From Chthoniobacteraceae bacterium (GTDB lineage Bacteria; Verrucomicrobiota; Verrucomicrobiia; Chthoniobacterales; Chthoniobacteraceae), in the NCBI GenBank assembly GCA_037190965.1, contig JBBCKI010000015.1, positions 1 through 64,000 of the forward strand: DNA of 64,000 nucleotides. The letters run 5' to 3'. Each line of letters starts with the position of its first letter. The first letter of the stretch is position 1. Below the pieces are notes generated by a model. The model saw only the letters and a program-made list of their open reading frames with translations. It had not been told where the DNA came from and searched no databases. Shown here in pieces: positions 1-64,000 of the stretch. The position numbers and the translations under genes were made by a program.

Positions 1-1
1 C

Positions 2-2467
2 ACCAAGGGCAACGGGACCGCTTCGGTGAAGCTCAATGGCGGTACGCTAAAAGCGACCAAGGATAACAATAACTATTTTTCCAACTTCGCCTCTGGCGAT
101 GTGACGTTGGCTTCCGGCGGAGTCACGTTTGATACCAACGGCTATAACATCGGCGTCTCCACAGCACTTTCAGGCTCGGGCGGGCTCACCAAGTCAGGCC
201 TCGGCACGTTCACGCTCTCCGGCTCCAACAGCTACAGTGGTGGGACCACGGTTCGTAGCGGAACGCTCGCGGTGTACGGCTCCATCTCCCACAACACGAA
301 GGATACGGTGGTCGGCAGCATCAATGGCGACAACGGAACGCTAGACATCAAGAACGGCGGGGTGGTGAGCGCCTCTGGAGTTTCCATGGGCGTGAACGGC
401 GGCAGTGCTGGCAGCTTGGCTTTGAACAGCGGGGGGACGCTGATCACCGGCATGCTTACCAAGGGGGCTGGGACAGCGTCAGTGAAGTTCGATGGCGGCA
501 CGCTTCGGGCGAGCCAGAATAACAATGACTATTTTTCCAACCTTGCTTCGAGCGATGTCACGGTGGCTTCAGGCGGAGTCACGTTTGAGACCAACGGCTA
601 CAACATCGGCGTCTCCATCGCACTTTCAGGCTTGGGCGGGCTCACCAAGTCGGGCCTCGGCACGTTTACGCTTTCCGGAAGCAACAGCTACAGTGGCGGG
701 ACCACGGTTCGTAGCGGAACGCTCGCGGTAAACGGCTCCATCTCCCACGGCACGGCGGATACGGTGGTTGGCAGCGTCGATGGCGACAACGGAACGCTAG
801 TGATCAACGCCGGGGCGGCTGTCTCCAACAATGGTGGAATTTTGGGCTCCGGCAGCAAGTCAACCGGATCGGCGATTGTCAGTGGCACTTGGGTGAATAG
901 CGGTGGCTTGGATATCGGTCGCTTCGGCACGGGCACGCTAAATATCGAGCAAGGGGGGTATGTCTCCAATGTGTATGGTCTTCTGGGGGTTAATGCTGAT
1001 TCCAACGGCAGCGCGACAGCGAAGGGCACCTGGGAGAACGTGGTTTTGTTTGTTGGCCTCTCCGGCACGGGCACGCTAAATATCGAGAAAGGGGGCTACG
1101 TCTCCAACTACTATGGCTATTTGGGATCTAATGCCGGTTCCAATGGCAGCGCGACAGTGAGTGGCACTTGGGCGAATACCTTTGACTTGTATGTGGGTCA
1201 CTCCGGCACCGGCGCGCTAAATATCGAGAAAGGGGGGTATGTCTCCGATGCGGGGGCTGTTTTGGGGAATGATGCCGGTTCCAACGGCACCGCGACGGTG
1301 CGCGGCGTTTGGGCTCACACCGCTGGACTGCATGTGGGCTCCTCCGGCACAGGCACGCTCAACATTGAGCAGGGAGGGTATGTCTTCAATACCTTGGGTT
1401 ATTTGGGGGTTGATTTCGGCTCCAACGGTAGCGCAACAGTGAGTGGCACTTGGGCGAATTCCGATCGCTTGTATGTCGGTGAATACGGCACCGGTATGCT
1501 CAACGTCGAAGCCGGTGGGGTGGTGAGCACTCCTCGGGTTTCCATGGCCGTTAAGAACGGCAGTGTCGGTACATTGAATTTAAAAAGCGGAGGTATCCTG
1601 GTCACCGAAGGGTTTGAGAAAGGCTCCGGGACCGCATCGGTGAACCTCGATGGTGGCACACTAAGGGCGACCAGGGATAACAATAACTATCTTTCCAACT
1701 TTGCCCCGGGCGATGTCACATTGGCTTCCGGCGGAGTCATCTTTGATACCAACGGCTATGACATCGGCGTTGCCGCAGCGCTCTCAGGGTCGGGCCGCTT
1801 GACGAAGTCAGGCTCCGGCAATCTCACGCTCTCCGGCTCCAATGCCCATACAGGCGAAGTCTCGATTGATGCCGGCTTGTTGAAGGTCAACGGAAGCATG
1901 GACTCCTCCATGGTCACGGTGAATGGAGAAGGGACGCTTGGCGGAAACGGGAAGGTCAATGAGGTCACGCTCAACCAATACGGACTCATCTCGCCCGGCA
2001 ACAGCGCCGGCACCTTGCATACCGGCAGCCAGATCTGGAACGACGGTTCCGGCTACCTATGGGAGATCGACAGCCTGACGGATTCCACGCGCTGGGATCT
2101 GTTGGAGATTGATGGAACCCTGACGCTCAACCCGGGCGACAGTGGCATCTCCATTCTGATCTCCTCGCTGAATCTCGACACCGAATCAGGGTTGCCGTTC
2201 GGCTACGAGGAAAACACCACCTACCGCTTCACCATCGCGACCACGACAGGCGGGATCGTCGGCTTCGACGCGAATACCTTCGTCATTGATACCTACTCTT
2301 TCGGCAGTAACCTTGGAGATCTCGGGCATTTCACCGTTACCATGAGCCTTGACGGCCTGGGGCTCGACCTTGCCTACACGACCATTCCCGAACCGGGAAC
2401 GTGGAGCTTCGCAATGGGTGGCGGCTTGCTCGCCTTCGTTCTGTCCCGCCGCAAGCGAATGTCCTGA
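2..2467 (+). CDS. PEP-CTERM surface protein with autotransporter-associated beta-strand and T5SS/PEP-CTERM-type repeats (5' partial)
   Basis: Frame is open from the window start. Repeated GGLTKSGxGTxTLSGxNSYSGGTTVxxGTL and GxxGTGTLNIExGGYVS motifs. C-terminus TIPEPGTWSFAMGGGLLAFVLSRRKRMS (PEP, TM helix, basic tail). Confidence 0.92.
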   Translation, partial: TKGNGTASVKLNGGTLKATKDNNNYFSNFASGDVTLASGGVTFDTNGYNIGVSTALSGSGGLTKSGLGTFTLSGSNSYSGGTTVRSGTLAVYGSISHNTKDTVVGSINGDNGTLDIKNGGVVSASGVSMGVNGGSAGSLALNSGGTLITGMLTKGAGTASVKFDGGTLRASQNNNDYFSNLASSDVTVASGGVTFETNGYNIGVSIALSGLGGLTKSGLGTFTLSGSNSYSGGTTVRSGTLAVNGSISHGTADTVVGSVDGDNGTLVINAGAAVSNNGGILGSGSKSTGSAIVSGTWVNSGGLDIGRFGTGTLNIEQGGYVSNVYGLLGVNADSNGSATAKGTWENVVLFVGLSGTGTLNIEKGGYVSNYYGYLGSNAGSNGSATVSGTWANTFDLYVGHSGTGALNIEKGGYVSDAGAVLGNDAGSNGTATVRGVWAHTAGLHVGSSGTGTLNIEQGGYVFNTLGYLGVDFGSNGSATVSGTWANSDRLYVGEYGTGMLNVEAGGVVSTPRVSMAVKNGSVGTLNLKSGGILVTEGFEKGSGTASVNLDGGTLRATRDNNNYLSNFAPGDVTLASGGVIFDTNGYDIGVAAALSGSGRLTKSGSGNLTLSGSNAHTGEVSIDAGLLKVNGSMDSSMVTVNGEGTLGGNGKVNEVTLNQYGLISPGNSAGTLHTGSQIWNDGSGYLWEIDSLTDSTRWDLLEIDGTLTLNPGDSGISILISSLNLDTESGLPFGYEENTTYRFTIATTTGGIVGFDANTFVIDTYSFGSNLGDLGHFTVTMSLDGLGLDLAYTTIPEPGTWSFAMGGGLLAFVLSRRKRMS
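26..1500 (+). repeat. Intragenic repeats: 456-nt module duplicated (26/482, third partial copy near 1640) and five ~141-nt units (926-1500)
   Basis: caacagctacagtgg occurs at 226 and 682. ggcacNggc/t..gct units start at 926, 1064, 1205, 1346 and 1487. Confidence 0.85.
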
Positions 2468-3140
2468 TCTTGTGCTATTTGAACCTTGGTAAGCCCTTTC
2501 TCTTCCGTCAGACGTTTCTGCCATTCGGATAACGTGCAAATCGGATGCCGCAGAGCCCCACCTTTTATCCGTTTTCAGGCTCTGAGGCTCCTTTGCGGGG
2601 GATGCCTGATTTCCAAGTAAATTTGAACGGCGAGGCAACGAACGGGCTTGTATTGAGGCAAAGGCATCCCAAAAATGAGCCGAATCCCGAAGGGGGTTCG
2701 CAATTCACTCTCGCCCGCACCGCCACCAGGCTGAGCCTGGACCCCGTTCGCGCTGCCGCGCGGGGGCTCTTCCCCAAAGAATGGGGACATACGCGGGTTT
2801 AACTGGTTGGTTTCCAGTAGGTTAAGGCTGTTTAAGTTTCCAGCGCAGTGAGCGACGACTTGGAGCCTGTTGTCGAAATTCCTAAAGCCATAGGCTCTTC
2901 TTTGGGTCGCTAACGGGCCCAAGGTTCGCATTTCACGCGAGCCCGCACCGCCACTTGCTCCTGCCGCCCTCCACTCCAGCGCCGTCGTCCGGAGAATTCC
3001 CACAAAAAACCACCCGAAAATCACGCTCACTCGCTTCGTAGGCCGTATTCTGGCCGCCTCCGGCGAGCAGCATCGCGTGTTCCAGCCTCAGCGGCTCCGA
3101 CATCCTTGATGCCTCCTACTGCCAACGAGAGATGTGTGAC

Positions 3141-4094
3141 TCATGGTAGGTCCGATGTTGGTTGTTTATGGACGGATTTCTGGGAAGCCGTCGCCTTGAT
3201 CATGACCAGTTCTCCAAGGCAGGCCGTCAGGGTGAGGTCAACCGGCGGCTCTCCGAATGCAGCGACTTTGGCGAGTTCAAGATTCATGAAGCTCATCTCG
3301 GTGGGGCGTCCAGCCCTCACATCCTGAAGGGTCGAAATCAACTGCGAGGAACTGCGGCTGATCATCTGGATGTCGTCCAGGATCTCCCGACTGTCCAGCT
3401 CCACGCCCCGGGCTTGCGCGAGGCCGACGCATTCCCGCACCACACCCTCCGCAAGGCCCATCGCCGTCGGACTTTCCGCAAACAGCCGGTTGTTCCGTTC
3501 CGTGACGGTGCAGATCGAATTGAACACCGCGTTGATGATCGTCTTCCTCCACACCCATCGCCCGATCTCCGCCTCTCCCACAAATGGTATTTCCGGAACG
3601 TGAAGTATCTCCAATGCCCGGGCGAGGAGATCGGGCGGACCGGCCACGAGCCCCAAGGGCGACGGACGTGGCGCGCGCAGGGTGAAATCACGGTCTGCGT
3701 TTCGCTGGCTGGTGATATACAACACACCGCGAATCAGTTGCCGAAATCCTGCTTCAACGAAAGGCCGTTCAACTCCAATTCCGTTTTGCAACAGCACGAT
3801 CGGCCCCGTGAATGACCTGCTCGCAAGCTCGTTCGCAATGGCCGCATTGGCATGCGCTTTGGCTGCGACCACCACCCACCCCTCCGGTTTCCCGCTTTCC
3901 GCGAATGCCCGCTCCTCAATAACCACCGCCAGAGAGCTGGAATCACCGCGCACCACGAACGTTTCATGACGCGAACCGCTCCCGTCACCGTTCGACCGGA
4001 GCAACACCACCGATCTTCCCGCTTTCGTCAGAAACGCAGCTAACGGTGCGCCGACGGCACCACCGCCTAGGATATTGATGGCACCTTGCTTCAT
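3141..4094 (-). CDS. panE: Ketopantoate reductase family protein
   Basis: ILGGGAVG Rossmann motif, AAKAH, LLQNGIG, WRKTIINAVFN, STLQDVRAGRPTE. Start set at ATG of MKQGAINIL. Confidence 0.85.
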   Translation of the reverse strand: MKQGAINILGGGAVGAPLAAFLTKAGRSVVLLRSNGDGSGSRHETFVVRGDSSSLAVVIEERAFAESGKPEGWVVVAAKAHANAAIANELASRSFTGPIVLLQNGIGVERPFVEAGFRQLIRGVLYITSQRNADRDFTLRAPRPSPLGLVAGPPDLLARALEILHVPEIPFVGEAEIGRWVWRKTIINAVFNSICTVTERNNRLFAESPTAMGLAEGVVRECVGLAQARGVELDSREILDDIQMISRSSSQLISTLQDVRAGRPTEMSFMNLELAKVAAFGEPPVDLTLTACLGELVMIKATASQKSVHKQPTSDLP

Positions 4095-4153
4095 GGAAGC
4101 TTGCTGGGTTTCCGGAACGCATGGCCCCCTACGATGGAATTTTGCCTGATTCA

Positions 4154-4912
4154 TCACTTTCCTCCAGCCATGTCGATCAGTGCACCAGTCACGTAGGAAG
4201 CCTCTTCCGAAAGCAACCACCCGATGGCCGCAGCCACTTCTTCAGGGTTTCCTCCTCGTCCCATAGGTATGATGGCCTTCAGGCGGTTGATTCGATCAGG
4301 TTCACCTCCGAGTGCGTGAATTCGGGTATGAATGAACGCCGGTCTAACGCCGTTGACGCGGATTCCTTCTGCGGCGACCTCCGCGGCCAAACCAATGGTC
4401 AAGGTGTCCATTGCCCCTTTTGAAGCGGCATAATCGACATATTCTCCTGCGGCTCCCATTCTGGACGCAGCGGATGAAACGTTCACTATGGATCCGCCCT
4501 GCCCCCCGCGTTTTAGTGACATCCGCAATACCGCTTCCCTGCAGCAAAGAAACGGGCCGATCACGTTGGTGGAAAGGACGCGGAGAAGGCGGGCAGAAGT
4601 AATGTCCTCCACCCTGCATTGTTTCTCCAAAATTCCGGCATTGTTAACCAATCCGTCGAGTCTCCCCCATTGCCGATCGATCTCTTCGAAAAGCCCGGTC
4701 ACGTCCGCTTCCAATGAAATGTCTCCCCGAACGATCAGGATCTCGCCCCCGGCACCATGAATCTCTTCTGCGAGCTCCGCAGCCTCGTCCCGGCTGCTTC
4801 GATAGTTGATGCAGACAGCCCATCCTGCCCGGGAAGCAAGTCGGGCAGTCTCCGCCCCGATTCCCGTAGCTCCACCCGTAACCAGTAGAACGCGTTTTTT
4901 CATCCCTCGCAT
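4154..4912 (-). CDS. SDR family oxidoreductase
   Basis: TGGATGIG, NNAG, YAASK catalytic motif, IRVNGVRP. Confidence 0.93.
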   Translation of the reverse strand: MRGMKKRVLLVTGGATGIGAETARLASRAGWAVCINYRSSRDEAAELAEEIHGAGGEILIVRGDISLEADVTGLFEEIDRQWGRLDGLVNNAGILEKQCRVEDITSARLLRVLSTNVIGPFLCCREAVLRMSLKRGGQGGSIVNVSSAASRMGAAGEYVDYAASKGAMDTLTIGLAAEVAAEGIRVNGVRPAFIHTRIHALGGEPDRINRLKAIIPMGRGGNPEEVAAAIGWLLSEEASYVTGALIDMAGGK

Positions 4913-5039
4913 TCAATCAGATTCCGCCCTGTGCATCCCATCGTTCTATTGGATAGTCTCGTTCAGAAAATGCGATTGGGAAAAATGGCTGCTCTCCGAT
5001 ATTCTCCCGATACCGCTTCGCAACTTAATGCCACCTCCC

Positions 5040-5981
5040 ATGGAACTCTATCAGCTCAGAACATTCCTCGCCGTCGCCGAAGAAGGCAACCTGACCCGGG
5101 CTTCCGAAAAGCTATTCACAAGCCAACCGGCTGTGAGCGCCCAGGTAAAGCTTTTGGAGGACGAACTCGGAGTGAAACTGTTCGAACGCAGTTCCCGAGG
5201 CATGGCGCTAACCCGGGAGGGCAAGCTTCTACAGGATAAGGCGAAACGGATCGTCGACGCGGCACGCGATTTCAAGCACAGCGCGGAAAACCTGCGGGAC
5301 GCGGTCGCGGGCGAACTAGTGATCGGCCTGAATAACCGGCCCGAAGTCGTGCGTATCGTCGAGGTGCTTGGTGGATTGACGGCAAGTTATCCCGATCTCA
5401 GCTACGATCTGATCAATGGCAGCAGTGGCGCGATTCTCCAAGGCATTAACGATGGCACGCTTTCCATCGGTTTCTTCGAGGGCTCCTGTGAGCATCCTCG
5501 GATCAAGTGGCACGTGCTTGAGCCAGTGGAACTGTGCATCGCCGCCCCCGCCGCATGGGCTGCGGAGATGATGACTCCGGATTGGAAGATCTTGGAATCC
5601 AAGCCCTGGGTTTTCGTATCGAAGGCCTGCTCTTATTTCCGGGCTATCGAAACCATTTGCGCCGAGCAGAGCCTCACGCTCAATCGTCGCTATCGGGTCA
5701 ACGAAGACCTGACGGTTCTCCACCTGGTGGCCGAAGGCATGGGGCTTACCCTGACCGCCCGGGAGCACATTGAGTCGCTCAATTTCGGCGGAAAAATCGT
5801 CGTGCTTCCCCATTTCCGAACCTCTCTGAACCTTTGCTTCGGCTACCTGGAAGAGAACGAAAGCAATCCGGCGATTGCAGCTGTCCGCGACGTCATTTTG
5901 AGTGTGTGGGCCAAAGGCAAGCGGAACGTAGCCAACCTGTCGACAAGCTCGAGAAGGTCCTTGTCTCGGACACGCAGATGA
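5040..5981 (+). CDS. LysR family transcriptional regulator, divergent from SDR-panE
   Basis: MELYQLRTFLAVAEEGNLTRASEKLFTSQPAVSAQVKLLEDELGVKLFER HTH. T-N11-A-like ATC-N9-GAT at 4940-4954 upstream. Confidence 0.95.
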   Translation: MELYQLRTFLAVAEEGNLTRASEKLFTSQPAVSAQVKLLEDELGVKLFERSSRGMALTREGKLLQDKAKRIVDAARDFKHSAENLRDAVAGELVIGLNNRPEVVRIVEVLGGLTASYPDLSYDLINGSSGAILQGINDGTLSIGFFEGSCEHPRIKWHVLEPVELCIAAPAAWAAEMMTPDWKILESKPWVFVSKACSYFRAIETICAEQSLTLNRRYRVNEDLTVLHLVAEGMGLTLTAREHIESLNFGGKIVVLPHFRTSLNLCFGYLEENESNPAIAAVRDVILSVWAKGKRNVANLSTSSRRSLSRTRR

Positions 5982-6289
5982 ACGGGAGCCAAGGCACGAA
6001 GGATCGCCACCTGCGGATAATACCCGTTCCGCCCGAAGTGTGCATTGGCGATCCGGGTGTCATCTCGCTGGACCGTCGTTGCGTGAAATCTCTCGATCTG
6101 CTTCCGGGCGAATGCTGCCGCCTCGTCGCCCGCACCGGCATCGGGTGGGTTACTATGGCGGGCGACCCTATTGATCATGTGCTGGTTCCGTCTGCCATTC
6201 TCCAGTTCATCGGCCCCGGACGGATGGTGATCGAAGCCGCAGGTGAAGATAATCTTCAGTTCGAGATCGAAATCGGTGCAGCGCAATGA
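5978..6289 (+). CDS. DUF2917-like small cupin-type protein
   Basis: ATG overlaps the LysR stop (ATGA). Motif GIGWVTMAGDPIDHVL...GRMVIEA matches my recollection of the DUF2917 pattern. Confidence 0.65.
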   Translation: MNGSQGTKDRHLRIIPVPPEVCIGDPGVISLDRRCVKSLDLLPGECCRLVARTGIGWVTMAGDPIDHVLVPSAILQFIGPGRMVIEAAGEDNLQFEIEIGAAQ

Positions 6290-6829
6290 CTTATCTCATG
6301 AACGCGTTTGAGATGAATCCCCAATCATCCTTACTGATAAAAAACAAGAGTTTAGGGATTCGCGGATTTTGTCGCCTCACGTTCTTCAGAGCCGAATAAA
6401 CAAGCCGCAAAGATAATCCTTCGAATTTGCATAAAGTCTTCGTCACCAGACTGAACCTGAACCCGGGTTCGCGCTAACGCGCGGGTCGCCGCGTGAGTCC
6501 CTTCGCATTTCGCGCTCACTCGCCCCGCCACTTGCTCCCGAATGGGAGCATTTCCAGTTCGACACGACGTACTTCTTCGCAGCGTCGATCGTCCTGGCGG
6601 AAGGGTTCCGATCGCCATTCAATCCGGCCTCACTCCCGTCGGCGGCGGCCACCCCGCGGGTTGGCTGTATTTTACTACCCCTCGGAAGGGCAAACATTCT
6701 TAACGAAGCCGTGACACTGGCTGGAGTCCACTGGCCGGGGTCCAAGTCACACGGAACAAGAGAAAATACGATTGATCTTAAAGTGAAAGACAACATACTT
6801 CCTTCCACGCAATTTATGATGGGCCGGAT

Positions 6830-7576
6830 ATGAGCAGAAGATTATTGGCACCATTGGGCACGTTCTTCTTTCTTTGCCTCCCTATTGTAACGCAGGCCCA
6901 ATCATCTTCGCGCGTGGAGGGTGCTTCGCGTGTAAAGGGAGCTTCACGCGTTGAGGGGTCTTCGGGGCTGAGGAGCAGTTCCCGGACTGCCTGGACCGTG
7001 GAGAGAACTGTAACGACGTCGCGTTATGGAAGAGGATATCGCACATCAAACAGTGTGCTCGGGAATCCGACTTCGGCTGGAGCAGAACACTCGTCAGGAA
7101 AGGTGGTGAGAACATCTCAGACTCCGGTTGGAGGTTATCGAACATCGAACGAGGCGTCCTTATCGCAAAGTTCGAGCAGGGGGGATAGCTCCTCGAATGA
7201 CGCGATACTGACGATTCTGTTTTTGCGCGAAGGCTCCCGCTCATCGACCGGTGAAACCTTTACCCCGACTTACGGCGGCGGATATCGCTCGTCGAGCGGT
7301 GAAATCTTTACCCCGACCTATGGCGGCGGATATCGCTCATCGACCGGTGAAATCTTTACCCCGACTTATGGCGGCGGATATCGTTCCTCGACCGGTGAAA
7401 TCTTTACCCCAACCTATGGCGGCGGATATCGCTCGTCGACCGGTGCAATCTTCACGCCAACTTATGGCGGCGGATATCGCTCGTCGACCGGTGAAATCCT
7501 TACGCCGACTTATGGCGGCGGGTATCGCTCGTCGGGAAGCATGACAACGACTCCGAAGTCCAATACGGGGAATTAA
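6830..7576 (+). CDS. Secreted Ser/Gly/Tyr-rich tandem-repeat protein
   Basis: Signal peptide ending TQA. Six RSSTGEIFTPTYGGGY repeats. Confidence 0.75.
   Translation: MSRRLLAPLGTFFFLCLPIVTQAQSSSRVEGASRVKGASRVEGSSGLRSSSRTAWTVERTVTTSRYGRGYRTSNSVLGNPTSAGAEHSSGKVVRTSQTPVGGYRTSNEASLSQSSSRGDSSSNDAILTILFLREGSRSSTGETFTPTYGGGYRSSSGEIFTPTYGGGYRSSTGEIFTPTYGGGYRSSTGEIFTPTYGGGYRSSTGAIFTPTYGGGYRSSTGEILTPTYGGGYRSSGSMTTTPKSNTGN
7238..7534 (+). repeat. 48-bp tandem repeat, 6 full units plus a partial one, in frame
   Basis: Units start at 7238, 7286, 7334, 7382, 7430 and 7478. Variation is mostly at synonymous positions. Confidence 0.95.
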
Positions 7577-7718
7577 TGGACGTGCCCTCGATGAGGGCGA
7601 TCCACCGGTGCTGTCGCACCTTTCAGCAAAGATGCGCTTCTTTCCTGTCTCCGCTGTCCGGGTTTCTTCCTTTGAATTTGAATGACAGGCCAGGGCAGTT
7701 CTCTGTATTCTGGAGACG

Positions 7719-9131
7719 ATGCCGTCCGCTGCTTTATCATCGGGCTGCCGCTCATTTTTTAACCGGCAAAGGATTTTGCCAGGGTTCGTCCTGGGGTTCG
7801 TCGGGGCGGCGGGAATTGCTTTCCTTGGAGGAATGGCGATCCGGAGCGCTGTGTCTCTCGCGGCCGTTCTCCTGATCCTTGCTGCCGTGGTGGCTTCCAT
7901 GGCTGCCCTCGTCTGGTTGCTCCTTCACGCCCGCCGCAGCCGGGCAGCCCGGGAGATGGCGGAAAAAGCCGCTGCCCAAGAGCGAAATCTTCTCTGGAAC
8001 CTGATCGAAGCCATTCCTGATCAGATCAGCGTCAAAGACCTGGAGGGGCGATTTGTCATCAACAATCAAGCATCACGAAAATTCCTTGAGGTGAGCAAAT
8101 CGACAGGAATGGAAGGCAAAACCGTCTATGACTTTTTCAATCCTGAGATGGCCAACCGCTTTTACGAAGAGGACCGCCAAGTTTTGGAGTCGCAGGAGCC
8201 GATTCTCGCCCAAGAGGAACCAGCTCTGACATCCGAGGGAAAACTGGCCTGGTTTTCCACCACCAAGCTCCCCTTGAAGAACCTCGATGGCGAGCTTTGT
8301 GGGCTGATTTGTATTCACACGGACATTACGGCGCGGAAAGCCGCCGAGGAGAAGCTGAGGGTATTCGGCACTCAACTGGAACAAAGCAACATGGAGCTCC
8401 GCGACTTTGCAGGCGTCGCCTCCCACGATCTTCAGGAACCGCTAAGAAAAATCCAGGCGTTCGCGGACCGCCTCCGCGTCAAACACGGTCAGGCGCTGGG
8501 ACCGGAGGGACTTGACCCTCTGGAGCGGATCCAGAACGCAGCCAACCGGATGCAGACACTCATTCAGGACCTCCTGGTGCTTTCACGAATCTCCAGTAAG
8601 GAGGTTCATTTCCAGCCGGTGGATCTCGCGCAGATCATCGGGGAGGTGCAGTCGGACCTCGAATTCCGCATCAGCCAGACCGGGGCGAAGATCGAGGTCG
8701 GAGCTCTCCCGACCATCAACGCCGACCCGTTTCAAATGCGACAGATGTTTCAGAACCTTCTGAGCAACGCGCTCAAATTCCAGAAGCCAGGCCAACGTCC
8801 TGAAGTGATCATTCAGGGCAAATTGCTGCGCGTGCAGGATTATCAACTCCCCGGGGCCGGCCCCGGGGACGAGGTGGCCCGGATCATGGTCACAGACAAC
8901 GGAATCGGCTTCCCCGAACAATATGTGGAGCAGATTTTCACCCTTTTTGCCCGTTTACACAGTCGGGAGGAGTTCGAAGGCACCGGGATGGGGTTGGCGG
9001 TCTGCCGAAAAATTGCACAACGTCACGGCGGCAGTATTGTAGCAAAAAGCACTCACGGAGAGGGAGCGACTTTTATCATCATGCTGCCGGTAAAACAGAA
9101 GATTCACTCCATCGACGAAGGCGGGGGCTAA
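7719..9131 (+). CDS. Membrane-anchored PAS-domain sensor histidine kinase (start uncertain)
   Basis: TM segments, PAS/PAC (ISVKDLEGRF...GLICIHTDITARK), H-box SHDLQEPLRKI, N-box QNLLSNALKF, DNGIG, GTGMGL. Confidence 0.92.
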   Translation: MPSAALSSGCRSFFNRQRILPGFVLGFVGAAGIAFLGGMAIRSAVSLAAVLLILAAVVASMAALVWLLLHARRSRAAREMAEKAAAQERNLLWNLIEAIPDQISVKDLEGRFVINNQASRKFLEVSKSTGMEGKTVYDFFNPEMANRFYEEDRQVLESQEPILAQEEPALTSEGKLAWFSTTKLPLKNLDGELCGLICIHTDITARKAAEEKLRVFGTQLEQSNMELRDFAGVASHDLQEPLRKIQAFADRLRVKHGQALGPEGLDPLERIQNAANRMQTLIQDLLVLSRISSKEVHFQPVDLAQIIGEVQSDLEFRISQTGAKIEVGALPTINADPFQMRQMFQNLLSNALKFQKPGQRPEVIIQGKLLRVQDYQLPGAGPGDEVARIMVTDNGIGFPEQYVEQIFTLFARLHSREEFEGTGMGLAVCRKIAQRHGGSIVAKSTHGEGATFIIMLPVKQKIHSIDEGGG

Positions 9132-9139
9132 CCGAGACC

Positions 9140-9607
9140 ATGACAATGACTACGAACAAGAAGGGCAAGCCGATCACCATTTTGATGGCCGACGACGACG
9201 GAGACGACCGCAGGCTGACCCGCGAAGCGCTGCTCGAAGGCAAAGTGGCCAACGACCTCCGCTTCGTCGAGAACGGCGAGGAACTGCTCGAGTACCTGCG
9301 ACACCAAGGGAAGTACGCCCCGCCCACCGAAGCCCCCAGACCGGGGCTGATCCTGCTCGACCTCAACATGCCCCGCAAGGATGGGCGCACGGTGCTCAAG
9401 GAGATCAAAAGCGACCCCGAGTTGCGGCAAATCCCCGTGGTTGTCCTAACGACCTCCAAGGCCGACGAGGATGTCTTCAAGTCATACGATCTGGGGGTAA
9501 ACTCCTACATCGTCAAACCGGTCACCTTCGAAGCGCTGGTGGATATCCTCCAGACGCTCGAAAAATACTGGTTCGAAATCGTCGAACTGCCACCGGAGCA
9601 CCGATAG
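9140..9607 (+). CDS. Single-domain response regulator (Rcp1/CheY-like)
   Basis: ILMADDD, LLDLNMP, VVLTTS, YIVKP, C-terminal YWFEIVELP. Confidence 0.93.
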   Translation: MTMTTNKKGKPITILMADDDGDDRRLTREALLEGKVANDLRFVENGEELLEYLRHQGKYAPPTEAPRPGLILLDLNMPRKDGRTVLKEIKSDPELRQIPVVVLTTSKADEDVFKSYDLGVNSYIVKPVTFEALVDILQTLEKYWFEIVELPPEHR

Positions 9608-9618
9608 AGCAACCGGGC

Positions 9619-10245
9619 TCAGTTCCGTTGTTCCGGGCTGTTCCGGTAGCCGTAGCGGAAGGGATCGGGCGAAAGGGCCAGCATCACGCGTTCCGCCGCG
9701 TTGCGGAAGTCGAAGGGCACGCTACTGCTCATCCCCGGCGCGTTGATGCTCCCGAACGGACGTGGTGAGCAAATCCCCCCTTTGAGGTCGAATTCATAAA
9801 CCACGGCGCCTGAACCGGTCCGCACGACGGTGTACTCCGAAACGCCCTCCTTGGAAGCCACAACCGGCACTTCGCAGCCGCTGACGTCAGTGATGCGGAC
9901 ATGGATTTTGGCGCTCGATTCAGACCAGGCATCGAGCCTCTCGATCCGGCCTTCGACCAGCCATCCCTCGGTCGGCACCTCGTTGTCAGCCAGCACCATG
10001 GCGGGAGCCAGCTTCGCGAGTTCCTCCTGCAGAATATTGGCGAAGGCGGTGGGAGCCAGCGACTTTCGCACCGCCCCGTTGGGGTTCCCGCGGTCCCGGT
10101 ATTGCGCGTAGTCCACGCTGAAAGGGCGAATGTAGATCGCGGTTGGATTTACCGCACCCGTGGCAACTTCCGTCCGGCTGACCCGAACCCCGGCGCAAGC
10201 GGAAAGAAGCACGACCGAACAGAGACCCATTAAAAATATTTTCAT
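9619..10245 (-). CDS. Putative lipoprotein (DUF4410-like)
   Basis: Lipobox LLSAC. IYIRPF and WLVEGRIERLD motifs. Confidence 0.65.
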   Translation of the reverse strand: MKIFLMGLCSVVLLSACAGVRVSRTEVATGAVNPTAIYIRPFSVDYAQYRDRGNPNGAVRKSLAPTAFANILQEELAKLAPAMVLADNEVPTEGWLVEGRIERLDAWSESSAKIHVRITDVSGCEVPVVASKEGVSEYTVVRTGSGAVVYEFDLKGGICSPRPFGSINAPGMSSSVPFDFRNAAERVMLALSPDPFRYGYRNSPEQRN

Positions 10246-10383
10246 ATCCGTTTCCGGTAGAATGCATTTTCCGTGCCCGAAAGCGAGCGACGAATTTCGG
10301 GGTGCGTAGAGAGTCTCTGATCACCCGCCGCCACCGTGAAACATGAGACTGGAGGCGAGCCTGTCGATACTCAGGGTTTCGCT

Positions 10384-11490
10384 CTACCCTCCGGATGCCA
10401 GAAGGAACGTGCGATGGATATTTTCCTGAGCAAGACGCCTTCCGCTCTTCAATAGCGGCAGGATGGGCTCGGCCAGTTTGCCAAGCCAGAGCAGATCGGC
10501 TTCGGTTGGCAAGTCCCTCCCCTCCTCGTCGGCCATTGCGGGAGTTCCATAATCAAGCAGCCAGCGGTAACTTCGCAGCTCGGGCCAAATGGGGCCCATG
10601 CCGAGCTGACGGGTATAATCGTCGGCACGACGGGCGATGCGGATCCCCGGGGCATCGATGTCGCCGAAATAGAAGACCGGGCGCGCGCCACCGATTTCGG
10701 CAAAGATATCGGCAAGGCGGGAGACCGATTCCGGAAAGCGGTTGCCGCCCCCGTAAGCAATCGCGCTAAACCTGCAAACACGCTCGTTCCAGACGCAATA
10801 GCTATCGAAAGTGGAGGCATTCTCGATGACCAGCATCGGAGAGCCGCAGGAGCCCGATGGGCCACGCCGCCAGCCGAGCGGTTCGGCGACGACAAAGGCG
10901 CAGAGGTGCCTCTCCAGATTCAAGCGACCTTCGCGAAACAGCGCGGTGGCTCGCAATGCATCGAGCCGCTTTTCGTCGCCGAAGATCTGCAACGACCGCT
11001 CTTTCACAGGCATCGGTTGATCCCTGTGGCCGCCCCGCAGGAAAAACTCGTTCAGTTTTAGAAGATCTTCGACGGCGACACCCAGCCGGGCTTCGAGGAC
11101 AAACGCCAACTCGGGAGCCCATTCGATCGTGGCGAGATCGCGCTTCTCTTGAACCGACCATTCGCCGGCAAACCACTCGCGCAGGCGCGCTTCGGCAGCC
11201 GGGAGAACGGCGATGCGCTCGATCTGGTAAGGGCGGGCGCGGGGCCGGGTCAACTTCGCAAGCCCGGCGGCCTCCAACACCTCGGCGTCGCGCAAGGCTT
11301 CGCTCCGTTCCTCCGCGCTGGCGATTCCCGCATCGATGAGAAGCCGCTCCCAATCCCGCGAGAAAGCGCGGCGCGAGATTTCCTGTAAGGCGGCACGATT
11401 GACGCGCCATTGTTCGAGCAGTTCGCGGAAAACCGGCATCCGGCGAAGATCGCCGGGGCCAAGCGCCCCTCCCCGCCCGAACTCCGTCAC
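10384..11490 (-). CDS. jetD: Wadjet JetD Toprim nuclease (DUF2220)
   Basis: ERSLQIFGDEKRLD, Toprim VIEN, YFGDIDAPG, terminal QE. GTG start overlaps the jetC stop; alternative ATG at 11439. Confidence 0.88.
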   Translation of the reverse strand: MTEFGRGGALGPGDLRRMPVFRELLEQWRVNRAALQEISRRAFSRDWERLLIDAGIASAEERSEALRDAEVLEAAGLAKLTRPRARPYQIERIAVLPAAEARLREWFAGEWSVQEKRDLATIEWAPELAFVLEARLGVAVEDLLKLNEFFLRGGHRDQPMPVKERSLQIFGDEKRLDALRATALFREGRLNLERHLCAFVVAEPLGWRRGPSGSCGSPMLVIENASTFDSYCVWNERVCRFSAIAYGGGNRFPESVSRLADIFAEIGGARPVFYFGDIDAPGIRIARRADDYTRQLGMGPIWPELRSYRWLLDYGTPAMADEEGRDLPTEADLLWLGKLAEPILPLLKSGRRLAQENIHRTFLLASGG

Positions 11491-14400
11491 GAAACCGCCT
11501 CCAGCGCCTGTTCCGAGGTCAGCAGGATCGGGACGTTCTCCACGCGGGTCTTGTACCCCTGGGCATCGTGCTCCTCCTCCTTGCGGCAAAGGATGGTGGT
11601 CTCCGCAAACCGCGCCATGACCCCAAGGCGGTCAATCGGGAACGCCATGAGAAGCTGGAGATTGAACTTCGCGGCCAACGCCAGACAGTCCTCGACGCCG
11701 TCGCCGGAGAGCTTGGAGAACGCCTCGTCCATCACGACGAGCCCGATGTGCTGGGCACGGCCCCCGCCGAGATCGTACACGCGCCGGTAGGCGGCGAGCA
11801 TCGAGATGAAGAACGGAGCCTGATTCTCACCGCCGGAGAGATTCTTGCCGCTGCGCCCGAGCGAAATGGAGGGGGCGTCGGCGCGTCCCGCATGAGCGGC
11901 CTGAATGGCTTCGAGGTCGTAACGATGATACTGCCGGTAATCGAGCAGACGCTGAAGCCGCCCTTCAGCCTTGTTACCAAGCTCCACGGCCTGCATCAAC
12001 TCATCGAGCGCGCTTTGAGTCTCCTCATTGCGGCTGGCGGCGAGAAGCTCATCGGTCGGCTCGAACCCGGAGTCGAGCAGCTTCCAAAGCGTCACGAAGG
12101 CGGGATCCCGCCGTTGGGTGACGCGGTAAAGATAGCGGCCCACCGGTTGATCGAGGTAGGTGCGAAGGAGCCGGACGGTTCGTTCGGCCTGCTGGAGGTG
12201 TTCGTTAAGCCGGTTGAGCACCTGGTCCTTGAGCCGCCGCTCCCAATCCTGACGCCGCTCGCCCGCAAGCTTGCGATAGGTCGGGATCTCCGTGCCGCCC
12301 AGAAGTTCATAGCGGCTCTGCCACCGGTCGTTCCCCTCTTCACCGGGATCTTCAAAGCGCCAGTGAGGGAACTTGGGCCTGCCCTCTTCGTCGGTGGCGT
12401 TCTGGAGCGCGAGGCGGGCGTTGTTCCGCTCATTCCATGCGTTGTTGCAGGCGTTCCCGGCGGCGCTGGCGGCATTGGCCACCGCCCTCTCCCGCTCGGG
12501 CCAGTTCTTGTAGGAAGCAATGAAGGCGTCGAGGCGCGAAGCGATCTCGGCGGTCGTGATGCCGATGGGAAGCGCGCCGTGGCTCTGCTGCGCGGCGATC
12601 TGGGCGCGGTTCAACGACTCTTTATCCTCGCAGAGTGTTTCCTCCCTTTGGCTTCGCGAAATCTGGTATTGATCCTGCGCCGTCCTCAGCGCCCCGATCT
12701 GCTGGTTGGCCGCCGCGAGATCGCGCTGCATCTGCTGGCGGGATTCCAGCCGTTGCGCTCGCTCCGGCGTTTCGAGATATTCGATCTCCCGGAGGACTTC
12801 CGAGAGTTCGGCTTCGAGTTCCGGCAATTGGGAGATTTCACCGATGCGGCTGGGCAGAACGACGCGATCCAACTCGCCCTGTTTGCCTTCGTCGATCCAC
12901 GCGCGCACCTGGTTGCGCTGTTCTTCCAACCCGGCGCGGGTGGCCATCCGCTCCCGCTGCTCGCGGATCAGCATTTCAGCAAGACGTTTGAGCCCTTCTT
13001 GCCCCAGCGTGTATTCAAACCCGGGCATCTGCCGCAAACGGCGGCGCGTGGGGCTTTGCTTGAGGAGGCCGTCGCGGGTGATCCCCTGCTCGCATTTCTC
13101 CAGATCGTCCATGCGCTCCACGGCGGCGACCGGCCCGAGCAGATGACGCACGAACCCCTCCGCGATAGCGGTCATTTCGGGAGAAGCGGCGCGCACTTCG
13201 ATCTTCCCTGCCAGGGAATCCTTTCGCACCGTCGTCGCCAGTTCCTGCGCTTCGCGCGGGTGGATGACGGCTTCCTCCATGCCGCGCGGGCCGGAGGGCT
13301 GTTTCCTGAGAAGATCAAGCGCGGCCTGGTAGGTCTCGCTGGAAGGGGTGACAATGGCGAAGCGGTGCCGGCCAAGGAACATTTCCAGCGCCGAGCGCCA
13401 CTCTTCGGCCTCGGGTTTGACTTCGACCATCCGGCAAAGCTGTTCCACGGCGGACTTATCCCCCTTTGCCTTGATGGCTTGAAGCAGCGGGAACGTCCCC
13501 GGGGTTTCGTCGAGTTGCAGCTTTTCGAGATCGCGCGCGAGCGTTTGCAGGCGGTCGGTCTGCACCTTGATCTCGGCCTCCACCGGCAGCAGCAGTTCGC
13601 GGGCGCGGTTGACGATGGTGTTGTAGGAATTGGCGAGCTTCGGCAACGCGTCGATCCCTTCGCGCTCGTCGGAGGCGAGCAGGGCATCGATCAGAGCATC
13701 GTCATCATTGAGGGTGTCGGCAAGCCCTTCGAGCGGCACTTCCCTGCCTCGCTGCAACCACCGCTGCCAGCGGCGGCCAAGATCGGCGAGCCGTTCGCGC
13801 ACGGTGCGCTGCGCGTCGGATAACGCCTCGACCTTCGCGCCGAGCGTCTTCTGTTTTTCCTGCGCGGCGAGGAGATCGCTGTCATCGCGGTCGAGCGTGA
13901 AGCGGTTGAGATCGCCCTCAAGCTGTTTCTGCCGTTCGAGCGCTTCGTCAAACTTCGCCTTGTCTTCCGCGTGGCGGGCGTCGAGCGCTTCCAATGCCAG
14001 TGTCCCGTTGCGGACGGCTTCCTCCCATTTCGTCTGGTCGAGCGCAAGGCCGAGATGCCGCAGGAAGGCTTCCTCTTTCCGGGCATGGCGCAGCTTTCCG
14101 TCGTGGGTGCAGATCGTGTCGAGCAACCCGCACTCCGCCTCCTGAAGCTCCAGCACGCGCTGGGTCTCGCGATAGGCGGCGACAGATCGCTTCACCTCGG
14201 TGACGTCGACGGGGCTCTCCTCCAGCACGAAGTCGCGGATGAACGCCTCGACGTCGGCCTCGGGCTCGAATGCGATCGACTTCCAAAGCGTTTTGTTGAG
14301 CTGGTCGCGATCAAAATAGAGATGTTTCGGCGTCGCCATCTCCTCAAGATAGGTGCGGTGCGTCGGCAGAAGGACATCGTGCCCGTACTCACGCCGGAAA

Positions 14401-14879
14401 AAGGTGCGGAACTCGTCTTCGGAGCGGAGCTTCCCGCCCGGGGCGATCATCTCCCAGGTAATGCGGTCGGGAATGCCGAAGTAGGTGCGCTTGGGCTCGG
14501 CATCGGGGCTGGAAAACTCCACCCGCATCCCCCAGGTCTCGCGGCGCGGCTCCTTCCCCGGCTCGGCAGGCCACGTGAACTCAAGCCCAATGACGCTCGC
14601 GCCGCTGCGGCGGAGATAGTGCGGCTCCCCTTCGCGGGTCGTATTGGTATCGCAAAGGCAATAGCTGACCAGCGAACGCCCGCGCGCGTTCCCCGCGGCG
14701 GCGCGGTTGGGCCGCCAGTGCTCGCCCAGCAGGACGTATTGCAGAAGATCGAGCAGCACCGACTTCCCCGTGCCGTAAGCGCCGGAGATGAGGATGTTGT
14801 TGTTCACGTCGATCATCTGACGGAACCCATACCAGTTGACCGCGATGATGCGGCTGAGCGAAACGCGATGGGAAATCAT
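11487..14879 (-). CDS. jetC: Wadjet JetC SMC/MukB-like ATPase
   Basis: IIAVNWYGF, Walker A GAYGTGKS, long coiled coils around a central hinge, signature LSGGE, Walker B VVMDEAF. Confidence 0.92.
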   Translation of the reverse strand: MISHRVSLSRIIAVNWYGFRQMIDVNNNILISGAYGTGKSVLLDLLQYVLLGEHWRPNRAAAGNARGRSLVSYCLCDTNTTREGEPHYLRRSGASVIGLEFTWPAEPGKEPRRETWGMRVEFSSPDAEPKRTYFGIPDRITWEMIAPGGKLRSEDEFRTFFRREYGHDVLLPTHRTYLEEMATPKHLYFDRDQLNKTLWKSIAFEPEADVEAFIRDFVLEESPVDVTEVKRSVAAYRETQRVLELQEAECGLLDTICTHDGKLRHARKEEAFLRHLGLALDQTKWEEAVRNGTLALEALDARHAEDKAKFDEALERQKQLEGDLNRFTLDRDDSDLLAAQEKQKTLGAKVEALSDAQRTVRERLADLGRRWQRWLQRGREVPLEGLADTLNDDDALIDALLASDEREGIDALPKLANSYNTIVNRARELLLPVEAEIKVQTDRLQTLARDLEKLQLDETPGTFPLLQAIKAKGDKSAVEQLCRMVEVKPEAEEWRSALEMFLGRHRFAIVTPSSETYQAALDLLRKQPSGPRGMEEAVIHPREAQELATTVRKDSLAGKIEVRAASPEMTAIAEGFVRHLLGPVAAVERMDDLEKCEQGITRDGLLKQSPTRRRLRQMPGFEYTLGQEGLKRLAEMLIREQRERMATRAGLEEQRNQVRAWIDEGKQGELDRVVLPSRIGEISQLPELEAELSEVLREIEYLETPERAQRLESRQQMQRDLAAANQQIGALRTAQDQYQISRSQREETLCEDKESLNRAQIAAQQSHGALPIGITTAEIASRLDAFIASYKNWPERERAVANAASAAGNACNNAWNERNNARLALQNATDEEGRPKFPHWRFEDPGEEGNDRWQSRYELLGGTEIPTYRKLAGERRQDWERRLKDQVLNRLNEHLQQAERTVRLLRTYLDQPVGRYLYRVTQRRDPAFVTLWKLLDSGFEPTDELLAASRNEETQSALDELMQAVELGNKAEGRLQRLLDYRQYHRYDLEAIQAAHAGRADAPSISLGRSGKNLSGGENQAPFFISMLAAYRRVYDLGGGRAQHIGLVVMDEAFSKLSGDGVEDCLALAAKFNLQLLMAFPIDRLGVMARFAETTILCRKEEEHDAQGYKTRVENVPILLTSEQALEAVS

Positions 14880-15535
14880 TCTGCGGCCTCCAGTTCGGCG
14901 TTATCGCCACTGCCTTTGCCCTCGACGTTAGGCTCGGTGGGCTGATCGGCGACTTGATAAAGGGCAACCTGTTCTTCCCACTCCGTCCCTTCAAACGGAA
15001 TGGCGCGCGCCAACGTCGGCAGGATCTCGATGCCCGATTCGCCTGGGCGGTCGTCGTTGGACTGATAGCGAATGAGCCGCTTGCGCCGCAGCTTGGAAAG
15101 GATGCGCTCCAGGTGCGCGGGCGTCGGCGGGACGATCTTTTCGAAGTAGAGGCGCAACCGCGCATCGAGATCGTTGGCGGTCAGCATGGCGGTGTCGCTG
15201 GTCTGCATCATGCGATGGTCGTCGTAAATCCTCCAGAGCGTCAGGACGACGAGCGTTTCATCTTTGCTGAAGCGGGTGGTCAGTGGGCATTCCCCCGGGA
15301 TGGGGCGCGCCTGAAAGAGAGGCCGGTCGGGGTCCTGGAACAGCTCAATGCCCAGCGGGGCGAGGTATTCCGCCAGCTCCGCGCGGTAGAGGCGCGCGAG
15401 CTCGAAGAGTTGCCTGTCGCGCCCCGCGTCGCCGAAGATCACGCCGGTGCCGAGAAGATCGCCGAGGATTTCGGAGACGGCGGCACGATCCGCCTGCGGG
15501 ATGTGCGCCCAAAAAGAAGGCCAGGAAGGAGTCAT
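14876..15535 (-). CDS. jetB: Wadjet JetB (DUF4194-like KITE subunit)
   Basis: 219-aa winged-helix-like protein between jetA and jetC, with ATGA overlaps on both sides. ETLVVLTLWRIYDD motif. Confidence 0.85.
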   Translation of the reverse strand: MTPSWPSFWAHIPQADRAAVSEILGDLLGTGVIFGDAGRDRQLFELARLYRAELAEYLAPLGIELFQDPDRPLFQARPIPGECPLTTRFSKDETLVVLTLWRIYDDHRMMQTSDTAMLTANDLDARLRLYFEKIVPPTPAHLERILSKLRRKRLIRYQSNDDRPGESGIEILPTLARAIPFEGTEWEEQVALYQVADQPTEPNVEGKGSGDNAELEAAE

Positions 15536-17034
15536 TCTATGCGTTCGAGGGTGATGCGTTCCACCCGATGCCCACCTTGTTCATCGGATAGAAGAGCTTC
15601 AGGCGTAAGGCCAAGCTCCGTGCGTTGCGTGAGAACCCGCCACTTGACGGGCCGGGAGGAGGTCACCCCGTTCCCCTGCTCGAAGGCGAGCGCGGCGAGG
15701 AGATCAAGGAAATCGTCGGAGTTGAGATGAAAATCAGCCGTGGAGAGCTTTTCCCCGCGCTCGGGAAGCAGGCTCTCGATCAACCGCACCGCGCGCTGCG
15801 GAGTAATGGCGTCGCGGGTACGACGGCGGATGATGCTTTGCGCGTCGATCAGATCGCCAGACGCGGGCGGCTCGGCCAGTGAAAGATCGACCGGCGGTCG
15901 GGCGCGGCGCGGGCGCGAAAGGGCATCGCGGCCAAAGCAAAGTTCCACCTCCGGCGAGAGGAGAGTAAACCCCGGTTCCGCGGCAAAATCGGCAAAGGTC
16001 CGCCCCTCGCTGGCCTTATTGACCGCCTGCATAAGCTTGCGCACCTGCTCGGGCCTGCGGCCACGGAGTTCCGTCTGGTAACGATACCGCGCGGCGGAAA
16101 GACGGCTGAAGTCGGCAATGCGGCCATCGACGATCCGCTGCTTGGCGAGAATCGCGGCAAGCCCGCCCTCCAGCGTCGAGAGCATCCGCTCTGCCACGGT
16201 GTAGGAGCCGATTTCGTCCATGCCGTGATGCGCCGCAAGCCCTTCGGCCAGCCGTTGTTTGGTCAGGGAGTCGGCAAGAGCGTCCTGCACGACCAGGCGC
16301 GCCTGCTTGAGCTTCGGGAGCAAACCGGCCTTCTCGAGCGCATCGTAGCAGACCATGTGTTCGCCTTCGTGGAACTCCACGAGAAAACGCTGGAGCGTCT
16401 CCCCGGCGGACGCGCTTGCCCGCTGGCGCTCCTCCTCCCGGAAGATAAGCGTTTCCACCGCGTGCATCTGATCACCGGCACGGGCCAGCCGCGCGAGAAG
16501 CTCCTTGGTGACCTGCCGAAGCTCGTCGGGCTCCCGCCGCGAAGGAGACAGAGCCCCATCGCTCAGCAGCGTCTCGCAGATCGATCGCACGGTAGCCGAA
16601 AAATCCTTCAACTCGGCGAGGTCGCTCTGGCTCAGCTCCCTGAGGAGCCGTAGCAGCGGACGCAGGTGTGGCGAAAGCAGCACCCATCGTTCGTCGAGGT
16701 TCACGGGCCGATAGATGAGCCACCCGGCTTCCAGCATCCGGTTGTAAAACTGCCCGGCGCGGAGGCGGAGATCTGCCAATCCCGCGCCTTCGTCCTGGTC
16801 CAGCTCCACGGAGGGGTGCGCGCCAAGGACGTCGCGGATGAGCGCCAAAGCGTCATCCGGAGCGAGTTGCCCCCCTTCATCCGCGCTGGCCGCCAGACGA
16901 TCCGCGCAGTCGATATAAACCGGCGCGGAAGGGCGGCTCAAGGGCCGGAAGAACCCCTTGCCGAGCAACGGCATCAGCAAGCTGCTGAGGAGGCCTGAGG
17001 GAGCGCTTGAGGATGTTTCGCGAGGGGCAGCCAT
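15532..17034 (-). CDS. jetA: Wadjet JetA kleisin-like subunit (DUF5716-like)
   Basis: About 500 aa and first in the operon. FFRPLS..YIDC and LEAGWL motifs; helical. Start set at MAAPRE. Confidence 0.82.
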   Translation of the reverse strand: MAAPRETSSSAPSGLLSSLLMPLLGKGFFRPLSRPSAPVYIDCADRLAASADEGGQLAPDDALALIRDVLGAHPSVELDQDEGAGLADLRLRAGQFYNRMLEAGWLIYRPVNLDERWVLLSPHLRPLLRLLRELSQSDLAELKDFSATVRSICETLLSDGALSPSRREPDELRQVTKELLARLARAGDQMHAVETLIFREEERQRASASAGETLQRFLVEFHEGEHMVCYDALEKAGLLPKLKQARLVVQDALADSLTKQRLAEGLAAHHGMDEIGSYTVAERMLSTLEGGLAAILAKQRIVDGRIADFSRLSAARYRYQTELRGRRPEQVRKLMQAVNKASEGRTFADFAAEPGFTLLSPEVELCFGRDALSRPRRARPPVDLSLAEPPASGDLIDAQSIIRRRTRDAITPQRAVRLIESLLPERGEKLSTADFHLNSDDFLDLLAALAFEQGNGVTSSRPVKWRVLTQRTELGLTPEALLSDEQGGHRVERITLERIE

Positions 17035-17240
17035 GAACGGCGAGAAGAATACGATTCCCCGCCGGGCTGGCAATTTTATTGTCGCGGGTTCTGCCAGGGG
17101 CGGGCGCATGGGTAGTAGCCTGCAAGATGGGGCTTGCCTCCGCGCCTGTTGAATCATTAGTTAAATGTCTTCCGCATGGAGACCAGCAAACCACGGCCGG
17201 CACTCAGGGAGAGACCCCTGATTTTTTGGGATGATTCAAT

Positions 17241-18842
17241 ATGTCCCTGAAGGTCGAGCTTTATTTCTGGAGTCGGAACTACCGGTTGTTGTTCCTGCTG
17301 GCAGCCCTGATTCTGGCGGTCGGTTTTGGCATTGCATCGCGCAAGAGCGGAGAACGAGTTGCCCCTGAAACCGAAACCTGGGTTCCCGCTAAGATCCGGG
17401 AACTGACCGACCCGTGGCAGGCGCTCAAAGATGCACTTAGTGCGGCAGACCCCGCCCTGAGCGAGACGGATCGAGCCGACAGGATCGTCTTCCTTCTCAT
17501 CGCCTTCAATGCCCGCGCGGACAAAAAAGCGACCTCGGACTACGGGGCCCGGGTGAAAGAGCTGATCGCGGGTTCAACTCTTTCGCCGGCGCGAAAGCAG
17601 CTTTTCGGTGCGTTCTGGAAAAGCCTTGGTTCCATTTCCGGGGAACCCGATGCCGTGTTGCTGACCCTCGCCTACCGGCAGCAACTCACCACGGCCAACT
17701 ATCTCACCGCATGGCTATACATGCGCCAGAAAAATACCGACCGGGCTCTCTTCTTCCTGAATCGGGAGGGAACCTTCCCCAAAAGCGCGGATGCGAGGCG
17801 GATCGAAATTTCGATTCTCCTCCAGACAAAGAACTTCGACGCGCTGGAGAAGATTTCCAAAGACCCGCACTATGCGAAAGAATGGAACCTGCATGCGGAT
17901 ACGGAAGTCGCCGTGCATCGCCACGAATGGGGCCGGGCCGCATGGAATCTCCTGCGGCTCCAGTTGACGGGAATGCAGACGCCGGTGGCGGGTTTGGTCC
18001 TGATTTCCGGGGCGGTCTGGTTTGCCATCTGGCTTCAGGCGATCCAGATGCTGGAGGCTCCGCTTTTCCGCGCCTCATGCTGCCTCGTCGCCTTCGTGCT
18101 GGGGGTCTTCAGCGTTACACCCACGCTTCTCCTGGTCTATTGGTCCGAGCGCCATCTCGGCCTTGTCGAGGGAAAGGGATTGCTCGGGGATATTCTATTT
18201 TTCTGCGCCGGGGTGGGACCCCGCGAAGAACTTTGCAAGCTGCTGGCCTTCCTGCCGCTGGTGCCTTGGCTGCTGCAAAGGGGGAACCGGCTTGAAATGC
18301 TGATCGTCGCCGGGTTTGCCGGGCTTGGCTTCGCCGTTGCGGAGAACATCCAATATTTCGACCGGCACATCGACGCTGCGTATGCCCGGTTTCTGACTGC
18401 CAACTTCCTGCACGTCGCCGCCACCGGGCTTGTCGGGTTGAGCTTGTGCGAAACGCTGCTGAATCCCCTCCGGAAATGGTGGGTCTTCCCCGTCTGCTTT
18501 CTGTGGATTTCCGTCCTCCATGGAGCCTACGACGTTTTCCTTTCCTCCCCGCTGCTGACCAGTGTGCAGGGGCTAAGCGGCGCCTGCTTTATCTGGCTGG
18601 CCCTGGTCTTTTTCAAACGCCTGCGGCAGGCCCGCAGCCTTGAGACCAACTACTTTTGGATGCCCGGCAGCATCACCCTGGGGCTGGCCGTGGTGACTGC
18701 GGCAACGTTGGTCTACACAGCCGAAGCGATGGGATTGACTGAAGCCGTCACGACGCTTGCTTTCCAAGCCATCTCATTTGCCATGTTGATCTATCTATTT
18801 GTCTGGCAAACGGGCAATCTCCGCTACGACGCAGACCTTTGA
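17241..18842 (+). CDS. prsW: PrsW family glutamic intramembrane protease with N-terminal extracytoplasmic helical/TPR-like domain
   Basis: EELCK, GLGFAVAEN, FLH and HGAYD motifs; multiple TM helices. Confidence 0.85.
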   Translation: MSLKVELYFWSRNYRLLFLLAALILAVGFGIASRKSGERVAPETETWVPAKIRELTDPWQALKDALSAADPALSETDRADRIVFLLIAFNARADKKATSDYGARVKELIAGSTLSPARKQLFGAFWKSLGSISGEPDAVLLTLAYRQQLTTANYLTAWLYMRQKNTDRALFFLNREGTFPKSADARRIEISILLQTKNFDALEKISKDPHYAKEWNLHADTEVAVHRHEWGRAAWNLLRLQLTGMQTPVAGLVLISGAVWFAIWLQAIQMLEAPLFRASCCLVAFVLGVFSVTPTLLLVYWSERHLGLVEGKGLLGDILFFCAGVGPREELCKLLAFLPLVPWLLQRGNRLEMLIVAGFAGLGFAVAENIQYFDRHIDAAYARFLTANFLHVAATGLVGLSLCETLLNPLRKWWVFPVCFLWISVLHGAYDVFLSSPLLTSVQGLSGACFIWLALVFFKRLRQARSLETNYFWMPGSITLGLAVVTAATLVYTAEAMGLTEAVTTLAFQAISFAMLIYLFVWQTGNLRYDADL

Positions 18843-18862
18843 TCCCGACAATCCCACGAGTC

Positions 18863-19525
18863 ATGGAATGCTTCACCTCCCTCCCGACCCTTGCCTGGAT
18901 TGCCTTAACGATCGGTTCAGCATGGGTCACGACTGCATCGTTAATCCTCATCTACCGCGCGTTCAGGGAATCCCTCGCATGGGGGCTCGCCTGTATCTTC
19001 TTTCCGCTGGCGGTCTTCATGTTCACTCTTCGCTTCTGGCGCGACGTGAAGGGTGTTTTCTACGGATATGTGTCCGGAATCGGCTGCATGATGATCGCTT
19101 TCGGCCTTTTCCTCACCGAACCGGGCACACGCGCTTTCGTCGTGGAGCTATTTAACGAACATGTGCTGTTTCGGGAGATTGAAGAAGGCGATGAACCCGA
19201 AGGTCAACCGAAGCGGCGGCGCGGCAAACCGAAGGGGATAACCAACCTCCAGGCGGAGTTTGAAGCGCAGGATAAAGCCGCCGCCATTCAGGAAGAACGG
19301 AGGCAAAGGGCCGCCGAACTTTACTCCATGGTGCAGGCGTGGCATGGCGAGCTTGCCAAGAAACAACCCGGCCCGGGGGCCAAGCCGGAGGAACTGAGCG
19401 CCTTCAACAAGGAATACGGCAATTATCAGGGGTTGCTGAGTGAATACAAGACCGCCGTGGAGGAATTCAAAAAATCGCAGCCGATGGCACAACCCGGCCC
19501 CAAACCGCCCCCAAAAGGAAAATGA
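18863..19525 (+). CDS. Hypothetical membrane protein (about 3 TM helices plus charged coiled-coil C-terminus)
   Basis: AFRESLAWGLACIFFP hydrophobic N-terminal half; helical, charged C-terminal half. Confidence 0.7.
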   Translation: MECFTSLPTLAWIALTIGSAWVTTASLILIYRAFRESLAWGLACIFFPLAVFMFTLRFWRDVKGVFYGYVSGIGCMMIAFGLFLTEPGTRAFVVELFNEHVLFREIEEGDEPEGQPKRRRGKPKGITNLQAEFEAQDKAAAIQEERRQRAAELYSMVQAWHGELAKKQPGPGAKPEELSAFNKEYGNYQGLLSEYKTAVEEFKKSQPMAQPGPKPPPKGK

Positions 19526-19627
19526 TGGATTCCCGACCAATCATTGCCATCGTGCAGGGGGTGCCGGAACGGAGTTTGGAAACGAGGAAAAATCAACGGG
19601 CTACATCCTTGCCTAAAACGCCCAAGT

Positions 19628-20725
19628 CTAATAATCAGGCTCATCCCTAACCCGGCGTTCGGAATACTTGCGGGACTGGCTTTGCTGATCGCGGCGGGTG
19701 CGGCGGTCGACGGTCATCTGGCGTTTCTGGCGGTTTTGCCGGAGGATCGCGATTTCCTTGTCCAATTTCACTAACCCGTCCAGGCGCTTGGCATCCAGCT
19801 CTCCCGCCGAGATGGCGGCTTGAATGGCGCAGCCCGCGTTTGCCGCGCCGTGCCGGCAATCGGCGAACTTGCATTGCTCCGCCAGCTTATCGAGATCTGC
19901 AAATCGCTCCCGCAGGGTCGTCTCGTCAGTCCACATATGGACTTCGCGAATGCCTGGGTTATCGATGATGATCCCGCCCGAGCGCAGCACCATCAACTCA
20001 CGCGCCGTGGTGGTATGGCGTCCCTTGCCGGTGGCGGAGTTGACTTCGTCGGTCCACTGGTATTCGTCGCCAAGGAGATAATTGATCACCGAGGACTTCC
20101 CCACCCCGCTCGAACCGGCAAAGGTGAGAGAAACACCCCGTTTCAGGTAAGCCTTGAGCACCTTCAGGCTGCTTTTCTTGACCACGCTGGTGAGGTGAAC
20201 ATCCGCCTCGGGATTCAACGCCCGAATCGCTTCCACGGCCTCCTGGTTCTGCTTGGCGGAAAACAGATCGGCCTTGTTGACCAGGACCACCGCCTTGGCC
20301 CGGCTGCGGCCAATGATGGCAAAATAGCGCTCCATGCGCCGAAGATTGAAATCGGGACCGGCATCGGTGACGACCACCGCGATATCGATATTCGCGGCAA
20401 TCACCTGCTCCTCGGTGCTGCGGCCCGACATTTTACGGGAAAGACAAGACTGCCGGGCCAGCCGGGCGCGGATCATGTGTTCAGTATCCTCGTCCCCGAC
20501 TTCCAGCGCGACCCAGTCCCCCACGGAGGGCAATTCCGCGTCCGTCTCGGCGTCGTGATAGACTTTGCCGCTCATCACGACCTCAAGCTCCTCCCCGTCC
20601 CCGGTCAGTGCCCCATAGGTAATTTTGTTGTCGCGGATCAACCGTGCGGGCACCCAGCCTGTCTCTGCGTAGGCCTCCCACTGTTTCGCAAACTCCTCAT
20701 TCCAGCCCAGATCCTCCAGCGTCAT
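19628..20725 (-). CDS. rsgA: Ribosome small subunit-dependent GTPase A
   Basis: VGDWV, NKADL, GSSGVGKSS, GRHTTT, DNPG, CKFADCRH...C zinc site. Confidence 0.96.
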   Translation of the reverse strand: MTLEDLGWNEEFAKQWEAYAETGWVPARLIRDNKITYGALTGDGEELEVVMSGKVYHDAETDAELPSVGDWVALEVGDEDTEHMIRARLARQSCLSRKMSGRSTEEQVIAANIDIAVVVTDAGPDFNLRRMERYFAIIGRSRAKAVVLVNKADLFSAKQNQEAVEAIRALNPEADVHLTSVVKKSSLKVLKAYLKRGVSLTFAGSSGVGKSSVINYLLGDEYQWTDEVNSATGKGRHTTTARELMVLRSGGIIIDNPGIREVHMWTDETTLRERFADLDKLAEQCKFADCRHGAANAGCAIQAAISAGELDAKRLDGLVKLDKEIAILRQNRQKRQMTVDRRTRRDQQSQSRKYSERRVRDEPDY

Positions 20726-21333
20726 GCCATAGCCTCCCCTCGCCCCTCGAGAATGCCCGAGATCAGCTTCAGGATTTCCGCGCGTCCGTGGCTCAGCTTT
20801 GCAGAGCTGGCGAGATGGGGGCACGGCTCGTCGCTGATCTCCTGAAGCCGAGCCAAAAATGCGTCGATGTTGGCCTGGGTTGCCGTTCGCGAGCGTCTGT
20901 CGGTTTTGGTGAAAATGAGGCTAAATGGCTTTTCGCAATCCGCCATCCAACTGAGAAAATCGAGATCGATCTGCTGCGGAGGGATGGCCGAATCGATCAA
21001 TACAAAAGTCATCAGCAAATTCGGCCGATTCTGAAGATAATCGGAAATGGAGGAGTAGAAACGGACGCGTTCCTCCTGGCTTACCTTGGCGTGGCCGTAA
21101 CCGGGAAGATCCACCAGGGTCCAGCTCTTGTTGATGGCGAAAAAATTGATCAACCGTGTTTTTCCCGGCGTGGCAGAAACTTTAGCAAGGTCCCCCACCC
21201 TTGTGAGCATGTTGACGAGAGAGGACTTCCCGACGTTCGAGCGCCCGATCAAGGCGAACTCCGGGAGATCCGAGGGCTTGCACGACGCCAGATCAGGCGA
21301 GCTGCCCAGAAAGGTGGCGCTACGGATGATCAT
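20722..21333 (-). CDS. yihA: Ribosome biogenesis GTP-binding protein YihA/YsxC
   Basis: GRSNVGKSS, PGKT, DLPGYG, TKTD. Confidence 0.96.
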   Translation of the reverse strand: MIIRSATFLGSSPDLASCKPSDLPEFALIGRSNVGKSSLVNMLTRVGDLAKVSATPGKTRLINFFAINKSWTLVDLPGYGHAKVSQEERVRFYSSISDYLQNRPNLLMTFVLIDSAIPPQQIDLDFLSWMADCEKPFSLIFTKTDRRSRTATQANIDAFLARLQEISDEPCPHLASSAKLSHGRAEILKLISGILEGRGEAMA

Positions 21334-21650
21334 GCCGCATCAACCCCCTCCGTGTTCGCAGGACCGGCTTTTTGCGGTCTGAATTCCGGGACCGCGAGGA
21401 TCTCCACATAGACCTCCGGATGCTCCGCCAAGGCCACCGCCTCGACGCCCGCGGGAATCTCGGCAAGCTGGCAAGGCAGCGCCACGTCGCGATCCGCCCC
21501 CACCCGGCACTGGAAGCCCCAGTGATTCGCCCCTTCCGGAAAGGCTTTCCGACGCTCCCTCTTCACATACTTGTTGAGAGTCACCTGGATGGCAGAAATC
21601 ACCCTCGAATTCGTCTTACCGGGAGAGTGAAGTGGAAACGCTTTTTTCAT
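21330..21650 (-). CDS. DUF6172-like small protein
   Basis: KYVKRERRKAFPEGANHWGFQCRVG and YVEILA motifs. ATGA-coupled to yihA. Confidence 0.7.
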   Translation of the reverse strand: MKKAFPLHSPGKTNSRVISAIQVTLNKYVKRERRKAFPEGANHWGFQCRVGADRDVALPCQLAEIPAGVEAVALAEHPEVYVEILAVPEFRPQKAGPANTEGVDAA

Positions 21651-21711
21651 TGATAAGGGCAGGATAACACGACCTTCCAGCCCCGGTGCAATGAAAAGGC
21701 TGAAATGAGCT

Positions 21712-21732
21712 CCTTAACGATTTTTTTATCAT
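21712..21732 (+). promoter_or_regulatory. Candidate KdpE binding site upstream of kdpA
   Basis: T-rich CCTTAACGATTTTTTTATCAT about 55 bp before kdpA, resembling known KdpE boxes. Confidence 0.45.
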
Positions 21733-21785
21733 TGCCGCCCTTCGTTTAACTCACGGGATTGTCCAATCCGATTCATGCTTTAAGG

Positions 21786-23486
21786 ATGAACGAGAGAGAT
21801 TTCGTGCAGGTTGCGCTGTTTGTAGGCGTGCTGTCGGCGGCGACCCCCTTGCTGGGCCGCTATATGGCCCGGGTTTTCGCAGGAGAAAGAACAGAGAGAA
21901 CGATCTTTTCCCGATGGCTCGGCAAGGTTGAGAAAGGCATCTACCGGCTCTGCGGCATCGACCCTCATCGAGAGATGACCTGGACGAGTTACCTTTGGGC
22001 GCTGCTGGCATTCAACGCCTTGGGGATCGCAACGGTGGTCGCCATCCTGATGGCGCAGGCGTGGATGCCCCTTAATCCGCAAAACCTGCCTGGTCTCTCA
22101 TTTCCCCTGGCTTTCAATACGGCGGTCAGCTTCGTCACCAACACCAACTGGCAGGCCTATTCGGGGGAATCGACGATGAGCTACGGCTCGCAGATGATCG
22201 CGCTCTGTGTTCACAATTTCCTGAGCGCGGCGACCGGGATGGCGGTGGCGGTGGCGCTGATCCGGGGGTTGACGCGCCGCTCGGCGGAAACGCTCGGCAA
22301 TTTCTGGGCTGATTCCACCCGCGCCACGCTCTACATCCTCCTGCCGCTTTCATTCATCCTGACGCTCCTTTTGATCCAGCAAGGGGTAGTGCAAAGCATC
22401 GCTCCCTACGCGGAAATTGCCACCGTCGAGGGCGCAAAGCAGACGATTCCGCTCGGGCCTGCGGCCTCGCAGATCGCCATCAAACACCTCGGCACCAATG
22501 GCGGCGGCTTCTTCGGGGTGAATAGTGCGCATCCGTTCGAGAACCCGACGCCATTCACCAACTTCCTCCAGATGCTCGCGATCTTTGTAATCCCCGCGGG
22601 GCTGACTTACACCTTCGGCCAGATGACCGGGAACCGGCGGCAGGGGTGGGTAATTTTCGGCGCGATGATGGCCCTCTTTCTCGCGGGTTTCTTCATTGCC
22701 TGGCGCGCCGAGCTGGGACACAACCCCGCCACGGGCCTCACCGCCTCGATGGAAGGAAAGGAGGCGCGCTTCGGAATCATGAACTCCGCTCTCTTTGCGA
22801 CCGTCACGACGGACGCCTCGTGTGGCGCGATCAGCAGCATGCATGACAGTCTTTCGCCGCTCGCCGGTCTTGTCACCCTGGCCAATATGATGCTCGGCGA
22901 GGTCATCTTCGGCGGCGTCGGCGCAGGGCTTTACGGGATGCTCCTTTTCGCGATCCTGACCGTTTTTATCGCCGGTTTGATGGTGGGGCGAACGCCGGAA
23001 TACCTGGGCAAAAAAATCGAAGCCCACGAGATTACGTGGGCGGTCGTCGCCGTGCTCGCCCCTGCCGTCACCATCCTCCTCGGCACCGCCATCGGGTGTG
23101 TTGCCAAGGCGGGCGTTGCCTCCATCGCCAACCCCGGCCCGCACGGCTTCAGTGAAATTCTCTATGCATTCACCTCTTCCGTGGCGAACAATGGCAGCGC
23201 CTTCGCGGGCCTCAACGCCAATACCCCCTTCTACAACTACGGGACAGCGATCGCCATGCTGATCGGGCGGTTTGCGATCATCCTTCCCGTGCTCGCGATC
23301 GCGGGGAGCCTCGCCCGCAAGAAAATCGCGCCCGCTTCGCTTGGGACGTTCCCGACCACCGGCGTCACCTTCGCCGCCTTACTCGTTGGAGTCATCCTGA
23401 TTGTCGGTGGCCTCACCTTTTTTCCCGCCCTTTCCCTTGGCCCGATCGTCGAACATCTCCTCGCCAAGGCCGGGAGCGTTTTTTGA
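21786..23486 (+). CDS. kdpA: K+-transporting ATPase subunit A
   Basis: [43 protein letters not shown]. Confidence 0.98.
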
Positions 23487-23494
23487 CCCCGACC

Positions 23495-25567
23495 ATGAAA
23501 CCAAAGACTTCAATCCTCGATCCCGCCTTGCTTCGCGGCGCGGCGTTCGACTCCCTCCGCAAGCTCAACCCTCGTCACCAGTGGCAAAACCCGGTGATGT
23601 TTGTCGTCTATATAGGCGCCATCCTCTCGACCCTCTTCACCGTCGTCCACTTCAACGCGTTTCACCTGCAAATCACGCTCTGGCTCTGGTTTACGCTTCT
23701 CTTTGCAAACTTCGCGGAAGCGATGGCGGAAGGACGGGGCAAAGCGCAGGCCGCGACGTTGCGCGGCATGCGAACCAAGACGGAGGCGCGCAAGCTGGCG
23801 AACGGCCGCGAGCAACTGGTTCCTGCCGGGGACCTTCGCGGCGGCGACCTTGCGATCTGCCAAGCGGGCGACACCATCCCCGCCGACGGCGACGTGATCG
23901 AAGGGATCGCCAGCGTCGATGAATCAGCCATCACCGGCGAGTCCGCCCCAGTCATTCGCGAAAGCGGCGGTGACCGGTGCGCCGTGACGGGCGGCACCCG
24001 CGTCATTAGCGACCGCATCGTCATCCGCGTCACCAGCGAACCGGGAAGCTCTTTCCTCGACAAGATGATCGCGATGGTGGAAGGAGCGCGCCGTCAGAAG
24101 ACCCCCAACGAGATCGCGCTCGGCATTCTGCTGGTCAGCCTCACGGTGCTCTTTCTCTTCGCGGTGTTCACACTACCAGCCTTCGCTAGCTATGCCGTCA
24201 AGGCCCAGACCGGGTCGGTCAACCTCTCCCTGCCGGTGCTGATTGCGCTTCTGGTCTGCCTGATCCCAACCACCATTGGCGGGCTCCTGAGCGCCATCGG
24301 CATCAGCGGGATCGACCGTCTGATTCGCAGCAACGTCCTTGCCACCAGCGGGCGCGCCGTGGAAGCGGCGGGCGACGTCGACGTGCTGCTCCTCGACAAA
24401 ACCGGAACCATCACGCTCGGCAACCGGATGGCGGCGGCCTTCCATCCCGTCGGGGGCGTCACCGAGGAACGCCTCGCCGACGCCGCGCAACTCGCCTCGC
24501 TAGCTGATGAAACGCCCGAGGGGAGGAGCATTGTCATTCTCGCCAAGGAACGGTTCGGCCTGCGGGGACGCGAAGTCGCGGAGCCGCACGCGAGCTTTGT
24601 GCCTTTCACCGCGCAGACCCGAATGAGCGGTGTCGATTTTCCCGACCTCGGCCCCGAGCATCCCGCCCGCTCCATCCGCAAGGGAGCGACCGATTCGATC
24701 CGCAGCTACGTGGAATGCGCCGGCGGCAAATGCCCGGAGGGTGCGGAACAAATCATCGAGGAGATCTCCCGGCGCGGTGGCACACCGCTGGCCGTCGCGG
24801 AGGGAAGCGAAATCCTCGGCGTCATCGAGTTGAAAGATGTCGTCAAAGGCGGCATCCGGGAGAGGTTCCTTCATCTCCGAAAGATGGGCATCCGCACCGT
24901 CATGATCACGGGCGACAATCCCCTCACCGCCGCCGCGATTGCCGCCGAAGCCGGGGTGGACGATTTCATGGCACAGGCGACGCCGGAGGATAAGCTCCGC
25001 CGTATTCGCGAAGAGCAGGCCGCCGGACGCCTTGTCGCCATGACGGGTGACGGCACCAACGATGCCCCCGCCCTCGCCCAGGCCGACGTGGGCGTGGCGA
25101 TGAACACCGGGACGCAGGCGGCGCGCGAGGCAGGGAACATGGTCGATCTCGATAGTAACCCGACCAAGTTAATCGAGATCGTCGAGATCGGAAAACAACT
25201 TCTCATGACGCGCGGCGCGCTCACGACGTTCTCCATCGCCAACGACGTGGCAAAGTACTTTGCGATCCTCCCGGCCATGTTCAGCGGGCTCTATCTCACC
25301 GAGGGTGCCACCACGGGACCGCTTGCGGCATTGAACATCATGCGCCTCCATTCTCCGCAGAGTGCTATCCTGAGCGCGGTGATCTTCAATGCGCTCATCA
25401 TCGTCGCGCTCATCCCGCTTGCCCTTCGCGGTATCGCCTATCGCCCCACCGGTGCGTCGGGGGTTCTACGGCGCAACGTCCTTCTCTACGGCGTCGGCGG
25501 TGTCGTCGCGCCGTTCATTGGCATCAAACTCCTCGATCTGCTGCTGGTTGCTCTGCACCTGGTGTAA
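23495..25567 (+). CDS. kdpB: K+-transporting P-type ATPase subunit B
   Basis: [15 protein letters not shown] phosphorylation motif, [10 protein letters not shown]. Confidence 0.98.
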
Positions 25568-25571
25568 TTTT

Positions 25572-26129
25572 ATGAAAACACTCCTCCAGGCATTCCGCCT
25601 CCTTTTCTTCCTGAGTCTGCTGACCGGCGTTGTCTATCCGCTAGTCATGCTATTGCTTGGGCAGACGCTCTTTCCCCGGCAAGCCAATGGGAGCCTCATC
25701 CCAAGCGATGGCAAACCGGAGGGCTCGGAACTTCTCGCGCAAAGGTTTGAGAGCCCGCGCTATTTCTGGCCCCGTCCATCGGCCGCCAACTACGCAACCG
25801 TACCGAGCGGTGCCAGCAACCTTGGGCCGACCAGCAAAACGCTTCGGGAAGCCGTGGCTCAACGCCGTGCCCGATATACCGGACTCACGCCTTCCATTCC
25901 AGACCCGGCGAACGATCTGCTTACCACCTCGGGGAGCGGGCTCGACCCCCACATCTCCCCGCTTGCCGCCTCCCAGCAGATTGATCGCGTGGCGGCTGCC
26001 CGGGCGATTCCCGCCGACCGCGTGCGGGAACTGGTGGCGAAGCATACCGAAGGGCCTCAGTTCGGGATGTTCGGGGAATTCCGGATCAATGTTTTAGTTC
26101 TGAATCTGGCGCTTGATCGTTTACATTAG
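25572..26129 (+). CDS. kdpC: K+-transporting ATPase subunit C
   Basis: YFWPRPS, SGASNLGP, SGSGLDPHIS, INVLVLNLALD. Confidence 0.97.
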   Translation: MKTLLQAFRLLFFLSLLTGVVYPLVMLLLGQTLFPRQANGSLIPSDGKPEGSELLAQRFESPRYFWPRPSAANYATVPSGASNLGPTSKTLREAVAQRRARYTGLTPSIPDPANDLLTTSGSGLDPHISPLAASQQIDRVAAARAIPADRVRELVAKHTEGPQFGMFGEFRINVLVLNLALDRLH

Positions 26130-26205
26130 GTGGTATGCGCCGCGTTTTTGGCCAAAAAGCGCCTTTTAGCCGCTCCTCGGCAAATTCGTGGACACAACCT
26201 CAGTC

Positions 26206-28878
26206 ATGACTGAAGAACAGCGCCCAGATCCCGATGCGCTCCTGGCCTCCATCCGCGAGGAGGAGACCGGGCCTCGCCGTGGCAGGCTGAAGATTTTTTT
26301 CGGCATGTGCCCCGGCGTGGGGAAAACCTACGCAATGCTGGAGGCGGCGCGCCAGCAGCAGGCCAAGGGGGTGGAGGTGGTGGCGGGAATCGTGGAAACC
26401 CACGGCCGCCCGGAAACCGCCCGGCTGCTCGAAGGAATTCCCATCGTGCCGCGCGCGCAGATCTCTTACCGGGGGATCACCCTGGAAGAGATGGATCTCG
26501 ACGCGCTGCTCGTCTGGCATCCCGATCTGGTGCTCGTCGATGAGCTCGCCCATACCAACGTCCCCGGCAGCCGCCATCTCAAACGATTCCAGGATGTTCT
26601 GGAACTGCTCGACGCCGGGATCGACGTCTACACGACGCTCAATGTCCAGCATATCGAAAGCCGCAAGGACACCGTGCGGCAGATCACCGGCGTCGAAGTG
26701 CGCGAGACGGTGCCTGACTCGATGCTCGACCTGGCAGATGAAATCACCCTCATCGATCTCTCCCCGGATCAACTCCGTACGCGCCTCTCCGAAGGGAAGG
26801 TCTATTTCCAGGATCGGGCCGCCACTGCCGCCGACAACTTCTTCCGCGCGAGCAACCTCGTGGCGCTGCGCGAGATGTCGCTGCGACTCACCGCCGAGCA
26901 TGTCGACCGCGACCTGCGCCAGATCAAGGGAGCCACGGGCGAGCCGTGGAAAGCCGGGGACCGGTTGATGGTGGCGATCAGCGGCAGCCCCACTTCGGAG
27001 AAACTGATCCGCTGGACTCGCCGCGCCGCAGCCTCGATGGAAGCGAGCTGGATCGCCGTACACGTGGAAACCCCGGAGTTGTCGTCCTCGCCTCTCAACG
27101 AAGTGCGCCTCGGGCTGAATCTCGCCCTGGCGCGGCAGCTTGGCGCGGAAGTCGTGATGGTGGACGGAAGCAACATTGCCGCCACGCTGTTGCGTGTCGC
27201 CAGGCAGCATAATGTCTCTCAGATCATCGTCGGCAAACCGGGGCCGCGTACATTCGGCACGCTTTTCAGAAGATCGCCGGTGGACTGGTTGGTTCGCCAT
27301 AGCGGGGAGATCGACATCCAGCTCGTCAAAGGAGAAGAGGAGCCCTCGGGACGTCCTCCCGCCACCTCGCTGGCATCGCCGATCCCCAGCAAGCCGCTTT
27401 GGCATGACTATGCAATCAGCCTTGCCGTGGTTGCCGGGGTCACGCTTCTTGGGACGCTTATGGAACCGGTCACCGGTTACTGGGCGATCGCGTTGATTTA
27501 CCTGCTCGCCGTGATCGCCTGTTCGCTGCGGTTGCGGCGGTGGCCCACGCTTCTTCTTGCCGCGCTGAGCGCCATCCTTTGGGACCTCCTGTTCATCCCG
27601 CCCCGACTGACGCTCAACATTAGCGAAGTGCACGACTTCATGATGTTCGGCATGTACTTCGCGGTGGCCCTCATTGTCGGTCATCTGACTTCCCGCCTCC
27701 GGGAACGTGAAGAGGCCGAACGCCGGGGCGAAGCGCGCGCCACCGCGCTCTACCGGCTCTCGCGCGCGTTGGCCGCCAGCCGTGAGGCTGCCGAGACCGC
27801 CGCCATCGCCGTTCGGCAGATTCGCGAAACCTTCGGCGCGGAAAGCGCCCTGCTGGTGCGCGACGAAACCGGTTATTTTTCCGGCGCGGCGCACCCGGCA
27901 AGCTCGTTTCTTCCCACTGCCAAGGAGGAAAGCGTGGCAGCCTGGGTCTTTCAGCATCGACAGGCTGCCGGACAGTTTACCAATACGCTGCCCGACTCCG
28001 AAGCGTTCCACCTGCCGCTCATCACGGGGGGCGGCACGGAAGGCGTGCTGGCCATCAAATTCCCCTCCAAAACGCCGCTCTCCATGCGCCGCAGAGAGTT
28101 GCTGGAAGCGTTTGCGGCGCAGATTGCCGTCACCCTCGAAAAGGACCGGCTTGCTTCAGCCAGCCGAAAAGCCCAGGTGGCGGCGCAATCCGAAAAGCTC
28201 CAGCGCACGCTTTTTGACACCGTCTCTCACGAGTTGAAAACCCCGCTCGCCGCGATTGTTGCCGGGTTGGAACAAGCCGATGAGACGGGTAAACCCGTGC
28301 CGGTTGAAACCAGGCAAGCCGTGACGCGCCTGACGCAAGTCGTCAATCATTTGCTCGACATGACGCGCCTCGAGTCCGGCTTGCTAAAGCCGCACATGGA
28401 ATGGGTCGACCCGGGCGAACTTGTCAATGAAGCCTTGGAGGGGATGAGGGCGCAGACGCAGTCACACCGACTGACCGTCAAGATCGACTCGGAACTCCCC
28501 CCCATCCGGGTGGACCCTGGCCTCATTGAACAAGCGCTGGCGATTCTCGTCTCCAACGCCACCATTTATTCCGCGGCAGAGAGCGAGATAGAGATTTCTG
28601 TCACGCTTCGCGAAGCCTCGCTGCAACTGGCCGTGGCGGATCGTGGGCCAGGGCTGAAACCGGGCGACGAAGAGAAGGTTTTCCAACGATTTTACCGGAG
28701 CGACGGGAGCCGCGCCGGGGGAATCGGGCTTGGACTCTCCATCGCGCAGCGTCTTGTGGAGGCGCACAATGGGCGCATCAGCGCGGCCAACCGCCCCGGC
28801 GGTGGCGCACTATTCCTTATCGAACTCCCTGCGACGGAACCGCTGCGCCTGCCCGAAGAACCGTCAAACCTATCATGA
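26206..28878 (+). CDS. kdpD: Sensor histidine kinase KdpD
   Basis: GMCPGVGKTYAML, DELAHTN, USP domain, 4 TM helices, GAF, SHELKTPL. Confidence 0.97.
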   Translation: MTEEQRPDPDALLASIREEETGPRRGRLKIFFGMCPGVGKTYAMLEAARQQQAKGVEVVAGIVETHGRPETARLLEGIPIVPRAQISYRGITLEEMDLDALLVWHPDLVLVDELAHTNVPGSRHLKRFQDVLELLDAGIDVYTTLNVQHIESRKDTVRQITGVEVRETVPDSMLDLADEITLIDLSPDQLRTRLSEGKVYFQDRAATAADNFFRASNLVALREMSLRLTAEHVDRDLRQIKGATGEPWKAGDRLMVAISGSPTSEKLIRWTRRAAASMEASWIAVHVETPELSSSPLNEVRLGLNLALARQLGAEVVMVDGSNIAATLLRVARQHNVSQIIVGKPGPRTFGTLFRRSPVDWLVRHSGEIDIQLVKGEEEPSGRPPATSLASPIPSKPLWHDYAISLAVVAGVTLLGTLMEPVTGYWAIALIYLLAVIACSLRLRRWPTLLLAALSAILWDLLFIPPRLTLNISEVHDFMMFGMYFAVALIVGHLTSRLREREEAERRGEARATALYRLSRALAASREAAETAAIAVRQIRETFGAESALLVRDETGYFSGAAHPASSFLPTAKEESVAAWVFQHRQAAGQFTNTLPDSEAFHLPLITGGGTEGVLAIKFPSKTPLSMRRRELLEAFAAQIAVTLEKDRLASASRKAQVAAQSEKLQRTLFDTVSHELKTPLAAIVAGLEQADETGKPVPVETRQAVTRLTQVVNHLLDMTRLESGLLKPHMEWVDPGELVNEALEGMRAQTQSHRLTVKIDSELPPIRVDPGLIEQALAILVSNATIYSAAESEIEISVTLREASLQLAVADRGPGLKPGDEEKVFQRFYRSDGSRAGGIGLGLSIAQRLVEAHNGRISAANRPGGGALFLIELPATEPLRLPEEPSNLS

Positions 28879-29552
28879 AACCAACCGCCTTGATCGTGGA
28901 TGACGAAGTGGCGATCCGCCGCCTATTGCGAATTGCGCTCGAAGCCAACGACTACGCCGTGCATGAAGCGTGCTTTGGCCAGCAAGGGCTTGCCGAAGCG
29001 GCCTGCCGCCGTCCCGATGTGATCCTGCTCGATCTTGGTCTTCCCGATCTCGACGGGGCGGAAGTGCTCAGGCGATTGCGCGAATGGAGCGAAATTCCCG
29101 TTTTGATCCTCTCCGTGCGCGACGCCGAAGAGCAGAAGATCGCCGCGCTCGACGCGGGAGCGGACGACTATGTCACCAAGCCTTTCAGCACGGCGGAACT
29201 GCTCGCTCGCCTGCGTGTGGCACAGCGACGCGCGAAACCGGCCGAAAGCGGAGCGATCTTTGCAAGCAACGGCTTGCAGATCGACTTCGTCAGAAGGATC
29301 GTCACCGTGGAAGGTCACGAAGTCAGACTCACCGCCACTGAGTACGCTCTACTGCGCCTCTTCGCCCGGCACGCCGGGCGCGTTCTGACCCATCGGCAAA
29401 TCTTGCGCGAAGTCTGGGGGCCAAACGCCGAGGAGCACCGTCAGTACCTTCGCGTTTACGTGACCCACCTCCGCCGCAAGATCGAACGCAACCCGACAAA
29501 GCCCGTTCATATCAAAACCGAATCGGGCATCGGGTATCGATTGATGATGTGA
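28875..29552 (+). CDS. kdpE: Response regulator KdpE
   Basis: LDLGLPDLDG receiver, OmpR-type wHTH YLRVYVTHLRRKIE; follows kdpD. Confidence 0.96.
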   Translation: MKPTALIVDDEVAIRRLLRIALEANDYAVHEACFGQQGLAEAACRRPDVILLDLGLPDLDGAEVLRRLREWSEIPVLILSVRDAEEQKIAALDAGADDYVTKPFSTAELLARLRVAQRRAKPAESGAIFASNGLQIDFVRRIVTVEGHEVRLTATEYALLRLFARHAGRVLTHRQILREVWGPNAEEHRQYLRVYVTHLRRKIERNPTKPVHIKTESGIGYRLMM

Positions 29553-29607
29553 TATCGACGGATTTCGGGTTAATTCATTGGGAAACGCCCCGCAGTCACG
29601 AGTTTCC

Positions 29608-29758
29608 CTCGTTCCCAAACTCTGTTTGGGAACGCCCGTGTCTTCGAAACTCCAGTTTCGCAACCCTTGTCCATTCCGCCACCCTGCACGAGATGACAAA
29701 GCTTTCGAATCAGAGATTCGGGGACAATGGCATTGCCAATCTGGAGATTGGTAACGAG
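29608..29758. repeat. REP/REPIN-like inverted palindromic element
   Basis: CTCGTTCCCAAAC-TCT-GTTTGGGAACG at the left end and a degenerate inverted copy GCATTGCCAATC-TGGA-GATTGGTAACGAG at the right end. Inner hairpins CGAAACTCCAGTTTCG and CGAATCAGAGATTCG. Confidence 0.75.
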
Positions 29759-29804
29759 GAAACACTAGCCAAATACTCACGATGGCCGATCAGATCGACG
29801 ACCT

Positions 29805-30635
29805 CTAACTATCATCGAAAGCATCAGTGGACTCTTCCATCTCAAACTCTTCCGGTTTCTCCTTCGGCTTGCTTCCCGGTCGGACTGAGCGGTCGAACCA
29901 ATTCTTCCCGTCGGACAAAAGAGCGGCCCTGAGTTCTTCGGGAATTCGTTCCACGAAGCCGTCATACCGTTTCTTGGCCTCCTTGCGGACCTTGACGGGC
30001 AGATAGATCACCCGGCCATCATCCTCCGGCAGGCGGTCGGCGCTGATCGCGCATTCGCGTGCCAGGACAAAGAAGAAGACGTCCTCCGCCAGTGCGGCTT
30101 CGCCGATGGTCTCCTTTGGGTTTCGGCGCGCAATCCGCCCCACGGTGGAGTTCTCCAAGAGCCAATGGGCCAGCTTGACGGCCTTTTGGTTCATCCGGCG
30201 GTCGGTGATTTTGGCGAGCAGTGAAGGATAGCCTTCCTTCGCGCAAATCAACAGCAGATCCCGGGCGGTAGGGCCGTAGCCACCGCTCCCGGCAATGAAG
30301 TCGCTCTCCGGAAGGGCTGCGCACTCTTTGACAAGATCGATCGCCAGCTTGCTGATCGCCTTGATTCCAGCCGTGCGCAATTGCGCCAGCCACGCCTCGG
30401 GGTCCACGGCTCCGGCCGTGGAATGATGCAAACCAAGGCTCAAAATGCCGATGGTGGTGTTGAGCCCCTTGCGGACGGTTTCCGTGGTGAGCGAACCGTA
30501 AAACTTTCGCGAGACCTCGACGACCATCCTGGTCATCTCCTCCTCCCATTGCGGCAGGCGGGGGTCGCCCTCCCGCTTGGCGAGAGAAAGGGCGACGCTC
30601 AAGGCGGGCCGTTTGTCGATGACTTGAATTTCCAC
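29805..30635 (-). CDS. Hypothetical protein, AtcC-like
   Basis: Last gene of the J-domain operon. N-terminal VIDKRP..AL..AKREG and GILSLGL resemble my recollection of AtcC homologs. Confidence 0.6.
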   Translation of the reverse strand: MEIQVIDKRPALSVALSLAKREGDPRLPQWEEEMTRMVVEVSRKFYGSLTTETVRKGLNTTIGILSLGLHHSTAGAVDPEAWLAQLRTAGIKAISKLAIDLVKECAALPESDFIAGSGGYGPTARDLLLICAKEGYPSLLAKITDRRMNQKAVKLAHWLLENSTVGRIARRNPKETIGEAALAEDVFFFVLARECAISADRLPEDDGRVIYLPVKVRKEAKKRYDGFVERIPEELRAALLSDGKNWFDRSVRPGSKPKEKPEEFEMEESTDAFDDS

Positions 30636-30652
30636 TGTGCTGTTTTCTTAAA

Positions 30653-31336
30653 CTAGATATCGATGAACTCCTCCGTGGCGGTCTCTTCCGGCGTCTGGTG
30701 GCTGGCGGCTTCATCGTGAAGGGCACTCAAGACGGAGAAAGCAAACTCGTGCACCGCCTCCTCGCCGGAACCGTAGACATCCAGCGCCATGGCGGCGATC
30801 TCATGAAATTTCTCGGGACGGTTTTCGTAGGTCAGCGCCAGCAACTCCTGGTGCGTTCCGGTCGAGAAAGGATAGCCATGCGGGCGTTCGAGAAGAGCAA
30901 GGGTTTCCTTATGGTTGAGCGCCATGAAGAAGAGAACGTCGGCTCCCAGCTCATGATCGAGCAAGACCGAGAGCATCTCGATGCGTCGCGCCGGTTCTTC
31001 CGAGGTGAGAATCATCGGGCAGAGGAAATCCTCCACGTCTCGCTGGAACGAAACGAAATCCATGGTCGGGGAAGGCTGCACCTCTCCCCACCGCGCACCA
31101 AGGCGGCTGAAGGCAGCGATGAACTGCTCCGGAGAGATAAAGGCGTGGGCCAGCGACGGCTTGGTCATATCGGCATCGCTGACCATGACGGCGATCTCGG
31201 CGGGTTTGAACTCCGCCACGACCTCCGCCAGCTGGTTATCTCCAGCGTTCCCGGCAATCCGGGCGAGTTGGTTTTCGGCGGCCCCGGCCCCGGATTGCAG
31301 CGCTTCGCGAACGGAAAGGGTATTATTCGTTGTCAT
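30653..31336 (-). CDS. Hypothetical acidic protein, AtcB-like
   Basis: AENQLARIAGNAGDNQL...DMTKPSL...ISPEQF resembles AtcB homologs. Start MTTNN overlaps the upstream gene. Confidence 0.6.
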   Translation of the reverse strand: MTTNNTLSVREALQSGAGAAENQLARIAGNAGDNQLAEVVAEFKPAEIAVMVSDADMTKPSLAHAFISPEQFIAAFSRLGARWGEVQPSPTMDFVSFQRDVEDFLCPMILTSEEPARRIEMLSVLLDHELGADVLFFMALNHKETLALLERPHGYPFSTGTHQELLALTYENRPEKFHEIAAMALDVYGSGEEAVHEFAFSVLSALHDEAASHQTPEETATEEFIDI

Positions 31337-31799
31337 CGGAAAGGTCGTCTTCTTCGTCGTAACCGTCGTAGTCTTCGTCCTCGTCGTCATCCTGTACAGG
31401 AGCCGAGGCACGCTTCGGTGCGTGTGAGTTGAGCTGGATCGCGCCCCAGAGGGCGCTTTGATCGTTTTGGAGCAGGAAATCCCACCCTGCCTTTGCGGAG
31501 GCGGCAATCTTGAGCGCCTTCTTTTCGCGAACCTTGGCAATCGCCTCTTCGGCGGGAGTCCGGTTGGATGCGAGCTGGTCAATCAGCTTGCGGTCGCCGA
31601 CCTGCATCTTGCCATAAAACGCCATGGCGCCGTAGGCCGGATACTCTGCGAGCAGAGGGAGCATCTGCGGAAGCTGTTCCAGCATTTCGTTGCAATGCTT
31701 GATGAGTTGTTTTTCGCCTTCGGCCTTGGACTTCGCCCGATCAAAAAACAAGCTAATCTGTTCGTCGAATTCGGCCTGAATGTTGGGTGTTATTTGCAT
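31323..31799 (-). CDS. Hypothetical protein with acidic tail, AtcA-like
   Basis: IAASAKAGWDFLLQNDQSALWGAI motif; D/E-rich C-terminus. Confidence 0.6.
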   Translation of the reverse strand: MQITPNIQAEFDEQISLFFDRAKSKAEGEKQLIKHCNEMLEQLPQMLPLLAEYPAYGAMAFYGKMQVGDRKLIDQLASNRTPAEEAIAKVREKKALKIAASAKAGWDFLLQNDQSALWGAIQLNSHAPKRASAPVQDDDEDEDYDGYDEEDDLSDDNE

Positions 31800-31809
31800 C
31801 TAAAAGAGA

Positions 31810-32070
31810 TCAGCATTGCTGGAAATACTCGGCGACAGCCTGCCGCGCGACTTCGGGCAACGATTCCACGGGTTGATTACGAAGGGCTTCGTCGTAGGCC
31901 CGGCGCTTCGCTGGGTCACCGAGCACCTCGGCAGCCTCCTGGGCGGCTTTGAACAGCATCGGGTCTCCACCCGCGTCAGGGTGATGAAGCCGGGCAAGCC
32001 TCCGGTGCGCCGCCTTGATCTCGGCAGCATCGGCATTCGGGGCAACCCCGAGTGTCTGGTAGTGGTTCAT
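31810..32070 (-). CDS. Minimal J-domain co-chaperone (AtcJ-like)
   Basis: MNHYQTLGV...EIKAAHRRLARLHHPD...LGDPAKRRAYD plus an extension of about 25 aa; 86 aa in total. Confidence 0.88.
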   Translation of the reverse strand: MNHYQTLGVAPNADAAEIKAAHRRLARLHHPDAGGDPMLFKAAQEAAEVLGDPAKRRAYDEALRNQPVESLPEVARQAVAEYFQQC

Positions 32071-32214
32071 TCGGGCCGAGCATATACGCACGTTTCCCGT
32101 CCGAGAAAGCTCTGTTTTGATATTCCCCGATAGCTCCGTAATCATCCTCACGCGAGGCTTCATCCAGCGCACCGGAAGGAGCCGATGATCCGACCTCGCA
32201 CATCAAAATGGCGC

Positions 32215-35200
32215 CTAGTGGCCGTGAAGAGCTGGAACGCCGTCAGCCCTCTTTGATGACTGCCCTTTGGCGATGCTCTCAAGCCATGCCATGCATTGCG
32301 GGTATTCGAGTTCATTCTTCGAATACTTTGCAAAAACACCAAGAGGCTCAGCTGCTTCCTCATGTCTGCCAAGATGATAAAGGGCTGCTCCTTTGTACCA
32401 GTAGAGTTGATACAACGTGGGAAATCTGGGAATTGCTTCAGTTGTGGCCTGAAGAAGCCGATTCCAGTCTTCGTGCAAGGCCGCATCGCTAACACGGAGA
32501 GAGTCCCGAACCCGCTGCCCCCCAAGTCGAGACGTGACATTCTCAAACCAGGCTTTTGGGACGACCGATGCATCAGACATCGCCAATGGGAGATCGTAAG
32601 CATCTTGGCATTCCTTGGGGTCCAATGTTGCCCAAGCCTTCAAGATTGCATGATAGCTTGCCTTTGTAGCCGCGCGTCTCGCCAGCGCGAACTCCTCACT
32701 CATTCCCGCAAGCTCGAAGGCTCGAAGGGATAACGCGAGGAGCCTTTCCGATAGAAGATCACTGGCCTCATACGCGTCGATCGCTTTGCGAATAAGAGAA
32801 GCATCCTTTCTCTGAAGATAAAAACTCAACCTGAAATAGTTTGCAACATTGTCTGAATTTGGCCCGCGCAGTGTAGACAAAGAGCGCTCCAGCTCCATCA
32901 TCTCTCCTTTGCGCCATTTGGATTGCACTTCAAACATCCGGATCATCTGGGATGAAGCCGGAAACTGCTCCGCATCACGAAACGGTTTAACCAAAGAAAC
33001 CATCGCTTCGTTCACCTTGGGATCATCCAGATCCATGAGAAAACAAAAACTCATGATAATCATCGCCTTCTCAGCATCCCCGGGGAGGCGCTGAAGGGCG
33101 GCCGAAGCGAGGTCCAGAGTCAACCTCGATCTGGCTTCCGTGGGATCCCAGTCTCTTATGAACTCTTTCCAAAACTCGATATTCGTCAGATCGACCTGTC
33201 TGGTTGCGATCTGGTAAAGGCGCGCTTTGGTGGCGGCTGCCTCACTGAGAAAACCGAGGCGTAGCGGATCACTCAGGGTTCCATAAAATTCCGGCTCCGC
33301 CGTTTGCGATTCCGGAAAATGGTGAAGAACAATATCTCGCATCGCATTGACCGCCGGCCGCCATAGCTTGAAATGGTTCAGCGATTTAAGGCATCCCATC
33401 TGAAGGGAAATCAGGCTTGAATCGTTGGGCATCGTCGCACTGACCTCTGTCAGTTTTTTATACACCTGATCAGCAAGATCGATCTGGTCCATTTCCAGCA
33501 ATCGCAAGAAACACCGCTTCAACTCTTCGTGCTTGAGAGGAGTAAGCTCACCCTCAAGGAGATTGATACAAAAGCTATTGATCGCTTTGCCGGATGACCG
33601 GTCAACAGCCAGAGCCTCGCGGCGAAAGTCTGCGATGGCCCGACCGTTTTCACTGAACTTCGCGTTCAGCGGATGCTTCCGGAGTTTATCAAAATGGACG
33701 GCGTCTTCCTCCTTGGAAGCGTTCATCAAAGCAATCCAAAGCAGTCCGATTCTTGTTTGTTCCGGGAGATCCTGATTATCAATCTCCGGTTCAATCAGGC
33801 TCCTTGCCTCCTCTTTTGTATGGGCATAGCTCGATAGTCTCTTCAAAGCTTCTACGAATGCCACGTCCCATCGCCCGAAGGGCTGCTCGGGATCGCACGC
33901 AACAAGGAGGGTCAATTTGATGATCTCCGGATCGGCAAAATTTCCACCGGTCTCGAAAACCTGATCCAGGTTTGAGAGGCGGGGATCGCCGAGGGATTTC
34001 GGCTCGGCAAAGTCAAACCAGGCCGGTTTGTTCTTCGCCAGCCAGCGCTCCACGGCCTTCACCCTCCGTTTCGAATCGATCACGGCGTCAGTAAGCTGCG
34101 AATAGCGCTCTGTCAGCGTTTTCAGATCGGCTGCAGCGGCTTTGATCTCGGGATGATCCAATTCTTGCTTAAGGAGTTCTTCCTCATCGGCAGCCCGTCC
34201 CGATTCCCTGTAAAGATCCGCGAGGAACGTGACGCTCAATGCTCGATATTCCAGCTTTTTCGGATGTTTGAGCATCGCTTCCAAGGCGGCAATGGCGGGA
34301 GGCATCTCACTTTTCACACGGCGTGCCATCATCGCCCAAAGGCGGGACATCACTTCCGAACAGCGATCCTCTGGTTTGGCCTTCCGATGATAGGCGTGAA
34401 TCAACTCCAAGGCTCGATCATTGAGGTTGCTATCGATGCATCCAATCGTCGCATGCATCTGAATTTCCGGCGCAATCTTGAGATCATCAGATTCGAAATT
34501 CTCATAAATTGCCAGGGTCAATTGCCGCATTTCATTGGCGGCGTCGCCAGCCAGGGTCGGCCCTTGGTAGGCCAGGAAGCGAGTTAATACAGGGAGCAGG
34601 GAAGATTGCCACCGCGCCCCATGGGCAAGAAATCGCAGTTTTGTAAACAGTTCAACTGAGTCTTTTCTGCTCAAGGCGGACTCCATCTCCTGGCAAAAAC
34701 CGCTGAGATTGGCGAATATCGGAATGACTTTTTCATCGCCAAGCGGGGCCAATCCCAGTTTCTGCTCCAACTTTAGCCAATCGGCCCACCATTTTTCGCT
34801 TCCACTCCAATACTTTTCCGCAGAAGTCTCATCTCCAGTTAAGGCAATCATCTGCTCAATCTGCCATGCTGTTTTCGCTTCGCGAATGTTGGCAATATTC
34901 TCGGAACGGAGAAGAGAAAGTATCCGCAGCGATTCGCTTCTATTCCCCAGTTCAAGGTTTAAGAGCGCCGCACGAAGGAGATCGTCTTTGACGCTGATAT
35001 ACACCAGTTGGGTTTCAATCTTGCGGTAGATCTCCAAAGCCTTTGCGTAAAGATGCAAGGCTTCGAAATTCCCGGCAAGCCGTCGGAGCGCGGTGACACG
35101 AAAGGCCGCCGGCAAGGAGGGTTCCTCTAGAATATTCTCATGGAGCTTCTTTGCCCCCTCAATATCTCCCCTTCGATCCGCGACTTTGGCTCGAAGGAAG

Positions 35201-36363
35201 CGTCCCTCGAGGTAACTTTCATTTTCATGAGGCAGGAGATCGCACAGATCGAGCAAAAGAGGCAACAACGGCTCAGGTTCATTGCAGTGGCGCTCTTTCC
35301 AGTCTGCCATGTTGGCTGCTCTCCACAATGCGGCGGGAAACTCCGCCTCGGGCTCGAAACGGAGCAGATATTCAAGACTACAAGCAAAGGCGAGGTTGGA
35401 GCTTCTCTCCCCCTCAGCTTGAGCGATAGCGCTCGCAAAGTCGGCTTTATTCTCCAATTTGGTGCCATCGAGGACCGGGCTGGACCGTGGGTTTTCTTTG
35501 AGGAAACCGGCCAGTCTGGCCTTGATCTCTCGGGATGCCGTTACTGCGCGGATGAGGTTCCGCGAAGATTTCAGAGCTTCCCTAAAGCCTTCTCCTGGAT
35601 CCACGGATTTTTCCGTCTCGATCAATTGCAATATCAGCTCCTCTCTCGTTTCGGCGCGGGAATCCGGCAGAAGGGTTCCAACGGACTCCGCGAGTTGCAT
35701 GAGCAAAGCGTCACGGGATTCAGGTTGCCTTCCCATTACCTTTTGGATCTCTGATCGGACCTCCGCCATTTGCCCTTCGAGAGCGAGAAGCTTGACGAGA
35801 AGCGTAAATACGTGAGGGCTCGCCTCAGTATCAAGAGGAAGTATATTACGCAGGACCTTGATTGCCTCCATTCCTGATCTCGATTCGAGGAGAACCGCGA
35901 GATCATAACCAGCCCAGGACCGTCTATAATCCGAGAGTTGTTTGTCTTCGCTCAATCGCTTAAGGATGCGCTCGGCTTCCGGGGGCTCAGAATCGGTAAT
36001 CAACTGAGCCAAAAGGTACTCTCCCCATGCGAAGTACTCGGCAGAAACATTCTCACGATACGTCGCCAGAAGATGGCGAATCTCAGAAATGCTCTCCTTG
36101 CCATCATTTTCGCCCCGTTTCATCCAGGCAAGCTTGGTTCCCGCCAAAAACAGAGTCGTTTTATCAAACGGGAAATACTGAATGGTTTTCAGCAGGGCCT
36201 CCCGGCGGAGAATGGGATCTCCCTTGCCCGGAAAGCGCTTATCGACGAGTTCCAACTGCCCCTCTCCCGTGGCCAACATAGGAAAGTCATCCAACGTCAA
36301 GGGGCTTTCAGACAAAACTGCCAGTGGGAGCGGAGAGCCCCAGGGAACGATCGAGCCATGCAT
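32215..36363 (-). CDS. Large TPR/alpha-solenoid protein, probably the C-terminal part of the upstream gene
   Basis: 1382-aa all-helical ORF with TPR-like units (e.g. YWYKGAALYHLGRHEEAAEPL). Overlaps the upstream ORF by 56 nt in another frame; no signal peptide. Confidence 0.75.
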   Translation of the reverse strand: MHGSIVPWGSPLPLAVLSESPLTLDDFPMLATGEGQLELVDKRFPGKGDPILRREALLKTIQYFPFDKTTLFLAGTKLAWMKRGENDGKESISEIRHLLATYRENVSAEYFAWGEYLLAQLITDSEPPEAERILKRLSEDKQLSDYRRSWAGYDLAVLLESRSGMEAIKVLRNILPLDTEASPHVFTLLVKLLALEGQMAEVRSEIQKVMGRQPESRDALLMQLAESVGTLLPDSRAETREELILQLIETEKSVDPGEGFREALKSSRNLIRAVTASREIKARLAGFLKENPRSSPVLDGTKLENKADFASAIAQAEGERSSNLAFACSLEYLLRFEPEAEFPAALWRAANMADWKERHCNEPEPLLPLLLDLCDLLPHENESYLEGRFLRAKVADRRGDIEGAKKLHENILEEPSLPAAFRVTALRRLAGNFEALHLYAKALEIYRKIETQLVYISVKDDLLRAALLNLELGNRSESLRILSLLRSENIANIREAKTAWQIEQMIALTGDETSAEKYWSGSEKWWADWLKLEQKLGLAPLGDEKVIPIFANLSGFCQEMESALSRKDSVELFTKLRFLAHGARWQSSLLPVLTRFLAYQGPTLAGDAANEMRQLTLAIYENFESDDLKIAPEIQMHATIGCIDSNLNDRALELIHAYHRKAKPEDRCSEVMSRLWAMMARRVKSEMPPAIAALEAMLKHPKKLEYRALSVTFLADLYRESGRAADEEELLKQELDHPEIKAAAADLKTLTERYSQLTDAVIDSKRRVKAVERWLAKNKPAWFDFAEPKSLGDPRLSNLDQVFETGGNFADPEIIKLTLLVACDPEQPFGRWDVAFVEALKRLSSYAHTKEEARSLIEPEIDNQDLPEQTRIGLLWIALMNASKEEDAVHFDKLRKHPLNAKFSENGRAIADFRREALAVDRSSGKAINSFCINLLEGELTPLKHEELKRCFLRLLEMDQIDLADQVYKKLTEVSATMPNDSSLISLQMGCLKSLNHFKLWRPAVNAMRDIVLHHFPESQTAEPEFYGTLSDPLRLGFLSEAAATKARLYQIATRQVDLTNIEFWKEFIRDWDPTEARSRLTLDLASAALQRLPGDAEKAMIIMSFCFLMDLDDPKVNEAMVSLVKPFRDAEQFPASSQMIRMFEVQSKWRKGEMMELERSLSTLRGPNSDNVANYFRLSFYLQRKDASLIRKAIDAYEASDLLSERLLALSLRAFELAGMSEEFALARRAATKASYHAILKAWATLDPKECQDAYDLPLAMSDASVVPKAWFENVTSRLGGQRVRDSLRVSDAALHEDWNRLLQATTEAIPRFPTLYQLYWYKGAALYHLGRHEEAAEPLGVFAKYSKNELEYPQCMAWLESIAKGQSSKRADGVPALHGH

Positions 36364-38296
36364 GCAAAGAGAGGTGGGAATTGAAGAGAGCCTGGAACTT
36401 GTCCGGCGATATAAAAGACTCCTTCACACGTAACTCGAGCCTGGCGATACATTGATGATCAAGGAATTCCCAGCTGGCTGTAATATCGAACACTTCGGAC
36501 CGTATCTGAAGAAGACGAGGGAGCTCGATTGGCTGTAAACCCTCGGGAAGGCTGATTCGCGCAATGACCTTTACGGTATCAGGCCAGAGGTGGAATGATG
36601 TCTGGCGACGCTTGTCGGAACCTAGATCATTGAACAGAAGGCTGGCTTGTGGAAACGAAACGCGATGCTCCCGTCGGGAGTGATCATTGGCGGACGGAAC
36701 AATAAAATAAGTTTTCAACTGATGCCTGCCATCCCAATTCTCAAGAGAACTTTTAGTGACGTCGATGATCTCTGCACCTTTGAAGAATGCCTGTATCAAA
36801 TCGTTCGCCCTTGATCGGAGCCCATCGTTGTCAAGACGAGCGAAGACATGAGCGTTGACGGCACCGTAGTATCCGCCGCTGTTCTTGGTCATCCACCCTG
36901 AAAGTTCGCCGCTGGATGAAAGCTTCATGTCGAACTCGTAAGAAAACTCCCCTGCGCTTTGCGCGGGGGTTCGAACCCATTCCGCTCCTTTGCTGCCAAT
37001 AAGCAAGCCATCACGATCAGCATCTCCCGGAGAGATCAGCCCAGCTTTGGCATAGGCGATCGTTGGATCGCAAAAAATGGGGCGGCCGGGTTCGAGATAC
37101 ACGGCAAGAATGGCGTGATCGAACTGACGATAATCGGGACTCCTCCGTTCGATTCGCCCCACGTTCTCCGTGTTCAACAGGACGAGGGAAGCGTCGATTC
37201 CTTTATGCCGCAACATCGCACGAAGCAGGGTCGCTTTATCCTTGCAATCGCCGTACTGATTCGCCCAGACCGCACTGCAATCATAAGGTTGTATATCGGC
37301 CGTTCCGAATGCGAGACTGAGATAACGGACCTCCCTCGCTACCTTGGTGGTGAGGATATCCAACACCTCGGCCCGGTTCTTTGCATCCTTTGTCCATTCA
37401 TCGACCTCTCGGGCAAGAGTCTCTGAAATCATGGACCGCTCTTCCACGAGCGGATAATACCATTTCACAAAGGCATCCCAGTCGGGAAGAGTCGTCAGGT
37501 AGAGCACTGGGCCAACCTGATCTGTGGGCGGGGAAGAAATTTCATTGGGACGCGCTGGGATGTCTTTTCCACTCCAGATCAATCGAACGCGATCTCCGGC
37601 CAGATTTTTCTTCTGCGGCTCTGGGATATTCCCGCCCACTGGGGTGATCTTGAGGCGATCAGCCATCGGAGCGGGCATCTCGATCACGTACCGAAGAGTT
37701 TGGATGGGCCACCCCCAGGCAAACCACTTCCCCGCAGTGAACTCCCCGGGAATCCGGAATTCGCTCTCACTGATAACGACGATCGATTCCGTTATGGAGC
37801 CCGGTTTGACGTTGGGAAAAACCAACCGAAGCTCACCGGATCCGCTGTAGACTGAGTTATCAGCTTGACGCTGAGGACTTTGAAGAATGGAGGCGTTTGG
37901 AGCAACCGGTAATCTTTTCCCGTCAGGAAGAATTGTCTGAGCTTGAACCAGGCAGATCTTCTGATTCGCTTTGCGGTATCCCCACGTATCCTCCGCGATT
38001 GCCTTGGCACCGGCGTCAGTCAAAGCTTTGCTGACATAATGATGGACCGTATAGCGATTTCCCTTCGCATCAAAAAATTGAACTTCTTCGTTCAGAAGAA
38101 CGATGCAGTCGGAAGCCGAGCCCACCGTCACCTGTGAAGGCGATTTCAAAACCTCGTCAACAGGGGTAAGCAGCGGCAAGACGGCTTCCGTGAAAATCGA
38201 CGGTGCCTGCCGCGAAACTTCCTCCCCAACAGCCGTGCAAAAAGGAATCGGAATAACGATCGCAGCAACGATCCTTGTGATACGCCACAGTAACAT
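36308..38296 (-). CDS. Secreted DUF3857 plus transglutaminase-like domain protein
   Basis: Signal peptide, FPNVKPGSI (DUF3857), catalytic-type triad GDCKDKA / FDHAI / CDPT. Confidence 0.88.
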   Translation of the reverse strand: MLLWRITRIVAAIVIPIPFCTAVGEEVSRQAPSIFTEAVLPLLTPVDEVLKSPSQVTVGSASDCIVLLNEEVQFFDAKGNRYTVHHYVSKALTDAGAKAIAEDTWGYRKANQKICLVQAQTILPDGKRLPVAPNASILQSPQRQADNSVYSGSGELRLVFPNVKPGSITESIVVISESEFRIPGEFTAGKWFAWGWPIQTLRYVIEMPAPMADRLKITPVGGNIPEPQKKNLAGDRVRLIWSGKDIPARPNEISSPPTDQVGPVLYLTTLPDWDAFVKWYYPLVEERSMISETLAREVDEWTKDAKNRAEVLDILTTKVAREVRYLSLAFGTADIQPYDCSAVWANQYGDCKDKATLLRAMLRHKGIDASLVLLNTENVGRIERRSPDYRQFDHAILAVYLEPGRPIFCDPTIAYAKAGLISPGDADRDGLLIGSKGAEWVRTPAQSAGEFSYEFDMKLSSSGELSGWMTKNSGGYYGAVNAHVFARLDNDGLRSRANDLIQAFFKGAEIIDVTKSSLENWDGRHQLKTYFIVPSANDHSRREHRVSFPQASLLFNDLGSDKRRQTSFHLWPDTVKVIARISLPEGLQPIELPRLLQIRSEVFDITASWEFLDHQCIARLELRVKESFISPDKFQALFNSHLSLHAWLDRSLGLSAPTGSFV

Positions 38297-38447
38297 ACAC
38301 CCGTTCTGCCGATTCCTGGTGAAATCCGCAAGGAGTAAGACAGATGCAACAGCGCTACAACCGTTCCTTTAACAGAGCTTGAAGTATGACTCAGTCGTCA
38401 TGAGGCGGGGCTTTCTTTCTTCACGAAAAGTTGATTAAATCAATGAT

Positions 38448-38867
38448 ATGATCGCTCAGACAAAATCGTTCGAGATTGCCACCTCCGGGAAGGGGACTTA
38501 CGATATCACCTCTCAGGTTGCGGAGATTGTTCGCGCGAGTCAGGTCACAACCGGAATAGTAACGGTCTTCATCCAGCATACGAGCGCCAGCCTCATTGTC
38601 TTCGAAAACGCGGACCGCTCGGCTCGGGTCGATCTCGAGGCCTACTTCGAACGTCTCGTTCCTGAAGACAGCGACTACTTCATCCATACTGCCGAAGGAG
38701 CTGATGATTCGACTTCGCACATCCGGATGGTCCTCAGCCGCAGCAGCGAGAGCGTCCCCGTGGCAAATGGGCGGATGCAGCTCGGCACTTGGCAGGGCAT
38801 CTTTGTCTTCGAACACCGCCGGGCGGCACATCGGCGCAGACTTTCGGTTTCAGTGTTGGGTGTCTGA
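38448..38867 (+). CDS. yjbQ: YjbQ/UPF0047 family protein
   Basis: QHTSASL..EN, H..EG.DD..SH, LGTWQGIFVFEHR. Confidence 0.93.
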   Translation: MIAQTKSFEIATSGKGTYDITSQVAEIVRASQVTTGIVTVFIQHTSASLIVFENADRSARVDLEAYFERLVPEDSDYFIHTAEGADDSTSHIRMVLSRSSESVPVANGRMQLGTWQGIFVFEHRRAAHRRRLSVSVLGV

Positions 38868-39035
38868 TTTTTGGTTAGTTCCTTCCATAATCTTGAAAGG
38901 GGACAGGATGAACGGATGTGAGAAAGGGGACGGTTGTCATAAAGATCGAACTCAACGAGACTGAAGAGGACTTTCTTCGGCTCTGACGTTCCGGAACTAC
39001 ATAGCACCCATATTCTGTAGCACGAGGAATGAAAG

Positions 39036-39756
39036 CTAAACCGCCCACCTCCCTTGCCGTATCGATAAAATGGAGCAATTCAGAATGCCGGTTCCTGGGA
39101 AGCCAGGCCGCGCAGTAGCGATACTTGGGCGGGGGATGAATGAAACGCCTGCGGTCGCTGTCTGACGAAATTGTGCAGGAAGAATAGTGACGCCCAGACC
39201 TGCGGCCACATAGTTCAGGACAGTCACCGTCTGCCCGGCCTCTTGAACGGCGCGCGGCTGGAAACCGGCCTGATGGCAAAGCACCAACAGCCACGGGTTG
39301 TAGAGGGGCGCTCCCTTCCTTTCCGCCAACAGGAAATTCGCATTCGCCAAAGCCGACAGCGGCAGGCTCTTCACTTTCCGCCGATCCTGCACCGTCAAGG
39401 GGTGTCCCTGCGGGAGGACCGCATGAGTTGTTCTTCGGCAACCGTCGCCAACTGCAAATCGGAGGTCTCCGCCGTCAGGCCGAACCCGATCACGCCGAGG
39501 TCGATCGGGCGGGCATTGAGTGCTTCTCGATCAAACGAAGCTCCACCTCGGAAAAGCGTCTGCGTAGGCCCGCAAAATTCTGGGAAGGAGGTTGTGGCCC
39601 AACGAGGCAGGAAACCCAACAGCTCCTGCTCGAGAGCGCGGACCAGGGCACTCAGGGACGGCTGGGTCAGGTGAAGCCGCTCGGCAGCGCGGCAGCGCGG
39701 CGAAAATTCAACTCTTCGGCGACGGCGACAAAGTAACGAAGGTGGCGCAACTCCAT
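39036..39756 (-). pseudogene. Decayed LysR regulator divergent from prpB
   Basis: [22 protein letters not shown], then an 8-bp duplication frameshift, a missing linker, further frameshifts, and a C-terminal CHQAGFQPRAVQEA...VAAGLGVTILP. Confidence 0.88.
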
Positions 39757-39770
39757 AAAGACGAATGCGA

Positions 39771-39789
39771 TGATAGGTTTAGCCTATCA
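39771..39789. promoter_or_regulatory. LysR-type operator palindrome TGATAGG-N5-CCTATCA
   Basis: Perfect 7-bp inverted repeat containing T-N11-A, between the LysR pseudogene and prpB. Confidence 0.7.
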
Positions 39790-39844
39790 CAGTGAAAAAA
39801 TCAAAGTCATTCTCTTCGGGGCATTCGTCGATGAAACTACCGTC

Positions 39845-40744
39845 ATGTCGAATCTCTCACCCGGCGCACGGTTGCGCGAAGCCCAAGCCACTGCAGCCGA
39901 GCGCCCCCTTCAGATTGCGGGAGCCGTCAACGCATTCACCGCCATGCTGGCGGAAAGGGCCGGGTTTCGAGCCCTCTACCTTTCGGGCGCAGGCGTGGCC
40001 AACGCTTCCTTCGGACTTGCCGATCTGGGGATCACCACGCTCAACGATGTTTGCGAAGATATTCGCCGCATCACGGGCGCGAGTCCCCTCCCCCTTCTTG
40101 CGGATGCCGACACGGGCTGGGGTGGCGCGTTGATGATCGCCCGCACCATCAAGGAAATGTCCCGCGCGGGAGCCGCCGGGTGCCATCTGGAAGACCAGGT
40201 ACAGGCAAAGCGATGCGGGCATCGGCCCGGCAAGGAACTGGTGAGCACGTCGGAGATGTGCGACCGGATCAAGGCCGCCACCGACGCGCGCTTCGATGAG
40301 AGCTTCGTCATCATGGCGCGCACCGACTCCCATGCCAACGAAGGACTTGCCGCCGCCATACAGCGGGCGCAGGCTTACGCCGCCGCCGGCGCGGACATGA
40401 TCTTTGCGGAGGCGCTGGAAACCCTCGACGAATACCGGGCCTTCACCAGTGCCCTCGGCCCTGTGCCGGTGCTCGCCAATTGCACCGAATTTGGCAAGAC
40501 CCCTCTCTTCACCGTTTCCGAACTGGGCGCGGCAGGCGTGCGGCTCGTCCTTTATCCCTTAAGCGCCTTCCGCGCGATGAGTCAGGCTGCCCTTGCCGTC
40601 TACGAAACGATCAGGCGTGAGGGAACCCAAAAGGGCATCCTGCACCAAATGCAAACCCGCGAGGAACTCTACGACGTCCTCGGCTATCACGCCCACGAAG
40701 AGAAACTCAACGCCCTTTTCGCGAAGGATAAGCCAAAGCAGTAA
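39845..40744 (+). CDS. prpB: 2-methylisocitrate lyase
   Basis: [32 protein letters not shown]. Confidence 0.96.
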
Positions 40745-40750
40745 CCAGCC

Positions 40751-41908
40751 ATGAGTGACACCACTACTCCCCTCCCCTTCAAACCGAAAAAGTCGGTCGC
40801 TCTCTCCGGCATCCCGGCGGGAAATACCGCGCTCTGCTCCGTCGGCCGGAGCGGCAACGATCTTCACTACCTCGGCTACGATATTCTCGACCTCGCCGCA
40901 CACTGCGAGTTCGAGGAGATCGCGCATCTTCTGGTGCATGGCAAGCTCCCGAATATTACGGAACTTGCCGCCTATAAACAGAAACTCCGCGGGCTTCGGG
41001 GGCTCCCGGTCGCGCTCCGGCGGATCCTGGAGTCACTCCCGGCTGCGGCGCACCCGATGGATGTGCTTCGCACCGGCGTCTCCGCTCTGGGATGCCTCCT
41101 TCCGGAGCAGGAAAGCCACGACTCGGCGGGAGCCCGCGAGATTACGGACCGTCTCCTGGCTTCCCTCAACTCGATGCTTCTCTACTGGTATCATTTCGCA
41201 TTCAACGGGCGGCGGATCGAGGTCGAGACCGACGATGATTCCATCGGCGGCCACTTTCTGCGCCTGCTGCACGGCACGCCGCCTCCCCCTTCCTGGGTCG
41301 CGGCAATGCACACTTCGCTGATCCTGTACGCAGAACACGAGTTCAACGCCTCCACCTTCACCACCCGGGTGATCGCCGGGACCGGCTCGGATATCTATTC
41401 TTCGATCACCGGCGGCATCGGCGCTCTGCGCGGCCCGAAACACGGCGGAGCGAACGAGTTCGCCTTCGAAGTCCAAAAACGCTATGCATCTCCCGATGAG
41501 GCGGAAGCGGACATCGTCCGCCGCGTGGCCGCGCGGGAGGTGATCATCGGCTTTGGACATCCGGTTTATACCATCTCCGATCCCCGCAACGAGGTCATCA
41601 AGAGGACCGCCCGCACTCTTTCGGAAGAAGCGAGCGACCTGCGGATGTACGCCATTGCAGAGAGGATCGAAAGCGTCATGGCGCGGGAGAAGAAGATGTT
41701 CCCGAACCTCGACTGGTTCAGCGCCGTTTCGTACCACCAGATGCGCGTGCCGACCTCCATGTTCACGCCGCTCTTCGTCATCGCGCGCACCTCCGGCTGG
41801 GGTGCCCATATTATCGAACAACGGATCGACAACAAGATCATCCGCCCTAGCGCGAACTACACAGGGCCGGAAAACCGTCCCTTCATCCCGCTGCGCGACC
41901 GCCCCTGA
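40751..41908 (+). CDS. prpC: 2-methylcitrate synthase
   Basis: [41 protein letters not shown]. Confidence 0.96.
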
Positions 41909-41944
41909 AAATCGCCAAAGATCGCCTACAGAACCCCACTCCTC

Positions 41945-43402
41945 ATGTCACATCACGATCTCACCAACGCCGCCCGGCCCGAGCCGGACGCCCTCCTTCA
42001 GGCGATTGCCGACTACGTCCTGGCCCCGGAGAAAGTCACCAGCGCGGAGGCAATCGACACCGCCCGTCTCTGCCTCATGGACACGCTGGGCTGCGGGTTG
42101 CTCGCGCTCAACTACCCGGCCTGCACGAAGTTGCTCGGACCAGTGGTTCCCGGTGCGGTGCTGCCGTTGCGCGGCGCGCGCGTCCCCGGCACCTCGTATG
42201 AACTCGAGCCGGTGCAGGCCGCCTTCAACATCGGCGCGATGGTCCGCTGGCTCGACTTCAATGATACCTGGCTCGCGGCGGAATGGGGTCACCCCTCCGA
42301 CAATCTGGGCGGCATCCTCGCCGTGGCAGACTATTTGTCCCGACAGGCCGTGGCTCAAGGCGAGCCTTCATTGACCCTCCACGACGTGCTCATCGCCATG
42401 ATCCAGGCGCACGAGATCCAGGGTGTTCTGGCGCTGGAGAATGGATTCAACCGGGTCGGGCTCGACCACGTGCTACTGGTCCGCATCGCCTCCACGGCCG
42501 TTGTCACGCGCCTCCTTGGCGGCAATCGCGAAGACATCATCAACGCGCTCTCCAATGCCTTCATCGACGGCGGCGCTCTCCGCACCTACCGCCACGCGCC
42601 GAACACCGGTTCCCGCAAAAGCTGGGCGGCGGGCGACGCGACGAGCCGTGCCGTCAGGCACGCCCTGTTTGCGCTCAAAGGAGAGATGGGTTACCCCAGC
42701 GCATTGACCGCGAAGGGGTGGGGCTTTCAGGATGTCCTCTTCAAGGGGCAACCCGTCAGGCTTCCTGCGCAGGGCTTCGGAAGTTATGTGATGGAGAACG
42801 TTCTCTTCAAGATCTCCTTCCCGGCGGAGTTCCACGCGCAAACGGCGGTCGAAGCCGCCATCACCCTCCACCCGCAGGTGGCGGAACGACTGGATGAAAT
42901 CGATAAAATCGTCATCGAAACCCAGGAGAGCGGTAAACGGATCATCGACAAAACCGGCCCGCTCGACAACCCGGCGGATCGCGATCATTGCATTCAATAC
43001 ATGGTCGCCATCCCGTTCCTCAAAGGCTCGCTCACGGCGGAGGATTACGAAGACAGCGTTGCCTCCGACGAAAGGATCGACGCCCTCCGCGCGAAAATGG
43101 AGGTGGTGGAAAATGCCGCCTTCACCCGAGACTATCTCGACCCCTCGAAGCGCTCCATCGGCAATGCCGTCCAAGTCTTCTTCCGCGATGGAAGCAGCAC
43201 GGAACGTATCGCCGTGGAATACCCGATCGGCCACAGGAGACGACGGGCGGAAGGGATTCCCGTGCTTCTCGAAAAATTCGAAAAGGCGTTGCGTGGACGA
43301 ATTCCGGCCCGGCAAGCCGACGCGATCCTGGCGTTGAGCGCCGATCCTGCAAAGCTGGCTACAGCACCCGTCGATCGGTGGATGAGTCTTTTCGTGGTTT
43401 AA
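41945..43402 (+). CDS. prpD: 2-methylcitrate dehydratase
   Basis: [43 protein letters not shown]. Confidence 0.97.
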
Positions 43403-43584
43403 GAATGGTGCGGCAGCACCGATGGCACGCTCGCGCCGTCGAGCGCGGTATCGGCCCTCGTCGCTTCATGAGGGCTGCATCCCAATACGAGCAGCCCATC
43501 CTGCGGGATGTACGTCAAACGTGGCTCTTCATCGATGCCCGCGTTCGACGGCGCGAACGGACTATCTTGCCGCTCTTCCCGTCA

Positions 43585-43950
43585 CTACCGCACAACCCCT
43601 CTTCGGCGAAGCCGCTGGCGGACCCTTAGCGCAAACCAGAGACCAGCCCCGCCTCCCAACCACGCGGCAGCCATCGGCTCCGGAGTCGCAGCAAGGGTCA
43701 CACTGGAAGAAACAGCAGGCGGGACGATGTCCAACGGGAGTATTGGCAACACCATCCCGGGTGCCGCTCCCTTGGCTGCGTAGAAGAGGAGCGTGCTCCC
43801 GGCTAAAGATTTCACAGGCTCCGCCGTTTCAACCCAGTCGCGAGGGTCGATCGGCATCTCTGCGAGCGCAGAGCCTGCCTCCACAAAAAAGGAGGCGGAG
43901 ATGCAAAATAAAAACAAGGAAAGCCGGACAAAGGTTCGCTGTAAAATCAC
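43585..43950 (-). CDS. Very small PEP-CTERM-like protein (start uncertain)
   Basis: Hydrophobic signal ending ALA, a mature part of about 58 aa, then ATPEPMAAAWLGGGAGLWFALRVRQRLRRR. Confidence 0.55.
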   Translation of the reverse strand: MILQRTFVRLSLFLFCISASFFVEAGSALAEMPIDPRDWVETAEPVKSLAGSTLLFYAAKGAAPGMVLPILPLDIVPPAVSSSVTLAATPEPMAAAWLGGGAGLWFALRVRQRLRRRGVVR

Positions 43951-44084
43951 TTAAATCAGTTTTGCAACGGGGAGAGAGACCTGCGCACGTCCTTCTTTAC
44001 GAAACGGGCAGGAAATTTGACAGATCAGGCACCGGGGCACAAACGCGGCTTTGCGTGCGCCGGGGGAAAGCTTAAGAATGCGGC

Positions 44085-45260
44085 ATGAGTGCGGCAGCAT
44101 CCCCCGCGCCGGAGCTGAATCCGGCCCGCGACAGAACCGACGGAGACGCGATCTCCGCCGGTCTGTCGGACCGGGCCCTGATACCGGACTTAAAGAAAAC
44201 CGACAACAGTTGCCCTCGTTGGCGGAAGCGCCTTTTCTGGAAGTTGCAAACTGCCGGTTGGGGATGCGCGTCGCTGATGGCGATGTTCTTTTCCATCCTC
44301 GAGTATTTCCCCGTGTATGAGACGGTACTCCTGGGCACCTTCCGCATCGGGTTCGGTTTTGCGGTAACCTGCGGGTTGCGATACCCCTACCGGCGCATGC
44401 AGCCAAGGCCGGGAAATCTCTGGAGGCCGGCAATTATCGTCTTCATGATCTCCGGCGCTGCGGGGCTTGCCGATGGAATCGGGACCGCGATTCTCGCGCA
44501 GGCAATCGGAATGAATCTGGCGGATCCGTCGCTCGGCCAGTTCCTGGTCACCAGCGTTTTCATGCGATGGATGCTCTTCTGGCTTTGGAGCCTCCTCTAT
44601 TTTGGAATCAGATACTGGCTCGACACCGAGCAGGCTCGGCTGCGGTTGGCGCAGGCGGAGGCAGCCGCCCGTTCCAGCGAATTGCAACTGCTGCGGGCCC
44701 AGGTCAACCCACATTTTCTTTTCAACGCGTTGAACTCCATTCTTGCCGAGTCGGATAACCCGCCCTCCGTGCGCGCGCTCACGCTGGCTCTTTCCGAATA
44801 TTTGCGCTTCTCCCTTCAGCAACCGGGCGATCTCCAGCCTCTTGGGGTCGAGCTTGACGCCATGGAGAACTACCTACGGGTGGAGAAAGTCCGCTTTGAG
44901 GAAAAGCTGGAATACCGCATCGACGCCGATGCAACGGCCCGGCAGATTTTCTCTCCCGTCGCGCTGGTTCAGCCATTGGTCGACAATGCCATCAAATATG
45001 GCCAACGCTCCTCCATTCGCCCGCTGACGGTTACTGTTTCCGCAGTCGTGCATGGCCAGTTTCTTTCCATCGCCGTGATCAATTCCGGTGATTGGATCAT
45101 CCCCGGTACGGTCCCCTCCACCGGCACCGGGCTGGCCAATCTGCAACGCCGGTTGCAGCTTCTCTACGAAGATGAAGCATCCCTCACCACAGAGAAAAAT
45201 CCGGGTCAGGTGCGCGTATCGGTGCGCCTCCCGCTTCGGAAAGAGGTTGAAACACGATGA
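44085..45260 (+). CDS. LytS/YehU-type sensor histidine kinase
   Basis: TM N-terminus, LRAQVNPHFLFNALNSI, QPLVDNAIKYG, GTGLANL. Confidence 0.93.
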   Translation: MSAAASPAPELNPARDRTDGDAISAGLSDRALIPDLKKTDNSCPRWRKRLFWKLQTAGWGCASLMAMFFSILEYFPVYETVLLGTFRIGFGFAVTCGLRYPYRRMQPRPGNLWRPAIIVFMISGAAGLADGIGTAILAQAIGMNLADPSLGQFLVTSVFMRWMLFWLWSLLYFGIRYWLDTEQARLRLAQAEAAARSSELQLLRAQVNPHFLFNALNSILAESDNPPSVRALTLALSEYLRFSLQQPGDLQPLGVELDAMENYLRVEKVRFEEKLEYRIDADATARQIFSPVALVQPLVDNAIKYGQRSSIRPLTVTVSAVVHGQFLSIAVINSGDWIIPGTVPSTGTGLANLQRRLQLLYEDEASLTTEKNPGQVRVSVRLPLRKEVETR

Positions 45261-45991
45261 ATCTCCCCCTACGCGCCCTGCTGGCCGACGACGAGCGACT
45301 TGCGCGGAAACGATTGAGCCAAATGCTCCTCGCGCACCCGGAGATCCAGGTAATCGGCGAAACCGACGATGTAAACTCCACCATCGCTTTCGCCGAACAG
45401 GAAGCGCCCGACGTCATTTTCCTCGATGTACAAATGCCGCCCGGCTGCGGCTTTGACGTATTGCCGTCGCTCAGTCCCCTCCCCAGGATCGTTTTTGTCA
45501 CGGCTTACGACACTTTTGCCGTCAGGGCCTTCGATGCCCAAGCTTTCGATTACCTCCTCAAGCCAGTCCACCCCGATCGCCTTGAAGAAACTGTGCGACG
45601 ACTGCGCGCCAACCCGGCAGCCTCGCTTCAACAGAAGAGTGTACCGGTCGAAAAGCTGCAATTGGACGACCTCGTCACCCTGCGCGACAAAGGAACCATT
45701 CGCATCCTGCCCGCCGGCACGATTGCGGCGATCGAAGCCGAAGCCGCCTACTCACGCGTCACGCCCTCCGGCCAAAGCGGCATCGTCGTGCTCGGGCCGA
45801 TTTGCGACTGGGAGGACCGGCTCCCCTCACCCCCGTTTATCCGGCTGGATCGATCATTGATCATCAACCTGAACCTGGTGCGGGAGGTGAATGTCCTGAA
45901 CCGCGACGAAACGCGGCTCAGCCTCAAGGGTGTGAGCGATCCGCTGATCCTTGGTCGAGCGGCTTCGATCAGACTGCGAAAGCTGTTTTAG
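45257..45991 (+). CDS. LytTR family response regulator
   Basis: FLDVQMP, FVTAYD, YLLKP, FIRLDRSLIIN; ATGA-coupled to the kinase. Confidence 0.94.
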   Translation: MNLPLRALLADDERLARKRLSQMLLAHPEIQVIGETDDVNSTIAFAEQEAPDVIFLDVQMPPGCGFDVLPSLSPLPRIVFVTAYDTFAVRAFDAQAFDYLLKPVHPDRLEETVRRLRANPAASLQQKSVPVEKLQLDDLVTLRDKGTIRILPAGTIAAIEAEAAYSRVTPSGQSGIVVLGPICDWEDRLPSPPFIRLDRSLIINLNLVREVNVLNRDETRLSLKGVSDPLILGRAASIRLRKLF

Positions 45992-46006
45992 CCTGCCTAC
46001 TTGGCC

Positions 46007-46999
46007 CTACTTGGCCGTCCCCGGCTTCAGCCAGGCGGCGTCCTCCTCGATCACTCGATGGATCGCATCCCGACATTCATCCGTCAGCGGGTATCCGAGG
46101 AAGCCCGCCGTTGAGGAAAACACTCCAAGCTTCACGAGGCTGTATTTAAGGCCGGTCAACCAGCAGGCGATCTTTTCACCCCCGTAAACGGAGAAAAGCA
46201 TCCGTTTTGTCCGCTCGTCGATCTGCGTCGCCTTCTCCAGATCACCCGCGACCAACGCTGCGTCCATCGCCTTGATGTAAGCCGTGCTCAGGATCGCCCC
46301 ACCGGTCATCAATCCGTTATACCCGGCGACCAGGTAGTCCAGCCCCGCAAACTCATCCCCATCCAACAAGACAAGCTCGGGGCGTTGCGCCCTCGCGGCC
46401 AGCGCCACCTCCCGATGATCCGCCGCCGCCGAACTATCCTTGACGAGGCGAACCGCCGGGTGCGCATAGATCTCGGTCAGGATCTCCGAAGTCAACGGAA
46501 AGCCCGGCTTATTGCCACGGTCATAGAAACAGACCGGCTTGGGAGAACGATCAAAAATCTCCGTATAGTATCGGATCACCCGCTCCGGAGTTGCATTCAT
46601 GAACATGGCGGGTTGAGCCACCACGACGTAATCGCATGCCTCCAGACAAAGCGCTTCGATCTGGCCAAGCACCCGGGAGGAAGAGTTATCGGTCACCTGC
46701 ACGGCGAGTTGCATCCTGCCCTGATTTGCCTCCACGGCCCGCCGCACCAACTCGCGCGTCTGCTCCTGCGTCATCCACGGCCCTTCGCCGCAGGTCCCCG
46801 CCAGGAAGAGGCCGTCCGTACCCAGAGCCGCGTGATGATCGATCATCCGCACGATCGACTCGCGATCCAGAGCCATTGAATCGAGAAATGGCGTCGGAGT
46901 GGCTGACCATACCAACGCAGCGCGATTCGGGCGGGCGTTTGCGCCGCCAGGTAGCACCTGTGATCCGGAATTTGTGGAAACAGCCTGGGTCGAACTCAT
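46007..46999 (-). CDS. Dihydrodipicolinate synthase/N-acetylneuraminate lyase family aldolase
   Basis: TPF, LAGTCGEG, FY, Schiff-base Lys in VKDSS, GDE. Confidence 0.88.
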   Translation of the reverse strand: MSSTQAVSTNSGSQVLPGGANARPNRAALVWSATPTPFLDSMALDRESIVRMIDHHAALGTDGLFLAGTCGEGPWMTQEQTRELVRRAVEANQGRMQLAVQVTDNSSSRVLGQIEALCLEACDYVVVAQPAMFMNATPERVIRYYTEIFDRSPKPVCFYDRGNKPGFPLTSEILTEIYAHPAVRLVKDSSAAADHREVALAARAQRPELVLLDGDEFAGLDYLVAGYNGLMTGGAILSTAYIKAMDAALVAGDLEKATQIDERTKRMLFSVYGGEKIACWLTGLKYSLVKLGVFSSTAGFLGYPLTDECRDAIHRVIEEDAAWLKPGTAK

Positions 47000-47109
47000 A
47001 CTTGCCTTGGTTTCTTGAATGGTTGATCTGGATAATCTGACTTTGCGCGATTGAGCACTGATTGCGGCAAACTACCGCAGGCCTTCGGGAAATAACATCG
47101 AGACAATCC

Positions 47110-47126
47110 TGGAAAAACTTTTTCCA
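47110..47126. promoter_or_regulatory. Palindromic operator candidate TGGAAAAA-C-TTTTTCCA
   Basis: Perfect 8-bp inverted repeat in the divergent region between the aldolase and the regulator. Confidence 0.55.
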
Positions 47127-47143
47127 CCTTTGTAAAAGAAGCC

Positions 47144-48241
47144 ATGGCCGATCCCCTTCGAACCTTCCGGCGCTCATCCGTCATCGAACAGACTGCGGAG
47201 GTCCTCACCGAAGCCATCCAGCGCGGAGAGATGACCAACCCGCTCCCGAGCGAATTGCAACTCGCGGAAAAGCTCAAGGTCAGCCGCCCCACGTTGAGGC
47301 GGGCTCTTGCAATCCTTGCCAAGCGCAACCTGGTCGCCACCGCCAAGGGCAAACGAACACGGCTTGTCGCCCGAGACGAAACCGAAGAGGCCCCCCGGCC
47401 CCAAAATCGCGCGGGTTCGGTCTGCTTCGTAGTCTCCGCGTCGTATCACCCGACTACCTTGTTGATGAATCCCATCTTCACTGAGATGAAGTTCCAACTG
47501 ACCGCCGAGGGGATCGCATGGGATGCCATCTATGAATCGAAATTGGGAGGAAGAAAGACCACGGCCCGGCTGGCGGAGATTGTTTCCGGTCGCAGGGATA
47601 CCTGCTATGTCCTCTTCAGCCCGGCAAAGCCCCTGCAACGATGGTTCATGGAATCCGGGTTGCCGGTCCTGATTCTCGGCTCGTGCTACGAGGGGGTAGA
47701 CCTCCCTTCCATCGACATCGACTATCGCGCCGTCGGCTGGCATGCCGCAGGGCAACTCATCAAGAACGGCCACAAGCGAATCCTTCTGGTCAAACCTTCC
47801 TGGGCTCACCCCATGGGAAATACGACCACGGAAAAGGCCCTCAGAGATTATCTCGAACAGACGGAAAACGCTCGACTCCAAGTTCTGCAAGTCGCGCCCG
47901 ATCCCAACGAGTTCCTTCCCTCCCTGGAGCGCGCCCTCCGCGGCCCCAAGGCACCCACGGCCATCATCGCCTGCCGCGTCGAGATCGCACTGTCTCTTTT
48001 GGGATCGGTGCAACTTTTCGGCAAAAGCATCCCCAAAGATGTCTCCCTGATTTCCAGGGATCATTACCCCATCCTCGAAGCCATGACCCCCCAGGTGACC
48101 CGTTACGCGTCCAACCTCCCCTCTTTCGCGCGCAAGGCCGTCCGCTTTATCCACGCTCTGCTTCAGGGAAACGTCCCTCGACGCAAAACCGTCCTGATCT
48201 CCCCGGAATTCGTCCCCGGCCAGACCCTTCGGCCGATTTGA
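47144..48241 (+). CDS. GntR-HTH / LacI-type sensor hybrid regulator
   Basis: LPSELQLAEKLKVSRPTLRRAL; SIDIDY, GHKRI, PTAII, IPKDVSLIS. Confidence 0.9.
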   Translation: MADPLRTFRRSSVIEQTAEVLTEAIQRGEMTNPLPSELQLAEKLKVSRPTLRRALAILAKRNLVATAKGKRTRLVARDETEEAPRPQNRAGSVCFVVSASYHPTTLLMNPIFTEMKFQLTAEGIAWDAIYESKLGGRKTTARLAEIVSGRRDTCYVLFSPAKPLQRWFMESGLPVLILGSCYEGVDLPSIDIDYRAVGWHAAGQLIKNGHKRILLVKPSWAHPMGNTTTEKALRDYLEQTENARLQVLQVAPDPNEFLPSLERALRGPKAPTAIIACRVEIALSLLGSVQLFGKSIPKDVSLISRDHYPILEAMTPQVTRYASNLPSFARKAVRFIHALLQGNVPRRKTVLISPEFVPGQTLRPI

Positions 48242-48317
48242 TCGGCTCCCCCCGATTTTCCGATCTTTCTCCTTGCCGTAGCCGAAAAAACAACGATACT
48301 CCCCTCCTCTGTCAACA

Positions 48318-48409
48318 GGAAGGGTGGCTGAGTCCGGTTTAAGGCACTCGACTCGAAATCGAACGTGGCAGAAATGTCACCGCGGGTTCGAATCCCGCCC
48401 CTTCCGCCA
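48318..48409 (+). tRNA. tRNA-Ser (anticodon CGA)
   Basis: Acceptor GGAAGGG/CCCTTCC plus G and CCA; anticodon loop CT-CGA-AA; long variable arm; GGTTCGAATCC T-loop. Confidence 0.95.
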
Positions 48410-48721
48410 ATGCATCATAAAGGCTGTAAAGACTTTAGATTTCCGCAATGTCGCACAAACCTGGCGTTTCGGTTTGGGAAGACTGTCGGCATGAGCCTTA
48501 TTTCAATCAGCTTCGCACGGCGGGCGCTTTTGGCGGATGCCATAGCATCATTCAGCTTTTCTGTTTATCTCGGGTTCAAGTTATCAAACAAAGGAGCCCG
48601 GCGATGCATCGCCGGGCTATATTCATCTACCCCTTTCCTAAAAGGAATGAAGGGCCGCGGTTCTTGACAAGAAGCCGTTGATTGACCCGTTGGGGTAGCT
48701 TGACGTTCACCGCATTGTTCC

Positions 48722-48907
48722 CTAATAGGAGCTGACGCTGCGCGTTTGCGTGGTAGTGGTCGCATTAACGGGCCGGTGCAATGTGCTTTCCTCCGTCGTC
48801 GTGGTCGTACTGTGGTACGATGGATCCTTTTTCTCCACCACAGTAGTACAGGCAGATAATGCCACAAGAGCGGCGGCGACAAGGCATGGGAGAATGATCT
48901 TTTTCAT
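48722..48907 (-). CDS. Small Thr-rich lipoprotein
   Basis: MKKIILPCLVAAALVALSAC lipobox; 61 aa. Confidence 0.7.
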   Translation of the reverse strand: MKKIILPCLVAAALVALSACTTVVEKKDPSYHSTTTTTEESTLHRPVNATTTTQTRSVSSY

Positions 48908-48930
48908 AGATGGAATGACTATTTGCATTG

Positions 48931-49344
48931 CTACTCGTCGACGGTGGTGGTCGTCGTCGTACTGGTTTTCTTTTCCTCAATCACGGCAGGCGGGGGCGCT
49001 GTTGCGACCGTCTTTCTTACGATGACTTTTGAAGCCACCATCTTATTCCCTTCCTTGGCGTAGAACACGGTCACGGGAACACCGGACCTCACAACCGCCA
49101 TCGAGACCGGCGTGCCGGCTTCATCGACGTAAGTCGTTGTTTTTGTGTATGTATAGCGAACCGGTTCGGGCGACGTTTCAGTTTTAATGACAATCGTCTC
49201 CGGACTGAACTCGCTAATGATTCCAACAGATGGAACCATCGTTGTTGTTTCAACGGCCGTCTGTGCTTCAAGGGTTGATTGAGCGGTGATCAGCAACACC
49301 CCTAGATAGGTGAAGCTGCCAATGTTTCGGATAATTTTTTTCAT
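48931..49344 (-). CDS. Secreted Thr/Val-rich hypothetical protein
   Basis: Signal peptide; beta-rich TTYVDEAG...VTVFY...ASKVIV core; poly-Thr tail. Confidence 0.75.
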   Translation of the reverse strand: MKKIIRNIGSFTYLGVLLITAQSTLEAQTAVETTTMVPSVGIISEFSPETIVIKTETSPEPVRYTYTKTTTYVDEAGTPVSMAVVRSGVPVTVFYAKEGNKMVASKVIVRKTVATAPPPAVIEEKKTSTTTTTTVDE

Positions 49345-49946
49345 TGTATACCAGAGACTACGCCATCAATGGCTCGGTCGGTCGTATGAACGCGAGCGCG
49401 AGGCCAGCCCAAGGACCGAATCCTTCATGTGCGCCGGTCTGGCGATCGATTCGCGCCAATCAGATAGAGAAGAACAACGCCTCTGCAGAACCATTGTTTT
49501 TGTACAGCAGAAGGCAGGCCATGGTTTCTGCAAACGCTATACTCACAGCAACGGCATTCGAATGTTCAACGGCATTAACTTCACCGAGAGGTCAGATTAA
49601 ACAAAGTTGATTTGTTTCGCGATGTCAGATGCCGACCTTAACATTACCAACGAACTGCGCAGTTGCGAAACGGCAGTTTATTTCCGTCTATTTTGAAGGT
49701 TTCCGGCATTAGGGGAACGCTGATTGAATGATTTTGTCACAGAAGCCTACCGTTTTCGGGTCTCCTGTCATAGATGGCCTGGAATCGTCCACTTTCCTTC
49801 CGGCACCAGCGTCCGCTTTACCCATGTAGGCCGCCTTCATGATGCAATGGTGAAGACCGGACTCTGTTCACCGGTCTGAACCGGCCAATCTTTTTTACCA
49901 CCCTCCGGCGTATTGCTTCAGGAAGAAGGAAAGATAGCGTGACCCC

Positions 49947-51068
49947 ATGGTCGAAAAAACCTCATTAGCTGACTACCGCTGTGCGCACCACAATGTTCTC
50001 TATCGCAATCCCAAGCCTCATGTGAGGAGCGTTCACGCGTACTTTCCATCGGTGATTGCTTTCGACCGTCAACATTTGGGCGCGACCGTGGTGCTCGGTG
50101 AGGCATTTGAAGCGCCAAACCTCCACCTCGCATACTTTGAATCGACGGATGGCGGTGCAAGCTGGAGCCGCAAATCGACGGTCACAGAGCCGACACCCGA
50201 CCTGAGTTCCTCGACAGTAGGACGCTTGAGCCTTCTACCGGACGGCACTCTGTCGGCCATTGTGGTTCGTCACGAACGATCCGCTGATGACGAAGGAATT
50301 ACTGAGGGAAGGACTATCGGGATGATGCCGATGCGAATCGAGCAGTATCGCTCCAGCGATCGCGGCGCGAGTTGGTCAGCACCAGAAGTCGTGACGCCAC
50401 CGCTCGCGGATACTTCTTTTGAAATTTGTTCGAATTTCACCATCCTTGAAGATGGAACGTTTCTTTGGCCCACCTCCACTTGGCCTGTTGCAGGGCAAGA
50501 AGTGCGGTCGGACAAATTTAGGACGGGCGCTTTCATTTCGAAGGACCAAGGCAAAAAATGGCCTGCATGGATGACGGTGTTTCCCAACGACCGGTATATC
50601 TACTGGGAATCCAAGATCGTCCCGTTGGCCGACGAACGTTTACTGGCAGTTGCCTGGGTTCATGATCTGGAGAGTGGCAAGGACTTACCCAATCACTATG
50701 CAGTTGGGTGCAAGGACGGCTCGCGGTGGAGCGCACCGCAATCGATGGGAATTCTTGGCCAGACCCTCAGCAGCACCGTTCTACCGGACGGTAATATTCT
50801 CAGTGTTTATCGTCGAGTCGATCAGCCGGGGCTCTGGGGAACGATATCCAGCCTGGAGGGAGAGACCTGGTTCAACCACGGCCATGAACTTCTCTGGGGC
50901 GGCCCTAGCGCCTCGTCAAATACCGACAATATTCGCCAACATTTTGCGACATTGAAGTTTGGGGCCCCTTCGATCCTGAGACTGCCGAATGACGATATCT
51001 TTATTGCATTCTGGGCAGTGATTGATAGCGTTTCCCAGATCAACACAATTACCCTGTCCAAAGTATGA
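49947..51068 (+). CDS. BNR/Asp-box sialidase-family beta-propeller
   Basis: Asp boxes STDGGASW, SSDRGASW and SKDQGKKW; no obvious signal peptide. Confidence 0.82.
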   Translation: MVEKTSLADYRCAHHNVLYRNPKPHVRSVHAYFPSVIAFDRQHLGATVVLGEAFEAPNLHLAYFESTDGGASWSRKSTVTEPTPDLSSSTVGRLSLLPDGTLSAIVVRHERSADDEGITEGRTIGMMPMRIEQYRSSDRGASWSAPEVVTPPLADTSFEICSNFTILEDGTFLWPTSTWPVAGQEVRSDKFRTGAFISKDQGKKWPAWMTVFPNDRYIYWESKIVPLADERLLAVAWVHDLESGKDLPNHYAVGCKDGSRWSAPQSMGILGQTLSSTVLPDGNILSVYRRVDQPGLWGTISSLEGETWFNHGHELLWGGPSASSNTDNIRQHFATLKFGAPSILRLPNDDIFIAFWAVIDSVSQINTITLSKV

Positions 51069-51736
51069 CGCCCGTGCTTTCCAGCCGTGAACGAATTGCC
51101 CATCAACTAGCCGGCAACTTCCCTATCAAATGGATCTTTACAGGAGATAGCATTACTCACGGAGCTCATCATACATTTGGTTATCGAGACTACCCCGAGC
51201 ACTTCGCCGAACGGGTGCGTTGGGAAAAAGGGCGTGGGCGAGATAGCATTATTACAACGGGTGTCAGCGGATGGAGGATCACTCATATCGCCGAAGACCT
51301 GGAATGGAACGTGTTGCAGTATTCTCCTCAAACCGTGTCTCTCAACGTCGGCATGAATGACTGTGTGGCAGGAGCGGAAGGTGTTGCCCCTTTTGGCGCT
51401 GTTTATCGACAGGTATTGGATCTCATTAGAAAGGAGACTGATGCGGCATTGATTCTCCATACCCCTAACACGATTCTTGATACGCCCCAGCGGCTCCGTG
51501 CAAATCTCGCTCTCTATTCCGGAGAGATCCGCAAAATCGCCAAAGAATATGACACCGTTTTAGTTGACCACGAAAGAGTTTGGCTCGACGCGGAAAGGCG
51601 ACAAGCCTTGATGTATTGGTTATCCGACGAAATCCACCCGAATGAGTATGGCCATCGCGCCATGGCGCATACCCTTCTTCGCGAGTTGGATCTATTCGAT
51701 CCGGAGAGCTTCGTCTGTCGTCTGCTGGTTCCTTAA
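51065..51736 (+). CDS. SGNH/GDSL hydrolase
   Basis: GDSIT, GVSG, GMND, DEIHPN; ATGA-coupled to the upstream gene. Confidence 0.92.
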   Translation: MTPVLSSRERIAHQLAGNFPIKWIFTGDSITHGAHHTFGYRDYPEHFAERVRWEKGRGRDSIITTGVSGWRITHIAEDLEWNVLQYSPQTVSLNVGMNDCVAGAEGVAPFGAVYRQVLDLIRKETDAALILHTPNTILDTPQRLRANLALYSGEIRKIAKEYDTVLVDHERVWLDAERRQALMYWLSDEIHPNEYGHRAMAHTLLRELDLFDPESFVCRLLVP

Positions 51737-51923
51737 GCCTAACCTGACAGGCGGCATGCAGTTAGGAGAGAAGCAGATCCGCTATCTTCAGACGAAAGAG
51801 CTGTCCCAATACGCGGTGGAGCGCTAATTTGTTCGCGCCACCGCCAGTCCTCTTTGACCTGATTCCGAGGTTGCGCGCCGCGGTCCTTCACAATTGAGTT
51901 TCGCCCAATACTGGGATTCAAGA

Positions 51924-52964
51924 TCAACCACCCGAGCCTGCACAGGGGCCAATCGACTCTCCGGGGTGGAACTGCGGAATCAACCGCCGTGCAATGGGAG
52001 TATGGGGAGGAGAGGCGACAAGGCGGGTCAACAGGCGGAGATAGACAGGCTCGCTTACCGAATAAGAGGCAATCCTCGGATAGTGAAAATCGAGGTAAAG
52101 AGCCGAGTCGCGCGATAGGATCGAAAGCTGATCGGGAATGCGAATTCCCTCGTTTAAGGCGAACGAAGCGGCGGTAATGGAGAGACAAGCGTGGCAAATG
52201 AAAAGTGCCGTGGGCGGATTCTTCGCCAACAAAATCCTTCGAAGATTTCGCGTTACCTCGCGGACTTCGGGCCACGTCCGAATAACCATCGGCGTAGCAT
52301 TCGATGTCGCGCTGTTATTAAAGCCCTCCAAAAAACCCTTTTCAGTTTCAACATCTCCCGCGCGTACGGGCTCCACCAGGATACAAGCAATCTTCCGATG
52401 CCCAAGCCGCAAAAGCTTTCCCACAGCATGCCGCGCCGTCGCCCTGCCGTCGATGTCGACCGATGAGAGATTCACACCGGGATAAACTGAACCGGATACA
52501 ATCGCCGGGTATGGCTGCCCGCAAAACCAGCGTTGGGTCGATTCAGGAACCGAAACGAGCACCGATACTACTTTCGGCGAGAAGAACCCCATTTTCTTTA
52601 AGGAATGCACGGCCAAATGAGATCGAATCTCGACCTCCATCCCCTTTCGTTCCAGCGAGGCAGCTATTGCAGCGGCTAAAGTGTTGGCACCTACGAGAGG
52701 ATGGTCCCCACCCACTAGAACCAATACTTTTTCCTTTATGCGTAAAGCTTTGCTGGGAAGCACAATCTTTCGGGAACGGTTCGGTTCGCAAACGAGTCTT
52801 CCATTCTGCTCCAGATACTTCAACGCATCGCGCAGAACAGGCCGACTCACCCCCATCTCGAGGCTCAACATCCGTTCGCCAGGCAATACCTCGTCCCACT
52901 CTCCCTGATCAATTGCTTCAGCGATCCGGGCAGCAACCCGCTGAGCTAGTGATATGCGCGTCAT
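51924..52964 (-). CDS. GntR-HTH / LacI-type sensor hybrid regulator
   Basis: LPGERMLSLEMGVSRPVLRDAL; SVDID, GHRKI, PTALF, IPDQLSILS. Confidence 0.88.
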   Translation of the reverse strand: MTRISLAQRVAARIAEAIDQGEWDEVLPGERMLSLEMGVSRPVLRDALKYLEQNGRLVCEPNRSRKIVLPSKALRIKEKVLVLVGGDHPLVGANTLAAAIAASLERKGMEVEIRSHLAVHSLKKMGFFSPKVVSVLVSVPESTQRWFCGQPYPAIVSGSVYPGVNLSSVDIDGRATARHAVGKLLRLGHRKIACILVEPVRAGDVETEKGFLEGFNNSATSNATPMVIRTWPEVREVTRNLRRILLAKNPPTALFICHACLSITAASFALNEGIRIPDQLSILSRDSALYLDFHYPRIASYSVSEPVYLRLLTRLVASPPHTPIARRLIPQFHPGESIGPCAGSGG

Positions 52965-53250
52965 TCGAGGAAGCACGGGTGCAATCGATGACAGAGCCTT
53001 ATTGATCCGGTCAACTATTTTTACCAATTGGGGCACAATTCCCAATCGACTTCGCGCGAATGTCAGGCTTACCTCATCGGTAAGCGATGGATGGTTTTCC
53101 GTCACGCGACAAGACAAAAGGAGACTGCACGCAAGCCATCTCGAGGCACCGTGGCCGGGGAACCGCGCCAACTTTAGGACACAAGGTTCACAAAAACGTT
53201 ACGCTGGCGTCACGGGGTTGCCATACGGAACGGGTGAATTCCCGGTTCGT

Positions 53251-55293
53251 ATGCGCCACACATTATCGTTCGCACTCTGTTCCGCGGTCCTCCTTGCAGG
53301 GCCGGTTTCCACCGCTTCCGCCCAGTTCGTCATCAGCGGCAGTACCAGCTCCGCCCAGACCCTTTCCTCCGGGACGGGCTCGGTGACCTCCACGGGGATT
53401 ATCAGCATCAACTCCGGCGGCAACGTCGGCGTTACATTGAGCGGCAGCGGGGTCAAGCTGATCAATGACGGGCAGATTCTTCAGAAGGGCTCCGGCCGTG
53501 CCGTGCGCATCATGCCGGGCGGCGACGCGATCGAGATCCAGAATAACGGCGTTATCCGCTCCACGGCCGACGATGCGGTCCAGAGCAACCCCGCCAATCC
53601 TTCGATCAAGCTGATCAACACGGGGACGATCGAATCAACCGGCGGACAGGCGGTCGATTTCAACAACATTACCACCGGTTCCAATACGGTCATCAACTCG
53701 GGCCTGATTCGCGGCAACGCCGATGACGCCGTTCGGCCCGGCGTTAATGGAACCGTCATCAACACCGGCACGATCCAGGCGATCCCCACACTCACCGGCA
53801 CCAGCTATTCCGGCAGTGACGGCGTGGACGGCCAGACCAATTCGGGCTTCAGCGTCACCAACTCCGGGTATATTACAGGGCGGCACGGGATCACCGGGGG
53901 CAACGGTGCCAATTCGTACACCGTCACGGTGACCAACGAAGAAGGAGGCGTCATCGCCGCCGTCAACGGTTCCGCGATCAATATCGATGGCAAAGGCTCC
54001 TTTGGGACCATCGTTAACCACGGCACGATGACGGGAACTTACGACGCGGTGAGAGGCCCCGCGAGCGGCGACGGGGATGGGGTGGACGTGGACGGCACTG
54101 TCCACCTCACCAACTACGGGATCATCCGGGGGCTGGGGGGTAACGGTATCGGCAGCGACGGCGGGACGAATACGGTGGAAGGCCTCGCCATCGGCGGCGG
54201 CACCGTCATCAACCACGCCGGCGCGGAAATTTCCGGCAACAATACGGCGGGGAACACGGCGGTGGCCAATGGTATCCTTGTCGACGACAGCTCCAATGGA
54301 GCGGCCCACGCGGCCACGACGATCACCAACGCCGGGCTAATCCGCGGCTACGCGGGGTATGGCATCAAGATTGTCGGTGGGTGGGACAACACGATTACCA
54401 ACGAGGAAGGCGGCGTGATCCGGGGGACGGAGAACGTGATCACCACCGGCACCGGCAACGATACGCTCGTCAACCGCGGCTCGATCGTGGGCGACAACGG
54501 GGCCAAGGCGATCGACCTCGGCGGTGGCAACAACACCCTCCGAATCGAGGGCGGAGCCGCCTCCGTCACCGGAGATATTGATGGCGGCGCGGGTGGCAGC
54601 AACACCTTCCACCTCGCCCCCGGCGCGGGGAATGAGTTTGCCTACTCGGGCGTCATCTCCCGCTTTGCGAACGTGATCGTCGAGAGCGGCACGGTCGCCC
54701 TCTCCGGTGCCAGCATCTATACAGGGACCACCACCATCGAGGCCGGAGCGGCGCTCGTCGCCTCCAACAGCACGGGTAGCGCCACCGGGAGCGGCGATGT
54801 CGACGTGCAGGGCCGCCTCGTCGGCGGGGGACGGATCGGCGGCAATGTCTTCGTGGCGGAAAGCGGCCTCATCGCCCCTGGCGAAGGGAGCGGCGCGCTG
54901 GTGATCGACGGGAACCTGACGCTCTCCAACGGAGCGCGCTTTGTCTTCACACTGGGTGAAAGCGCCGCCGCCTCCAGGTCGATCTTCCTGGGCGGTTCGC
55001 TCGCCTTTGAGGAAGGCGCCGTCGCCTTGATCGAGCTGGCCGACAATGGCCTCGCGCTGGGCGATTACACGCTGATCACATTCGGTAGCGAGAGCATCCT
55101 TTCTCTCGAAAACTTCACCTTGGGCCTGGCCCCCTATGGATTCGGTTCCACCCTGGAGGTGACAGGCGACTCGCTGGTCCTCCACGTCACCACCGTGCCG
55201 GAACCGTCCAGCGTCTTGCTCTTCGGCACCGCCGCGCTCTTTGGCAGCGGACTGCTCCGGCGCGTTCGGAGGAAGCAAGCTGCCCGGGCTTGA
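53251..55293 (+). CDS. PEP-CTERM surface protein with N-x-G-x-I beta-helix repeats and an autotransporter-associated strand
   Basis: Signal peptide ending ASA; repeated INxGxI; LSGASIYTGTTTI; VPEPSSVLLFG...RRVRRK. Confidence 0.92.
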   Translation: MRHTLSFALCSAVLLAGPVSTASAQFVISGSTSSAQTLSSGTGSVTSTGIISINSGGNVGVTLSGSGVKLINDGQILQKGSGRAVRIMPGGDAIEIQNNGVIRSTADDAVQSNPANPSIKLINTGTIESTGGQAVDFNNITTGSNTVINSGLIRGNADDAVRPGVNGTVINTGTIQAIPTLTGTSYSGSDGVDGQTNSGFSVTNSGYITGRHGITGGNGANSYTVTVTNEEGGVIAAVNGSAINIDGKGSFGTIVNHGTMTGTYDAVRGPASGDGDGVDVDGTVHLTNYGIIRGLGGNGIGSDGGTNTVEGLAIGGGTVINHAGAEISGNNTAGNTAVANGILVDDSSNGAAHAATTITNAGLIRGYAGYGIKIVGGWDNTITNEEGGVIRGTENVITTGTGNDTLVNRGSIVGDNGAKAIDLGGGNNTLRIEGGAASVTGDIDGGAGGSNTFHLAPGAGNEFAYSGVISRFANVIVESGTVALSGASIYTGTTTIEAGAALVASNSTGSATGSGDVDVQGRLVGGGRIGGNVFVAESGLIAPGEGSGALVIDGNLTLSNGARFVFTLGESAAASRSIFLGGSLAFEEGAVALIELADNGLALGDYTLITFGSESILSLENFTLGLAPYGFGSTLEVTGDSLVLHVTTVPEPSSVLLFGTAALFGSGLLRRVRRKQAARA

Positions 55294-55578
55294 TCAATAC
55301 GCAAGTTCGAGTCAACGGTATCGAGTACCGGCCAGGCACTTGTCTTCATCCGGCACACCGAGGGGGCCTGATTGTGTGTTTTGAACCATTGATGACCGTC
55401 TTGAAATTTCCCTTTGCAAAAAAACGATTAACTGTTCCACTTGCATTCACTATTGTGAAACACCCCATGGAAGATCATCCGTTGTTTTCGAACAACTTAC
55501 GACTCGGCGGGCAAAATCCCGCCTCTCTCGCCAGTTCTGAGAGACAAACGGAACATTAGTGAAAAGCCGCCTGTTTCT

Positions 55579-55842
55579 ATGAGATTACTCCTTGCTCTCG
55601 TTCTTATCGCCGGCGCGGGGGCCTATTTGGATCACCGGTCCCCGCCCAAGCCCACCTCTGGTTCGGTGATTGCATTGGAAGCCCCAACGCCGCCCACGCA
55701 AGAGTTTCTCAATCAGCTGGCAGCGAAAGAAGAGGCCAGATTGAGAGCCCGTGGCGGGTGTATGAAGCACGCGAAAATCACAGTGACAGTAGAACCGGTG
55801 GAGACCACTCGCCGCACCGGAGTCAGCTCCCGCGGCCCGTGA
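55579..55842 (+). CDS. Small exported hypothetical protein
   Basis: ATG start and hydrophobic N-terminus MRLLLALVLIAGAGA. Confidence 0.45.
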   Translation: MRLLLALVLIAGAGAYLDHRSPPKPTSGSVIALEAPTPPTQEFLNQLAAKEEARLRARGGCMKHAKITVTVEPVETTRRTGVSSRGP

Positions 55843-55876
55843 GATATTATCCTGTCCCTGCCGCTTCGTTCATCGT

Positions 55877-56518
55877 CTATCTCCCTGCATGATCTCTGAC
55901 GTCGGCGCGTGCCGTCGTATCGTCGAAGGAACCGGTCCGCAAAGGTCCGCCGGGTCTGTAGGTGCTGATGATGACGCCCGAGGACGCAGCCTTCGTGCTG
56001 ACGAGCGCGAACTCGCGCGGTGGGACTCCATCCGAAAAGAAGCGTTTGCCTGCACCCAACAGGATCGGATAGACGAGCAGCAAGACCTCATCCGCAAGCC
56101 CGTGTTCGAGCAGCACCGGCGTCAGCGTCGAGCTGCCCCAGACGATCAGGTCCGGACCGTCCTTCGCCTTGATACCGCGAAGGCCCTCGACGATGTCCGG
56201 TCCAAGATCCTCGACCGGCCCCCATCCAAGACTCTCTGGCCTGTGGGTCGCGACATATTTCGTCGCCGCGTTCAGGCTCTCCGCCATCGGACTCTTGTCG
56301 GCTTTCGGCCAATAGGCACTCCAGATATCGTAGGTTCGGCGCCCCAGCAGCAAATCGAAAGCTTCGCCGTGCCCCGCTTTGATGGCTTCTCCAACCTCCG
56401 GGTCGGAATGCGGCACTGCCCATCCGCCGTAGGGGTAATCGCCATCTTCCTTCGGCCCGCCGGGGGCCTGAATCACACCGTCCAGCGAGATGTGTTCGAT
56501 GATCCTGATCTTTCTCAT
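55877..56518 (-). CDS. Dihydrofolate reductase-like (RibD C-terminal) protein
   Basis: ISLDGVIQAPGGP, LLGRRTY, VWGSSTL, DE..L.VYPILLGAGKRFF. Confidence 0.92.
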   Translation of the reverse strand: MRKIRIIEHISLDGVIQAPGGPKEDGDYPYGGWAVPHSDPEVGEAIKAGHGEAFDLLLGRRTYDIWSAYWPKADKSPMAESLNAATKYVATHRPESLGWGPVEDLGPDIVEGLRGIKAKDGPDLIVWGSSTLTPVLLEHGLADEVLLLVYPILLGAGKRFFSDGVPPREFALVSTKAASSGVIISTYRPGGPLRTGSFDDTTARADVRDHAGR

Positions 56519-56720
56519 AGCGTCTCCTTTCACGCGGGTCTGCGCTCGCTTGCGGCAGGCGCGATAAACAGCATTTCGATGTAGCAGCGACTATGTCAAG
56601 ACAGCCGTGAAAGGACTAAATCCCGCTTCTCTCTTTTGAAGGACCGGAACTGTCTCGCACAAAGAGCGAAAGATGAACCCCAGAATACGGCGGAAAACAG
56701 AGCTTATCCGATTATAAGCG

Positions 56721-57839
56721 GTGCAAAACCCTTGTGATTTCCTCCCGAAAGTCCTCCCGTGGCTCCGTTCGGAACCGCGATGGAGCTTCGGCTTCTGGAC
56801 GTCCCTTTTGCTCATCCTTGTTTTCATCAATCCAGTTCAAGCCAAAGAGATAGAAACGATCGAGACTCAAAACATTTATACCACAAAACTGGAAAGCCCA
56901 TGGGAATTCAGACTGGCGATTCCAATCTGGCTTGCCGGTGTTTCGGGAGAAGTAGGGGTACACGGGAGAACGTCGGACATTGACGTCGGTGTTGGCACTA
57001 TCCTCCGAAAGCTCAACTTCACGGCCTCCTTTAGCGTCGAGGCAAGAAAGGGACGCTTCGGCGTTTATGGGGATTTTCTCTATCTCAGTGACCAGACGGG
57101 AGTAACCAGGAACAGGCTTATCTCCAGAATTGACCTTCGGGTGGACGAGTATTTGACGGATTTCGACCTGAACTGGAGGTTTTTAAGCAATCCCCGAGGG
57201 TGGCTGGATCTCCTCGCCGGTTTCCGTTATATCAATTTATACAACAGACTCGGGCTGGATGCGGGAGAGGGCGCAATCCAGGCCGCGAGCGAAAGACTTG
57301 TGAATGTTGCGAGCGATCAAATCAAGCGATTACTCGAAAAGGAGCTTGGCGACGCCCTGCATTTAAGAAACCCACCCCTGCCGGTTGCTCCGCTTGCGGC
57401 AGAGCTGGAGCAGAAATTGTTAAAACAGATTCAGAAAGCTCGGAAAGATCCCGAACTCGCGGCAGCCGTTGAATCGGGCGATCAGGCCAGGATCGATCAG
57501 GCCAAAAGAAAGGTAGAGCGCAAAATCGCCAAGATTCTGAGCAAAAATCTCAACCGTAGTTTCTCGTTGAGCGAAGATTGGATCGATCCCTACATTGGGC
57601 TCCGCGCACGTTATAACCTGGCAGAGGCATTCTATCTTACCGCAAAGGCCGATGTGGGCGGGTTTAGCGTCGGATCGCGATTGAGCAGCCAGGTCTACGG
57701 GGCGATTGGTTGTCAGATCACCAGGAATTTCTATTCCGAAGCCGGGTACAGATTTCTTTACGTCGACTATCGAAATGGCGGTTTTACCTATAAGATCTCC
57801 ACCAGTGGAGCGGAGATCACTCTGGGGCTCTTGTTTTGA
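56721..57839 (+). CDS. Outer-membrane beta-barrel protein with a helical insertion (start uncertain)
   Basis: Alternating beta-strands (WIDPYIGLRARY, AGYRFLYVDY) and terminal Phe. Confidence 0.75.
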   Translation: MQNPCDFLPKVLPWLRSEPRWSFGFWTSLLLILVFINPVQAKEIETIETQNIYTTKLESPWEFRLAIPIWLAGVSGEVGVHGRTSDIDVGVGTILRKLNFTASFSVEARKGRFGVYGDFLYLSDQTGVTRNRLISRIDLRVDEYLTDFDLNWRFLSNPRGWLDLLAGFRYINLYNRLGLDAGEGAIQAASERLVNVASDQIKRLLEKELGDALHLRNPPLPVAPLAAELEQKLLKQIQKARKDPELAAAVESGDQARIDQAKRKVERKIAKILSKNLNRSFSLSEDWIDPYIGLRARYNLAEAFYLTAKADVGGFSVGSRLSSQVYGAIGCQITRNFYSEAGYRFLYVDYRNGGFTYKISTSGAEITLGLLF

Positions 57840-58176
57840 GAATCTGCCGTACCAACTGGCTTCACTTCTGGATCGGGGTCTTGATACTTATGGAAAACAT
57901 CATGGATTGATTGATGCGTTTCCTGATCGCCGATCGAGTTTGTATCGGTCGTTCAATGCGGCAGTTTGTGGAGCGTTCTCAAAAAGCTTGGGCACCACGC
58001 CACCATCCACGGAAGAAACCTCCCCCCGGTTCACGGCAGCCGCTCATTTTCGCAGGAAGGCAGCCGTTGGAACCTAGACAAGCGAACTTCTTCCACGATT
58101 TTCAGATCGAGGGATGAGAAACATCAGCCGGAAAGCCAGTAGGGAAACGATGAAAAGACCTTTGTTGCGATAACCG

Positions 58177-58466
58177 ATGAAAATCATCCCCAAGTCCCTT
58201 GCGGCGCTGATGATCATTCTCGCTGGTCTCACCACCAGCCAAGCCCAGGACCCCCTTCCCTCGTGGAATGACGGCCCGGCGAAACAGGCGATCATTGACT
58301 TCGTGAAAGAAACCACGGAGAAGGATGGTCCAAAATTCATTCCTCCTGAAGAACGCATCGCAACATTCGATCAGGATGGAACGTCTATGACGAGGCGAAG
58401 AAGAATGACTGGACGGTGATCAGCATGAAAAACGATTGGAAGCGCATTTTCGCCTTCGAGCCTTGA
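58177..58466 (+). pseudogene. HAD-family secreted phosphatase remnant with a large internal deletion
   Basis: Signal peptide, DPLPSWNDG...RIATFDQDGT, joined out of frame to the C-terminus YDEAKKNDWTVISMKNDWKRIFAFEP*. Confidence 0.88.
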
Positions 58467-58534
58467 TCTTCGAGCAACAGATTGTCCTGCACCACGAACA
58501 ACCGGCCCTCCCTCAGTTCCACCGCTGCCGGTGC

Positions 58535-59404
58535 CTATCCTTTGACAGCACCTGCGCTCAGCCCACGAATGAATAACTTCATGGTGAAAAGAAAAATCAA
58601 AATGAGGGGAAGGCTTGCGATGACGAAGGCCGCCATGATCCGTCCCCATTGCTTGACATATTCTCCGTCAAGATAGATCAGCCCGACGCCGATGGTGAAA
58701 AGCTCCGGGTCGCGGAGAACGATGAGCGGCATCAGGAAATCATTCCACGTGTTCAGGAAGTTGAGAATCGCCAACGTCCCGATGATGGATCCGCTCATCG
58801 GGAGAACGACGTTCCGGATCTGCTGGAAGTGGGATGCTCCGTCGATCTCCGCCGCTTCAAACAGATCCTTCGGAATCTCTTCAATGAAATTGCGCAAGAC
58901 ATAGATGGAAAACACAAGGCCTCCCGCAATGCCCAGGACGATCAGTGCCCACAGCGTGTTGAGCAGGTTGAGCTCTTTAAGGATGGAAAAGAGCGGGACA
59001 ATATTGGCCACGCTTGGCATCAGCATCAGCAGCAGAAACCCCGCCCAGAGCACGCCACCGAAGGGCATCTTGTAACGCGCAAAAAAGTAGGCACCACATA
59101 CGGACACCGCCAGGCACCCCAACGTCGCGCTGACGGAAACGACGACTGAGTTTGCCACATAGGGGATCACCAGCTTGATGGCGTAGAGAAAATTCTGCCA
59201 TTGCCAGGTGTCCGGCATTCCCGGAGCCCAGGCGTTCGCGAAGAAAAGATCGTTATCCTTCAGGCTGACCTGGATCATCATGTAGAACGGAAACAGGCTG
59301 ATCCCGAGCAATAGCAGCAAGACGAGGTGTTTGGGCCAGTCAGAGCCTCGATGGCTGCCAACGGCGTCCAGTTTCGCGGGAGATGATGTGATCGAGTTAC
59401 TCAT
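58535..59404 (-). CDS. Carbohydrate ABC transporter permease (MalG-like)
   Basis: IPKDLFEAAEIDGAS EAA loop, WNDFLMPL. Confidence 0.95.
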   Translation of the reverse strand: MSNSITSSPAKLDAVGSHRGSDWPKHLVLLLLLGISLFPFYMMIQVSLKDNDLFFANAWAPGMPDTWQWQNFLYAIKLVIPYVANSVVVSVSATLGCLAVSVCGAYFFARYKMPFGGVLWAGFLLLMLMPSVANIVPLFSILKELNLLNTLWALIVLGIAGGLVFSIYVLRNFIEEIPKDLFEAAEIDGASHFQQIRNVVLPMSGSIIGTLAILNFLNTWNDFLMPLIVLRDPELFTIGVGLIYLDGEYVKQWGRIMAAFVIASLPLILIFLFTMKLFIRGLSAGAVKG

Positions 59405-60348
59405 TTATCGACACGTACATAACGGTTATTGATCCAGGTCAGCCCCAGGATGAAGGCGAAGAGGAAGATGCCCAGAGAGCAGGCGTAGCCAAACTCTCCT
59501 GCAAGGAAGGCCCGGTTGAACATCCAGAGGCCCGGGACCATGCCACGCCCTCCCGCGCCTCCATCCTGCCCGAGGAGAAGCAGTTGAAGCCCAAACCCCT
59601 GAAGCGTGGCAATGATCAGCATCACAAGGCTCAGGCGCACCTGCGTCATGATGAGTGGAAACTCGACGTAGCGAAACTTCTGCCATGATCCTGCGCCGTC
59701 GAGTTCCGCGGCTTCGTAGACCTCCGAGCCAATCGACTGGAGCCCGGCCAGGTAGATCAGCACGCCGACCGCGCCGATCCACGGGAAGCCCCAGATGATC
59801 AGGGAAGGAATGATCAGCCCGGGCTCCGAAAGCCAGGCGATGGGGATGCCTTCGTGAAAGACGCCCCAACCGAAGAGACGATCCATACCGACCAACGCCG
59901 ACTTCAGCCCCGTTGCATCGAGGAACCCATTGAGCGCACCCTGCGTCGGGTCGAAGAAAAACTTCCAGATAAAGAGGGTTACCAGGCCCGGCACAATCAT
60001 CGGGAGTACGACCCCGATCCGGTAGAGATATTGCCAGCGGTCGCTCTTAAGCCGGTGAATGAGCACCGCCATTAGGATGGAGGGGATCAGCTTGAAGAGA
60101 TTGCTGACGACCAGGATTGCCATCACCCAGAACGAACCAATGAACACCGTGTCGCCCATGGCGTCATAGAAGTTCTTAAGCCCGATGAACTCCTTGTTGT
60201 CGCCACCGCTCCAGCGGAAGAAGCTATGGTATATGGCACTCAGCGCAGGGAGATAGCAGAAGGTGACGACGAGGACGATAGACGGGACAATGAAAAGGTA
60301 GAGCCTCCATTCGAGAAGCGCCTTGCGATTACTGATGGGCGTAGACAT
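59401..60348 (-). CDS. Carbohydrate ABC transporter permease (MalF-like)
   Basis: FIGLKNF, LAGLQSI..EVYEAAELDGAG. Confidence 0.95.
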   Translation of the reverse strand: MSTPISNRKALLEWRLYLFIVPSIVLVVTFCYLPALSAIYHSFFRWSGGDNKEFIGLKNFYDAMGDTVFIGSFWVMAILVVSNLFKLIPSILMAVLIHRLKSDRWQYLYRIGVVLPMIVPGLVTLFIWKFFFDPTQGALNGFLDATGLKSALVGMDRLFGWGVFHEGIPIAWLSEPGLIIPSLIIWGFPWIGAVGVLIYLAGLQSIGSEVYEAAELDGAGSWQKFRYVEFPLIMTQVRLSLVMLIIATLQGFGLQLLLLGQDGGAGGRGMVPGLWMFNRAFLAGEFGYACSLGIFLFAFILGLTWINNRYVRVDK

Positions 60349-60351
60349 GGG

Positions 60352-61941
60352 CTATTGCGTGGGTTGACCGGCCTTTTCGAGAGTCAACCTCGCGCGGTAA
60401 TATTGCCTTTGGTTTGCGGAGTCCGCCTGAAGAAAGATATCGAGACGGTGGGCCGCTTCTTTCTTCTCTCGAGCGATCCATCCAAGGGCAGCCAACTGGG
60501 TATCTCCGCGCTGGATCAGGTCGACATTGGCGCGCAGGTTTCGCCGCAGATCGCTGATGAGAGTGTCCGGATATCTGTTCTTAACGGTCTGGATAAACGA
60601 ATCAACGCTGCCCATGGGGTTCACGAGAAGATGTAGCGATGTATTGAAGAGGCGGGTGGTGTCGGGTCCATTCCCGACCGAGGGGTTCAACCCGGCAAGA
60701 TAGCCGTCGGAAACAGGCAGAAAGGGCTGAACCTCGGAGCTCGGCCGGGTACCGACTATCGCGGGAATCCAGCCGCTGACGTCCGTCCAGATCTGGCTGG
60801 CTTGGCGGCTGGCCAGGAACAGTAGAAAATCCCGTGCGACTTCCGCGTTTGGTGCCTTCCGGGTCAACCCAAACGAGACGGCAGCATTGGTGCCCGCCTC
60901 GGACAGCGCCCCCAAGGTAAACTTGGCATACTTGGGATTTTCGGCCGATGGATATGGAATTGGTGTGACCCCGACGCGAAACCGAACCTGATGACGGATA
61001 CTGGTTGCGTCCCAGCTCCCCGTGCAGATAATCACGGCGCGCCTTTGGACGAAGAGAAGCGTCGCGTCGTCCCTCATCATCTGGATGAAGCCGGGCTGCA
61101 TGTACTGGCCGGTTTCACGCATCAGGGTGAGGCCAGAGCGGACAGCCTCCGTCTCAAAACTCCAGCGCCCCTCCAGCCAATCGGATATCCGACCGATCGG
61201 GTCATCGGCGAGCGTTCCGAGATCGCTGAGTTGCTCCGATAGTCTCTGGGTCTGGCTGGAGAACAGCCCTTTCATTAGAAAAGGGGCATTGTAACTCGAG
61301 CCGGCGATGGGAACCAGCGGCAGCCTTTCCGCCTTTGCGTACCGGGCGATCTCTTCACACAAGGCGACAAATTCCTCGTAGGTAGCGGGCAACTGACGAC
61401 TGCCGGTGATCTCTTCGAGCAGGTCGAGGTTGTAGAAGAGCCGCACCGAGGATGCGGACACCGGGACCCAGTAGTATTCCAAAAGCAACGGATGATAGCC
61501 TCCTTCCATCCCGTCAAAGAATGTCTGCCGGAGCGGAACCGCCTCCAGGTCCGTCCCCTTGTTGTAAGGATTCGGTTTATCAACGAGTTCGGAAAGCGGA
61601 ACGAAGAAGCGCGTCAGCGTATTATCCCACGTCCGGACTTGAATAATGTCTGGAGCCGTTTCACCGATGAGCTGCGTCAACGCCCAGTTGGGATAGATTT
61701 TTTCCGGAATCGGAAGCGGCTCCACCTTTACGCCGGGATGGAGGTGCATGTACTCCTGCGCGATCTTGTCGAACGCCTCCTTCGGGCCATTCTCCAACTG
61801 CCAGTGCGCGATGCGGACTGTCACTTGCCTTTGCCCTTCGTGACTGAAACCAAGTTTCATCACTACAATCCGCCCAAGCGCCACGACGAAGCAGACCGCA
61901 AGCAATCCGAATCCGATTCCATTGAGAATCTTCTCCCGCAT
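60352..61941 (-). CDS. ABC transporter extracellular solute-binding protein
   Basis: N-terminal TM anchor, HPGVKVE, APDII, LFYNLDL, GSWD. Confidence 0.9.
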   Translation of the reverse strand: MREKILNGIGFGLLAVCFVVALGRIVVMKLGFSHEGQRQVTVRIAHWQLENGPKEAFDKIAQEYMHLHPGVKVEPLPIPEKIYPNWALTQLIGETAPDIIQVRTWDNTLTRFFVPLSELVDKPNPYNKGTDLEAVPLRQTFFDGMEGGYHPLLLEYYWVPVSASSVRLFYNLDLLEEITGSRQLPATYEEFVALCEEIARYAKAERLPLVPIAGSSYNAPFLMKGLFSSQTQRLSEQLSDLGTLADDPIGRISDWLEGRWSFETEAVRSGLTLMRETGQYMQPGFIQMMRDDATLLFVQRRAVIICTGSWDATSIRHQVRFRVGVTPIPYPSAENPKYAKFTLGALSEAGTNAAVSFGLTRKAPNAEVARDFLLFLASRQASQIWTDVSGWIPAIVGTRPSSEVQPFLPVSDGYLAGLNPSVGNGPDTTRLFNTSLHLLVNPMGSVDSFIQTVKNRYPDTLISDLRRNLRANVDLIQRGDTQLAALGWIAREKKEAAHRLDIFLQADSANQRQYYRARLTLEKAGQPTQ

Positions 61942-61947
61942 AATGCG

Positions 61948-62844
61948 TCAATCTCCCGAACTGAGGGCTTCCAGCCTCTTTTTGATGGTGTAGTGGCGAT
62001 TGTCGCGCGGGTACTTTGCGAGGAATTTTTTGTAATACTCCGCCGCCAGTTCATTGCGGCCTTCGACCCGAGCGAGTTCGCCGATGGAAACCCAGGTTGC
62101 CGCTTCAGTTTGCCAACGAGTAATCCCCTCCTTTTCCGCCGTGAGAAGATGGAAGATCGCCCTCGCGCGGCTCCGTTCCATTTCAGAGAACTGAATATAG
62201 GCGTTCCCTAGGTTAAGGTGGTAATCGCGCTTTCCTGAAGGAGATTGAAGTCGAGGAGCCAGGGACTCCAGAGCCGCAAATCGTCTCGCCCGCTCCTCGC
62301 TCGAAATGTTTTCGTAGAGATCAATCAAAACCAGCGAGGAGGCGCTTCGATCAGCAATGGGATTACCCGGATATTCTTCGAGCAGCCGATGATAAAGCGT
62401 CCGGGCGTCCTTCAGCCTGGGCGGCTGGGCGTGCATCTCATGCAAGCGCGCGAGAAAATAGGTGGCGAATATCGCGATTTCGCCATTGTCCCGGTTGCCG
62501 GATAATCTTTCGAGTTTGATCCGGGCCTTTTCGATATTGCCGCGCGTGCGAGGCTGGACGTTAAGCAAAGTAACGGCATCGCCCAATTCCCGTTCGAGTT
62601 CGTCGGTTCCCATGAGCCCTTTGGCCGCCACAAAACGCCGATTGGCCTCGCTGACGAGGAAACTCGAGGCTTCGAGCCATGCCGCGTCGAGTTCGGCCCT
62701 TTCCGCCTTGTAGCTCTCCCCGGCATGCGCGGCGCCGATCATCAGAACGGTGCATACGATCACGCTGGCAGCCATTTGCCCGGCAATAAATTCAGTCGCA
62801 CGGCTAATCCTCAATAGCCCCATATGCCTCTCATTTCGTTTCAT
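61948..62844 (-). CDS. Secreted TPR protein
   Basis: Signal-like segment ending AHA; ARTLYHRLLEEYP and AAEYYKKFLAKYP TPR units. Confidence 0.75.
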   Translation of the reverse strand: MKRNERHMGLLRISRATEFIAGQMAASVIVCTVLMIGAAHAGESYKAERAELDAAWLEASSFLVSEANRRFVAAKGLMGTDELERELGDAVTLLNVQPRTRGNIEKARIKLERLSGNRDNGEIAIFATYFLARLHEMHAQPPRLKDARTLYHRLLEEYPGNPIADRSASSLVLIDLYENISSEERARRFAALESLAPRLQSPSGKRDYHLNLGNAYIQFSEMERSRARAIFHLLTAEKEGITRWQTEAATWVSIGELARVEGRNELAAEYYKKFLAKYPRDNRHYTIKKRLEALSSGD

Positions 62845-64000
62845 GGCTATTCTTCGAAATTCGCAGACTAATCAAAAAATACGGAGTAAACCGGATTTCT
62901 TCAACGGTCACTGCTTCTTCCCGCTTCTCGGAAAGATCAGTTATAGATGCGGCGTATCCCTCAGCCAGACGCAGCTTGGCGCTGCCGCGGCGACCCATCG
63001 TTTCATGAAGGCGCAGAATCCACCCCCGGCCATCTTCGGCAGGTTTCGCCCAGGAAGGGACAAGGGTCTCGCCCCCTTCCAGACCAAGGAAACCCGCCTG
63101 TACCGCTTCTCCACGGTAACGCACCGGTTCCGTAAACAGCGTCTCAGCCAAAGCAGCGCCCAGGTGCTCTCGCGAAGCATCGGGGGATTGGAAATAGAGC
63201 GCCATCCGAATGGTGTGGTGCCCGAGGTCGGAGTAAACCGAACGCCCTCCCCCATGCCTTAGCGAAGCCGGAAAAATCGAACCGTGCCCCCGGTCCTCAC
63301 CTGTTACGCGAGGCGAACGGAGCAGCGAGACACCCAGCACCCCATTCCATGCGGAGAAGCCGTATTTCGCTTCCGTCACGACACCCAGCCCTTCCGTCTC
63401 GCCGTCGTCTCCGATGACCGCCCAGCGGCTGGCGGGGCCTTCAAACATCGCCTCTTCTCTCGAATTGCCGGGCTGCTGCCCCCGGAGCACGCTCCCAAAC
63501 GGTGTCCCAAAACGGGCATTGCGCCCGGAATATGCGGTCGGGAAAAGGAGACGCAGGAGCGCTTGCTCATCACGCCAGTCGACCTCAATTTCAACGCGAA
63601 GCACGGGGTTGAATGCATCGAGCCGGTAGCGAATGACGGCCTCGCTACGCTCCGATAACCTCCGCCGGAATTCCACCACCCCTTCCTCGCGCGAGCAGAC
63701 CGCCACGAAGGCCTCCGCTGTGGAATCAACGACACGGCCCAGACTCAAATTCTGACGATCGATATCCCACGCCTCGAATTCGGCGGGAAAATCGGGATAA
63801 ATTGTCAATGCTCCCAGCGCCCCGGAAAGTGCGACTTCCTTTCCACCAAATGAAAGAGCGGCAATTTGTCCCATCGAGTCAAAAGCGACCCTGACATGAT
63901 CACTGGCCATCTCGAGAGGTGTGGCCTCCACCGCCCCTGCCTCTCCCGGCACGGGCAAACTATGAATCGGAGCACCCGAGAGCGGAGGCAGCGTAACAGC
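62831..64000 (-). CDS. GH38 alpha-mannosidase, C-terminal part (5' partial)
   Basis: FEAWDID, VDW.....LR..FP, FE.P..RWA, EAKYGFS, SLLRSP, KPAEDG...ILRLHE. Confidence 0.9.
   Translation of the reverse strand, partial: AVTLPPLSGAPIHSLPVPGEAGAVEATPLEMASDHVRVAFDSMGQIAALSFGGKEVALSGALGALTIYPDFPAEFEAWDIDRQNLSLGRVVDSTAEAFVAVCSREEGVVEFRRRLSERSEAVIRYRLDAFNPVLRVEIEVDWRDEQALLRLLFPTAYSGRNARFGTPFGSVLRGQQPGNSREEAMFEGPASRWAVIGDDGETEGLGVVTEAKYGFSAWNGVLGVSLLRSPRVTGEDRGHGSIFPASLRHGGGRSVYSDLGHHTIRMALYFQSPDASREHLGAALAETLFTEPVRYRGEAVQAGFLGLEGGETLVPSWAKPAEDGRGWILRLHETMGRRGSAKLRLAEGYAASITDLSEKREEAVTVEEIRFTPYFLISLRISKNSHETK

Follow-up and report, generated by a model that had tools for sequence, protein, structure and literature searches.

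Does the group of four small genes at positions 29,805 to 32,070 of a 64,000-nt stretch of Chthoniobacteraceae DNA (the window) encode an Atc system, and does it work as the one in Shewanella does? In the published system, a tiny J-protein delivers DnaK to an RNA polymerase-binding protein (bioRxiv 10.64898/2026.09.07.749886). The first-pass annotation of the window had proposed a divergent atcJABC-like operon of four packed minus-strand reading frames in a probable verrucomicrobium, led by an 86-aa J-domain protein with an HPD motif and a short tail. The host guess was correct, the family being Chthoniobacteraceae. The reading frames were found at the proposed positions, and the features of the leading protein were seen in its translation:

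atcJ, 31810..32070, minus strand: J-domain protein of 86 aa, HPD at residues 30-32
atcA, 31323..31799, minus strand: 158 aa, a globular N-terminal part of about 125 aa followed by an Asp/Glu-rich tail
atcB, 30653..31336, minus strand: 227 aa from an ATG, all-helical, predicted RNA polymerase binder
atcC, 29805..30635, minus strand: 276 aa with a GTG start, helical, putative adaptor

The order atcJ-atcA-atcB-atcC is tightly packed, with a 10-nt gap between atcJ and atcA, a 14-nt overlap of atcA and atcB, and a 17-nt gap between atcB and atcC, as annotated. In gene order, tight spacing, atcA/atcB overlap and short atcJ-atcA gap, this layout is like that of Shewanella oneidensis MR-1; Maillot et al. 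2019 (PMC6715715) describe an atcA/atcB overlap, a J-A gap that measures 8-24 bp in 74 of 80 genomes, and nearly constant expression of the operon from 7 to 37 C. The proteins of S. oneidensis are also matched in the short HPD J-protein with a tail of about 20 aa, the acidic AtcA tail and the pair of AtcB aspartates 23 residues apart. The atcB frame runs open further upstream, with a TTG at 31582; its homologues begin at the ATG at 31336.

The host genome is 4.2 Mb in size and 97% complete. On the same strand, 144 nt upstream of the operon, lies a gene of 1382 aa, and a DUF3857/transglutaminase gene is found there also, with low GC3; kdpDE lies downstream, convergent with the operon. No minus-strand promoter-like site and no excess of terminators were found in the operon region, and there was no Rfam match in 29400-32400. 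A read contig spanning 29705-34000 showed 0 differing letters; it possibly derives from the window's own source run and is thus not independent. Recent import of the operon was considered, and its GC3 of 0.72, typical of the host genome (62nd percentile), gives it no support.

The canonical Atc reference was assembled through AtcB. A profile of 21 AtcB relatives retrieved 124 proteins among 1.84 billion representatives. When 100 of these, mostly the longer ones, were scanned, 57 matched the NCBIfam AtcB model NF047889 at E <= 0.001, and a single one, P0194, passed its cut-off. The P0194 cluster contains Alishewanella proteins, one of which is named cold adaptation protein AtcB. With P0194, 80 metagenome loci were fetched, from which AtcJ, AtcA and AtcC were recovered in 60, 74 and 65 cases, respectively, many of the others being short contigs. 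Since all four genes of one such locus (L013) pass the NCBIfam cut-offs for AtcJ, AtcA, AtcB and AtcC, we consider loci of this type a valid canonical reference; these Alishewanella-type loci stood in for the S. oneidensis sequences.

A four-by-four profile comparison by hhalign of the window proteins with the canonical loci gave a diagonal, with off-diagonal E values of at least 0.085; its AtcB set was partly circular, as some of its members were intermediates that the profile of the window protein had itself selected. A deeper comparison used a purely canonical set of 66 AtcB and 30 column-shuffled templates per gene. The results showed that each reading frame matched its positional counterpart: AtcJ with E 4e-19 over 83 columns, tail included; AtcA with E 5.6e-5 over 40 columns; AtcB with E 9.2e-7 over 180 columns; and AtcC with E 1e-4 over 223 columns. 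For each gene, 0 of the 30 shuffles reached the score. An AtcA homologue in second place is thus indicated by a weak match, and an AtcC homologue in fourth place by a match that is weak but long. Profile similarity to gammaproteobacterial Atc is therefore detectable in all four proteins; the sequence identity is about 20-25% for A, B and C (measured against the Alishewanella-type stand-ins).

None of the curated NCBIfam cut-offs (NF050028, NF047888, NF047889 and NF047890) was reached. AtcJ matched Pfam DnaJ at E 9.6e-18 and the AtcJ model NF050028 at E 2e-8, where it scored 34.6 bits against a cut-off of 150 and was outscored by generic DnaJ models. AtcB matched NF047889 at E 7.4e-4 (19.1 bits against 440), and the same model was matched by 18 of its 21 close homologues. 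AtcA gave no match in Pfam or NCBIfam, AtcC none of note, and the ESM Atlas offered no usable match for either. In a whole-genome scan the canonical AtcA and AtcC HMMs failed to find the window proteins, so that the identity of these two rests on the pairwise profile scores and on position. For AtcA, position and acidic tail are as in canonical loci.

The motifs quoted in the first-pass annotation, and the J tail SLPEVARQAVAEYF, are present in the translations. Its assignment of the motifs to Atc homologues was right for AtcB, whose motif recurs in betaproteobacterial homologues, and partly right for AtcC, whose motif occurs in part in canonical AtcC. It failed for AtcA: the verrucomicrobial copies share a conserved AKAGWDFL..ALWGA, to which nothing in the canonical AtcA of gammaproteobacteria clearly corresponds. 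The central identification held, with four profile matches and both essential aspartates in AtcB, and the four genes almost certainly constitute a divergent but real atcJ-atcA-atcB-atcC operon of a Chthoniobacteraceae-type verrucomicrobium. Judged by its sequences, the system falls within Atc as broadly defined (Boussouar et al. 2026) and outside the canonical PX7W subfamily.

In S. oneidensis, AtcB relies on D37 and D60 to bind RNA polymerase, and its target helix on the polymerase corresponds to E. coli RpoC 215-220 (bioRxiv 10.64898/2026.09.07.749886). P0194 has Asp at both positions, and these align with D33 and D56 of the window protein. In a 99-row alignment, comprising the window AtcB and 98 hits no shorter than 186 aa, 97 rows retain D33, the other two having Glu, and 96 retain D56, with gaps in three. 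The basic helix of RpoC reads KKLAKR in the host, aligned with KKLTKR in E. coli; as E. coli has the helix too, we regard it as permissive and not diagnostic of Atc hosts. The host genome carries three Hsp70 genes and other J-proteins. The predicted model of AtcB is helical (pLDDT 94.9), and Foldseek returned no match to it at E <= 0.001. With VIA-align no solved structure stood out as a relative: in a comparison aimed at MgtE N-terminal/FliG-like helical domains, the best score (8gpv_A, Z 7.3, rmsd 3.5, 122 aligned residues) was tied by an unrelated ARM protein (Z 7.1). TAL-repeat rows also appeared when the AtcB profile was compared with PDB sequences; they were repeat-summed only, with no passing stretch, and were treated as artefacts.

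AtcJ is a class C J-domain protein with a short C-terminal extension only, a tail of about 22 aa. Compared with canonical AtcJ, its J-domain is 9 residues shorter, the shortfall lying after the HPD. The tail does not contain PX7W and reads L71-x7-V79; as the annotation had remarked, the Trp is absent, and Val stands in its place. The register is nevertheless collinear, the canonical V-x-D-P-x7-W-x-(E/Q)-Y-Y corresponding to V68-x-S-L71-x7-V79-x-E-Y-F, and we therefore describe the motif as degenerate rather than missing. Aligned alone with the canonical tail, the window tail gave E 0.006, a score reached by 2 of 100 shuffles; it is thus only weakly above chance by itself, and the register leans on the adjoining J-domain. 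V68, L71 and A75 are invariant in 12 of 12 verrucomicrobial tails, position 79 holds Val in all but one, which has Ile there, and Trp occurs in none (0/12), whereas Pro and Trp of PX7W are invariant in 45 of 45 canonical tails.

The AtcJ site has been placed in the C-terminal region of AtcC (bioRxiv 10.64898/2026.09.07.749886, citing Weber 2023), and in this region the window AtcC departs from the canonical protein. It has 276 aa against 298 in Shewanella, and the last 45 or so canonical residues are without a clear match, including the invariant C-terminus at about residues 256-295, which ends in PLLGWP.Y. The sequence PALL..G..WF of the window protein could correspond to PLLGWP.Y; this stretch is aligned with low confidence. 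Within the window group, the conserved part of AtcC reaches about residue 253 and includes A220, Y224, P232, L239, W246 and R249 as invariant positions (the latter two as W246-F-x-R249), and the last 25 or so residues are variable. Its predicted model is helical with a pLDDT of 90.7, falling to about 50 after residue 260; no fold stood out as a clear relative in Foldseek or VIA-align (best Z 4.7). Because the AtcJ site lies in this part of AtcC, the AtcJ tail and the AtcC end may have changed together.

Loci of other genomes were collected by a GTDB scan and by genome searches. The GTDB scan with AtcB gave 138 pattern matches, six of which encode a relative, and at all six loci J, A, B and C stand in order. 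After three duplicates had been removed by identical sequence from the 15 loci examined, 12 distinct loci were left. The proposed co-occurrence of the four genes was borne out: 11 of the 12 have them in the same order, and at the twelfth (L098) the contig stops within atcA. With the window genome counted, the cassette was present in six of 31 close relatives, in 11 of 151 family genomes (six of 73 high-quality ones) and in two of 401 phylum genomes that were at least 90% complete; these counts are samples and not proofs of absence. Flanking DNA was unshared among the window and six loci, apart from one pair that share it on opposite sides; some flanks measured only 0.3-1.2 kb. kdpE, sought as a marker of the empty site, was found in one of five same-genus genomes. 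The cassette had no match in 50,697 phage records, 72,556 plasmid records or viral contigs, and betaproteobacterial loci that could bridge AtcA and AtcC were found neither in plasmids nor in viral contigs.

In a quick, unrooted tree of 69 AtcB proteins, the window AtcB and the Chthoniobacteraceae records fell together within a clade of 39 rows (support 97), from which the rows of Gamma- and Betaproteobacteria were separate. Another verrucomicrobial copy (L093, from genome G181 of the same class), whose AtcA is without an acidic tail, fell into a different subclade. Patchy presence and unshared flanks speak against strict vertical descent, and, together with the two separate verrucomicrobial groups, they are compatible with lateral transfer of the cassette, although loss after presence in an old ancestor may account for them as well. 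Descent of Atc has been described as mostly vertical (bioRxiv 10.64898/2026.09.07.749886), and the patchy spread in Verrucomicrobiota qualifies that picture.

We think it likely that the operon is an intact, divergent AtcJABC system that works like that of Shewanella, and, with slightly less confidence, that the whole chain of Atc interactions is conserved. By analogy, AtcB would use D33 and D56 to dock on the basic helix of RpoC and hold back RNA polymerase, and AtcC would bind AtcB and bridge it to the AtcJ tail. The tail helix would bind AtcC through L71, A75, V79, Y82 and F83, replacing the canonical Pro and Trp, and the J-domain would then stimulate DnaK, by which the AtcB-polymerase complex may be limited or released. 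AtcA would be accessory. A role in cold growth, the default guess by analogy, is an even chance in this host.

The degenerate tail invites another reading, raised in the first-pass annotation, according to which the system is homologous to Atc and has been rewired: a tail without Trp and a short AtcC would meet at another interface, or AtcJ would no longer bind AtcC and would reach DnaK clients otherwise. The Val or Ile that stands in for Trp in all 12 tails, the C-terminal AtcC block without a clear canonical match in a group that has its own invariant W246 and R249, and the J-domain shorter by 9 residues are in its favor. However, the tail keeps the canonical length, the register and the E-Y-aromatic end and shows conservation of its own, the operon persists as a unit of four genes, and the AtcC end, where the alignment is of low confidence, could be equivalent to the canonical one through PALL..G..WF. 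Moreover, a motif-less AtcJ tail of Solidesulfovibrio still binds AtcC in a tail-dependent manner (bioRxiv 10.64898/2026.09.07.749886), which shows that the interaction network survives loss of the motif. Rewiring is therefore not the default, and we rate it as improbable. That the genes are not Atc at all, a generic short J-protein standing beside three unrelated reading frames, would agree with the higher scores of generic DnaJ models on the J-protein and with the individually weak matches of AtcA and AtcC; it is largely refuted by four independent matches on the diagonal in canonical order, by the link of AtcB to the cut-off-passing P0194 with both key Asp aligned, and by synteny in 11 of 12 loci, and the chance left to it is minute.

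The distribution suggests a different alternative, a mobile cassette under chaperone control that resembles a toxin-antitoxin or defence system, in which AtcB blocks polymerase, AtcC, AtcJ and DnaK neutralise it, and the cold sensitivity of Shewanella is a side effect of lost control. Presence in 11 of 151 family and two of 401 phylum genomes, flanks unshared among seven loci (bar the one pair) and two verrucomicrobial AtcB groups in different parts of the tree agree with it, as does the finding that overproduced AtcB is toxic and that AtcC, AtcJ and DnaK rescue the cells (bioRxiv 10.64898/2026.09.07.749886). A pure toxin would not, however, predict that deletion of atcB or mutation of its two Asp impairs cold growth in Shewanella (PMC6715715; bioRxiv 10.64898/2026.09.07.749886). 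The genome-typical GC3, the lack of matches in the phage, plasmid and viral sequences searched, and the mostly vertical descent found in the preprint (bioRxiv 10.64898/2026.09.07.749886) also stand against the cassette, and we judge it quite improbable. A bolder reading appears speculative and rather unlikely to us, namely that the window copy is part of a third AtcB clade, mostly of uncultured hosts and separate from the gamma- and betaproteobacterial clades, whose cassette moves between genomes as a unit instead of being inherited vertically, and in which the L-x7-V tail and the shortened AtcC with W246-F-x-R249 are a co-evolved second J-adaptor code. If this were true, the cassette would act as a portable brake on RNA polymerase that is gated by a chaperone, and the trigger need not be cold.

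Besides its low sequence identity, the window operon differs from Shewanella Atc in a tail with L-x7-V in place of P-x7-W, a J-domain shorter by 9 aa, a shorter AtcC and a host in Verrucomicrobiota. The tail and the host are not as remote from known systems as the first-pass annotation had supposed, since Atc from Verrucomicrobiota and AtcJ tails without PX7W were already described in September 2026, with Verrucomicrobium sp. GAS474 as a carrier of atc whose AtcJ lacks the motif (bioRxiv 10.64898/2026.09.07.749886). The window copy is like the atypical systems of that preprint in its position outside Beta- and Gammaproteobacteria, in an AtcJ without PX7W and in an AtcB with both Asp; GAS474 is of the same phylum. 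Compared by the preprint's description, GAS474 AtcA is without an acidic tail, whereas the window AtcA has one, and the AtcC proteins selected there are substantially longer than 298 aa, unlike the shorter one of the window. GAS474 AtcB neither bound E. coli polymerase nor was toxic in E. coli, its own polymerase being outside that assay (bioRxiv 10.64898/2026.09.07.749886). Chthoniobacteraceae are unnamed in the main text of the preprint, and its supplements (Table S1, Figures S1 and S6) may cover the group; our literature search found no further paper on Atc outside Proteobacteria.

Janthinobacterium sp. B9-8 is similar in another respect: a small hydrophobic residue, there Ala, replaces the Trp of PX7W, and its AtcB has Asp at 33 and 56, with identical numbering. 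It differs in being betaproteobacterial, in keeping the Pro and in having a long AtcC, that of the window being short; in the quick tree, the AtcB proteins of Betaproteobacteria had a clade of their own. AtcJ-AtcC binding is tail-dependent in Janthinobacterium with the Trp-to-Ala replacement (bioRxiv 10.64898/2026.09.07.749886).

The window Atc is thus not new in kind and appears largely ordinary; it opens no new kind of system. Copies of this type are unannotated in databases, where they are hypothetical proteins below the NCBIfam cut-offs. Distant copies can serve as natural variants in work on the gene targets and the mechanism of Atc. The compact AtcC and the Trp-less tail provide material for mapping the J-AtcC interface, and the window copy shows which residues survive at this distance: G32, D33, D56 and S61 in AtcB, and V68, E81 and Y82 in the AtcJ tail.

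Alignment of the AtcJ proteins revealed that AtcJ of the window (31810-32070) and its two same-genus relatives carry His22 and Ala47, with Tyr or Phe at both positions in the other AtcJ proteins. The loop that follows the J-domain's HPD motif is short in AtcJ of the window and in these two relatives.

The operon is flanked by the following features:

21759-29552, plus strand: kdpA-kdpB-kdpC-kdpD-kdpE, a cluster for potassium uptake that runs convergently towards the atc operon
29603-29762: a dispersed repeat of ~160 bp in the gap where kdpE and atcC converge
32215-38296, minus strand: genes for a 1382-aa protein and a 662-aa DUF3857/transglutaminase protein, adjoining atcJ upstream on the same strand

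A comparison of flanks covering the window and six loci showed that the kdp-atc neighbourhood is absent from the relatives' loci. The ~160-bp repeat contains terminal inverted repeats and inner hairpins, and its copies were found at 73 loci spread over 41 of the 73 contigs of the genome, many being 90-93% identical; read data at the repeat showed very high depth and multiple contigs. An Rfam search of 29400-32400 returned no match for the repeat, which resembles a MITE or an element of the REPIN type. Upstream of atcJ, the 1382-aa protein gave weak TPR-like (LapB) matches. GC3 was low in both genes of this pair (0.57, the 6th percentile of the genome), which were possibly acquired separately as a block.

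The atc operons of two loci from records titled Akkermansia muciniphila, L003 and L006, group with the Chthoniobacteraceae copies. Genomes assigned to the same family as the window carry loci identical to these two, and the record titles are probably mislabelled.

Two AtcB homologues, P0019 and P0020, carry the precomputed Pfam accession PF27486, which may be a newer AtcB-like family; the Pfam version searched does not report it. Among the UniRef names given to AtcB homologues from betaproteobacteria are MgtE-like and FliG, in agreement with the weak match of AtcB to the MgtE N-domain fold.

Elsewhere, the window holds a cluster whose jetD gave a Pfam match slightly below the cut-off:

10384-17157, minus strand: Wadjet-type jetA-jetB(DUF4194)-jetC(SMC)-jetD cluster
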